DNA of 64,000 nucleotides from Ramazzottius varieornatus (GCA_001949185.1 BDGG01000008.1:1054001-1118000), one strand, 5' to 3'. Positions 1 to 64,000 are shown, counted from the stretch's first letter. Notes: generated by a model from the sequence alone, not told the origin. Program-made: numbers and translations.

Positions 1-437
1 AAAGCCATTAATGATGGAGTCCTGGAAAACAAAGCCGTGTGTGACAGAATATCCGGACGAAAAGAAAAGGGCTCAAAAGAGAGGCGAAGTCGTCCACTTA
101 CCATGCTTTCGCTAGCTCCATATACCGCGGCCCTACAAACTTCGCAATCATACTCATTTTGATACGGGAGATCGACTGTGTTCCAGATGAGCCAGAGATC
201 AAGGTAATCAACCAACTTAAGCCCAATAGTACAATGTTTCTGCACCTAGGGAACGTTGCAACTTTCAAACGGGAAGAAAACGTTTTTATTTTCAGGAAAC
301 TTCATCAAGGGCGCAACGGTGCAACTCTCACATCTGATGTCGCACGATCTGAGCCACCCAGACAGTCGGACAGTCATGTCATGCTAAAGTCTGTCATGTC
401 ATGCTGTATTGCCCAGGTACATACGGTACTGTATGTA

Positions 438-2080
438 CGTAGGGGGTTCAATAAGTTTTAAGGCACAGTCCACCTTAAAGTGCTATTTTCCACAGCACGC
501 TTGTGAAAGACAGACTATCTCTTTTAATCACTATCCTCAGAAGATGAGGTACCTGGCACTCGCACAGAAGGAGAAATAGTTTTTTAAAAAAATGCGAAAA
601 ACTGTTTTTCGATTTTCTTCATAAACTCGCGCATTTTGGAATGTTATCCTTATGTTAGCCGCGCCGATGGTGGAAATGTTGTTTCTCGAATATCTAAGAT
701 GGATGCTTTTCTAGCGCTTCGACAAAACAGCAACTAGAGTGTCAAGGGAATACAGAGTGAAAACTTGCTTTGATCAGGGATGGAAACCTGGCGGAGAGAA
801 CAGAAAAGTTTGCAAAATCCGGCTGGTGATCAGGTAACGCACCACCTGATTTTCCCCCGTTTCACTTGCGCATTTTCACTTTGTGCAAAAATGAAATTTC
901 TTCTCAAGCCCTGACAGCGGTCAAGACTTCCCTCTGCAGTTCTGCTCAAACTAGTCACTAGACATCCCTCTTTCATCCAGTGCTGAAGGCAAACTTGAAC
1001 GGACAATCGGGAAGAAACTACATAATTTCTTCTAAAACGCGGAGCCCTAAAAAACCTCCCTCCATGTACCTCACAACATTTTTTTAACGGATGACTCCCC
1101 AGCCTAGGCTCTAATTGTGCCGGGTTGCCCATAAGTTACTCTATACCCGAGGAAAAAAACTGCAGAGATGGAACGAGCAGAGAGATTAGGGGAGGCAGAG
1201 GAACCGCTGTATATACCGTAGAGGCGCAAAACATGGAAGCGGTAGAGGCACTTACCACTCCGGCGAACAAGACCATTGGTCCGATACGCACAGAGGCCAC
1301 GCCCCGGCAGACTCGGTTACATTACGGTCACTCGACTGTTAGATTGATAAGATTCCTAGGTCATACAGTTTAAGACAAGATTAACCGTTAAAAATGGGCG
1401 TAATACTGCAGCTGGAGGTTATTTACGACCCAGCCAATGAGAATCATATTTCATCCATCTGGCTCCATCCAACACCCGAGTTTAACGGTGTATTTTGTCG
1501 TACAGTGCACAGCGTCCAAGCACGATGATATGGAACCGTGCAGACTCAACAGGACACTGCAATGCCAACGTCCACCAGTAGTCCGAGCGTTCACAGGTTG
1601 CGAGGAGAAAGCAGCAGATGGAAGGAAGCTAAGAAGCTTCGTCGAGCACGGGATGTCAAGCTGCTTACGCAATAACCTGGTGATTTCATTCAGAAGTGAT
1701 TTATGTATCACGTGCCTCGCTCACCCGTGAGCCATGTTCGTTTGCCCACGTGGTTCGATACTTACGGTAGCAGCTGCGCAGTGAGCCGTATTCAGGTGCT
1801 TGCCGGACCTACGCCACAAACGCAGGCGCTTCATGTACCTGCATATATTGTTGATGGGCAACGACTCGATCTCTCAGGTAAGGCCGAACTGTCGGTTTGT
1901 CCAAGCAGCTAAAGGTCATCCATTTGACCTCGACCTGAAATAGTCGCTAGTCCGGCAGTGACTTTAACATTGGAAGACTGGCGTGACGTACGTACGCGTT
2001 CCTCTACCCCCTCTAGTCTCTCTGGAACGAGCACAGAATTTTTGGTGAACACAGCTTTAAAACTTATTGAACCCCCTATG
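438..2080. mobile_element. Tc1/mariner-type non-autonomous element (MITE), copy 1, interrupted by a nested element
   Basis: TA|CGTAGGGGGTTCAATAAGTTTTAA ... TTAAAACTTATTGAACCCCCTATG|TA: 24-bp TIR with 1 mismatch and a TA duplication (436-437, 2081-2082). The interior aligns in inverted orientation with 61828-62612. No transposase ORF. Confidence 0.9.
1180..2022. mobile_element. Mutator-like (MULE) non-autonomous element nested in the MITE
   Basis: 11-bp direct repeat TGGAACGAGCA at 1169-1179 and 2023-2033. Imperfect 25-bp TIR: GAGAGATTAGGGGAGGCAGAGGAAC vs reverse complement GAGAGACTAGAGGGGGTAGAGGAAC (21/25). A 9-11 bp TSD with G-initial TIRs fits Mutator. The second MITE copy has only one copy of the target. 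Confidence 0.8.
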
Positions 2081-3180
2081 TAATACAGTATGCCAATCAC
2101 GCAGTGTGGAAATAACCACTGGACAAACGCAAAGAGATCCGTAAATAAGCGTCCAGACGCCTTCTCCTGGAATTCTTTCACTTCGAAGTATGGTACAAGA
2201 CTACAAGACAAGAAAGTACAATGGATGGTTTCTCGACGTCGCCTGTCTGATGAAGATTTGCGACTTGTTACGGCATCGCCGGCTTCTCGGGTCTGGATGG
2301 CCGGGACTAACTGGGCTTGTTTTAGAAGCTTTTGTTTTAGATGTTACACGGGAATTTCTGTGTAGTATCTGTTTGCTGTTGTTGTATCGCTACTTCGTCA
2401 TTTTTTGAGCGTAGATTATTGTCTTCAGTAAATACACATCACAAAGTGGACTTGCTTGCAAGGTTACAAGAGCTGCCATTACGTCGACATGCATCTAAAC
2501 AGCGTAAGTTAGAGTTCACTTCCTCTGGCTTTCCGTTCGTAGCCGATTTTGTTGACAGATTATCCGCCATCAAGGCTCCTGGACGAGATTTATCTGCCTA
2601 ATCACCTCCAATGCCACGCTTGAGCAACGCATGGCGCGGTTGGAGTATCGTGAATAAGTTTACAACTGCAGGTCTTCGGTTGGCTTTACCCGGCAACGGT
2701 GTTTGTACGCCGTGTGGCCTAACGCTGTTCCATTTCTCTCCGAAATTGTTGTCATCCTTTCCCGGTAACGGGCTCATTACAGTACTTACCTGAACGGTGA
2801 TGGCTGTAGTATGCTTGTAGAACCGGAACTGGATCAACGAACCTTGGCGTTGTCACGTGTACCTTGTGAAGAACCTCTATGATATTATGCAGGTGTCTGT
2901 TATTATTTGCTGCGGTAAAGTGTAGTTTGTTTACTTGTGGAAATCGGCAAAAGGCTCGTTTGTGAGGTCTGTTCTCTGCAAACGTGCCGCATTGTGATGT
3001 TGGTTTCCCAGCAGTATTTTTCGCTTGTTGGCGATTCCAAAATGTATGCTCGAAGGTCGCGCTGCAAGCTGGATATTTTCCGTCTCATTTCGAATGAGTT
3101 CCTCAAAACTTGATCTTTCTCGATGTCGAAAAAGTTACTGTTGTTCTGGAATACTGCCATTCGATAGCAAGCGGAGAAAA

Positions 3181-6104
3181 ATGCTTGTGAATATTGTGAC
3201 GGTTGGCGTTGGATTTATTGTTTTAATCTTCTACTTTGGTCTTTCTCCCTGTGGAATAACTGCAGCCAGTACGGACAGCAGAGCTTCCTGGATAAGGAAA
3301 GTCAAAAATGTCGATCCCGATTCTCCCTGCCCGAGGTAAGACTGCAAATTTGTTGGCGAAATTTTGTGAATATGGTTATTTATATATTGAGTATTTACTC
3401 ACCTAAATCATTCAAATATCTTGATTGTAGTTATAATTTCTAATTTTCCAAGAATAGTTGCTCAAAAGGTTTTCGTACGATAATTTTATTCTTCCTATAT
3501 GCAATCTTCTTTTTTCTATCTTCCAAGTTTCTTACTGCGGTTGAAATCGTTCCTGGTTTTATTGCAGTCAAGTTTTCTGTGATGGACCCTTACTGCAAGC
3601 CGTGCAACAGTTGCATATGTACCGAGACTCCAAATCATATGTGGACAAGCCGTTGAATAATCGCTCGGAAAAGGCAGTGCTGCGAAATTTCAACCAAATC
3701 AAAGAGCCGGTAACGAAAGAAACGCTGAAGATGTTCCTGGACGAAAACTTCTTACCTATAGGATCAGAGCTGATAAGGTACCGACCAGCGGACTGGAAAA
3801 ACATAGCAGAAGGAGGTCTCCCGTTGCACAAGAATATCTCCGATGACAGTCTGCAAGGCTTTGCCGAAATCATCCACGACAAATGGGAAAAGCTGGGCCG
3901 GACCGTACGTACGTAAAATTTAAATTGATCCTAAAAGCGAGAATCTTCTGAAAGTGATGAAATACTGCTGCATTCAAGAAGTAGAGCAGCATCTCCTTCG
4001 GGGAAATACACGTAAAACTGTACGGGAAATGCGTTTCTCTGATGGGTTCGCGCACGTGTCCTGTGTTTGCTTTGCAGTTGTGCTCGTGTTCCGAGGGGGA
4101 CGGCAATTTCCTCGTGTAGATCTCCCAATAGCTATAAACCAACGATGTCCATCGTTGTAGTTTTCTTTGGATGTGGCTGAGCATCCTCACCGACATTCTT
4201 TGGTCTACGTTCCCCATCCTTTCATTGTCCCTGGAGGTCGGTTCCGAGAAATCTACTACTGGGATTCGTATTGGGTTATCCAGGGACTTTTGGTTTCCGG
4301 CATGTCGGGAACAGCTCGTGGTATGCTTCTCAACTTCGTAAAGCTAATAAACCGGTAAGTTGGTTGTGACAAAGTCCTTGAGTAACATTTGAACGTAACC
4401 GAAACTGTATAGGTTTGGACACATACCCAATGGCAACCGAATTTACTACGAGAAGAGGTCACAGCCTCCGCTGTTGGCTATGATGGTTGATGTGTATCGC
4501 AAGCACCCGAACACCCCTCCCGCAGATCGCGACTCCATCCTCAAAGAAGTCCTGCCGGCACTCAAGGTCGAACACGATTTCTGGATGACCAGACGCAACG
4601 TTACTGTCAAGGTTGGCGGACAAGAGTATACGATGAACGTCTACCGAGGTGGTATTCGGAAACCACGCCCTGAGTCCTACCGCGAAGATGTCGAACACGC
4701 GGCCAGACTGACTGGTTTCCAAAGTAAGACTGTGTTTTCACAGCGTCCTCGTCATCGTTCAAAAATCATGGCTTCTTCCTCTCCTAGGCAGTGGCGATTT
4801 CTACGCTAATGTGGCTGCCGCTTGCGAAAGTGGACAGGACTTTTCGACGCGTTGGTTGGAGTCTCCGGAAGCCGACTTCAATACTATGCGGACGGAACAA
4901 ATTCTCCCCGTCGATCTTAACGCATTCTTGTGTGCCATGGAAAACTTGATGGGCCAGTTTTACGCTGCTTCGGGTTGGCCTATTCTCCCCCTTTTTTTCG
5001 TTACGAGTTTTCCTCATGCGGTACTGTTCACAGGCGACATGGAGAACGCTGATCTGTATCAGACACTGGCTCTAGCTCGTGGTGACGCCATTCATGCGGT
5101 GTTTTGGAACGAAACAAGATCCATGTGGATGGATTACGACTTAAGAGGTCGTCGACAGAAAGAAATTTTCTACGCGAGCCATATCGCGCCTATTTTCGCC
5201 CGGTGCACGGGAAATAAGGTGAACATCCTGCAGACGAGTTTCATGGAACGAGTAATGAAGTCTGACGACGTAAGTTCTCCAAGCTCATCACAAATTTTAT
5301 AATATTTTCCCTTCGACAATAGTGCGCCATGTGACCAATGTTTGGTTGCAGTTAAAGAAAATCTCCGCATTTCCCGGAGGTTTTCCGCAATCCTTGCAGA
5401 CTCCACGGGCTTCCTGTCAATGGGATTATCCTAACGCCTGGCCACCGAGCCAAATGATGCTTATCGAAGGTAAAAAACTTCTGAAACTAACTTGTTGCAA
5501 GTATGGCGTAAATGTCCGACGTTTATCTGCTATGGACACGGAATGGAATGGTTCAGATCTTTAATATGTTGTCGAACTTGTGTTTCTGACGGTGAGATGT
5601 TTTTCTGATCGAAGGTTTCGCTCTGAACCCGGATCTTCGCAAAGCCGTTATACCATGGGCCCAAAAGTGGCTCTCCGCTGTATACACCGGTTACAAAAAT
5701 ACTGGATACTTCTTCGAGAAGGTGGGCAGCCAAACTCTCCTGAATGGAATGCATATATCATAAGCAGACCGTGACTGAGACGTCGGTATATAATCTCACC
5801 AGATCGTCATCTCAAGTGGCGCACGTTCTCAAGGTTATTGGCTGAAAGCGTGACCACTGGCCAAAACGATCTCAGTGAAATTGTTTGCTGGGCTGAGTGA
5901 CCTCCCCAATAATGTCATACTAACACAAAAATGACAATCTGCTTTTAGTACGACGCACTGAACCCAGGAAAGTATGGCGGTGGTGGGGAGTATATCGTCC
6001 AAGAAGGTTTCGGGTGGACCAACGGCGGTATGCTGCGTCTCCTTGAACTTTACCCGACAGAGCTGACTAGTGCCGAAGTCGACATCGCGGCACCCGGAGC
6101 TTAG
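3181..6104 (+). CDS. TREH: alpha,alpha-trehalase (GH37), N-terminal signal/anchor, ~599 aa, 9 exons
   Basis: Exons 3181-3335, 3568-3904, 4161-4354, 4413-4723, 4788-4973, 5034-5269, 5352-5469, 5615-5721 and 5949-6104 join in frame (1800 nt). Motifs: DSKSYVD, PGGRFREIYYWDSY, PNGNRIYYEKRSQPP, RPESY, ESGQDFSTRW, QWDYPNAWPP, GGGGEY..QEGFGWTNG. Confidence 0.95.
5796..5878. repeat. ~80-bp palindromic intronic repeat, family A
   Basis: ACCAGATCGTCATCTCAAGTGGCGCA is identical to 37621-37646 and the copy ends in an inverted arm (CCACTGG...ACGATCT). Related copies at 13256-13331 and 13743-13811. Confidence 0.75.
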
Positions 6105-9100
6105 CGCCGGGATGTCGCCAGTCGAACTTGATTTCCTATCGAAAGAAGATTTTTATCGCGAAGTATTGAACTGCTTGTTGCGAACCTTGGAATGAACCAC
6201 TTGGTTTGGATATAACTGTGAGATTACCGTTCAAAGTCCTGTGCCTGCCCGTGTGGTCCTAGGGACATTTGCCAGAGTGCGAACTGTGGAGTAACTTTGC
6301 TGAAACTGGTAGAAAATGTGATGTTGCATCATATCATCAAGTTTGTTCGATGAATTTACAGTGATTTTTGATTCATAGTATAAACTGAAAATGTATCGAC
6401 GAAGCCATGATTACAGGTCCACAAAAAGTCATAATTATACTGCAGTACCAAAACTCAGACCTGGCATCTACCTGAATGTGCCCGTTTAACCAACGCCACT
6501 TTCGCAGCGTAGAGTGGATTTGGCTTAATTTAGCCGAACGGACCATGTGATTGGCTGGTCGTACAGCTTTATTCAACCAAGGTGTCCTTTCATTTCAATG
6601 GGCTTTAATTTGGCATAAGCGGTTTGGGAAGCAAAGCTAAGCCTTGAAAACTTTTGGGTTTTTTGCTGGTAGAAAAATGTTGCCCCAGTCATCTGTTTCT
6701 CGCGGAACTTTTAGAAAAATGCCCGTTATATCAGGTTTTTTATTATGGAATTGCCGTTTCACGAACGCCCATTCCAAAAATTTCTGTCTCTGCTCAGAGG
6801 AAATTGTATGATTCCCTTTTTTTGCTGGACATTGTGGACGGTGTGTTCTTTCGTTTGAGATGTGGAAGCTCTCCTTCAGCCTCGTACTTAAATTCTGGAG
6901 CCCTTTTGGTTCGCGACAAAATACTGAACATTGTGACTTCCTCGTTGAAAGAACTGTTTTGTGTACACCAGCGTTTTCAAAAATCCATACCCTATCTCGA
7001 AACGTACTACGGCGTGGGTGCTATATATCGATTTCCCATTTCAGTTGTGATGGAACAAGCCTTGTTCGGATAACTTACAGAGGAAAAAAGGGCTGTAAGA
7101 ACTCAACTTTGACAACAGAAAAGTTTTCCTGTTGCAGGCCCGGGCAGAGCAGATGTTCTCAGACTCTACGTATTGACTCTGGTCACTTTAGCGCATCCAC
7201 CAGAAGTGTCGTTAATTTCATCCATGCAAAATATGGCCGAAGAGAATGAAAAGCTTCCTACTTCACTAAAGTGGCGCACGTTGCTGTCGGCAAAAAGCCA
7301 CCCCGTTTTTCGCACTTCTTTCTTTGCTAAATCCCAAAGGCATTTTTCCTAGCTCTCTTTTCTTTTACTGATAGCTCAGAGCCTCTGCCACAAAACCAGC
7401 CTGCTGCTGGTGCGGTAGTGTGGCTGGCGGCACAAGAAAAAATTCATGAAACGGCCATGGTTTGAAATGTGTCATTATCATTCTGAAATTTTTCTCAACG
7501 TCCGCGTTTCAACGCTGTGAGAAGTACTCGTGGTAGAAACGAGGAGATTTTATTGTTGATGCTGGACATCAGCCGAATTTTGAAAGTCGTATTAGGACGC
7601 AGAAACGAAGTTTTGAAGTGCGATCCCAGAAAACGGCAATTTCATACTGAAAAACCTAATACTTAATCTCATGTCTTTTGATCCGTTTGTTGTAGACGGC
7701 TTCCTTTGGGTAAATTTCATGCCAGGGAAGTTGTTCATCCGTATTATAGTCGTTTTGGTGCATAGTCAGGTAGCCAAGGAAGATCATATTTTTTTTAGAG
7801 AAAAAGGGACAACTTGGCTGAATCGGGCCGTAGTAAACAGGCTTGAAACATTCCGACCGCGAATGTTTCAAGCGTTCGAGAGTTGGAAAAATTCTGATCC
7901 TCCAAAGCCCGAAAACCTGTTTCTTAAACTCACTGAAATGAAGAGAAAGTGACACAGTAAATACACAGGGGGCTCAATGATTCATAAGGTGCCTTCACCG
8001 GAAATTCTGTGGTCCTTCGATCTTTGCAGTTTCTTGCGTGAGGTTAGAGAAACTTGGGAACAATAGGTCAGAGTTCGAGCCTATGGTGCAAAGACTGTTC
8101 AGCTGTCCAACCGAGAATTATCCAACGTCCATGTCCAGCGTCTTGTCCAGCTTTCGCAACATGCACACTGCACAGTCAGGCAGCGGACTGCGTCATCGCG
8201 AGCTCGAAAACGGCAAACGTTGTTCTGCAACTTCTGCTGTAAAGAATGACGCTGTTCCGAATATAATAATAATTATGTAATTCAAACGTGGGAAATCAAC
8301 GATATCTACAACCCATTTTCTGACCTATCTTTACTCGTCGGAAAAAATCGGTCGATGAGACAGAAGCAACGAAAATCTAGCTTGTTCGACTCCTTCAGTT
8401 TCCCCCGTAGTTTCCACCTACCGTATCACCGTTGAGTCAATGGACAAACATGGGTTCCAAGGCGTGTCCGGTTCCCAGTTCAAACCTCAAAGCGATACTT
8501 CATAGTTCTCTCAAAAGAACTCAGAAGAACTTTTCGCTGAGTCGCATCGGACATCCGTTGACAAACATTTTATGCAGTTTTCAGGATCCCAGGTCTTTGC
8601 TGACCCCAGAAGAGTGTTGGTCGCGGTGCACGCCTGTGTCCACCGAGGTCCCAGATCATGGAACGTACTGGGGACCGCTGAGCTGCTGGAGGACCTTCCA
8701 TTTACCTCAGCCGGAGTCCGAGCTTACAGTCGAGTATGGACTTTCATCCTCTTTGGGCTTTGCCCTATCTCTCCTGCATCAACCACAAGTTCAGCCATGA
8801 CTAATGACCACGTCGTGTCAGACCACCGCGTCGCTATACAGCGAAATGTGGCCGCAGTGCAAATATTTACTTTACGTTTACAAAACGCAGGATAGAGCGT
8901 TCTTTCCCACCATCCAGCCATAACATGAGACGCAGCCGAGACATGCTTACGGTGTACAAGTACGAGCTGTCTCTTGAGTCTTGACGTTTCTCATACGCCG
9001 ATACCGTAAAGTGTCAATCGAGCGCTTCTTCGCTGGCGAGTCGTACCAGCCTTGGTAAGTTGAGGAGGACCATCGCAGTCGTCATAAAGTTCCTTGCCAG

Positions 9101-9819
9101 AATCAGAGAGTACAGTCTCGCGAGTTGTTAAAAGATCGTAGCGTAGAACCTGTTGGTAACTTGGTGCTCATATTTCCGTTGGATTTCCTAGGAATCTGAA
9201 TCTTCAAACTCTAGTAGTCCTGTACAACAAGCATAGTCTTACTGTGGGAAGTCGAAATCCTACAACAGCTACTACAGTACTCTCCTGTGTTCGTTGATGG
9301 GGAATTTGGATATTATCCCTTTAGGAATTACTTTATACATCTGGGTTCTTGTATTCCTCCTGTATAGTTAACGCGACTTCCGGATTCCTGTTCCTGGTCT
9401 GTGTTACAGTATTGTGTTATCGTGTACTATATCGGTCACACAATACCCAAACGGCGGCTGAAGCTTATCTGGCACTGGGCATTGGACCAGACCTAACCGT
9501 AAGTCACGCCTTTGCGCGCGCAAGTTCCAGTCTGTCTTGCACAACCATTATGGGTTTTGTTAGAACGCGAAGCGTAAAGGTATGCATGTGCATGCAACGT
9601 TGCGCAAACTTCTGGGTCTGTCTCGAAAGGCAGGCTGAACACTGAGAAAACTCTTCTTCACGATCGAATCTTTCGGTTGCTCCTCATGATTATCTTTCTA
9701 TGGGATCGTCTCTGTGTTTTCGGCTGCATTCCCTCAAGTTTTAACCATTTTGCGTTTGTTTGCTTTTGCAGGGTGATTGGAACTACGAGTGGGATTTTTC
9801 CTGGACGTACCTAGTGAAA

Positions 9820-12800
9820 ATGGTAGTGGAAGACGCGACTGCAGCAGGGCAAGCGGTGAAAATGGATGAGACAGACGCAAAGAAGGCCGGATCACAAATC
9901 GATAAGATGGCTTCCGCAGAACAGGCAGCAGCAGTTGTTCCTGCCGCAAACGGTGCTGCGGCCGGAGAGAAACACGATGGAGATGTGGAAAATTTGCCCG
10001 CTGACGTACAGCAGGTGAGTGGGTGAAAGTGATTCACTGAGAATACAAAACGTGTTCTTGATTGCTGATTGATCACTTAGAACTGCAGTTCAAGTTGAAC
10101 TTTGTTACTTTCAGTTGTTCAGTTTTCTGTGGCTTCGCTCAGTCAGTAATCTTTCGATTTCCAGATTGTTCAGCGTATCCGGTCAGACTCTTTCGCCGCA
10201 CGGGAACGCAAGACATCTGCTCCAGATATGCCAAAGAAACTGCACATATGGAGCTTTTATGGATACTACGAAAATTATGAGGCCGACTCCAAGATTGGCA
10301 AGTTCGAGTTTGATTTTCTCAACCCATATTCTTGATTAGGATCGATCTTGACCAGCTGTCGTACAATCGACGGATGACGGATCTAGCTTGAATAAGCAAA
10401 GCGTTGATTGAAAAGGTTTTCTTGAGGTGATATGTCAAGTCTGTTTGTTCTGTTGCAGAGGTGGAGTATCTGGGTTCCGTCGAAGACAACAAATTCGACA
10501 CATGGAAACTCCTGCTGGACAGCAAGCACATCCTCTGTGAAGAACCTCTGACATTCCTGTCGGAAAACACCTCGGAATTAGTCAAGCAGGCAGAAATCAA
10601 GGAAGATGAACACCCTGAGGTAATTTTGTTTGCAGATTCTATAACAATAAACGCCGATATTCTCCGACCTCAAGGTGTTGCTCGCATGAACCGTTCTCTA
10701 AATCGCTTGTCCGAGCGGTTAGTTAGGGTCGAGAGTAGGATGAGTGAATAAAGATGGAAGGAATTTACTTCGCTCCTTGGAGGGCAGTTCACAGATTTTA
10801 AGTTCGCCAGATAGAAAGAGGGTCAGATCTTGCCGAGACTAGTCAGAAGTGTGGCTCGATTTCTAGTTGGCAGGTACCATATGCATGTGGATCTGTTTAT
10901 CCGTCGTAGCAAGCGCTGAGCACGCGTGAGCAAGACGCGCTGAGCAAGTCGTGTCTTGAACGTGTCAGAACGATGGCAGAACATGGATTCTTTTGGGGTC
11001 TAGCAAAATTGTTTTTACTGTACAGAAACGTATCGCAAGGTTTCATATAATTACGCGAGTTTGAGTTGAGGTGTTTGGGTCTTTGGCAGTGTGTGGGAAG
11101 AAATAGACAGATGATACCGACCGTGGTTACGGTTTGCCGGTTGAAAACTGTCAGTTTCTTCAGAAAACCGGTAGGTAAAGTAAAGCTCTTGGGCATCTTC
11201 ATTTTCCCAAAGCTCTTGGGCATCTTCATTTTCTCAAAGTAAACGGTCAAATTTTGCCCAAGGAAATTGATGAGTATTTCGCTAAATTTTATCGGAATCA
11301 TACTGATAGGATCAAGTCGGTGATTTTTCAGCGTGGCTAAGCGATCGATCGGAACCGGTTCGCTCATAAAAAAACGCTTGTTACGACAACGTACAGCAAA
11401 TCTCCACGTGCCGATGGGACTTTTCCTCGTCGCACTTTGTCGTTTACCAAGACGAAAGTGCTGACGACGACAGTGAGAGCTCGCGAGACTATAGAGGCTC
11501 GTTTGCAGAAGCTCAGTATGTATTTTGAGATATTAGTAGATAGCGTGAAGGACGAACCTATTGACTGCTGCTTCTGCATCCCTCCTCGATAGATTTGCAG
11601 TAGATGATCTAAATCCGGACTTTCAATTGCACTGTTAGAAGACCCTCTCCAGTATGTTAAATTAGACCCGCTTTACAGCTGGTGAAAGTGCTAGGGGGTT
11701 ATTTCCCGGCCTTAGTTTACTAGAAGGCTCGACGGAGCGGAAATTTATTTCGCCGCGGCGAAGAACGGCGAAAAGTGTTATTTTCGTCGATCTTTCTCAG
11801 CGGTGTTGAAAATGCATCCCTTGCGGTGATCACGTGGTCGCATAACATCAGTCAATGATAACTGAGGCCACGTGGACCACCGGAAGGGATGCAGCTATAT
11901 AGTTCACGCTGTAACTGTCTTACGCAGTCGTATAGAGTGATTTATGTCTAATATCTGTCGTGTTTAATGTTTGTTTGTTCGTTTTAGACGTCTTGGGCTC
12001 TCTTCTTCCCTGCCTACCATCAGCTTCGCGAAGAAGAGCGGAAGGGTTCCTTCGCGGACTCGAAACTAGTGGCTGCTATTCTTGCCTTCAAAGACAGCGA
12101 GAACATCCTCCATCGACGTGGCTCCATACCTGACAAGTTCGCCAAGATTGAGAACGTCGGCGGATACATCGTCAACTTCTGCTTGGCCGTCTACACTGCC
12201 CAAGACGCACTCGACAAGAGTCCCAGTGGCAACAACTTGCCTCAGCTTGATCCCGTCGTTGAAGGTATGCATTCGGTGTTGCCTCTCAGATTTCTTTTCG
12301 TACTCTCAAACAGCTTGGGCTATTCAATCGTTTGCTTGTGCTGTAGAAGGGGCAGAGTCGTCCTCAAACACGCCCGAACCTGGTCAAGGTAGTCCCAATC
12401 AGTCTACCTTGAAGCGATCCATCTCCGTCTTGGCCGAGGCGGAACCCGTCACGCGAATCAGCAAATACAAGATCATGGTAGGCCGAAGACCGAGGATTTT
12501 GAACTAAATTTTTGCTGAGTTTCTCGCTGTCTTCCATTCACCGTGAACGTGAGAAAGTACTCCGTTTAAGGGAAGTCCAGGCTGACCGGCAGTATAGCAG
12601 CTGAATATGATATATGTGGTTGCTGTTGTAGTTGCCGATGCCCTTTCACAACATCACAGTGTCGAGCGGGGACGAGCCAAACTCTAGTTCGCAAAACGGT
12701 CAAAAAGAAAACATTGTCAAGAACATGGACGAAAGCAAGACTGCCAAGAGCGACTCCAATGGTAACGGTAGCGCAGCTGGTGGCCATGAAACCACAGTTA

Positions 12801-15800
12801 ACGCTGGTGTCGGTGGTCAAATCGCCGCAACTGGAACCACAACCAACGGAGGTGAGATCAGAAAGCCAAGAGAAATGTATGATACTGATAGATTAGGTCT
12901 CATTTTTGGGGTTTGGTAATTGCAGGCCAAGATCCATCGGACAGTTCGCAAGTGGTCACCAATGGTGACTCGGACACGAATGTCAAGTCCTCTTTGGCAA
13001 CTTCATCGAAGAACGAAGCAGAAGCCAAGCGCATCTTGATCGTGTCGAACCGTCTGCCAGTCAAGATTACACGCAAGGGAGACGACATGCAGTTCCAGTC
13101 TAGTGAAGGTGGCTTGGCGACTGGCTTGGGAACCATCTACCAGTCGGGCAACAACTTGTGGATTGGATGGCCCGGCGCCGTCTTACACCAGGTAAGAAGA
13201 AATCAGAGCGGAGATAGCATCCAGAGAATATTTGGAACCAGGCAAACAAAGTCGTCAAGATAGTTTTCCCAGGTGGCGCACGCTCCCAGCTAATGACACC
13301 GCAAACGTACGCCAGTTGGTAAACCATTTTTGTTAAGTTTATGTGACGAGCTTTCATTCATGGTTTGGGTTGTGATGATAGGAAGAGGAAGCTTCTGTGA
13401 CGGAGAAACTGGAAAAGTTGAACCTTCGGCCGGTCTTCTTGACTGACGAGGAGATCACTTACTACTATGAAGGCTTTTCCAACGAGACCTTGTGGCCGCT
13501 GTTCCATTACTTCCCGACCTACGCCACGTACCAGCCGAAAGACTACGACTTCTACGAGAGCGTCAACAAGAAGTTCGCTGATGCCATCTTGGCCATCGCG
13601 CAAAAGGACGACATTATCTGGATCCATGACTATCAGCTGCTGCTGGTCCCGAACTTGATTCGCCAGGCGTTGCCGGAAGTCACTATTGGGTAATTTGTCG
13701 TTTTAACTGGGTTTTTCTGAAACCTGGAAGCCCGCAGATAAGTTCACCCAGATCGTTTTTCAAGTGACAAAAACGATGAAACCGCGCGCCACTTGAAGAC
13801 GAAGTGGTGAAATCATTTGCCGACGTCGCAGTTTATTCTATGGTCGAAAGTATTCATTCGTCTTTTTCTTTCTAGATATTTCAACCATATCCCCTTCCCG
13901 TCGTTCGAGCTCTTCCGTCTCATCCCGTGGCGAAAGGAGCTGTTGGAAGGAATGCTGGGTGCCGACGTCATTGGGTTCCACACTTACGACGATGTCCGCC
14001 ATTTCATCTCCACAGTCATCCGCATCAAGGGAGCCCTTTCGTACGCCAATGAGCTAACCTACAACGATCGCATCATTGCTGTCGACGCCTTCCCCATCAG
14101 TATTGACTACAAGAAATACCAGTAAGTCGTGAACTCTAAGCCTCAAATTTCATTGGCTGTTTTCCGCAGAAAAACAGCCAATGAAATTTGAGGCACTGGA
14201 ACTCAGGGCCGTGCCCATGAGGATGATTGATACTTTGAATTTCTTGCATCTTTCTATGTTTTCGTCTTATATGGTTATCTTGTTCAGGTCTCAGGCAGTT
14301 GACATCGCGACACGATGCCTGGAACGCGAGCTGCTGCCAGTTATCCCTCAAGGAAAGCATTTGCTGTCCATCGATCGTCTGGACTACAGCAAAGGCATCA
14401 CCCAACGTCTTCAAGCCTTCGAAGTCTTCTTAGAACGGTACCCAGAATGGCACGGCAAGATGACGCTGATGCAGCTGGTGGTTCCTTCTCGCGACACGGT
14501 ACCGCAGTACAAGGAGCTGAAGGAAGAGATCAACCGGCGCGTCAGCGACATCAACGGCAAGTATGGCACGCTGACTTGGCAGCCTATCCAGCACTTTTAC
14601 CGCTCCTTCCCACTCCCTCTTCTGTCGGCCATGTACAAGATTGCCGACGTGGCGCTGGTCTCACCCATGCGAGATGGGATGAACCTGGTGTGTAAAGAGT
14701 ACGTGGCTAGTCGAACTGACGGTGACGGTGTGCTGATCTTGAGTGAGATGGCTGGTGCGTCGCGAGAACTGTCGGACGCCATCTTGATCAACCCCAACGA
14801 CATTTGGGCCTTTGCACAAGCCATCCATGAAGCGCTGAGTATGCCGGAGGAAGAACAGCGACGAAGAATGTCGGCTATGCAGGCGACCGTCTCGAGGTAA
14901 TGCATCTTTCTTTTGGGCACGGCCCTGAGGTGCACTGGATCGACATAACAAGGCCGTGTTGAAAATAGATTGCGGTAAATCAAAAGTCTGGGAATCGTAA
15001 CTGATTGTTGTCCGTTTTGTAGGTTTGATATCCACAACTGGGTCGCCAACTTTATGGCTAAGCTGTCGCAGATGAAGAAGCGCCAAGATGATATGCGGAC
15101 GCGTGTCATTTCGGGACCGATGAAAACCAAGATGATTCGTCGCTATAAGAACGCCAGCGATCGCCTCCTCATCCTCGACTACGATGGCACCTTGGTTGGC
15201 TTCCAGAAGCGACCCGAAGACGCCAAACCTGACGCCCCACTCATCCAGATCTTGAAAGGTAAATTTTTGTCGTAGAATCTGACGGAAGAACCAACAGAGG
15301 AATGTAGTATTGAATTTTTTAACAGATATGGTCGCTGACAAGAACAACACGGTTCTGATCCTCTCGGGCCGAGATCACAACACGCTCGAGCAATGGCTGG
15401 GTCAGTTGGGTATCGCCATCATCGCTGAGCATGGTGCGTGGTACAAGGACGTGGGTGCTGAGTGGAAGAGCCGAAATGACATTGGCGATGCCTGGAAGGA
15501 CGACGTTCGCAACGTCATGATGCTGTACACTAACCGCACTCCCGGAAGCTTCATCGAAGAGAAATCCTACTCCCTCGCCTGGCACTATAGGAAAGCCGAA
15601 GTGGAACTGGGCCAGTTGCGAGTCAGTGAGCTGACTACGGATCTGCGACACCACATTGCGGACCGAGGACTGCAGGTAGAATATAGGTTTTTCTTGATAG
15701 GGAAGAGGATAAATTTACGGCACGGCCCTGTTAAGATCCTGACTCAAATCAGGCCGTGCCCAGACTAATGACGAATTTGCCCATTTCTGAATGTTTTGCT

Positions 15801-16077
15801 GTTGTAGATTCTTCATGGAGATAAGGTGTTGGAGGTGAAGAGTGTAAGCGTCAACAAGGGTAGAGCGGCCAGAAGATGGTTGGAAAAAGCAGATTTTGAC
15901 TTCATCCTGGCGGCTGGAGATGACTACACCGACGAGGATACCTTCAAGGCCATGCCTCCGGATGCCATCACCATCAAGGTCGGCAAAGAGTTCTCGGCGG
16001 CCACCTACTTCTTGGCCAACTACAAGGAAGTGCGAGCCTTGCTGCAGGATTTTATCAAGGCTGGTTCAAGCCAGTAA
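9820..16077 (+). CDS. TPS: Bifunctional trehalose-6-phosphate synthase/phosphatase (GT20 + HAD), bacterial-type, with ~405-aa N-terminal extension; ~1133 aa, 13 exons
   Basis: Exons 9820-10014, 10165-10297 (GC donor), 10459-10619, 11988-12264, 12347-12477, 12632-12851, 12926-13191, 13382-13689, 13876-14121, 14288-14896, 15023-15258, 15326-15675 and 15808-16077 join with consistent phases (3402 nt). Motifs: IVSNRLP, GGLATGL, YYEGFSNETLWPLFHY, WIHDYQL, HIPFPS, DRLDYSKGI, RDGMNLVCKEY; HAD motifs LDYDGTL, LSGR, AEHG, GDDYTDED. The catalytic part is high confidence; joining of exons 1-6 is somewhat less certain. Confidence 0.92.
11182..11239. repeat. 27-bp tandem duplication in TPS intron 3
   Basis: AAAGCTCTTGGGCATCTTCATTTTCCC followed by AAAGCTCTTGGGCATCTTCATTTTCTC. 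Confidence 0.9.
11813..11901. promoter_or_regulatory. Imperfect ~27-bp-arm inverted repeat with two CACGTG E-boxes followed by TATATA, in TPS intron 3
   Basis: TGCATCCCTTGCGGTGATCACGTGGTC ... GGCCACGTGGACCACCGGAAGGGATGCA. CACGTG at 11831 and 11869, TATATA at 11896. The inverted repeat is seen directly; a regulatory role is only inferred. Confidence 0.35.
13256..13331. repeat. Family A palindromic repeat (inverted copy) in TPS intron 7
   Basis: CAAGATAGTTTTCCCAGGTGGCGCACGCT matches the reverse complement of the right arm of the 37621-37699 copy. Confidence 0.65.
13743..13811. repeat. Family A palindromic repeat (internally deleted) in TPS intron 8
   Basis: TTCACCCAGATCGTTTTTCAAGTG ... CACTTGAAGACGAAGTGGTGAA. 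Confidence 0.6.
14140..14194. repeat. Perfect 24-bp-stem hairpin in TPS intron 9
   Basis: GCCTCAAATTTCATTGGCTGTTTT-ccgcaga-AAAACAGCCAATGAAATTTGAGGC. Confidence 0.95.
14914..14961. repeat. ~50-bp hairpin repeat, family B (GGCACGGCCCTG..CAGGCCGTGCC)
   Basis: TGGGCACGGCCCTG-21nt-CAAGGCCGTGTTG. A similar copy lies at 15719-15762 and a lone arm at 14202-14217. Confidence 0.7.
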
Positions 16078-16381
16078 ATACTTGGTGTGATACAGTACCT
16101 TGCGACATTGGTCGTCAGTTTTGTCCTATCTTTCAACTGTGAAATGAGCGCACTGAATAGCTTTGGTTGTGAAGCTTACTCTGCTTGTATAACTTTGAAC
16201 GAATGCACTGTTGGATCTTTGCTTAGTCTGTTCTTTCTGTCCCTTCGCTTGGTTGGAAGAGTGTAAGTTCTGCTGTTTGAGTCTTCATCCAACATCTTGA
16301 TACTCTTTTTTGGCACCGTTAGTTGGAAAACAAACAGCAAGTTGTATTCTCCCCTCTGTTCCCGCGCTTTCGGGTAACGTA

Positions 16382-17473
16382 CAGTATGATTCAGCCAAGT
16401 TGACCCCATGACCGTTTTCTTTCCTTGGAAAATTTCAATTTCTTTGTCAGCTGATTTGTTTTTCCAACAAATTTGGCAAACTATTGCTTATGTTTTAATC
16501 TAACCTGAAAGCTAATCGAGTGAAATCTGACTTTGGAAGAAAATTCCAAAGTAGATCTACAAGAGGGTCCAAAACACTCGTTATCAACCGTGGCGTGCAA
16601 ACTGAAACTGTAGTCCTACCAACTTCTGTACGCGTACTATTAATAAATGTGTACAAGAGGTTGTTTTATCTGGGTGAGTCAAAAGAAAAAATATTGAACC
16701 AATGTCGCGGGGAGAACTGGCCCAAAACTGCCAATTTTCGGTTTTCTCCCCCTTTCGAAAACGCGCCAACGGGAGCCTTCTTGTCGACGAAGAAGCCTAC
16801 TTTTCTCTTCAAGGATAGACCCATGTTTGTAGTATCTAAGCTCTTAGTGTTGAGCAGTTCTTATGCCTCGGGGTTGCGGAGGGATTTGCCAAGTGAAGGG
16901 GTAAGAATCCATAGAAGCAGTCTTCGCGCTGTGCAGTGATCGAAATTTGAAATGGGCCATATTTTTCTGTTCACCAATTCTCCAGCAACGCTTGCAGGAA
17001 ACAGATGATGTAAAAGTTTGGCTATTTTTCAACATGAAGATCACTTGATGAAACTTGTTTTGTCTTGAGAAAACGCTGCCCGAAAAGTCTTCAGGCTAGC
17101 GCGACTTTCTCGATAATACGTCCCTATCACGATTTCTCATAGCTCTGATAGATATAGTTTAAGACAGATCAACGTTTTATCAATCTTTTAATACCCCGTC
17201 ATTCATATGAGTTGTGGAGGAGAAATTTTCGATTGATTTTTTGCTACAGGGAAGCCGGGCGCCTATTTAGTGTCCGACCACCTCTTTAGCCTACCAAGGC
17301 TTCGTTCTGGCCCAAGCAAAAATTTCAAAAGCGCTTTCCAGGATTGAAAATAAGCTTGTTTGGTACCAAATTGAGTGCACTATCATTTAAAAACAATGCT
17401 GACCTTGTTTGAGATGTTTTCGAGTAGTGAGAACTGTTCTACGAAACAGGGTCAACTTGGCCGAATCAGACTG
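16382..17473. mobile_element. Tc1/mariner-type non-autonomous element
   Basis: TA|CAGTATGATTCAGCCAAGTTGACCC ... GGGTCAACTTGGCCGAATCAGACTG|TA: 23/25 TIR, CAGT start, TA duplication inside ACGTACGT. AT-rich interior with no transposase ORF. Confidence 0.85.
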
Positions 17474-17707
17474 TACGTACTGAAGGAGCATAGCTACAAC
17501 AGCTACACGTCTTTGATCATTCCAGAAGAAATAAAGGATGGAAGGTGACGAAGTAAGAATAACACCGAAGTGATTTGTTTACAGTGATTTTAGCTATCGG
17601 CGTAAGATAGCAATAAAACTTTAAGTAATGGAAATCAAAGAAACGAGCCGGTTATCTTCTACCTATGAATGGCGATGGTAATTCGGAACTGACGAATAAA
17701 TTTAGGG

Positions 17708-18983
17708 TTATTCAGCAAAGGTGGTCTTCGACCTCTTCGCGGGAACAAAGCGAACTGCGCGAATTATGGGAACAGAGTAAAAGTCCCAGTTCTTTAGTAG
17801 AGGCGAATTTAACTGGCCGAACGACTTGCGCATATCGTTGTCCAACTTTGCCTGTATTTCATGGAAATCCATACGTGGAAATTCACGAAAGCCTTTCGGA
17901 GCATTCACTATCTTGATCAAGTCGCTGCGAGACGCTCCGTGACTGTTGGATACTTCGCACCATACCCATCCAGAAGGCGATCCGATAAAGTTTAACTCAA
18001 TTCCTACGCTGCTTCCGCTCCATCCTGGCTTGTCATCTCCTCCTCCGTCTTTATCCTGGGTCCACCAGGTCACTTCAGGCTCGGGAAACCCCGGAAAAGT
18101 GTCGTTAACGATACAGCGGAAGCTGGAACCTTTCTCTGCTTCGTAGACCTTGACGCCATTTTCGATCCTCGCTTCTGGCTGATCAGCTACCAAGCTAGGT
18201 TTCCCTGGAACATCTGAAAGCAGACAAGGCAAGTTTTCCGTACATCAAAAGCTCAGACAACGATAGGGCAATGCTGAGCTAAGTGCGCGAGTGAAACCGA
18301 GCAACATTCTTACGAGGAAGTGAAATATTGAAGACTGCCCGATGAAGAATGACTCTCATTGTTCCCCACGGATGAACATTAGGAACTAACAAACCGTGAT
18401 GTTCCCAAACGGAAAGTGAGGGTATGGTTACTGTACAGGAGAAGTTAGAAGACGAGTCGCCGCTACCAGTCTGGATGAAATCTTGGCGCAGATATCGGTA
18501 CTTGTATACTGGCACATCCCTCTTGAGCAGTTTCTCTATTTGCCAAATACACATAAACTGATGCTCCAAAGGCTCATTTGGATCAGCCGAAGAAAAGTTC
18601 CTTCGGATGTAATCAGTGATAATCTTCTTCGGGAATTCCACGCTGATTTGCTCGCCACATGAGCCGATATCCGCGCTACCGAAGCCGAGATATGTGACGT
18701 TCTTTATCGGCGGCGGCGTGCCATAGTACGTTTGTCCTCCCTGGAGCCTGTCAACCGTCGTGTTGATCTTGCGGTCCATGAGAGCTTCATGGGCTGTATA
18801 GAAACGGTCAAACGGATAGCACGGTTGATATTTGATAAGCTTTTTAAGCTTTTTCGGACTTACTCTGGTCGCGTCGCGCAAAGTCTGCTTTTTGTCGGGA
18901 AGAGGATCACTTTTAAGAGTCGGTATTGATGTTTTTCGTCTTCTGACCAATGGGTTACTGATTGACCCACTGTTTTTTGCCAT
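17708..18983 (-). CDS. Orphan protein with immunoglobulin-like domain(s)
   Basis: Two long ORFs join through a phase-1 GT-AG intron (~18313-18214). Ig pattern FRCIV..PGFPEPEVTWW..GWVWCEVSNSHG. The 5' end is uncertain. Confidence 0.5.
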
Positions 18984-19524
18984 GGAAAATTATGGTTATC
19001 GTCTGCAACTCTTAAAAGTTTGAAAACTGACACGCCATTGAAAAGATCAAAAGCAGACAGGAAAAGAAACACGTGAATGGCAGACAGCTATCAGTCTGCA
19101 AATACGTCAGTTATTAGCTCCGCCCGTCGAAATGATGCGCAATGTGACGAGTGCAGTGGTGCGCGTCTGCGCACCACTTAGTCAGCTTCCACTCTTGTTA
19201 CTGTCGGCTTCCGGTAGCTGGCAGTCTTATAGTTGCCAAAAAGTAGAGTCTTTTTCCCTTGGGTAGTTATGATTCTCTCTGCCACTGGCCCACTGCTGGA
19301 ACGTGAGAGTTGGGAGATGGGGAAGGCGGAGAGCGACTGCAACTTACAATACCGAAAACGGTGTCACGACTCAGACTCACGAGGTTATTTTTCTGAAGTT
19401 CCGATGAGATCGCAGCCGTCTTGTTTTCGTTTTTCATAGGAAGGTATAAATAGTGATTGGTCGACAGACGGATAACGTCATGGTTAACACTTGTAATACC
19501 GGGCAATTTCATGCTGGCAGAATA

Positions 19525-20304
19525 CCGCGGGTACAACTGAGTTTCGCAGCTTTTTAACTGGCTGGAAGCGCGATAGAGGCGTGTACAGACCAATCACGGT
19601 GCTCCCCCATGAAGTTGCGAATGTTACTGCGCAAAACCAACGTAATGTTCCGCCACATGACCGGGGTACGCCAATGTATTACATTTTATTTTTCGCTACA
19701 CTTATTTCGATTTCTTCTTGCTGCAATCTAAACAAACAACACTCTTCTTCGTTAATCTGTGCGCTGCACAAACATGAACGTTACATGAGCCACAAACAAC
19801 CATCGTTCTTCGCTCAGTCTTTCTGGGACAGGGCAATGCGTAAAAAGGCAATGCGTAAAACAGAAATCTGAAAAATCGAATTTACTTCTTGCCAACTTGG
19901 CGGCGCCACCAGTGGTAGTATCATTCGTGACGTCATGGGCCCGCCATATGTCGAAACACCACGAGCAACTTGCGATTTTTCGTCTGACCACTGGACAACC
20001 GCTAGTTGGACGCTGGAGATATAATGTTGTAAAGAAGTGATTGGGAGTTGTTCTGAATTTTTTTCCAGCTGTTGAAACGCTTGGCGCGTGAAGGAGGACC
20101 TGGAACATGTGTTGGGAGCAGTTTGCCCTCGAACCTTGTAAAATATTTCTAATTTCGTACGTAGTGTTTAGCCAGCGGTCACCAGCTACATGTCACAGAG
20201 AACTTGCCACTACAGGCAAACAAAAATACTGAACCGCCAAAGCTGCACAGGAAGTGATTTGCGGTCAGGTAACCGTGCGCTGCGAAACCGAGTTGTACCC
20301 CCGG
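19525..20304. mobile_element. TA-flanked MITE (Tc1/mariner superfamily)
   Basis: TA|CCGCGGGTACAACTGAGTTTCGCAGC ... GCTGCGAAACCGAGTTGTACCCCCGG|TA (23/26 TIR). Confidence 0.75.
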
Positions 20305-20533
20305 TATTATGAGTGCTAACCTCCGCCAAAATGGCGGGGCCGCAGTAACCGGAAACCCCCACCTCACGGCCACCTGTGCAGCTGTGCATCAGCCGACAGC
20401 CATGAGCCATTAAGTCCCCGAATTATAAACTTACTTCCCAATATAGAAAAGCTCGCTATAAAAGAACTATCTGCGCACTGGTCATTGAATTGAAGCGACT
20501 GCAACATAGACGGGTAAGATTTTCAGACTCTAG

Positions 20534-21395
20534 CACAAGTAATTGAAGAACATGAAATTTCCATCCTCCAGGCTGCATTGTCTACGTAGTAAGTACCACC
20601 TTGGTAGTTGGTACGACCTTAATTCCGGTCGGTGGGGAGCACTATTCCCTCCATTATAGAATCTCGCGATGAGATCTCGGGTGTATCAGATACCAGGAAA
20701 CTCAAATTTCCTTGCTATACATATCTAGCGATTGACAGATCCCGGGATATGTGCACAATGCCCGGGAGCATGAAATCTCGCGGAATCTTACCTGGCGCGG
20801 CATGCATGTCCAGTTCCAGACAACCCGTCAAAAAACTCCCTGAGAACCCTTCGAAAATTCTAGGGAATAGTATTTCTGTGAAGGCTCAGTTTTGGGATCC
20901 GTAAATCTTTGTACGTCTCATTTGAATAAGCTCACTGTAGCTCATGGCAGTTGACCAGTTGTGTACACTTACTGTGTCGTACTCTATTAATTTTGAAATA
21001 TTTCCCTCCAGCTGCATTGTGAGGGATTTATGCTCCCCACCAGTTGGATTTCTTCTCACAATTTGCCATTGTTCCTGTGCTGCACGCTCCCGGGTATTTC
21101 TGAGCTTTCGCCAAATTAAATGACATCGCTTGAAACATTCCATGTACAAGAGTAACACCGAGTTTTTAGTCCGCGGCTGGCCGCCGGGATTTTTCAAGAT
21201 TTTCCAGGATTTGAGGGGCACGAGATTTGCTACCACCGGGATTTGCTACGTAGGAGATTTTAGTTCACGGGATTTTGAGCTGCCCGGGATTAATTACCAC
21301 CGGGCTTGCATCCCGGAAATGGTGGGTCCCGGCAATTTTTAATTCCGGGATTTCGGACCGGTAGTGGTCCGGTACCTTCCGGTCCGGTACTTGTG
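20534..21395. repeat. Degenerate foldback-like repeat with ~15-16 bp CGGGATTT subunits
   Basis: The right part (21184-21355) has periodic CGGGATTT/CGAGATTT units and the left part (20660-20870) has complementary ATCTCG/ATCCCG units. Short CACAAGTA/TACTTGTG ends; boundaries uncertain. Confidence 0.45.
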
Positions 21396-21726
21396 ATGTA
21401 ATGGATGTCTCATCAGTCAAATTGGTCATGTCATGTGCAGTCATCTCATAAGGGCATGACTGGATGTGCAATGTTGTGTTTCGAGTTTCTTTCTTTTCGA
21501 GTTTCGATGTTTTCTTTCGAGAACGTAGATATCTTCTTCCTCACGGCACTGTTGAAGACCTTGGTAAGTGAGCTGAAGTCTGCTGGACAGAGGTTGAAAA
21601 GTCTTCAGAGACTCGATCCTAGAACGGCGTATGATAGGGAGAGCGTGGAGTAGTCTGATTGTGGTTAGTGGTGTTGGCGTCGTGGTCGCTGTCGGTCTTA
21701 AACGGTCAGTCACTCATTCCTCCAAG

Positions 21727-24700
21727 ATGCCTCCCAAGGCCGTAGCTTCCACATCCCGTGTCGAGGGTAAGTTGGATTCCACACATGTTCCTTACTAGGT
21801 CTTAACCCAGTTGGCAACTTTTCACTTTCAGGCGGCCGGAATTCCTCACCAAAGAAAGCTGGTGAGTGCAAACTGCAAAGTTGCTACAAATTATATAAAC
21901 ACGTACTATCTTTCTGATGGTCACAAAACGTTCGAAACGTTTCATCTTGGTCCCAACAGCCGGCAAAGTCGCTACAGCCAAAGGATACAAACGACCGGAC
22001 AAGCTTCCTGCTGGTTTTGAGATTGAGGACAAAATGTCCAAGCGAACATGGAAGATCGGAGAAATGATTGGACAAGGTGGCTTCGCAGATGTCTATTCGG
22101 GTAAGTTTGCAGCTGATCCCAAATCTCAACCTACCAGCTCCTCTCGTACGGCTAGTCGAAAGAACAACATAGACTGATGCGTGTTCTCTGTAGTGACGGA
22201 TCAAGCATCGAAAGCCAGCTCGACGACTGCTTCGAAATACGTCCTCAAGCTGGTAATTATCCCGTAATTTAACCGTTTTAACGTGCTAGAAGAGTGTGAA
22301 ATACGTAGTGTGTTCGCCCTATTTGCTGGTTATCTGGGTTCAAGATGTGCCTCATCTTTCTGTTTTGTAGGAGCCCAAAGACAACGCTCCACTTTTTCAA
22401 GAATGCCATTTTTTCAAAGCTGCAGCCAAGAAGGAGCTCAGTATGCTCTAACATAGTCTTCCAGTACAATACTGTTCGTGTTGAATTTCTCTCTATTTTT
22501 TCTCCATATTTGAAGTCGCTGAGTTTGAACGAAAGCTTGGACTGAAGCACCTTGGAGTTCCTGAGTATGTAGCCAGTGGTGTGATGGAGTTCAACGACAA
22601 GTCCTTCCGATGGCTGGTCATGCCACGCTTGGGCCGTAACATTCACCAGATCCTGGAGGACAGCCAAGGAAAGTTTTCGCGTCAAACTATCATCATGCTG
22701 GCATCCCAACTCGTGAGTATGCAGGCGTGTAGAAGAAGTCGCCGTTTCTTGTTTTCGAAATGTCTATCGACTTTTTTTTGATTATGTCTTCCGTACTGTA
22801 GATTGACATTCTTGAGTACATTCATACACAAGGATACGCTCACGCTGACATCAAAGCGGGGAACCTCATGACAGGTGCCACCAAGTCAGATGCTGACCAG
22901 ATCTACCTCATTGACTATGGCTTGGTGAAGAAGTTTATGTCGGAAGGACAGCACATCCAATACGCCGAGAACCCCAAAGCTGCCCACGACGGAACGTTGG
23001 AACTCACCAGCATTGATGCCCATAAAGGAGCCGGTAATCTCTTTTTCCTTTCCAACCTGCTGGCTGTTCACTCGGTGGACGTATTGTACCCTTTGTCTTT
23101 CATAGCGCCAACTCGTCGAGGAGATCTCCAGATATTAGGCTTCAACGTGATCAAGTGGCTCATCGGGACACTTCCGTGGTCCGACAGCACTGATGCGAAC
23201 TTTGTCCGATCTCAAAAAATAACGTATATATAGCCACCTGATAAAATCCGTCCTCTTTCTACATTATTTTACTGACAGTCTCTTTTGTTTAGGTATCTTC
23301 AGAATATAACGGAGTTTTTCCGGGTGGCTTTTCCTCCCAACGAACAGCCGCCCAAAGAGATTGTGGACTACTTCAAGGAGATTAAAGATTTGAAGTATGA
23401 AGACAAGCCGAACTACAAAAAGCTTCGCGAGATCTTCTCAAAGGCTAGCAAAGATCTAAAGGTGCGAAAAAGTGATTTGTTTGGAGCGGCTACCACCAAC
23501 GCAGAAGTCGCCCCTGGTTCCCCGAAGAAAGCCACGCGAGGCAGGAAGGTCGGTGCATCGAGGAATGGCGATCAAGGCGAGACTTCGAAGGCCTTACCCA
23601 AGAAACGTTCCACCACGACGACGGCTAGCAAGACTTCGGTTGGCTCGCTGAACGGACATTCCAAAGACGACGTGAAACCTACTACCTCCTCCACAACAGG
23701 TAAAATGTTGCCTACAGTACCTACATACCCTGAAGCCTGAACCGCATATGCATCGGGATGAGAGAGTATGCACGTGAATGCGGAAGCGTAAGATACAACG
23801 AGTCATCCACCTGCATACACTGGGCTGTGCAAATCTTGTAGGGTCTGTGTATGCACGTTTGGATTGTGGAAGGCTTCTGTTGGCCTGTAGTGAATAATAT
23901 TGTTACTCTCAGGTTTAGCGAAGGCCAGATCGGCCCGAGCTCCTTCGGATGACACAGCTAACGCTCCTCGTGCGTCATCGTCGGGTTCCGCCGATGGCAT
24001 AAGAGTCTCCAGCTCGGAGGTATCAGCGGTTGTGGCGGGTCTGCCGGTTAACCAACAGCGAATCATCAAGGCCGCGTTACAAGAAACGAAGAACGGCGAT
24101 CAACTTAGTGAGGAGGTACTGTCAAAGCTGCCTGCGGGCTCACGTCGAAAGCTCAACGCCGCGGTGGCCGCCGATAACTACCCGAATCGGCAAATATCGG
24201 AGGATTCTGAGATGACCAACGATGATGACGAGGTCCAGCCTGTGACGGCCAAAGACTCGAAAGGTATACACTCCGTTCGTTCGAAATGTAACTCTTTTTT
24301 CAATTTCAAAAGAGGGAACTCAGGAAAGTTAACAAGGCTGCTCGCCATGCCCGAAACAGCAGGTCAGCTGTGTCTTGATCACTTGATCAAGCTAAGTATG
24401 GCATGGGGTAATCTTTGTGTTAATGTAGTTCGGCATCTAGCTTTTCATGCTGTAGGGTGGACGTATAATACGCCACAAATTGAAATGGAAAAATAGGAGT
24501 ATACATTTCGAACGAGCGGACTGCAGCGAGAAATTTGTCACTTGTAATATTGTCGAACTAATGCTGTGAATAGTGAGCAAACTCCGACGTTACTTGTTAC
24601 CGTAGGCTTGACGAAGGATGCTGCACCCAGTCGTTCTACTCGACCAACTCGCGCAGCTGCTAAAGGCGTCAACTATCGCGAGGAAGGGGTGTCTCCGCAT

Positions 24701-24730
24701 GTCCCGACCAAGCGAGTGAAGAAGTCTTAA
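21727..24730 (+). CDS. VRK1: VRK1/ballchen-family Ser/Thr kinase with long basic C-terminal tail
   Basis: IGQGGFADVY, HADIKAGN, VRK-type DYGL, AHDGTLELTSIDAHKG, RRGDLQILG. Multi-exon; the last exon ends ...KRVKKS* at 24730. Confidence 0.9.
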
Positions 24731-25117
24731 CTGTAAAGTACTGTAGTGAGCTGATACTTCTCGAGAAACCTCCCTTGATTTTGAGTTTTAGCTTTTTGAT
24801 ATCCGATAAGAACGCCCTCTCTGAATTCCAAAGTGCCTGCTTTTTTGTCATCACAGTACTCTGGATCTTTTTCTTATTCTTGTATTAGGTTTAAAGGCAG
24901 TCGTTTGCCTGACGATAGAAAAATCTGCGAAATATCTTGTGTTTGAGGTAGTTTCGCTTTCTCTGTCTAGTTTACACTAATAGCTGTAATATTTGTGAAA
25001 GAAGATGGAGAATGGAACACGAGGTACGAGCAGCAGCTAAAGGGCCACTCCACGGTGGTCACTGTCACTGTCACCATGTGAGTTACCCCGAACAACTTCG
25101 AAGTAGCGTCCATTATC

Positions 25118-25945
25118 TCAACCGAAATTGCGAGGTTTGCAGATTTTAGCACAAGTCAAAGGGCTCGTGGTCCCAGTCAGAAGATATGTGCAGCCCTCGT
25201 CAGGTGCTCCGTGGTCACACAAGCATTGATCAATGTGACTTCCGGCAGTGCAATCCTTTGGAGTTGTACCCGAAGGGTCCGAAGCGCAAGTTTGCGCGCA
25301 GGTCAGAGCAGTTGCAATTCCGGTTCCCATACCATTAAAAGAACAATTGGGATCAGGAACTAGACCTGCGTCTATGCAGGTTCGGATAAGAGCGTCTCCA
25401 GTGAGTACAGTTGTAGTAGCGACCGTCGTAGTGGTGGCTGTTACTGCTGTAGTTGTGCTTGATGCCGTGCCAGTGGCGGTAGCTGCTGTGGTCGTACTGG
25501 TGGTGGCGGCGGTACGGATCGTCGAGGGTGAGGGAGTGAAAAGGAAGTAAGAGTTGCCCACGAACACGTCGAGATTGCTTTGGTCGTTGACGGTGAATTG
25601 GCCAGGCAAGATAGGTGAATCGAATTGTCCCTGAAACTGGGAGGGGATGGTATCAGTACTGAGGCAGCTTACTCGGCAGTTGACAGGCACGTTGTTGGAG
25701 TCGACGATCACCGGCACGTAGGAACATCCATCAGGTGCTGCCTGGCCGGCCAGAGCTTGACATCCAGCCGCGGTGGTTTGACCGGCTGAAAGGGGAACCA
25801 ACCCAATATACTGGAAAAACTCAGGGTTGATTAGTTGGTTCAGATAAGAAAAGCTTTGGCGCTTTTGACGGTTTGTGTTGTCTCTGGTTGCCACAAGACC
25901 TATAATCAATACGACGAAGATCGATAGAACGGTTAACCGTTTCAT
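25118..25945 (-). CDS. Single-exon secreted protein: signal peptide, furin site, Thr-rich linker, two Cys-rich repeats
   Basis: MKRLTVLSIFVVLIIGLVA signal, RQKR|Q, Thr/Ala tract, then CIDAGLVPDPNC..LTCAQTC and CLCDHGAPDEGC..LTCAKIC. Confidence 0.8.
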   Translation of the reverse strand: MKRLTVLSIFVVLIIGLVATRDNTNRQKRQSFSYLNQLINPEFFQYIGLVPLSAGQTTAAGCQALAGQAAPDGCSYVPVIVDSNNVPVNCRVSCLSTDTIPSQFQGQFDSPILPGQFTVNDQSNLDVFVGNSYFLFTPSPSTIRTAATTSTTTAATATGTASSTTTAVTATTTTVATTTVLTGDALIRTCIDAGLVPDPNCSFNGMGTGIATALTCAQTCASDPSGTTPKDCTAGSHIDQCLCDHGAPDEGCTYLLTGTTSPLTCAKICKPRNFG

Positions 25946-27012
25946 GGTGAACAAAACTTTGACGACCAACTCGAAAAATCTCGCAGGAACCTAGTCGATG
26001 ATGATTCTCTCGTTCGGTCCATGCCTGTTCTGCTTTTTAAGTAATCTTCATGGGCGGCTTCGAAGGAAACTGTCTCGATCGTGCCCCAAATCTTCATTGA
26101 TGAGTCGCAATTAGGTAGTTCGCACGCTGGGTAGTGCGTTCAATGGGTTCGTGAGGTACTACGGAAAAGCAGGGGTAATTTGGGGCGTCCTTATTGGTTT
26201 GATGACACTTACAGATGTGAAGCAACTTTCGTTTTTTTGCTGCTGCTGTTCTCCGCTTAATTTTGCTGCTGCTCTTCTCCGCTAAACTTAATGGTTTGTG
26301 ACAGTAAAAGGCGCTTAACAAAAGGTTCTTGATATCAGCTAACTTAGGTTGCCGGCCCCTCTTATTCGGGGCAACATACTACATTTGAATTCGAGGCGAT
26401 TATATTAGGTACTATTGAATGAGGACACTCTGAGCAGATGATTACACTAAACTGTTTCGATTACGAAAAGATAGGCAGCTCGTTCTAAGCATTGTTCGTC
26501 TACAACGAAGTCAGTCAGAGTTTTGTCGGAGACGTTGCCACAGACGAAAAAGCGGGGTTTTAACTTCCAATGTAACAACTAATTGTCTTATCATACAGCA
26601 CGATTTAACCGTTTTCCCCTAATCGCTAATTTACGTGCTCTTTCCGATCCATGGCGACCAGCGTTTTATGGGCAAAATATTGATTATTGGGAGGCCGACA
26701 AACAAAACCGGGATGATGTTCATCCCAAGTGGCGCAGCTTCTTTTTTATTAGCTGGAAACGTGCGCCAGTTGAGATAAAGACCATCCCAAAATTGCCTGT
26801 CGGCCTCTCGGTTTTTCCGCTTAAATGTCAAAGGGATAACTGCTTTCGCGTTAATGGTATTTTACTGGGCGTTCAGAATTCCGGTAGAATATCAAATAAG
26901 AAGGTTTAATGCACAGTAACTGAGAAATAGATGACGAGGTATCTGGTTGTAAACGGACACCATGGTGGTGGAATTTATTGGTGATACGGGTCGCGAGAAC
27001 TCTTGGTTGACG

Positions 27013-28185
27013 TCAGAAGGCTATTCCTGCAGGTAACGTGATCATGACAGGGGTGTTCAATAGATGGTCAAATGCGCTCTGCTGTACAATCTTCCGATGC
27101 GTTAATAAAGCGAAGCAGTCTTTCCAGATGTCCAGATCGTCCTGGCTATCGCACGCGAAGCAGTACACGTCACCGCGAAGCCAGTCATGACCGCCCACCG
27201 CCATCAATAGGGATTGACTTGACGTCTTGGGAACCACGCAGACAAGTTCCTCAAAGCTGGATGTGGCCGAAGACGGTGATTGTGGAACGATTAACGAAAT
27301 AACCGACGGGGAAGTACAGATGCACAAGCCTTTTCCGGCGGTCTCCAGGAAGGAAGTTAGTAAGCTGTGGGCTGGTGGGGAACTCGACAGGATAGGCAGC
27401 TTAGGTGTCTGTGGAGGCGAGATCGCCATACCCTCGAGCTGCGCCTCAACATCATCTACTCGAAATCAAGGAATAATCAGAACTTCCGGGTTCAGACAAA
27501 GGGCGAGGCAAGGCGTATGTGTCGGCCACCCCTTGAATTTGCCGGTGTTACGTCATGGGTGACCGATTTAAGATTCTCAAACCCATGCTGCCACGAAAAT
27601 ATTGTTGCCGAGTACGTAACGGGGAAAAGGTTTGAACGTACCTGGGCGTATTGAATGAGAAAGCGGCTTAAGATGTTTCGGACACAGCTTGCGCACCACG
27701 TCCTCCCCGAAGGCACACACTCGCCATGGAACAAACAACACTTCCTCCAGCTCTCCAGTCAGCTTCTTGTTATATAAGCTAAATTTGGCTGGCTTGTACC
27801 ACGCGAACCTTCCATCGCTCCATATTGCCGCAAAGTACTTCTTCCACCCGTTCTTGGTCGTTTCCCGATCCAGCGTCAAAATCCGAGACAGTTTTTCTTC
27901 CTTTGCTCGATACAGAAGCTCTTCCGGGGTCTTCTTCTCGGCATTCTGTTCAAAGTACCAAATGTATCCCATGTGGAGCACCCCATCAAAGTCAGGGTTC
28001 CAGCTGTTCTTCTTCTTCAGGGAAGGCTTCTTCGAGATGGGAGCTTTCGGGGAAGTGGAAGCGTGCTCGAAGGTTGTCCTCTCGCCTAACGGAGCAGCGA
28101 GCTCGTTGGGTAGTGGGACGTCGAATAAACCACTTCCGCTAGACGTTTTACGAGCAGGTGGAGATTTCTCTGGTGTCTTCGCCAT
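27013..28185 (-). CDS. Evectin/PLEKHB-like PH-domain protein with inserted low-complexity loops
   Basis: Exons 28185-27641 and 27455-27013 join in phase 1. GWKKYFAAIWSDGRFAWY resembles the evectin WKKNWFDLWSDG motif; C-terminal PH helix SQDDLDIWKDCF. Confidence 0.65.
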
Positions 28186-30046
28186 CTTCAGTATCCGAAT
28201 CAGTCATCAAAATTAGAAAACAAAGTCAGGTCCAGCTCGGGTAATGTATAGGAACGCGGAAGATAGCTATACGAGTAGGGGCCGGAACAGAAAGAAGTCC
28301 AAAGGGAACAGCACAGAGTGCGAATCGATAACTTTAACGTCCTGTTTTTGACAGAGAGCTTGAATGCCTGGAACTCAGTAAGTTGATTGTGAAGCTGGGA
28401 GCTGCCACATGCTGGGATGTTTATGTAAATGCCATCCATTCCGGGAAGTTTCTGCTCAGAGGACGCCAGAGGGGAAATCGATTGACGCTTTCGATGCCTG
28501 GCTCATTCGGTACGTACATGCTCCAGTTCCCCGTCGCCCCACCGGAAACGACCACTGCAGATGATCGTGTTGACTCCTGGCCGGACCCGTGCTTACTTTG
28601 CCTTGCGACGAACTTATGTGTAGTTTACACAGCGAGCCTACTCGATTGACAAGAATGAAGCGGGACAGTTATAGTATCAGAGGTCTACCAAAGTAGTACT
28701 CAAAAACGGCGACGAGTCGGCAATGGGAATAACAGAACCTGGAGCGTTCTAAACTGGAATTCGTGTGCCGAAATTAACACGGCAATCTGGGTGACCATCA
28801 GAATCAAAGGTAGCTTCCAGACGTCTTGATTAGGGTACAACTCAGTTTGACAAGAGCGAACTGGCACGAGTTTCCGACCAAGAAATACAAATAAACAGTA
28901 CAGAACGGAGTAACTACGGTCATTTACGCCTCCGGAATACTCTGAAGTCTGGTATTCATATTCCGTCTGCTCCAAGATATTTTTTCATCTTCGTCAGCTG
29001 GTTATCCAGGAAATCGTAGGGCTCTCGGAGTTCTTTGGCAAGCCAGGCGGTTTAGGCGCACTCAAAAGCCCAAAAACGCGTCTCGCAAACCGTTAGCCAA
29101 AGTTACCGCGTGGTACTTGACACGGCAGCAACGCCACTTCTGTTCCTCCATAACCTAGCTCCTATTTCACTCTCCCTTTGTCATCCGAGGCCCAGACACG
29201 CATCTTCGTGGTAAGGTTACCACCATTCCGGCCATCAGGTCCCTGTAATTTTCGGCAACCCATCCGATATCTTCGCAGAGTTCGTCAGCAGAAATTGCGT
29301 TTGGACCAACGACATAGAAGACTTCATGTCCATGCTTCAGATCTTTGTCAGAGACTCCGCGTCCTTCACTTTGCGACAGTCTTCGGGACGTACCAGTACC
29401 GCAGCATCCCATGCAGGTTCATCGCAGTCGGTATTATTGGACGCTAAAGGTAAGAAAGCAGCAACACAATATGAGCATACCAAATACCATACAATGCAGA
29501 GACTAGATTACCATTTTTAATGTACTCGTCCAGAATTCGGCCACTGCACATGATAGGAACCGAGTCGGTGTACCAGACAGATTCAGATCATGTAGGCCTA
29601 CCTTCTCGTCTTCCAGGTCCGCAGCAGGTACTTGCGACTGCATAGTCCTCCTCTGCCATTATTAACCTTGAGCTACCTCATCCAAGACCCAGAGAAAGGC
29701 CAGAAGGCATAATGGTCATGCAGCCGATAGTAACAATGAATGATATACTTCTCTTGTGAGCTGTGACCACAACGTGAATGCGCTAAAAGATTAACGTCAT
29801 GGACATATAACATATGGAGAGTAAGGTGTTTCAAAGTCAGGTCACAGCATGTCAACAGGCAGAGTCGAAATCTCAATGTAGAAGTACACACTAGCGACAA
29901 GTCTCCACAAGTCACATTTTGGTGGATGGTCATCCTTCATGATCCTTGTGCGCTCTGGATCCCACAGTCTTAACACTATCTGCGAACGTCTCGTTGGGAT
30001 TTGACGAAGGAGCACATAACGAAGGGAGGTGCTATTCTATTAGACG

Positions 30047-31362
30047 ATGGTAAGTGACCCCTCTCGCGCATACGTACCTCAGTGACGTATTCTGAGTGTC
30101 GAATGTTCCTTCTCATAAGGACTGACTTGTGTACTCATCGCATCTTACGTTGTAGATTCAGTTCTTGCTGCTCTTCAGCCGTCAAGGAAAGTTACGCCTG
30201 CAGAAATGGTACGTGGCTACGGAAGAGAAGCAGAAAAAGAAGTTATCGCGAGAGCTGATCAACGTTGTCCTTCAACGCAAGCCCAAAATGTGTAGCTTCT
30301 TGGAATGGAAAGACATGAAGATTGTATATAAGAGGTACTCGTCTTTCATGCAGTACGTATGAGGGAACTCTAGCATAAGACTGTTTTGCTTCTTGTAGAT
30401 ATGCCAGTTTGTACTTCTGTTGCGCCGTGGAGTCGACGGATAACGAGCTACTGATACTGGAGATCATCCATCGTTATGTCGAGCTGCTGGACAAATACTT
30501 TGGCTCGGTGTGCGAACTGGACATTATCTTCAACTTCGAGAAAGCCTACTTTATCCTCGACGAGTTCATCTTGGGCGGAGAGGTCCAGGAGACTAGCAAG
30601 AAGAATGTCCTGAAAGCTGTTTCCGCTCAAGACGTTATGCAAGAGGTATGTTCTCTTCCTTGTTTGTCAAAATTTGGCCATTGAGATTACGGCTGCTTCG
30701 CTCACTGCTTTCTAACTGCTGCTCTTCTACTTGCACTGATGCTGTCACACTTTTTGTTTTGCGTTACCACGTCGAGGTCTGGGTTGATGTCTGCTTCTCG
30801 TTCCTTGCATGTCTTTATCGTGGCTACTCTTTCCGGCTTGCGAACCTTGTGGTAGGAAAGGAGGAAGGTTTGCCCAATATGTTTTCTGACGGTGGTCGTT
30901 TGTTTGTTGAAGGACGAAGCGGTGACTAGTGCGCTGGAGGAGTTCGGCCTGGTTTAGCGTGGCTCTTCAGCTTTGCTTCGGCCACACATGATATACTTCC
31001 CTCCGCCAAATCTCCAAATCGTCCGGAATCCAGACTTGCACGCACGCCTTGTTTTATCCCCTTGAAACTCTTACTCGGGTTCTGTTATCGATGAATGACA
31101 GCAGGTCTTCACATTCCAGTTTTTATGTAGTGGTTGCGGTTTTATCCTCGTCAGTTCTTTGGGGGCGAGATTAAGGTTTCTTGATTCGGTTTCTGCTGGC
31201 TTTTCCGTTGCGTCCTTTCGCGTTCTCTTGTTGACTGTGTGCTTCTGTTATTAGCTTGAGTTGTAGAAGAATGAATAAAGGTCTCACCAAATGACACTGT
31301 CTTCTTTTATATCGCAGGAAGAAACACCACAGGGCGTCTTTGAGGATCATGGACTGGGTTAG
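30047..31362 (+). CDS. AP1S: AP-1 complex subunit sigma, with two alternative last exons (30913-30957 or 31318-31362)
   Basis: ATG micro-exon 30047-30049, exons 30156-30334 and 30399-30645. [41 protein letters not shown]. Confidence 0.95.
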
Positions 31363-31778
31363 TCATTCCGGAAGTAATCAGCCCGACTTCCGGTTGGGTT
31401 TCTGCTGCTTCCTCTGACCGCCCTACCGGGGGCGAATGCATTCCGGTTTGGCTCGCAGGTACCTAAACTTCTATTTTGACATTCACAATGTTTACTGTGG
31501 TGATTTCTTTCAGTGTGTTTCACAACGGGTGATGCAAATGTTCCTGACCTGTACTTTCTTCACTAAGTTATTTTGTAGCTATGCTTCCAAGAGATCCACA
31601 GTAGCACTGTATCTAACAAGACGATGGATATTGATTTATAAAAGTTTTAATTTGAACTACGAGTGGAATACACCATGTTCTTCGGTATGGAAGAGCCGGC
31701 TTGGCACAGTCAATCACCAGTCTTGAGAATATCACCGAATCACATTAAGAAGAAGATGCAGAAACCTCCTTGGCATCG

Positions 31779-33956
31779 TCAGGCCTTCCTGGTTTGTTTG
31801 TGGGGGTTCTCGTCTCGCCACATCGACCTGACTTGAGGCAACATACTCATGGTTATCCTTGGTGGTGCTTCAGACGGCTTATTCTTGAGATTGTCCAGCA
31901 CGAGAACCACACTCCACACAGTGGTGTCATCTAGTTCGTCACGCGGAGGTAGCTTTACCACTGTATTTCCTTGTTCGTCGAGCGTCCACTTGAGTACTCC
32001 GGGTCCGCCAAGCACCTTAACGGTGGTCAGTTTCGAGAACTTGGGCGCACCTAATGTGATGTTCTTCTTGGCTGGCTGCAAGTAGATGGCGTAGACCAAG
32101 CCGGTCTTCTTCGACTGCGTGTACCTTCAAACAGACACTTTCAAACATAAAAAGGCAGCTGGAAGAAACAAGAACTCTACGAGAACACTTTGTAAAACTG
32201 TAGCTGCAGTAAACTTTACCAAACGTGAGGGTTGACAGTGTCGTTCTGGTGTATCCAAGGTTTGGTCGCGTATATAGCTTCACCATTAACGTCCAGCCAA
32301 GAACCCATTTGGTAAAGACGCTCCTGAAAGATCGAAGCTATGGTCCCGTCCGAAGTGGGTCCAATGTTTAGCAAGAGGTTCCCCCCACAACTGCAACATT
32401 CACAAGGCCATCTATCGTGTTACTTTCTTTGTTATCGGAGTGCACTACTAAACTGAAAGTCTGTACGATAGGGCGGATGACACAGTGCGAGACAACCAAC
32501 CTGACAGCTCGCGTGAGGGCTTCGATAAGCTCGGCCGCAGTACGAAGGTTCTCCACTACCATATCTCGACGATAACCCCAACTATACATGTCAACGGTCA
32601 GGCAGTTCTCCCACTTCTTCGGCAGAAGTTGCCCTGTACATACGTGAGCGGTAAAACAAGACAGTTGATCAAAGGCGGACCAAGCGAACATGGAGGACAG
32701 TAAACGGGACATACGTTAGGACAATAGGAAGGTAATACCGGGATCGAACGAGTCTTCACAGGTTAGGAAGCTTCCGTGCTTGCATCGAGTCTCATTTCCC
32801 CAGCGATCGTTCGTCACGACGGTATCTTTAACCGGCCTAAACAGAAGTACCAGAACATTCATCATCAGTAAACTCACTGTGAGAAAGTGAGAACACTACA
32901 GTGGGCAGTTAACTTACGATTCGTTGAAGAGCCAGGCGATAAATCCGGTGCTGTTCCAGTAGGTGGAAGAAGCTTCCCATTCACCATCGCTCCATATGAC
33001 TTCCGGTTCGTAGGTCCTGACAATCTCGTACAGTTCCGGAAGAGCCTTCGCGTCAGGGAAGTTGCGCGTTCGATATCCATTAGCTTTGTCTTCCAGATAC
33101 AACGGATGAAACCTTCAAAATGCAAAAACGCAAAAACCTGCTCGCCTTGTTGGACAAGAACTATGGCATGTGCAATAGCACATCACACTCACCATTCGAA
33201 CATCGAGTGATACAATCCAAACTTCAGTTTCGTCTGGTTCTTTATAGCCGTTGCAAACTCTCCTACCTGTATGCGCAAAAGCTCTAAACTGGGTTCGCAC
33301 ACATATCTTCAGTCACGTAATTACCAAGTCCCGATTGGGACCGACGTCCATAGAGTTCCAGTTGAACGAGTACTTCGATGGCCACATTGTGTATCCTTCG
33401 TGGTGCTTGCTCGTAAGAACCACGTACCTACCAGAAAATCCAGTTATCAAGCCGGGACGCATTTAGGTTTTCAAACGATTAAATGTGAAAGATAATAGGT
33501 ACTTCGCCCCGGAAGATTCGAACACTTTGGCCCAGTGGACTGGATCGAAGAACGATGCATGGAAGTCTTTCGCGAAGTCACCGTAGGTGAAGTCTGGAGG
33601 ATAGTTGGTCCTCATGAAGTCCTGCGCCTGTTTGTTCCCAGTTTTCCAAGTATACCAAAACCTCCAATAAGATATAGATCAATAATTATGTTCAGGAAGT
33701 TTGTGGTCAGAGTAGAGTGTAATCTGTGGACTCACCATTCACTCACTAGAGCAGGAACGCTGAAAACTCCCCAATGTATGAAGATTCCAAACTTCGAGTC
33801 GTCATACCACTCCGGGTTCGGGCGCTTGTCCAACGACTCCCAAGTAGGTTCGTACTTGACGGAGTCCTGGGATTTCCTGGAAAGTTCGTCTGGCCATTGC
33901 GAATAAGCTGCGGTCAGGTATACAGCGAAGACAGCAACCACCAGTTGCATATGCAT
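31779..33956 (-). CDS. FUCA: Alpha-L-fucosidase (GH29), secreted/lysosomal
   Basis: Signal peptide, [59 protein letters not shown]. Multi-exon. Confidence 0.95.
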
Positions 33957-34701
33957 TGTAGGCGGAATGATGAAAACGGAAGTAATGCGAGAACCTTCGC
34001 AGTTTGCCACTCGCTCACCATCCGTTGCTCAACGATCCTTGTTCTACCTACAGGACGAAGGACAGCATAACACCCGTTAGGTGAATCCGATTCGCTGCTG
34101 TGAGGTACTTAGCAAATTCGATAAAATTAAATTAATGAACGGACGAGGATGTAGTCCGATTTATATTTACACTTTCAGAATTCAGACTTTGTACAGTATC
34201 CACTTTGCGATAAACACTGGCTCGACGGTTTCGCTCGAAGTCTCGAACAATCATTTATTATACAGATTGCGAGCGAAAGAGCACTAGCACAAATTCGATA
34301 CGCATATGAACATCGTGACATCATATGTAAACATTGTGCGACTCTTTTAACACAGAGCCTACGAGACGAACTTGTTCCTCTGATGTTACGATGTTCTTCT
34401 GCGTATCGAGTTGTGGTAGTGCACTTTCGCTCGCAATCTCTATACTACTTTGTTTTGTTGTTTGCATTTTCCTAATTCTCAGTTCGCAATTTTCAAGTTT
34501 TCATCCGCTTGACTTTGAAGAGCCAGTCTGATCTTCCTGGCGCGCTCGGTATGAGTGAAGCTCCTGTTAGTGGGGGCATCACCTTTGCTGACAGAAAAGA
34601 TCTGGATAGCGCTCCCTCTCATCGAACAACCAACGGTGCGTTTTCGTCGAAATCCGAGATATTCCAGCGCTACTTCGGTTTGTCGAACAATCATCTCGAG
34701 C

Positions 34702-37700
34702 ATGAACAGGTTCGAGCAGCTGAGTGTGGAAGCGTATTCTTCGATCCTGAAGACTGAGGAGAATATTGCGAAGCAGCGATCGGTGGGCTTGTACGATGGA
34801 GAAGAAAGGGTAAGTCGTCATTCGGATATCCATTCCGACAGCAATAATTATTGTACGTGCTGCAACACTCTACCGAGGAGCAGATCTCATGTCCTCTCGT
34901 TAGCCCGACGACAGTAGTGTCCTAGAAACCTACGGCTCTGCCATGGTCCTGTGGGTTACATCTTTTCCTGAAGACCAGGCCGTCATGTGTCTCGCGGAAG
35001 TCATCGCAGACGACAAGTCCAAACAGATTTTATTGACTACAGTATCACGGAACTGAATTTCCAGTGTTCCATAGAACTGAGTTTCGCTCGATCAATTCTT
35101 TCACAGCAGCGTTCTCACGTCTAAGAGAAACGAGAATCCCCAACGAATCGTGATCTTTAGAGTTATGACATACTGGGCATACTCTGTCGAAAAGCAGCGA
35201 AAAAATAGCTTAATGATCAGACTATTTCCGTTGCTTCTTTTTCTGCAAGCCTTTTCCGAAATTCTTCTTTGCTTTCTTCCTGTTCTTATCATACCCTTCG
35301 ATGGGCTCCGTTACTTTCCTCTTCGCGTTCTTGTTTAGCGCCGTATCCAGGTCAGCATCTTCCGCTGCAATCTTATACTGATCGAGCGCCAAGTCTTTCA
35401 GAAGTTCTTTCTTTTCTTTGCTCGTCTTCTCGTACTCTTCCGCCGCTTCCTGCAGTTCGTCATCCAGCGACATGGCCAGCGGTTCCATGTTCGCTGCCTG
35501 ACTCCATATTTGCTTCCTTCCTTCGTTCAACGAGGCACCTATCCTTTGCTTGACCAAACCCTGGAAGTAGCTCGAGAACTTCTTGATGGTCTTACCGTGG
35601 AAGCCCAGCAGATGCGAGACTTGCATATTCAGGTCGGTCGATACTTCTTCCATCGTTTTTTTCTGCAGGCCCAGACCGATCAGCATCGACGTCTGGATAG
35701 CGCTGAGAGTCAGTCCGCCGAGCTGGCCCAAGAAGAACGTGCGTGCGAGGATGGGCAGAAGATCAGTGATGACGTGATGGTCGATCAGGTTGCGACTGTA
35801 TGCATCTAGCCGTCTCAAGTCGTACTTCGTCAAATGTTCTTCGGCTTGTTCGGCTGTAAAGGGCTTATAGAACGACTCTGGAGGCACGGCTTTATTGTTC
35901 AGAACATCCAGGGCCAGTACTGGAAGAAAAAGTTATGATGAGCTCATTCAACAAACCAGTATGAAATTTCCAGCGAACCGGAAGTGAACCGTTAGTAGAC
36001 CGGAAGTCGTCAATTTTTGAGTAGAAACTTGGCTTCGTACCAGGTTTGAATGTTTTGAACTGATAGCCGAGAAGATTGATGAATCGCCTTCGGAAATCGA
36101 TGAAGAACTCCCGTATCCATTCTTTTTGCCCTTCGCCTTCTCTTTCGAGTCCTCTGAGGAGAATGGCGCTGTGTTCTCCCGTTAGCTCGTTCTCAGTTTG
36201 ACGAAGGTACACCGGTACGTACCCAGCTCGCTTCCAGAACCTCAGCAACTCGATCGTCAGGCCAAAGGAAGCCCCTAACCAGTCGACTTTTTCGGCTCGT
36301 CGTTCTGTCAGCTTGAAGAGAAGTGGCGGAAGATCGCTTCTTGGCTTTACCTGCAAACAGAAAGAATCACCGAAATTTCCAACTATAATGGTAAATGAGT
36401 CTTGCCAGGTTTTTCTTACCTTTTCCTTGAGTAGATCGAGATCTTGTTCGTCTTTGATTTTGCTCAGTTCACTCGGCGCACTTTCGGCGGTCTCTTCGTC
36501 CGTCAGCGGAATCATGCCTTTGTAGTACTCTTCGATAAGAGTAAGAGCGCGACTTCCGTAGCCTTTGTTCTGGTAGTTCGGGTGGACGGCAATGCGGACT
36601 ATTCGAGCACCGGAAAGCGAGACAAAGTTGTTGTCTTGAAATTGTTGAGCCACAGTCCAGGGAATCATGTCCCCCGATGGGCGCATGCCATGGGAGAAGT
36701 TCCTCTCGGCACTCTTCTTCGAAATCGCGCCTTCCAAACACACCTAAAGACAGTCACCCAATATCGTTCAGGGTTGATTCGAAAAGAGTTGGATTTCTTA
36801 CCTGAACTACGCAGTACACTTCAGGCAACTCCAGCTTCGTGTTGTCGACAGGACCCAACAGGCAGAAGATATGGTGACCAGGAGCATCCGACAGCATTTG
36901 CAGGTCGTTAGGCGAGTTCTTGTAGTGCGAAGCCACCATGATGGCCATCACTCGTTGAAGGAACTCTTCTGAAGCTTTGTGGTAACAGAAGAGCGTGTCG
37001 CGGTTGATGTAGTACAGCTCGCAGTCTTTCGGAAGCGGAACACCTGAAGAAGAACCACGTTCATCGGTTTTCCTTAGAGTAATATTATATTGGATGGTTT
37101 TATTATCTACCTACCGCCTTGATAGCTCGCGTAGTTCTTCTCGACGGAGACGTTCAGGCACAACAGCTCGTTTAACCATGCTTCGACGGGATCTCCAGGC
37201 TTGTATCGAATACTTTCGTTCAGCTGGAGCTCTCGGAGTTTCCTGGCGTTGGCGTTGTTCCCGCTCGTCGATTGTTTCTTCAGCTGGTCGATCAGCTTCA
37301 AAGACAGCGCTCTGCCCGTACCTTCGTATCCGTTGATGGTGGAAGCCATGAAGACCAGATAGGGACCGATCAGTTCTCTCACGAGTGGCAGAGGAATCGC
37401 TGCGGCTTCGTCGATGACTACCAATTCAGCTTGGCCAAGTTTGTGCGCTTCGTTAGGCGAAATGTACTGAATGGTTTGTCGGTGGTTGCGGAAAATGTTG
37501 AGACGGACGACGGCTTTGTTTAGCGTTGGGTTCGTCGATTCGACCTGCAAAGGAAGGATAGGTAATTTCATCTTATTCGAAATTAGTATCTGAAGAACAG
37601 GACGTAAGCATATGAACTGAACCAGATCGTCATCTCAAGTGGCGCAGGTTTTCATTGGTACTGGCTAGAAGCGCTCGCCACTTGGGAAAACAATCTGGTA

Positions 37701-40700
37701 CAAGACATTTTGCCCAGGTCCCAAATAATCAGAAGATGCAGACAGTCCCGAACCTTCTCGTAGTCGGTGTGGTGAGCGTATCCAAGTGCGGAGAAACCCT
37801 TTTCGATGAACTCAAAGAGTGTCTTGAGGTTTTCAGGTGAAGGACTGGTCACAAAGATGTTGGCGTACCCATGGGCGACGGCTGAAGCGATGGCAAGACC
37901 CAAGGCCGCAGACTTGCCTCTTCCACGAGCTGCAGTCAGTGTGACGGTACTACGAAGGGTGCGTTCTGTGATTGCATCGACGAACTGGAGGAGAGCGTGA
38001 GCCTGGTCGACGGTACGGCAGCAGTTGATGAGGGACCCGACAGGTTGGGTGTCTTGCATGCTCTGTTTGATGGCTTTCAGCTCGTTGTCTTCTTCGCGCT
38101 CTTTGGCTTTGGGAACGGATGCGAGGGAATGCAGGTTGGCGATCTTAGAGGAGATTGGTAAGATGTTGTAACGCTGATCCATCACGATGGCCGCCTGACA
38201 AGAACCTGGAACAGAAAGGCACTGTCAAGTTTTGATACCTTGATTTCCATGTTACTGACGTTACAACGCATGACGTCACGATATGTCATTGCGTTAGCAT
38301 GTGTCATGTCATGCTGTAATGCATGAACACATGACGTCCCGAACTATAAAGTCCGGCGGTTTGATTGATTGATGCGTTGATTGACTACGTCTGATAAAGT
38401 AATATGGTCTTTTTTCCCACAATCTTACCAAGTGAAAGGATGAATCTTTCGTTAAATCGAGGAACAAGCTCTTCGTGCGCTTCCGTTCGATAGCGAGCGT
38501 GGACATCCATGGAGATGGTATACAGCTGTCGCAGCGAAGACACGCTTTTCAGCAGCAGAATAATCAGCCCACCGCCTTCGACAGTCTCCATCGTTCTGGC
38601 CAGGATGTTCGGCGTGATGGCTTCGAAATCTTGCAGGACGCACATGCCGAAAGTGTTACCGAGGATTTTGTGGGTGTCAGCGTAGAAGCAGTAGCGTATC
38701 TTCGTGGTGGCGACGAAGCGTTCGATGGGGTTGTTGTCGTTGATGCTGACATTACCACCAGCGCGAATCTTCCGGTCCAGCTGCTTTTTCTTGCGGTTGC
38801 CTCGGTTGGTGGTGCTGAAACCCAGACCGCCATCTTTGTCCTTCTTGTAACACCATAGGACTGTAGGCTGAGCACGAACCGAAGCTTGGCTGAGGATGTA
38901 GTGGAGATTAGGAATTTGCTCCTTGGCTTTGTCGCCGACGATGATAAACAACGAACGATGGTGATTCGCAACGCCGCTCTCGATCAGGAGCTTGATGCGG
39001 TTGTCGATCTTCTGTAGATTCTGCATCTTGCAGAGTTCGGTCCCGAAATCTCGTAGACAAGCATACAAATAGCAGGCCAACGATAACGAAGAAACAATCT
39101 TTCTGCGCGACTGTCCCACGATAATCTGAAATTCTGAATATTTCGTAATTTCGTTCTTCCCTCGTTGATAACCCCTCGAACCCCATTTTCACTTCGCACC
39201 GTTCGATTGATTGAGGATCGATTCTGTAATTCAGAGAACTGATCAGCAATCAAGCAAACGTGTCGTAGTAAAAGGAGGGTTTGAGGGGTATAGTACTGTA
39301 CCACCTTACCGAATCGGTCTTGTTCAGCCTTGTTGCGTTGGGTGATACACTTGGACTACTGTTTGAGCGCAAACTGCGCACTGCGGTTCTTATGGTGCGG
39401 ACCGCTTCCTCAAGTATCTTGTCAATTGACCTGATTTTCTTTTGCTGCAGTCTCCCGTTTTCGATCGAGGAATTCTTTATCTAACCCCCACGAACTTGAT
39501 ATGGATCGACGAAGAGGATGAGGTGAGAGTAGAAGTGTGATCCGCATTCGGAGCGCATCACGCATGGCCGAACTGGGTTCGATGGGCTGTTAATCAGCCT
39601 ACTTCCGGCTTTTAAATCTTGGACATGTTCCTAGCTTGTCGTTCCCTTATACTATGCCTGTGCTACCTTATTGTGCTTTTTTTAGTCATTGGCCATCAGA
39701 CTACATCTTTCAACTATCATTCTAGCGGAAGACCAACGCGCGGGATCCGACCAAAGGTAAGCTTGAGTCTCTATACGCTCCCTGCAGAGTGTACAGTCGC
39801 ATGTATTTCCTGTCTGGAGTAACCGATGCTTATCGCTTTGTCATGTGGCTACGACCTATCGTTCCATCGCTTGCAGCTCCAAGATTAGTCTGCACTTGAA
39901 CCCGCCTTCGGAAAACTTTTCGCCCGTTCAAGTCAGCGAAGCCAACCATGTCAAGCTGTCATTCAGGGAAGGCGGCATGACCGAGGTACCGTAATACATC
40001 GCGGAAGGTTTCTTGACGGTCTGACACCCGTAAATTTTCAGTAGTATTGATATCACTAATGTTTCTTTCAGTAGTTCTTTCGCCGTCTGTCGGACACTTT
40101 GATGAGGAAACGATGGGAGACCGTGGTCGGTGTAAAACCTGTTGGTCCTCCGGTGTGTACGATAGTAATACCCCTGCTGAGTAGTGATGATGAAATTTAA
40201 TGACCAATCCTGTTGGCTGTAAGCCTGCAACCGTTAAACCAATCTTCAATACCGGTATTACTGTTTTAGAGTCGTCGGGAAATGCGGACAGGTATTTCGG
40301 GCATCGAGAAGACTCTTCAGGCTCAGCAAGCTACTGTGAACATTCATATCAGCAAAGCCTTCGAAGACCTAAGCAACCTGATGACCATGGCTAAAGACAC
40401 GGTGAACCTGACCAAGAACCTGGTTTCGCGCCTGAAGAACAAGCAAGGAGAAATAACAGAAGATGAAACAACGCAACTCAAGTCCTATCTATTGAGCCTG
40501 GGTGTGGACGATCCAGTCACTCGTGATGCCTATGGAAACGATAACTCGTACTACCGAGGACTGGCCATAGAAGTGTCCAGCGTCATGTCCAAGCCACTGA
40601 AGGTAATAGACCGGTATCCCGGAAACGCAGCAGTGTACGGTAAGGTTTCTCGTTGTAGGAAAAGGGTGGATTGATGACGCTAACCGACGTCTATGTGTAC

Positions 40701-41294
40701 GTTAATCGAGCTCGTGGGTTCGAGGTAAGTAGGTCGGTGTGCGCCGGGCTGCCTTGAGGGGAATGAGTCAGAGTGTTTAACTGTAGCATAGGGTTCTTGT
40801 TTTTCAGTTGGTTTCTCCTGAGGACTTGCTTCGTGCTTGTCGCTTGATGGAGTCTTTGCGTCTGCCGACCAAGCTGAAAGTTTTCGACTCGGGCGTGGTG
40901 ACACTCGAGCTGAGCGACCTGATGGATGCCGATGTGGTGAAGAGGACCAAAGAAGCGGTACGATTAGCTTTGTGCGATTAATCGAAACTCTCGTACAGCT
41001 GCAAACACTGTCAAAGACCTTTAGTTGCGACTCTAGGACGATCCTGTTTATTTGTAGCTGGACAAGTCACCATTGACACCGGAAATGCTGTCGAGAGAGT
41101 TTGGAATATCGGTGGTTCTAGCCCGAGAGATGTAAGTTTTCGGCTAACTTGCAACCATGATGCAGTGCTCGTAGTGTAACGTTTCCGTATTGGTTCATAG
41201 GCTGCTGCTGGCGGAAGCTCGAGGCGCTGCCTGTCGTGATGAGTCTATCGAAGGTCTGCGGTTCTTTCCAAATAAGTTCGTCTTGTCGAAATGA
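34702..41294 (+). CDS. VPS36: ESCRT-II subunit VPS36 (GLUE domain), 10 exons, intron 1 of 4.6 kb
   Basis: Exon 1 34702-34809 ([17 protein letters not shown]) joins in phase 0 to 39451-39522 ([12 protein letters not shown]). Later exons give [51 protein letters not shown] and [14 protein letters not shown]. Confidence 0.9.
35222..39026 (-). CDS. NAT10: RNA cytidine acetyltransferase NAT10/Kre33
   Basis: [83 protein letters not shown]. Multi-exon. Confidence 0.97.
37621..37699. repeat. Family A palindromic repeat in a NAT10 intron
   Basis: ACCAGATCGTCATCTCAAGTGGCG ... CGCCACTTGGGAAAACAATCTGGT. Confidence 0.8.
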
Positions 41295-41553
41295 CATTTT
41301 CTTTGATCCTCTGATGCGTCTCATTTACACTGTTTACTTCCGGTGTTACGCGAATCACCATGTGTTAATAACCGAGCTTTCAAGTACGCATTAATTTTCA
41401 ACCCCCGCCGGTCAACGTGAGCAGCTGATTGACTTTGTCTTTGTGGTTGTTTTCTGTGCGGCTCTCAACTCTCTGTATAAGCAATTTCCGTGCTGAATTT
41501 ATGAATATCGCTGGAAGAGCTTATAAGGGCGTCTGGATAGTTAAAACTTCATT

Positions 41554-42267
41554 ATGACCAGACCGCTTGCTCTTATAATCTTCCTGGTTGCTATCCTGAC
41601 AAACACTGATCCAAGTCGCTCCGACGCTGGCTCTGACCCGGTGAATTATCTCTTCCGAGGACCGGTCACTGCTGTTGCGGCCATAGCTGGAGAAGGGGAG
41701 CATGCTGGGATCAAAGGGTCTTTGACTTTCCTACAGAAGAGTCTAGACGGAAGAACGGTAATAAACGGAACGATAAGTGGCTTACCTGAAGGTAAGAGTC
41801 ATTTATTCTGCGAGTATGCAATATGGGAAGCTCAGTTGGGTCCTTGCAGGAAAACATGGACTTCACATCGTCGATTCAGGTGACATGACGAAAGGATGTT
41901 ACATCACGACGGCCAAGGGCCATTTAAATCCATTCAACCTATCACATGGAGCTCCCAGTGATAGTGCGCGACATGTTGGGGACCTCGGAAACATCTATGC
42001 TGATGGTGAGCCTAACTTTTCGCGTTCAAATTGGAATTTACAATTACATGTATTGAGTTTTACAAATTTGTTTTAGACACGGGGATATCAGTAATCAATC
42101 TAACAGATACAGTTATTTCGTTGTTTCCAACTCCTGCTTTTGTTATTGGAAGAATACTTGTGATACACACGACGTACGATGATCTTGGACGAGGCGGAAG
42201 TCCAGTCAGCAAAGTCAACGGCAACGCCGGAGGACGTTTGGCTTGCGGAATAATATCCTACGTGTGA
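41554..42267 (+). CDS. SOD: Secreted Cu/Zn superoxide dismutase-like protein with His->Val87 at a Cu ligand (matches what I recall of RvSOD15)
   Basis: Exons 41554-41791, 41851-42005, 42077-42267. Signal peptide; HGLHIV87DSGD (canonical HGFHVHEFGD), [33 protein letters not shown]. Confidence 0.95.
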
Positions 42268-42576
42268 ATCAGTCTAACACGTCGTACCGGGACGTACCTC
42301 GTTCCTGTGATGGTCGCACAGATCTAATCAAGTCATCGGATACTTCATACACAATATCCATAATATCATATCGAGCTACGGCCAATGCGACTTCTCATGG
42401 ATGACCCCCAAGATACTTATCAGGATATAGTTTGATTGAAAAACCACTGAAAGGAAAATATGTCCGATGACGATACAAGTACTTCGGAAAGTGGGAAAGG
42501 ACACAGCTGAGGCTCGTATGGCGAGAATATGGGAGAATATGCAGAAGAAAAAAGCACTAGAGAGGCGCTTCCGGTC

Positions 42577-43708
42577 CTAGTCCATTCTTGTCTTGATCGT
42601 GCGAGTGGTGACTTTGTCCTTCTCACTATACCGACGAAAGCAATAGAAAATGAATTAGTAACCCTGTCATGAATGAACCACCGGTTGGATCTTTGCTATT
42701 CGAAATCTCGCAAAATAATCTTCGAGGGAAGCTACTGACATAACGTGAATCGTAGCACCGGCTCCTCCCAAGCAGTCAAAATCCACAGCGTTCAAGATGA
42801 CTTGAGACAAAGTCTCGAAGAGATCCTCCGGAGCCTGAAACGATCGAGACAGTCCATGAATCTCTGCTCGTCTTTCGCGCTCGCGAACACACTCGAGAGA
42901 AATTTCATAGTATTGCTGAACATTTACCAGATCTGGTTCCCACAAAGCCTCGCAAAGACCAAGCAAAGACTCTTCGGCTGTGCCAGCCACCGCAAAAGGC
43001 TCGTTAACTTCACCAGCGCCAAGAACGTCCATAGCAGTCACAAACGGCTCATCTGTCTCCGGATCCAAGCCAGCGATCACCGAAGCGACGTAGTACGGTC
43101 CAAACCTGCCAGAGAGACAATTTAGAATAATATCGCGGCGACACCAACGCATTCGATTTTCTTTCCGCATCTCAATATTCACTGACACTTCTCCGGCACG
43201 ATATCACGGTTATTAAGTATGCAGTAATACCAAGAAGAATTCGACCGCAGCTGGAGATAACCAACCTTCTCTCATACAGCATGCTTTCGACCATTGCCTT
43301 GAAGGTGTGAGGACGAATCTTTCGATTTTCGCGCAGCTCGTACAAATTCACGCGAAACTTCAGCTTGTTCACCCTGAAACAGAACTGCACATTCGCCTCG
43401 GGACAGCCATACTTGAAAAAGCGAAGACTTGATCTTACACTGTCAGTGAGTCGGTGGTGAGGCCAGGTAAGCCAATGAATAAAGCTGGTCCCATTTCGAA
43501 TACTTTGGGGAAATCGGTGCTCACAGTGAGACGTCCAGCTCCCAAGCGATGATCCGAGGCGATCGCCACACAATTCTTTCCTTTCATTGCCACACAAACA
43601 CCTCCATTATAGTTGAACGGATTCTGAAATCAAACGGGCAAAGCGAACCCATCGGCCGGAAATGTCCAAGCTCAACGAAACAGGTCTTTCATCGTATCGA
43701 CTCACCAT
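42577..43708 (-). CDS. PSMB3: Proteasome subunit beta type-3
   Basis: ATG micro-exon, then [48 protein letters not shown], and the end TRTIKTRMD*. Confidence 0.95.
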
Positions 43709-44227
43709 CTTCCCCAACAAGACCTGATGCTGAATATGGTCACCGTGCCAGAAATGGATTAAGACGATTCCGTCAACGTAACCAAATCCGAGAGCAGCGA
43801 CAAAGAATCGAATCCAAAGTCCAAACGGAACTGATGAAAGGATCTTTCATAATCAAAGAAATACTGTAATGCTGGATTAACTTAAGAGAATGAGGAGAGG
43901 TCTCAGAGGAGAAGTCGAAATGTGCTGATGTCATTCACCTGGCCACGAGGTAATCACCACCGTATGTTTTCAATCAGCAAAACGTTACCGTTTACCATCC
44001 TTATAACAAGTGTATGCAGGTGCTCGACGCGAACTATATAGCGGTTCTGAGGTAAACGCACAAATACGTCACAATGGCTCATCATAACATCACAGCTAAC
44101 GCTCCTCGACCCCGATCCAGAACTAAATTTCTTACGCAGCTAACCGGAGACTTTCTTTCCATTTTCGTTTTCCTCCTGAGACTCTTCGCTACTTGATCTG
44201 CATTGAATTTTAAGAGCCGCCGGCGCG

Positions 44228-45359
44228 ATGGATCGTGAAAGGTTCATACTGGACTGCATCGCACCACACTATAAAGGATGCAAAGCTGAGTTCTCAGAAT
44301 GCGACACCCTTATTGACTACCTGGCGCACTGTATGGAATGTCCGGAGATAAGTAAGGCCACACGATCTCAATTGGTGGACGTAGGTAAAATGATAACGTC
44401 CACAACACCTACCATAAAATCTTGCAAGTAAGACAGAATGCAAGCATCCCTGTTATGCGATTACAGAAAATCTGATGTCCGAAGCTACTCGAATGAGTGA
44501 TCCAGACTGGTTTAACGTACTGTGAAGAACTCAAAGCAAGCGGTACGTGGGAATGGCTGTACAACGCATTATCAATTTGGGACCCATTCTAATTCAGAAG
44601 GCTTGGCATTGATATTTTCAGGATATGGCCAATAATCTGACCGGAAGATTCGCCCGGTATATCAGAGATTCTAGGAAAACTGCCCGACCTGCAGATGGCG
44701 CTCTCTGACTCGCCAACGCGTTACGTGTGGGAGATACGTCGAAGTCTCAGTTCTTCGGAGTAGAAACTCGAGAAGATCGTGCAGCGTGAGGATACTTGAA
44801 GGTAAATTGGCTGCATGCATTCACATGGTAGCTGCGAAATACGGTAGGGCTAATTTGTGTATAACTGCTTTTTTGGTCGCTTCTGCTCCGCAGCTGACAT
44901 GTCCGCTTCCGACGGACTTTATGGAAATGTGGACTGTGTTATCAAGCTGTCGCTCAGGTCTGATGGGATTCGTTGCAGAGGAAGCACTTTGGACGAATTG
45001 AGAAAGCAAGGTAGTACGCCTCACGCTCGACGTAATGTACGTTTTCTGTTAGACAACTCTCAGCTGATGTAGCTGGAATTCGTGTGCGATTCTTATTTCT
45101 AGCTGTCGAACAAGGTAAGTCTCAGTATTCGGAATCGTTCTGGAACCAGAATACTTTGGTGTGCGCCGACGATGGCTGTGAAGTGAAGGACATGGAATCT
45201 CTCAGAGAAAAACTGGTCAAAGGAAGGCATCTCCTCTTCTTGATTAGTCCGATTATATCGTCTTTCCTCGAGCGCTCAATCAACATGGACCACGTAATGC
45301 GAAAGTACGAGGAGCTGAAGGCGGTCAGCAAAAACATAGAACACACCATGCGCGTCTAG
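44228..45359 (+). pseudogene. Probable multi-exon pseudogene of an unrecognised gene
   Basis: Five exon-like segments with GT-AG borders. The first and last two are open; the middle ones contain in-frame TGA, TGA and TAG plus an apparent frameshift. Confidence 0.4.
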
Positions 45360-45383
45360 GCCTGTGACAAGACGCGACGAGCT

Positions 45384-45459
45384 GATTTGGAGGTACTCGT
45401 ACGAACAGTTCTCGACGTTCAGATTTGGAGGTACTCGTACGAACAGTTCTCGACGTTCA
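45384..45459. repeat. Perfect 38-bp tandem duplication
   Basis: GATTTGGAGGTACTCGTACGAACAGTTCTCGACGTTCA twice. Confidence 0.95.
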
Positions 45460-46289
45460 TATTCCCGTTGCATGACGAATGATCATAAGATCAAAGATTG
45501 CATCGCTGAACTAAGCAGTTGGCTTATTTCAGGATATAGCGTATGCTCGTCCGGCTTTACTAACCAGGCGAAGTGGAGAATCTAGAAGAACTATCGCGAA
45601 CCAGCAGGATCAAATCCAGGAAACCTTAGAAGCTACTGACATTAATAATATGTTCTAGTTTATAGTTTTTGCTCGCTGTTTAGACTACAGAAGCGAAACC
45701 TGTTCTCAGAATGTGATTCCAACATCGGTGGGCTTGTTGGTACTCGGTGAGGTCCCTGCCAACATTACCCATGCATTTCTAATACTAGAAGTTACAAAGA
45801 AGTCTCTAGTTCCAGTTCTTCCTAATGGCCGGATCAGACCATCGGATAGAGTACGTAAGTCCGGCGTATGAAGGCTGATAAGTCGGGTCTCCTTCCGGTT
45901 TTCCGTTGACGGTAACAGCGACGCGGATAAAACCACTAGGGAAGTGGGCTCGGACTTCTTTCAAGCTTTCGCGGACGCTCGCTGTGAAGACGCCGTTGGC
46001 TGTGGTAATTTGAGCTGACAATACTGTCCCTTCTACTGCTTCGATAGTTCGTGAATTGCATGTACAAGATAGTTATCAAGACAAGCTGAACTTCTCCTAA
46101 TTTCAGGCACAAGGCTATCAAGACAGGAAGAACTACTGACAATTTACTTAGTATTGAAAGTTGTCGGCTTGGTCACTGAGTGGCGAACATCACTTTGCAC
46201 CACCACAAAATAGTCGAGCAAGTGAGATAAATGATACGAGTACGAGTATGCAATATGAAACGAGAAAATTGTAAAGAAATGTCAAAATT

Positions 46290-47937
46290 TTAAAAAAAAA
46301 CCACTCTTTGTTCTGGAAAGACCGCAGACGAATTCTCGTTCGATCCGTACCCCAAGGACTCCGTCGGATCAATGAGGTACTCCTTGTACGAGCCTGTCTC
46401 CGTACTGCTCGTCTGGACTTCCTTCGACTGCAAAGCTCTTTCCTTCTGGGAAGCTCGCAGCCTGTACCCAGTCTTGTAGTCCGAAATGTTCAGCATGATC
46501 GCCATGAGGAACCCCACGCCCGCACATGACCCCAACAGCCATACCACATCATCCCACACTTCCATTCTGCTCTTGTTACTCTGGTTCAACAGTACCCCAA
46601 TCAACGCGTTGGAGACTCCAACACCAAACATTTGAAAACTGCTAAGTAAGCCCATGGCGGTTCCCACACCGCTCTCAGGCACCAGCAACGGCGCACAGCT
46701 CCAGGCGATGGCTGCTACGAGGGTGTATGCCACACCCATCATCAAACAGAACAATATGGGAGGAAACCAAGGAATGGTAACTAGAAGGATGTAACCGGAA
46801 AGAAGGATCGTGGGCGCTGCGAGAACCCACAGCCCACGACGGCCCCAACGATCTGACAGGAACCCAAACAACGGAGAAATCAAAGCGATGTCGTACGTTG
46901 AACCGGCAATGTAACCGGCGTAGGATGGAGTATAGTGGAATCGATCCTGTAAAAGGAGAAAATGTCAGATCGCATGAAACAAAAAGGAAGAGATATTTGA
47001 GTCGCTGCAAAGTGCGTCCATTCTACGGTCAGCAACACGGTGCCCACCCTTCGGCGCGCCATATAGATGTACGCAATGGCGAGCATTGTGGTGGACTTGC
47101 TTACCTCGAAATAATGTGGCGCTTCCGCGACGAACGGAAGGACTCCCGCGTAGAAAAAGACGAGGAACAAAGCTAGAACCCAAAACGAAGGAGTAAATTG
47201 CTTGATCATTCCGATCCGGAATGGCTCGGTGCTTTCCTCTGAAGCCTCACGGCCCAGTCGACGCAGTCCGATGGAGTGGATGTAACCCGCGACAACGCCT
47301 CCCACCAGTCCCACACCACATAACGCCGTTCCTAGCCACAACGTGGGCCTTAACCCAATGGCCTCCGCAACGTTCTCAGTTAAGAGGAAGTTGACTACGC
47401 TACCTAGACGTCCAGCAACGATGTTGATGGCGAAGGCTAGTCCGAGCTCCTTGTCCTTGAACCAGAGTGAGAGCAGACGACTGGTCACTACGCTGGCCGA
47501 CGTCGACCCAACTCCGAAGATCATTCGCCCGCACATCATTAGGATAAAGGAGGTCTGCTCGTTGTCGAAGTAGACGCTCGAGGAAAAGATTGCTCTAAAA
47601 GGGAGAAAAGATTGGAACAAGGAAATTTTTCGGAGAGCAGTTTTTCTTACGAGCCAAGGAAGAATAATATTCCGAAGCTTGTCAGCGTCCATCTGCAGCC
47701 CAGTTTGTCTGCGATAATTCCGGAGAACGGGACGATGCATGCTCCGAACCAGGCGTAAACTGCGAAGAGGAGGTCGTACTGGACGGCAGTCAAATGGAGA
47801 CATTTATCCCGTCCTTCGAGGCAAGCCGAGGCGTTGAAGGTGAGACGATCGTGGACGACGCTCGGGACATCGTAAAAATAATCTGCGCTGAAGGAGATGA
47901 AGCTTGTGGAGAGGAGGATGGGCCACCTTACAGACAT
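46290..47937 (-). CDS. MFSD1: MFS transporter, MFSD1-like (lysosomal)
   Basis: FSADYFYDVP, QYDLLFAVYAW, GIIADKLGCR, GRMIFGVG, WFKDKELGLAFA, ISPLFGFLSDRWGRR, GTAMG. An upstream coding exon cannot be excluded. Confidence 0.85.
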
Positions 47938-48316
47938 CTTCTTCCTCTAGAGTACAGAGAAGGATGAATCTCAGGTGGAGAAGACCAGCCACAAGATGTA
48001 TATAAAGACGCACAAAATGGCCAGATTCCAGAAGACATATAGCCTATCTCCGCGCATCCCGACGAGCTGCCCGTTGTTCACACCATCGTCTCAACATTCC
48101 CTGTACCTGGCTTTGACGACGCTTCCAGAAGATCTCTAGGAGCCCCGCCAGAAGTTAAATTGCAAGGCAAAGATAGAGGCTGGGGACCTCAACACGCAGG
48201 AATGCGAATGAATGAAAGTTGAATTGTTGACTGCTGATTCAGCTGTTACCCACAAACAAAACAAACATGACGTCATCAATGACTCGTTCGGAGTCGTTCC
48301 GGTAAACACTGAAGAG

Positions 48317-48547
48317 CAGTGTTATTTTAATCATATAATAGGAAATCGATTTTAATAATTAAAATCGTTTTAATTGTGCGGGTTGTTGTTCGCTTGATTG
48401 ATCGATCCATAATAGGAAATCAAACTTTTATTTTAATAATTGAAATTCGTGAGCGATAATTGATTTTGATTACAGTCAGCTGATCCCGTAGACTTAACAT
48501 TAGCACGTGACTTTTAATAATTTTAATTGCATAGTAAAATAACACTG
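48317..48547. mobile_element. hAT-superfamily MITE (231 bp)
   Basis: 8-bp TSD CTGAAGAG (48309-48316, 48548-48555); perfect 13-bp TIR CAGTGTTATTTTA/TAAAATAACACTG; AT-rich interior with repeated TTTTAATAATT. Confidence 0.9.
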
Positions 48548-49025
48548 CTGAAGAGCTGCAGTACTCCGCCTTGCACAAACTCACTTTATTGTCGAACGAT
48601 CAATCCATCGTGATTGTCCAGCAGCATTCAAGCCAATCAATTTCGGTAGGCGAAGTACAGCAGCTCGTCAGTACCGGTGTACCGCATATTCGATGCGATT
48701 CTTCGAACTTTCTGACACTCTGGAGAACTGAAACAAGATATTCTGAAGTGTCGAGCGACCCATCATGCTTCGAAAGCGGGATAAAGTAATTAGTGAATGT
48801 CAAAGCTTTGTTCAACAATCGAGCTTCTGTTCCCTTATCTACACTCGGTGGTCGTTGTCTCCGCGACCCAGTTCAATAGACTTCCATATCTACAACGGAA
48901 CGAAGTCGTTACAAAGTCCGATAACGCCCATATTTAAACCGGTGTCCCTATGTCATGTTCATTGCTCCCTTGACCCTTGTCCACGGGCCGAAAAGTTTAA
49001 AAAGGATCAAAATTCGATAGCTTAT

Positions 49026-49144
49026 GCCTGCGACCATACCACGTAGAATGCTCCCGATCCCGTTCGATCTCGGAAGATAAGCTACGTCGGGCCCGGTTAG
49101 TACTTAGATGGGTGACCGCTTGGGAACACCGGGTGTTGCAGGCC
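49026..49144 (+). rRNA. 5S: 5S rRNA, solitary copy
   Basis: GCCTGCGACCATACC...CCGATCCCGTTCGATCTCGGAAG...TTAGTACTTAGATGGGTGACCGCTTGGGAA...GTTGCAGGC. The 5' and 3' ends pair, and a T5 Pol III terminator follows at 49147-49151. Confidence 0.95.
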
Positions 49145-49619
49145 TCTTTTTGCCGTCTTGTGCTAGTTCTGGGATCGTTTTACTAAATTTAAATTGGTTC
49201 GGTCTCCATCGTTCATTTCTTTTCTCCGGGCTCTCTGGATTAATAGTGACAACTCTTGCTGCATACAGTCTGAAAATTCTCCTGCCCTCGTATTTACAGA
49301 AAAGATGCGCTGTATACGGCAGAAACTGTGAAAATGATGACCTTGAAACTTCAAAAACACCGATCGACAGCAGCAGCTGTACTCTAGGCACAACGAAACA
49401 CGAAAAGCGTAAAATTCGATAAAAAAAGATCCTCATACGACCGAGATCAAGACACAAGACAAAATACCGAGAAGTTAAGATGTGCGAGAATAAAACGCAA
49501 AATTCAGTGTGTACAACCGGAAACAAGGCATTTCGTAACAATAATACAGAAGTCAAATGTGCAACAAGTTCTACGGTAGAAATGACTGTTCAACTTTCTC
49601 GTCGATTCTCCCATATTGG

Positions 49620-52153
<2,534 letters not shown>

Positions 52154-52536
52154 CTTCCGTCACGATCCCCACTCCACAACCCTCCAGTCAGCAACGACTG
52201 CTCTTCTGTCCCGCAACCATCCTTGAACTCATTCGCAAATCGCAAGTCGAAAGTCGAAACCACAAGAAAACTTGCATAAAATCTTGTGACGGCATTATAA
52301 CATGACAGGTTTGACATCCACTGTCTCTCTTGAGGTGACATGACATGTCGACACCAAGTGTCTAAGGAGGTGATTCTGCGTCTTGATTGGTTGGCGAAGG
52401 GTACATTGCGTAATCCATCCGCTTTAAATTATTTTGCACGGAGTCTTCGCAATACACTTCCGTTTAACTTGCCTTGCAGCTCGTCGTGTTCCTGGACAGC
52501 TGTTGGGACTGCAGAATACATAAGAGAATTCCAGCC
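52154..52536. promoter_or_regulatory. Probable bidirectional promoter CDK8/NLE1
   Basis: Head-to-head start codons 384 bp apart; ATTGG (inverted CCAAT) near 52386. Confidence 0.5.
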
Positions 52537-54812
52537 ATGGAAGTCGACAGCCCCTCTGTCCAGCGGAAGGCGCTGATCCAGCTCAAGAGCGACCAAGGAG
52601 ATGATCTCGGAGCGCCATTGGATGTTCCATTCGACATCTCCACTCGCGATCTGCAGGAGATATGTAACCTTCTTCTCGGCCAACAGGTACGGCTTCCCCA
52701 TCTCTAAATGAATTCGCCTTCGGTCCATAACAGTATACTGAATGTAGGAAGAACCTCTTCCATATTCCTTCTACGTCGACAACACCGAAGTCTTGAAGAA
52801 GCTCAGCGATGCCATCGATTTCGAGAAAGCAAACGCCGAAAAATGTCTGGAGATTGTGTACCAACCTCAAGCGGTGTTCCGTGTCCGAGCTGTCACAAGA
52901 TGTACCAGTACCATGGAGGGACATGGCGAAGCCGTCATATCCACCCAGTTCAGTCCTGATGGGGGGTAAAGGTCTCTTTCCGCCTTCGAAACGTCTCACT
53001 TCCGGTTGACTTTATATATGTTCCAACTAACGCTATAACTGAATGAATTCCTGATTGCAGATACCTTGCCAGTGGATCCGGCGACACTACTGTCAGACTC
53101 TGGGATGTAAACACCGAGACGCCGCAGTTCACTTGCAAAGGTGTGTGCGAGAATGTGAAAGTAACATCTTGTCAGTCGGCAGTCGGCTGAGTTAGCTGAT
53201 AAGTTGGTGCGTATTTGTTGTATAAACAATGGTCATTGTTTCAGGGCATAGGAACTGGATCCTCGCAATATCCTGGTCAGCTGATGGGAAGAAACTAGCA
53301 TCTGGATGCAAAGATGGGAAGGTAGGCAGTGAACACATTTCGAATCTTTTGATGGAATTTATGCTAACAGATATGATGCGCGTGCTTCAGATTTGCCTAT
53401 GGGATCCTTCGACCGGGAAGCAGATAGGCAAGACACTGACAGGCCACCTGCAGTGGATAACCTGGTTGTGTTGGGAGCCTCTCCATATGAATGGACACTG
53501 CCGGCTTCTGGCTAGCTCCTCCAAGGACACGACCATCAGAATATGGGACACGGTCTTGCAACAGTCACTGCGAAGCCTCTCTGGCCACACGCAAAGCGTC
53601 ACATGCTTGAGGTGGGGTGGTGTCGGCCTGATCTATTCGTGCTCGCAAGACCGAACACTCAAAGTTTGGAGGGCTTCAGACGTAAGCCGCGGTGTATTTA
53701 TTCACTACCTTCCGCAGGTCGCGTAACTGCAAATTTGTCTGCAGGGAGTTCTCTGCCGAACTCTGACTGGCCATGGACACTGGATAAACTCGCTGGCCTT
53801 GAACACGGACTATGTCATGCGAACAGGTCCCTTTGACCCGAAGGACGCCGATACTGCCGGCATTTCTCAGACCGGCACTTGTAAGTTATTTACGGTAGAG
53901 TCGGATCCTTCTGAAGACAGTACAACTTTATTGAGCGGGTGTTTGTTTTCTGTAGCTGAGGAACTTCAAAAGAGCGCACTTGTACGATACGAAAGCTTCC
54001 GGGTACGAACTTTCCTTTTCCTGCGGTATTTGGAGCAAGCATAAGTATAGTTTTGTTTTCTCACAGAAATCTGCCGGTGCCGAGCGTCTTGTTTCCGGTT
54101 CGGATGACTTCACAATGTTCTTGTGGAACATTGAAACCGACAAAAAGCCGATCGAACGTATGACGGGACATCAAGCTACCGTCAGCCAAGTCTGCTTCTC
54201 TCCCAACGGCTTGGTGATTGCTAGTGGCTCCTTTGACCATAGTGTCAAGCTGTGGAATGGTATCACCGGGAAGTGAGTAACGCTTTGTTTACTGGGTTCT
54301 GTTGCAATATCGAGCTACGGGAAACTTAGCGTCATGGCGGCGAACTTGAAATGCCGACCTTTCATACACCTACATACATAAGCTTTACTGAATATGGGCA
54401 AGAGAGTGTATGTAGCATGGTGAAAGTGGGCCAGTTTTCTTGGCTGACTTCTCTACTTTCAAGTTAGTTCTGTGTTTTTGTGTTTCAGGTTCATAGCGTC
54501 GTTGCGCGGCCATGTTCAGCGAGTATACCAGATTGCCTGGTCCGCTGACAGTCGCCTTCTGGTGAGCGGAAGTCAAGACTCGACGCTGAAGTTGTGGGAA
54601 GTAAAGACCAGAAGATTGACGGTAGACCTTCCTGGACACGCTGACGATGTCTACGCCGTGGACTGGAGTCCTGATGGACAACGAGTGGTCAGCGGTGGAA
54701 AGGATAAAGTCTTGAAAATGTAAGTGCGGCAAAACCACTCGATCTCTTCGTCCGTTTCTAGTACGCAATTTCCACCGACAAATGATTTTTGTCTTGCAGA
54801 TGGAAGAAATAG
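52537..54812 (+). CDS. NLE1: Notchless homolog 1 (Rsa4), WD40 ribosome assembly factor
   Basis: EIVYQPQAVFRVRAVTRC, LASGSGDTTVRLWD, WITWLCWEPLH, ERLVSGSDDFTMFLW, DLPGHADDVYAVDWSPDG. Confidence 0.96.
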
Positions 54813-54976
54813 AGTGACAGTAAAATCAGACCGAGCAAAATCACCGAGTGGTTAGTTGAGCAAAAATCAAGAAGGCAAGGCAAACATTAACACAGTTAAA
54901 ACTCTAAAAATAATGAAACTTGTACTGTAAAAGAATTCGAACTTGAACCGTTCATTGTAACAGAAACAGAGAGAAC

Positions 54977-57900
54977 TCATTCGAAGGTCTGTTTGATTGT
55001 GTCCTGGATTTGCTGCTGGTGAACGTGACCAATTGCAACTGCCGGTGCAGGAAGCTCTTGAGGTCCTGCGTACTTCAGCTACAATAAAGAAGAGAATTAC
55101 CGTCCACTTTCGGACGTTTTTTCCTACTTTGACGGTAGTATGATTTGCGAGCAGGTACTGACCTCGACTCCAACGAGGTTGCGGAAGCGAGGATTTACGA
55201 ATGTCCAAGCGCCCATATTTCGTGGTTCTTCTTGGCTCCATACGAAAGTTTTGGCTTTAGCGTACTTCCTCGTCTCTTTCAGTATAGCTTCCGTTGGGAA
55301 CGGGCAAAGCTCCTGCGACAACGAATGTCACATTAGATGCGAGTAGCAAGGTTCTTCGTTTGCTGTCAGGCTAGTAAGTAATGTACCTCGATTCGGACAA
55401 GAGCGACGTTCCGTTTCTTCTCTTCTTGACGGATCTTGTCCAGCGTGTAGTAGTGCTTGCCAGACACGAAGATGACCTTCTCCACTGTATCCGTGTTGGC
55501 AGAAGGGTCGGGAAGGAGTGGTTGGAAGGAGGTGCCGGGCGCCATCTCCAGCAGTTCGGATGTAGCTGCCGGTAGACGGAGAACCGTCTTGGGCGTGGCC
55601 ATTATCAGAGGCTTCCGGAAGTTGCGGACCATCTGACGTCGCAGTACGTGAAAATACTGAGCCTAAGACAGCAGATACGCTAACATTATGGCGGAAAACA
55701 CTGCGGCGTTGTAAGCAGGGCTGAAGTGTAAGCGAGAAAGGACCCACTGGCGTAGTCGCGTTCACGAAACTAAAGTTAACATCGTCACCGTCCACAGTCG
55801 TTTCGGAACTGTCGGTCTGCTGTAGGAAGCGTTCAATGCGGCAGGACGAGTGTTCCGGTCCAGCGCCATCGTAACCTACAGGAGAACATCGATAGGTACT
55901 GTATCGTACTCGTACAGTGCTGTTCTTGAGCACATCTCCGTACGCAAGGATCAGGCGAGGTAAGTGTAACGTACCGTGCGGGAGTAACATGACTAGTCCA
56001 CTCTGCAGGAGCCATTTAGCTGAAAAGTGCAGACTGACCATCAGAGCATTACAGATGAATGCATGAAGTTAGAGTGTAACTTACTCTCGCCGGAAGTGAC
56101 GTACGTATCGATGATGATTTGAGCACCGTTGAAAAAATCACCGAACTGGGCTTCCCATATCACAAGTCGCTTGGGACTTTCGATGCTCATGCCTGTAAAA
56201 TGAAGCTGGAGCTCGTTAAACTGGAATAACGGTAACTTCGGTAATTATATGGTGCACCACAGCAGCAAACCGCCCCGAACGAATATCATACCATATTCGA
56301 ATCCCAGAACAGCCTCCTCGGACAACGTACTGTTGCACATCTCAAGATGCGTTTCCTGGTTGTCCACCATGAAATTCAGAGGAACATAGAGCTCGTTGCT
56401 GTGGTTGTCTGTGAGAGCGGCATGTCGGTGGCTGAAGGTGCCACGACCGACGTCCTGTCCACTTACACGCACAGTGAAGCCTGAAAAGAAAATGTTCTGT
56501 TCTGTGGAAGGGCTGCTAATACTGTAGGTAGAAGACGGATACCTTGCATCAGTAGGGTACCCATGGCTAGAGCTTCCGCGGTGGCCCAGTCCAGCTTTGT
56601 ACCTTCCTGCATTGCTCGCAAGCGGTTCTTGACGTGTGTCTTGAGAAGCTGAGGATGGATGTTGAAGCTGTCCGGTATCTGCACAGACTTGGCGCCTATG
56701 AACTTCAACGCGTCGATAGGAAAGCCAGTGTCCCAACTGGAGACAGTCTTTCCGGCTTGCACGAGCCCACTCCATTGGCGCTCTAAATGATGAGCCTACG
56801 CAAATAAAGATGTGTTCATAAGGGCAACTTGAAAGGACACATCCTTACTTTGGGTTTGAACTGGTCAAGCTGACTCAATGCTTGTCGCAAAGACCCGTCG
56901 TACTCTTCGGACACTTTGCGGCTCTCTTCTTCCGTCAACTGTCCTTCTTGCTGAAAACACACGAAGCACGTCATTCCTTGTCTAAGTAACGAGCATAAAG
57001 TGCAAGGAGACAGCGTACCCTCAAAGCCTCGCTGTACAATACTGGTACGCTTTTCCTGGCCTTGATGGCATTATACATGACAGGCTGCGTCATGGTTGGG
57101 TCGTCTACTTCATTGTGGCCTGTACGGGAGAAAAAGATCCTGAACTACAGAGGATAGTATCGCCTCGTGGGCTAGAGTATTAAGATACTGTAAACACGGT
57201 GGGAAGATCTTACCGTGAAGGCGGTAGCAAAGCAGGTCGATAACAACGTCTTTGCCAAACCGTTCTCGATATTCGAACCCCAATTTCGTTGCACGAATTA
57301 TGTCCTAATATATATTCATGATTTAAACAAAGGATTTCTAGACGACTTGCAAGATAAGCTCACTTCTGGGCTTTCCCCGTTGACATGTATCACAGGACAA
57401 GAGTTGATTTTGGCGGCGTCGCTGGCGTATATCGAAGAGCGCCCAGTGGTCGTCGTGAACCCGACTTGGTTATTAGTAATGAGATGCATACTTCCGCCTA
57501 CTGAGTAGTGAGGTAAATCAGCAAAGCCAAACGTTTCCGCTATAATACCCTACGAAAAAAGTCCCGTATGACTTAGAACCGATGCACATTGCTATAGATG
57601 ATAACGAGGATGACTCTTGCATCACCTGTCCGGTAAACGAGGCATCACCGTGAATCTGTACGCAAAGGACCTTCTTGTCATTCTCCTGGTCTCTTCGATA
57701 GTACCCTGCTTGGAGACTTTGTTGTCGACCTCGGGCTTTTCCCACGGCCACAGGGTTATTCGCTTCCAGATGCGAAGGGTTCGGTATGAGGGAGAAGTGC
57801 AGCTTCTTGCCGTCTTCCGCCGTCAGATCCGTCGAGGTGACTACAAACAGCCCATGCTCAAATCTGACCATACTACGCAACGTAATGAGCGTCAACCTAC

Positions 57901-58966
57901 ATAAATGGGATAAAACATCGCCGGTCGCCTTTACATCATCCGGGAACTCTGACTTCCCGCTGATCTTTCTGAACATGTAGGAGGGATCATAGCCAAGGTT
58001 GACAGTCAGCACATTCAGTCGACCTCTGTGAGGCATACAAGCGATCACATCGTGGTAATCTCCTGCAAAGAGATACCTTGATGAATATCTACTCTATTGT
58101 GAGAGGAATACTTCGAGAGCACCTGCGAAAGCAAGACGAATGATTTCGTCCACAAAGACGAGGTTGCCTTCCGCGCCTTCTCCACCGTATCGCTTGAGTG
58201 TGGGGAACTTGTTAGCCAAGAACGAGTCGAACACTGCGGTCTTTAACAGGATCTTGCCCACTTGCTTCTTCACTTCCGCTGGAATGGGTTCTCCCATCAG
58301 CTGTTCGAAACGCTGAGCAAACCACTGCCGTTCTTCCTGGTGTATCATATGTTCAAACTCCACAGAGATCTTTGAGCTGTATGTATGGAGAAGTGCCTGC
58401 GTGAGGTTCTGCAAGGTTGTTCGCTGGCCCAGGCTAAGGTATCCGTTAACTTCCACGTCTTTGGTCAAACCATACGCCAGAGGATCCAGTTCGGGAACAT
58501 CCCTGCCATGATAAGGGAGAGAATCACTATGTTAACACCCAGCTGGACAGAAGGATAAACTCAAGCTGAACAAGTACCTCATCGGTATCCAAAGCCCCAG
58601 TGGGTCAATCGCCGCAGTTTTATGGCCATGCGTTCGATAGGCATCGACGAAACGTCTGACTGCAGCTGGAAGATTTTCTGCCGTCGCTGGTCCTTGTTCG
58701 CGATGGTTTCCTGCAAGAAGCCATAAGTTGATGGGAAGAAGCATTGCCCTTCGAACATATTCGTCATAGATACGTATCCGTTGTGAACAATTACGCTTTC
58801 CGTGAATGCGCATTCACCACACACCTGTCTGGGAAGAGTTCTCGACGATGTTGTCCGGAGCAGATGAACGGACGTTCACTTGAGCGTGTGCCGTCCAGGA
58901 TGAATACAGATATCGTCCATTATGAACGCAAGCAGGGGACCGCGCCGCTAGTACAGCTCTGAGCAT
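54977..58966 (-). CDS. DHTKD1: 2-oxoadipate dehydrogenase E1 (DHTKD1), mitochondrial
   Basis: [97 protein letters not shown]. Confidence 0.95.
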
Positions 58967-59366
58967 GGTTAGCTGGTCCGCAGATAATGTCTCATGCAAA
59001 CGATGCTTCCAGCCAGGACCACCGAGAAGCTTTTCAACGTCCAAAGCTATTCTGCTCCCAACTTAATGAGCCTTCAGCAAAATGAGAACGGATCATCCTT
59101 CAGTGCATCGATACGGATGACGTATTTGCTGCTTATAGTCCAACTTCATATACCGTGCCGACAAGTAATCTTGACGTCACTGCGGGATCGCATTATCGCA
59201 AACATCGCATTGACGTATTTAGTGTTTGTTTACATAACAGAAACTTTAGTTCAGTTAGTTGTACCGAATATTCCCAAGGACATCGCACAGGACCTAGACG
59301 GAACATCGCATAATCCATCCTTCATCGGACCTACAGCCACTGGAGTCTGGTGACAATCATATAACG

Positions 59367-61099
59367 ATGCAGCCCACGATGAAATACGGCACTCCCAGCA
59401 GCTACCGTGGTTTACCGCCAATACTGCAGACTGACGCTGAATCAACAGGTAGAAATCCTCATAAGCGCTATCACGTGCATCAGTACCTGCTGCTCCGAGA
59501 ACACGCTGCCATATCGGTATAGATAGTCAAGCGGAAGTCTTTTGCTTCCAGCATCATGGAGACCCGCAGCGGCGACTGCAGGAAAAGCTGCCTCCATCCT
59601 GCAGACTGTCATTTCACCGACGTCAGGTATTTCTCCGATGGAACTACCATGGGATGTAATCCGACCTGTCCTCCGGAACGCCCAGCTAGACTTCTGGGAC
59701 TGCTGTAGCTTCATGGAGGTCCGTTTCGGGGAGGGCAGAAGCTGCGAAGAGCTGGAAAAGACCTTTTTCCGCAGGGGCACAGTGCAGGCCTTCTGGATGG
59801 AAAAGCTGTCCCTCGTGCATCCTCGCTTATACAAGCTGTACTTGAAAGAGAAAACCGACCTCACGTCTCACTGCGGTATTGACTCGCCATACGACATGCT
59901 GAAATACCGTGCTGTCCTGAAGGATAACTTTATTAGAATTTTCGAAAATGTAGTACAGCCGACTTTGGTCCATGAGTTCCTCGAGAATGGCAAAGACTCC
60001 CATCGGACGTTTCTCTCTCGCTTTCTGGACTCTTCGCCGCACGACATAAGGTTTCCCCGCGCTTCAGAATCTCGAGAACCTCGACCCGAATTTCCGCCGG
60101 TAGAAGTACGCATCCCAGGCGTTCAGCACGTGGGAAATTCTACCATCTTGCAGCTACTTCCGCCGCGAAACAGCGTTTATACTTATCACGGTTTTTCCGT
60201 GTCTCAGTATTCCGACTCCTTGGCTCGAAGATTCATCTTGACAGAGCTGCAGCTACGTAATATTTCACCCGTCGGCGATTGTAACGTGTTCTTCATGTAC
60301 CGCAAAATACAGTTGCATCTCATGATGATTCTGGAACTGTGGGAAAATTTGGCGGCAGAAATAGTGACGGACTCAGAAGCAAAAGGTAATGAACTATCTA
60401 AAACTTTAGGACGGATGTTTGCTGCTTGAATGCCATGAAATTATATTTCTAAAGTTTTTCATTTTTAATCTTCTTCGCACAGGGAACAAGAAAGGACCAT
60501 CCAGAACGCTGTTGTGGGTTCTTCGTCACCTGAAAGATATCATTCCAAAACTTCGTGGAGACGAAAAAGAAATCCTGGAAGAAGACTGGATCGAAGACCT
60601 GGTCAACGATGAATTCTACTGTGATGAGTTTCCGTCCGGACTGCATTATCCTCACGCATCGCTAACCAACATTCCCAAGCTCGGTTGGATCCTCCCCATC
60701 GGTAGCATCATTACGTTCCACAAGGAGCGTCTCATGCCCGGAGACGAACCCGATCTCGCTTCTACATTCTACGGCGTCATCATTAGCCAGGACCCACGAG
60801 AAGAAAAAGACAACGCTGTTCGTATGGACTACATCGTTATCGCTCTGACCAACACTAACTTTTCGGAACCGTCTGGTGTCGAAGTGCAGACGTTTCAGGG
60901 CTTCGGTGTGGTCAAAGACGCAGCCTCATGGAAACCAACATCGAAGGACAAAGCTCGAATAGAGAAGTGGTTAACGGAGAACCCGCAGCTGGATGTTTGG
61001 ATTCTGTTTGATATGTTCGACGGTCGCTCGTTCGTTCCCAATGCTGCCTTTGCTAAACGGTCTTTCAACGATATGCAAATCCGCGAAGCTGCCGCCTGA
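59367..61099 (+). CDS. Divergent FBXO21-like protein (F-box + YccV/HspQ-like domain)
   Basis: Exons 59367-59448, 59552-60385, 60483-61099. F-box-like ELPWDVIRPVL..LDFWD; the C-terminal IGSII..YGVIISQDP..FDMFDGRSFVPNA resembles the FBXO21 YccV domain. Start codon uncertain. Confidence 0.6.
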
Positions 61100-61553
61100 T
61101 AACTCAAAACTGTTTTGTCATTCAATCCGCTAATTTTAAGTCGTCAGATGATTTTGTCCGGCAGGATGAAGACATACAGTACTTCGGATGAGATTTTCTT
61201 TATAGCTTAAGGTCTTTTATTCGCACGGCTAACTGAATTAAAAAATGAATTCTTTAATCGCTCTCGATTCCAGGAACTTCAACATCGTTCTCTTCTCATG
61301 CTGGTGCAGCTGATCGGTGTTCGAATTTTGTAACCCAGGTTTTCTGATCGTTGTGTTTCGAAGATTTTTTCCGGCATCAGCATAGCCCACTCAAATACTC
61401 AGAGCATATCTATCTTCGTTCTGTCGTGGAGAAGCTCGGCTCACGAAAAGAACAGCACGAGTAAAAGATATAAGTTATAATCACAGGAACCAACGCGATG
61501 ATCTTTGCTCACACAGCGAGCTCCCACCTGACTGAGTGGCCTTGGATCCTTGC

Positions 61554-62717
61554 TCAGCGTGGTGGCTCTTTTCTGTAACTTTGTAGATACGTCTGGATCT
61601 TCTCGTATATCTGTGTTGGGCTATCAATCCTTGGAATCTACAAAAGCAGAATGAGATGATTCGACGGTTGCACCGAACAAAGTATTCACAGACCCAAAGT
61701 TGGGATCGACTTCTAAACAAAACACGGAAAACGATGCTCAAAAACGGACACGTGACCTGCGTACCTCATAGTTTTGCGCAAGATATGCTCCCGCGTACAG
61801 TCCGATGAGCAGAGAAAACTGTAAGTACATAGGGGGTTCAATAAGTTTTGAAGCTGCGTTCAGCAGAGATTCTGTGGTCGTTCGATCTCGGGAAATTTTT
61901 GTAATAAAGCAAAAGCAACTTATGGGCAATACTGCAAAATTAGAGGCTAGGCTGGGAAGTCATTCGTTGAGAAAATTTGTAAAGTATATGAAGGGAAGTT
62001 TTTTGGGGCTTCGCGTTCTACAAGAAATTTTGTAGTTTCTTTTCCATTGCACGTTTGAGTTTGACTATAGCTCTGGAAGAAAGAGGGGATGTCTAGTGAC
62101 TAGTTTGAGCAAAAGGAAGTCAAGCCGGACCGCTGTTAAGGCTCGTTAAAAAATTTCATCTTTGCACCAAGTGAAAATGCGCAAGTGAAACGGGAAAAAA
62201 ACCAGCTGGTGCATCACCTGACCACCAGGCGGATTTTGCAAACTTTTCTGTTTCCTCCGCCAGGTTTCCATCCCTGATCAAAGCAAGTTTTCACTCTGTA
62301 TTCCCTGGACACTCTAGTTGCTTTTTGTCGAAGCGCTAGAAAATCATCCATCTTAGATATTCGAGAAACAACATTTCCACCATCGGCGCGAATAACGTAA
62401 GGATAACATTACAAAATGCGCGAGTTTACGAAGAAAATCGAAAAACAGTTTTTCGCATTTTTTCAAAAAATTATTTCTCCTTCTGTGCGAGTGCCAGGTA
62501 CCTTATCTTTTGAGGATAGTGATTAGAAGAGATGGTTCATCTTTCGAACGCATGCTCTGGAAAATAGCACTTTCAGGTGGACTGTGCCTCAAAACTTATT
62601 GAACCCCCTATGTATAAAGCCATTTTAAATAGTTTCTCGAAGATCGAACGGACTAATTTCGGTAGGTGTGTGCGTAATCAGTCCCACTCTGAAGGCCCTA
62701 CTTACCAATCCTCTCAT
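61554..62717 (-). CDS. STMP1: Short transmembrane mitochondrial protein 1-like micropeptide (49 aa)
   Basis: Exons 62717-62706, 61818-61765 and 61637-61554 give MRGLFSLLIGLYAGAYLAQNYEIPRIDSPTQIYEKIQTYLQSYRKEPPR, with the G.YLAQNY.IP signature. Confidence 0.85.
61828..62612. mobile_element. Tc1/mariner-type MITE, copy 2 (uninterrupted, 785 bp), in STMP1 intron 1
   Basis: TA|CATAGGGGGTTCAATAAGTTTTGA ... TCAAAACTTATTGAACCCCCTATG|TA. Inverted homolog of 438-2080. Confidence 0.92.
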
Positions 62718-63159
62718 TCTGCACTAAACTCTCCGCAGCTCCCGCTCCCTCTCCCTTTGACCTAGAAGAGAAGCGAAACAGTTGAACAGTACATATACTG
62801 CCGCCGTCAGGCAACGACGAAGCTCACGATGCAGTCCATCAGACGACAGCCTCCGAGATATAGCCGTGCTGCCGTTAGGCCCTTCATAGCCTTTAGGCCT
62901 TTTACCTGGCTTCCGGTGTATATATATGCTCTGTTCCTTCCAGCACGCTCAACATATAGATAAAAAACAGTCCAGTCAAAACTGCACAACCATCCTAGGA
63001 GGACGAAACAGGAACTGCCGCACAGCAAGGAATACGACGAGGTTAAAGATGTCTCCAGAATCCAGGGCGTCCAGACTCCCAAGAACTGGAGTGGAGAAAC
63101 GCTGCTGATGTCGTTTGACGTTTCGTCAGCTCTGATGTGCTGCTGAAGCGCGCTTTGCT

Positions 63160-63186
63160 GGAAGGAAGGAAGGAAGGAAGGAAGGA
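63160..63186. repeat. (GGAA)n microsatellite
   Basis: About 6.75 GGAA units. Confidence 0.9.
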
Positions 63187-64000
63187 CGCCGTGAAGTATC
63201 CTTGACGTCATGCGTCGAAGCATAATGCAGGGCAGATTTTAGTCATGATGTAATCATTCTGTGACGTATAAGATTGTTAATCTGACTGAAAAGTAAGATC
63301 ATTCAATCAACCTCCACCGCAGCTTGGGTATGAAAAAGAAACAGAACTACACTTCGATTGATTGACTGCACCTGTTAGCTCAATATTTGAGAAAGCACTT
63401 CTACCCCGGATTCGATGCCAGGGTTTCCTAAATACGAGACCTGGCTCCGGTAAATTTATGGCCTACCATTTTAATTTTGCGCGTTTTGGCTTGCCATGCT
63501 CCGACAGACGCGCACTTCAGCAGCACATCAATGTTCGTCAGAAACATGGACCATGAGCATAATTGCGAAAGGAAGTTGAAAGGTGCTTCCAGCTGATTGA
63601 TTCTCGACGGTTTGAATGACTTGATTGAACTGATTGATAAGAACTTTTATCTTTGTTGTGGTTTTCACCATAGATGTGCAGAGCATCTATGGTTTGCACC
63701 TTCACGTTTTGCGGTTTTTTTTAAATCAAAACCGAACTTCGACATCTTTCCCGTCATTCGTTGACGATCGAGGAACTGAAGCACTGCATTTGTTTTTGTG
63801 GTGTCTTAGGGTTGTGTATTGAAGGCTTAACCGTAGTTTGGAGGTTTGGTGGCTCCTGGATGGAAGGTGCGGAACTGACAACCAACGCCGATACAAACGT
63901 TGCTTCGGATTTCGTGCAAGTGAAGAAGAAGCGTGGTGGAAGGCCTTCGGTTTACGACAGGAAGCTTCAGCAGCTGGCATCAGAAAGTGCACTCGTGCCG

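What the first reader, a model, noticed from the sequence alone, without database searches (positions are those of the whole stretch)
9820..13030. Bacterial-type TPS-TPP has gained a ~405-aa N-terminus with an unrecognised domain and tandem PKA/14-3-3-type motifs
Seen: six exons upstream of the GT20 start (KRILIVSNRLP) splice in frame, including one GC-AG intron. They encode a disordered leader, a ~150-aa aromatic-rich globular-looking segment (KKLHIWSFYGYY...YIVNFCLAVY) that I cannot assign to a family, and a Ser/Gly/Asn linker. The segment is bracketed by RKTSAP (10207-10224) and RRGSIP (12114-12131), both RxxSxP and basic-basic-x-S, with RKGSF (12039) between them. Established: bacterial fused TPS-TPP begins near the SNRLP motif, and phosphorylation plus 14-3-3 binding controls yeast Nth1 trehalase and plant class II TPS proteins. 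Inference: a horizontally acquired enzyme may have been put under host kinase/14-3-3 control by a newly attached regulatory module.
Basis: partly seen in the sequence, partly recalled or inferred. Interest (0 to 1): 0.8.

Follow-up and report, generated by a model that had tools for sequence, protein, structure and literature searches.

The report
Bacterial enzyme grafted onto tardigrade gene
This tardigrade's trehalose-making enzyme, which likely came from bacteria, is spliced in one reading frame to the end of a worn copy of the animal's own sugar-dehydrogenase (DHDH) gene, whose intron pattern it still carries; the host part is likely no longer an enzyme, and kinase control through it is possible but untested.

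Summary
The gene is Ramazzottius varieornatus RvY_13060 (published primers match both ends). Exons, the GC-AG intron and the motif coordinates are all correct. Spliced contigs from several studies join the 406-aa leader to the TPS-TPP (1,133 aa). The domain is not unrecognised: it is a decayed dimeric dihydrodiol/D-xylose dehydrogenase (DHDH, Gfo/Idh/MocA family), a resemblance already noted in one sentence by Kondo 2024. Not found in print: the leader is a host gene. Its six introns have the DHDH phase order 0,1,0,1,0,1, and four sit at exactly the aligned sites of invertebrate DHDH genes. It groups with tardigrade DHDHs (98/98), and R. varieornatus keeps an intact copy (RvY_13227). So a Bacteroidota TPS-TPP was fused into the last exon of a DHDH copy: an HGT-chimera. 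The cofactor fingerprint, the EKP lysine and the C-terminal half are lost, so the leader is likely catalytically dead. Residues ~75-235 are kept better than the rest. The PKA/14-3-3-like motifs are derived and over-represented. They lie inside the DHDH remnant, fit only the relaxed consensus, and their conservation could not be tested. New member of a known kind.

The parts
9213..9498 (+). Non-coding 5' exon, spliced to 9772 in one run (start is the contig's end, not a mapped start site)
   Evidence: X10 only; in-frame stops upstream of the ATG
9820..10014 (+). Coding exon 1, aa 1-65, phase 0; low-complexity leader whose 3' end (LPADVQQ) aligns to the end of DHDH exon 1; glycine-rich cofactor fingerprint lost
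   Evidence: ATG matches the published RvY_13060 primer
10165..10297 (+). Exon 2, aa 66-109, phase 1, GC donor; DHDH exon 2 equivalent (133 vs 112 nt); holds RKTSAP at 10207-10224
   Evidence: weak alone (hhalign probability 20%)
10459..10619 (+). Exon 3, aa 110-163, phase 0; DHDH exon 3 equivalent (161 vs 164 nt); CEKP reads CEEP (10539-10547), conserved His reads Lys121
   Evidence: Pfam GFO_IDH_MocA E=0.013, below cut-off; hhalign 95.5%
11988..12264 (+). Exon 4, aa 164-255, phase 1; DHDH exon 4 equivalent (277 vs 253 nt); holds RKGSF (12039), RRGSIP (12114) and NVGGY (12153-12167) in place of DxGxY; GGG motif lost
   Evidence: hhalign 94.9%
12347..12477 (+). Exon 5, aa 256-299, phase 0; decayed DHDH exon 5 equivalent (131 vs 125 nt), tandem NAGNAG acceptor
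   Evidence: intron sites and length; 1 of 9 conserved columns kept
12632..12851 (+). Exon 6, aa 300-372, phase 1; starts LPMPF at the DHDH exon 6 start, then Ser/Gly/Asn-rich (220 vs 151 nt)
   Evidence: no profile match on its own
12926..13026 (+). Start of exon 7, aa 373-406: 33 residues before the GT20 start, as long as the last DHDH exon of L088; likely fusion zone
   Evidence: inference, no sequence similarity left
13027..16077 (+). Bacteroidota-type fused TPS (GT20) - TPP (HAD), aa 407-1133, over exons 7-13 with six further introns (phases 0,2,2,2,1,0)
   Evidence: 227 of 231 conserved columns kept; stop matches the published primer

Best explanation
The gene is a chimera in which an intact bacterial-type trehalose synthase/phosphatase is spliced in frame to the last exon of a host DHDH gene copy, which likely supplied its first promoter and exons and has since decayed into a likely non-catalytic leader. 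Shown: one spliced 1,133-aa frame; DHDH homology of aa 75-235; DHDH intron sites; loss of the cofactor fingerprint, the EKP lysine and the C-terminal half; an intact DHDH elsewhere in the species. Inferred: (1) a Bacteroidota TPS-TPP came to lie at the 3' end of a tardigrade DHDH copy and replaced its stop, either by insertion there or by later joining of neighbours; (2) a second DHDH made this copy dispensable; (3) trehalose is made by aa 407-1133 alone; (4) aa 75-235 persist as a partly folded pseudo-enzyme remnant on a ~170-aa flexible linker, under weak constraint, with at most a modulating role.
For: Intron sites: a MAFFT alignment made without intron data puts window introns 1, 2, 3 and 5 exactly on template positions 31, 69, 123 and 249, and intron 4 one codon from 208. 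Invertebrate-type DHDH genomic contigs have introns there with the same phases: site 1 in L116; site 2 in 7 loci; site 3 in 10 loci with both ends; site 4 in L114 and L152, acceptor in 7; site 5 in L088, donor in 8 of 8 examined; site 6 (phase 1, split Gly) in L088. Rough chance of 4 of 5 exact matches 3e-8. Tree: the leader falls in a clade with RvY_13227 and Hypsibius OQV20496.1 at 98/98, inside the animal clade at 100/98; placing it with the seven bacterial-like rows is rejected, p-AU 0.0003. All 120 listed TPS-TPP relatives lack a leader (alignment starts within 39 residues of their N-terminus), and 0 of 80 bacterial loci carry a DHDH-type gene. Decay is uneven: 26 of 48 conserved columns kept in exons 2-4 against 6 of 38 elsewhere, Fisher p=0.0003.
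Against: The leader is a long branch (2.25), and forcing it just outside the animal clade is not rejected (p-AU 0.18). Sequence homology is demonstrable only for exons 2-4. Exons 1, 5, 6 and 7 are assigned by intron phase, length and short anchors; exon 6 gives no profile match and intron 6 does not align to a template residue. The intron-bearing loci are unnamed, none shows all six introns, and the 30 interrupted at site 3 form only 6 clusters at 70% identity. Three spliced loci (L111, L166, L200) lack intron 3, and a phase-2 DHDH intron at 166 is absent from the window. The introns of RvY_13227 itself could not be read. The uneven decay may partly reflect easier alignment of the core. Promoter capture is not shown.
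Confidence: 0.78

Rival explanations
1. Same origin, but the DHDH remnant has been re-used as a phosphorylation switch: PKA-type kinases would phosphorylate S83, S184 and S209, and a 14-3-3 dimer would bind S83 and S209 to tune trehalose synthesis.
For: The motifs are derived: 108 animal DHDHs average 0.009 RxxSxP and 0.037 PKA-type sites per protein. 0 of 949 TPS-TPP windows and 0 of 824 DHDH windows of 158 aa hold 3 PKA-type or 2 RxxSxP sites; shuffle P=0.002 and 0.0004 for aa 78-235. On the confident model of the relative P0250 (pLDDT 97.7), S184 maps to a coil and S209 to a short helix/loop. S83 maps to helix 19-28, where the window has two new prolines (P85, P88). mRNA level is reported flat at 10-20 TPM (PMC5531438), which leaves room for control at protein level.
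Against: Motif classes chosen after the fact; the control windows overlap and come from related proteins. The basic pair of RRGS aligns to an RK pair in P0250 and Hypsibius DHDH, and KGS to KAGT. Neither site fits R[S/aromatic][+]pSXP. The bacterial part holds two more PKA-type sites, one of which (RRMS) also occurs in 14 of 115 bacterial relatives. No orthologue to test conservation; one literature search showed no Ramazzottius phosphoproteome paper.
Confidence: 0.25
2. The leader is still an active sugar dehydrogenase, making a three-activity enzyme.
For: [quoted passage not shown] The Glu of EKP and the Tyr of DxGxY are kept, and Asn for Asp in that motif also occurs in the full-length relative P0260.
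Against: Fingerprint region 2 of 10 conserved columns kept; K98 reads E; H80 reads K; GGG lost; C-terminal half 4 of 28 kept. PMC11612644 names the fingerprint and EKP as cofactor-binding elements.
Confidence: 0.03
3. Both parts came from a bacterium, as a fused gene or as neighbours, and all introns were gained afterwards.
For: Bacteria have DHDH-type proteins (L082, 29% over aa 83-193). One of 80 TPS-TPP loci (L062) has a distant Gfo/Idh/MocA gene nearby, and genome G001 has one about 20 kb away. Exclusion from the animal clade is not rejected.
Against: Shared intron sites with animal DHDH genes; p-AU 0.0003 against the bacterial-like group. The leader scores 89 bits on P0250, 40 on L082 and at most 6 on the Bacteroidota proteins L202-L210. 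The five Bacteroidota genomes searched gave no close DHDH-type match (best 29-33% identity).
Confidence: 0.03
4. Two separate genes (a DHDH pseudogene and a TPS-TPP) wrongly merged.
For: One small contig in X1 joins a different 5' exon (ending 11651) to exon 4, so shorter transcripts may exist.
Against: Single contigs cover exon 1 to exon 13 in 3 of 4 runs; the frame is open over 1,133 codons; the coding sequence was amplified from adult cDNA with primers at 9820 and 16077 (PMC8277472 methods).
Confidence: 0.01

Closest known systems
Ramazzottius varieornatus RvY_13060 tps-tpp (PMC5531438, PMC8277472, PMC11175437)
   Same: It is this gene: both published primers match. Bacteroidota origin, introns and flat expression are in print. 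[quoted passage not shown]
   Different: In the passages read, these papers do not treat the leader as a host gene, map its introns, note the loss of catalytic residues or mention the motifs.
Animal dimeric dihydrodiol dehydrogenase / D-xylose 1-dehydrogenase (DHDH; PDB 2o48; RvY_13227; Hypsibius OQV20496.1)
   Same: Sequence of aa 75-235 (31-39% to the nearest relative P0250), intron sites and phases, tree position.
   Different: Fingerprint, EKP lysine, conserved His, GGG and C-terminal half lost; expanded from ~335 to 406 aa; fused to TPS-TPP.
HGT-chimeras of arthropods (Kapoor 2026, PMC13389597), e.g. the damselfly anoctamin-ABC chimera and oskar
   Same: Metazoan and bacterial intervals in one transcribed frame, an unfused paralogue in the same genome, a long branch after fusion.
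   Different: A tardigrade, outside that survey (0 occurrences of 'tardigrad' or 'intron' in its main text). Here the host partner appears to be a whole gene that decayed while the foreign enzyme stayed intact; in oskar the foreign domain lost catalysis.
Bacteroidota fused TPS-TPP (~740 aa)
   Same: 62-66% identity over aa 406-1131 for the best 25; 227 of 231 conserved columns kept.
   Different: No leader in any of the 120 listed relatives; no introns.
Yeast neutral trehalase Nth1 (PKA/14-3-3 control; PMC10847541) and human pseudo-enzyme GFOD1 (PMC11612644)
   Same: Nth1 shows the proposed kind of control; GFOD1 shows a Gfo/Idh/MocA fold re-used without cofactor.
   Different: Nth1 is a hydrolase and its sites were shown by experiment; GFOD1 keeps the whole fold and dimer, which this remnant does not.

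Membership tests
DHDH / Gfo/Idh/MocA oxidoreductase | Sequence homology to the family | tested here: met
   77 bits over aa 75-235; exons 3 and 4 hhalign ~95%; Pfam hit on exon 3 alone is below cut-off
DHDH / Gfo/Idh/MocA oxidoreductase | Glycine-rich dinucleotide fingerprint after strand 1 | tested here: not met
   2 of 10 conserved columns kept in exon 1; aligned stretch reads AAGEKHD
DHDH / Gfo/Idh/MocA oxidoreductase | CEKP motif | tested here: not met
   CEEP at aa 136-139; motif role from PMC11612644 passages
DHDH / Gfo/Idh/MocA oxidoreductase | His79, Asp176, Tyr180 (2o48 numbering; their catalytic role is recalled, not read here) | tested here: not met
   Lys121, Asn219, Tyr223; Asn also occurs in P0260
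DHDH / Gfo/Idh/MocA oxidoreductase | C-terminal beta-sheet half | tested here: not met
   4 of 28 conserved columns kept beyond template 208; exon 6 no match
DHDH / Gfo/Idh/MocA oxidoreductase | NADP-dependent dehydrogenase activity | not testable with these tools
   needs an assay
Bacteroidota-type fused TPS-TPP | GT20 domain followed by HAD phosphatase with conserved motifs | tested here: met
   Pfam PF00982 and PF02358; DYDGTL, RDGMNLV, EHGAW, GDD motifs present; 227 of 231 columns
Bacteroidota-type fused TPS-TPP | Phylogenetic nesting within Bacteroidota | not tested
   No TPS tree built here; nearest named loci are Bacteroidota; published tree in PMC8277472 section 2.6
HGT-chimera | Metazoan and non-metazoan intervals in one reading frame | tested here: met
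HGT-chimera | Contiguous chimeric mRNA | tested here: met
   primers in PMC8277472
HGT-chimera | Unfused host paralogue in the same species | tested here: met
   P0280 = RvY_13227, 360 aa
HGT-chimera | Purifying selection on both intervals (dN/dS) | not testable with these tools
   no orthologue or variant found
PKA / 14-3-3 client (Nth1-like) | Relaxed RxxSxP and basic-basic-x-S motifs above chance | tested here: met
PKA / 14-3-3 client (Nth1-like) | Strict mode I consensus R[S/aromatic][+]pSXP | tested here: not met
   RKTSAP and RRGSIP both miss positions -2 and -1 (consensus)
PKA / 14-3-3 client (Nth1-like) | Sites in extended, accessible segments | tested here: inconclusive
   mapped only on the relative P0250: one helix, one coil, one short helix/loop; the spliced leader was not folded
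PKA / 14-3-3 client (Nth1-like) | Phosphorylation and 14-3-3 binding | not testable with these tools
   needs experiment

The most novel reading that the evidence does not exclude
A foreign enzyme took over an entire host gene, and the host's dead dehydrogenase core was then recycled as its control domain: three new PKA-type sites, two of them 14-3-3-like, arose on the old fold and switch trehalose synthesis in a tardigrade whose tps-tpp mRNA does not change on drying.
Probability: 0.22. Interest if true: 0.78.

Novelty: new member of a known kind. Interest (0 to 1): 0.45.

Why it matters
It shows in unusual detail how a bacterial gene can become an animal gene: the six host introns are a fossil of the DHDH gene it was joined to. 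It extends HGT-chimeras beyond the arthropods surveyed. It also bears on an open point in Kondo 2024: tps-tpp knock-outs laid eggs that never hatched, and the authors could not exclude harm from the surviving N-terminal fragment. That fragment is now defined as a dead DHDH lacking its C-terminal half, which gives exact boundaries for deletion and rescue tests.

Tried and rejected
No whole genome was held, so RvY_13227's introns and synteny could not be read. Exon 4 against longer proteins found nothing at E<=1 among 61 candidates, so no fused orthologue was obtained; this is weak evidence of absence. Exon 4 gave no PDB or Pfam hit and only sub-0.9 Atlas hits; exon 3 gave only non-significant PDB and plasmid hits, though 6 of 8 plasmid hits were annotated Gfo/Idh/MocA or anhydrofructose reductase. 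No DHDH paralogue in the window. Laying X21, X22, X23 and X8 at 80% likeness gave no variants (X21 laid nothing), so no dN/dS. No run was on record as RNA; spliced joints show the laid contigs are transcripts. Alignment A1 misplaced exon 2 and was dropped. Folding P0250 without an alignment failed (pLDDT 38.6); repeated with one. The mixture-model tree did not finish; its quick version gave the tardigrade grouping 77-88 SH-aLRT. Which DHDH is the parent is unresolved: sister to Hypsibius OQV20496.1 at 95/82, but sister to RvY_13227 is not rejected (p-AU 0.36). Of 119 loci from the motif scan, 65 were not DHDH and were dropped. Earlier-finding look-ups returned nothing. Supplements of PMC8277472, with the activity figure for the expressed protein, could not be read. 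No complex prediction was run. Rejected: unknown fold, active dehydrogenase, bacterial origin of the leader, merged gene model.
Full report
Identity and gene model. The finding lies in a 13-exon gene on the + strand, ATG 9820 to stop 16077, 1,133 aa with no internal stop. All 12 introns are joined in 4 of 4 runs laid, from four studies; one contig runs from exon 1 to exon 13 in X1, X5 and X10, and from exon 1 into exon 7 in X6. A fifth run, X8, shows the 8 joints within the shorter stretch laid. The GC-AG intron is real. The gene-specific parts of the primers with which Hara 2021 amplified R. varieornatus RvY_13060 from adult cDNA (PMC8277472, methods section read) match 9820-9837 and 16059-16077 exactly. 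The merged-gene worry is therefore settled.

The enzyme part. Aa 407-1133 are a fused GT20-HAD protein, 62-66% identical to ~740-aa relatives for the best 25 hits. It keeps 227 of 231 columns conserved in 115 of them. The 80 best genome loci carry Bacteroidota names, apart from two called 'uncultured bacterium'. All 120 listed relatives (the best of 7,331 found) align from within 39 residues of their own start to model aa 396-450, so none has a leader. I built no TPS tree; bacterial origin rests on these hits and on PMC8277472 section 2.6 (read) and PMC5531438 (passages).

What the 'unrecognised' domain is. Kondo 2024 (PMC11175437, passages) remarks in one sentence that the long N-terminus resembles trans-1,2-dihydrobenzene-1,2-diol dehydrogenase. 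I tested this. Single exons give weak signals: exon 3 hits Pfam GFO_IDH_MocA at E=0.013. The spliced leader scores 77 bits over aa 75-235 against a profile of 108 animal DHDHs, and 78 bits against a 9-sequence profile whose best of 500 shuffles is 5 bits. Exons 3 and 4 match a DHDH alignment at ~95% probability, exon 2 at 20%, exon 6 not at all. The nearest single protein, P0250 (89 bits; next 68), has mammalian DHDH 2o48 as top solved relative.

Host or bacterial? (a) Introns. A motif scan of metagenome contigs gave 119 loci, 54 of them DHDH. Spliced ones have introns at template (L161) positions 31 (phase 0), 69 (1), 123 (0), 208 (1), 249 (0) and, in L088, a phase-1 intron 151 bases on, followed by a 33-residue last exon. 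The window's first six introns have phases 0,1,0,1,0,1. An alignment made without intron data puts introns 1, 2, 3 and 5 exactly at 31, 69, 123 and 249, and intron 4 at 207; a tandem acceptor three bases on would account for that offset. Exon lengths, window against DHDH, are 133/112, 161/164, 277/253, 131/125 and 220/151, and 33 residues precede the GT20 start in exon 7. A rough chance figure for four exact matches of five is 3e-8. Limits: the loci are unnamed; none shows all six introns; sites 1 and 6 rest on one locus each; the 30 loci interrupted at site 3 form only 6 clusters at 70% identity; three spliced loci lack that intron; a DHDH intron at 166 is absent here; and the scan motif sits beside site 3. 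(b) Tree. In a 37-row IQ-TREE analysis the leader (aa 55-310) lies with Hypsibius OQV20496.1 (95/82), P0250, P0260 and RvY_13227 (98/98) inside the animal clade (100/98); a 161-row FastTree agreed. Grouping it with seven bacterial-like rows, only one of them named, is rejected (p-AU 0.0003). Pushing it just outside animals is not rejected (p-AU 0.18), as may be expected of a branch of 2.25. (c) Neighbours. 0 of 80 bacterial TPS-TPP loci hold a DHDH-type gene and 1 holds a distant family member; five Bacteroidota genomes gave only 23-33% matches to a DHDH-type query. Together these make the leader a tardigrade DHDH copy, most likely the whole gene, with the bacterial frame attached where its stop used to be. 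Whether the foreign gene landed there or was joined later cannot be told.

State of the remnant. Of 86 columns at least 90% conserved in animal DHDH, 32 are kept: 26 of 48 in exons 2-4 and 6 of 38 elsewhere (Fisher p=0.0003). The fingerprint is gone, CEKP reads CEEP, the conserved His reads Lys, GGG is lost and the C-terminal half has become Ser/Gly/Asn-rich. PMC11612644 (passages) names the fingerprint and EKP as cofactor-binding elements. The Tyr of DxGxY is kept; its Asp reads Asn, as it also does in the full-length P0260. The leader is therefore likely a dead enzyme. The better-kept core suggests some constraint, but this is not a dN/dS test and the core is also the part easiest to align.

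The motifs. But they sit within the DHDH remnant, partly reuse inherited basic and Gly-Ser/Thr residues, and miss the strict mode I consensus (PMC10847541, passages). On the model of P0250 (pLDDT 97.7) S83 maps into a helix that the window's new prolines would likely break, S184 to a coil and S209 to a short helix and loop. I put kinase/14-3-3 control at about one in four.

Novelty. The gene, its bacterial origin and the DHDH resemblance are known. The class, HGT-chimera, is described for arthropods (PMC13389597: abstract, passages and conclusions read). I found no paper stating host origin, intron conservation or catalytic loss for this leader in searches; the library lacks most subscription papers, and the supplements of PMC8277472 were unreadable. 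PMC13389832 and PMC2228372 were read as passages only. Verdict: a new, well-documented member of a known kind; interest 0.45.

Noticed in passing
window ~3200-6104 (+); Pfam hits 4399-4806 and 4712-5299: A spliced GH37 trehalase gene ends at 6104, about 3.7 kb before the TPS-TPP ATG on the same strand, so synthesis and breakdown genes are neighbours. Origin and co-regulation not tested; not seen mentioned in the passages read.
   Followed up: partly
window ~11460-11651 joined to 11988: One X1 contig (depth 12, only 25 bases beyond the joint) splices a 5' exon from inside intron 3 to exon 4; X8 has low cover there too. The first open in-frame ATG would be Met299, giving an enzyme without the DHDH core and motifs. 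Weak hint of a second promoter.
   Followed up: partly
window 9213-9498 and 9639-9819: Two 5' forms: a spliced upstream non-coding exon (X10) and unspliced starts at 9639-9716 (X1, X5, X6).
   Followed up: no
P0302 (Hypsibius OQV20496.1): This DHDH, sister to the leader in the tree, is itself odd: DRSGY for DxGxY and no Trp before RFFP. The lineage may have been diverging before the fusion.
   Followed up: no
P0001, P0002: Unnamed TPS-TPP relatives closer to exon 10 (76%, 73%) than any other listed hit, with bacterial-type starts but short, apparently frame-broken ends. Possible nearest donor lineage or other eukaryotic copies.
   Followed up: partly
L204 (G001:C6 411326-411928) and L062:12860-13525: Distant Gfo/Idh/MocA genes near bacterial TPS-TPP genes (about 20 kb and 4 kb away). 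L204 scores 1.9 bits with the leader; L062 gave no hit at E<=1.
   Followed up: yes
window 22802-56844: Ordinary eukaryotic neighbours: kinase piece 22802-23230, NAT10 35225-39188 (-), proteasome subunit 42670-43203 (-), MFS transporter 46293-47803 (-), WD40 53226-53723, transketolase-like 55331-56844 (-); weak LPMO AA14 hit at 25121-25990 (-), E=0.006.
   Followed up: no
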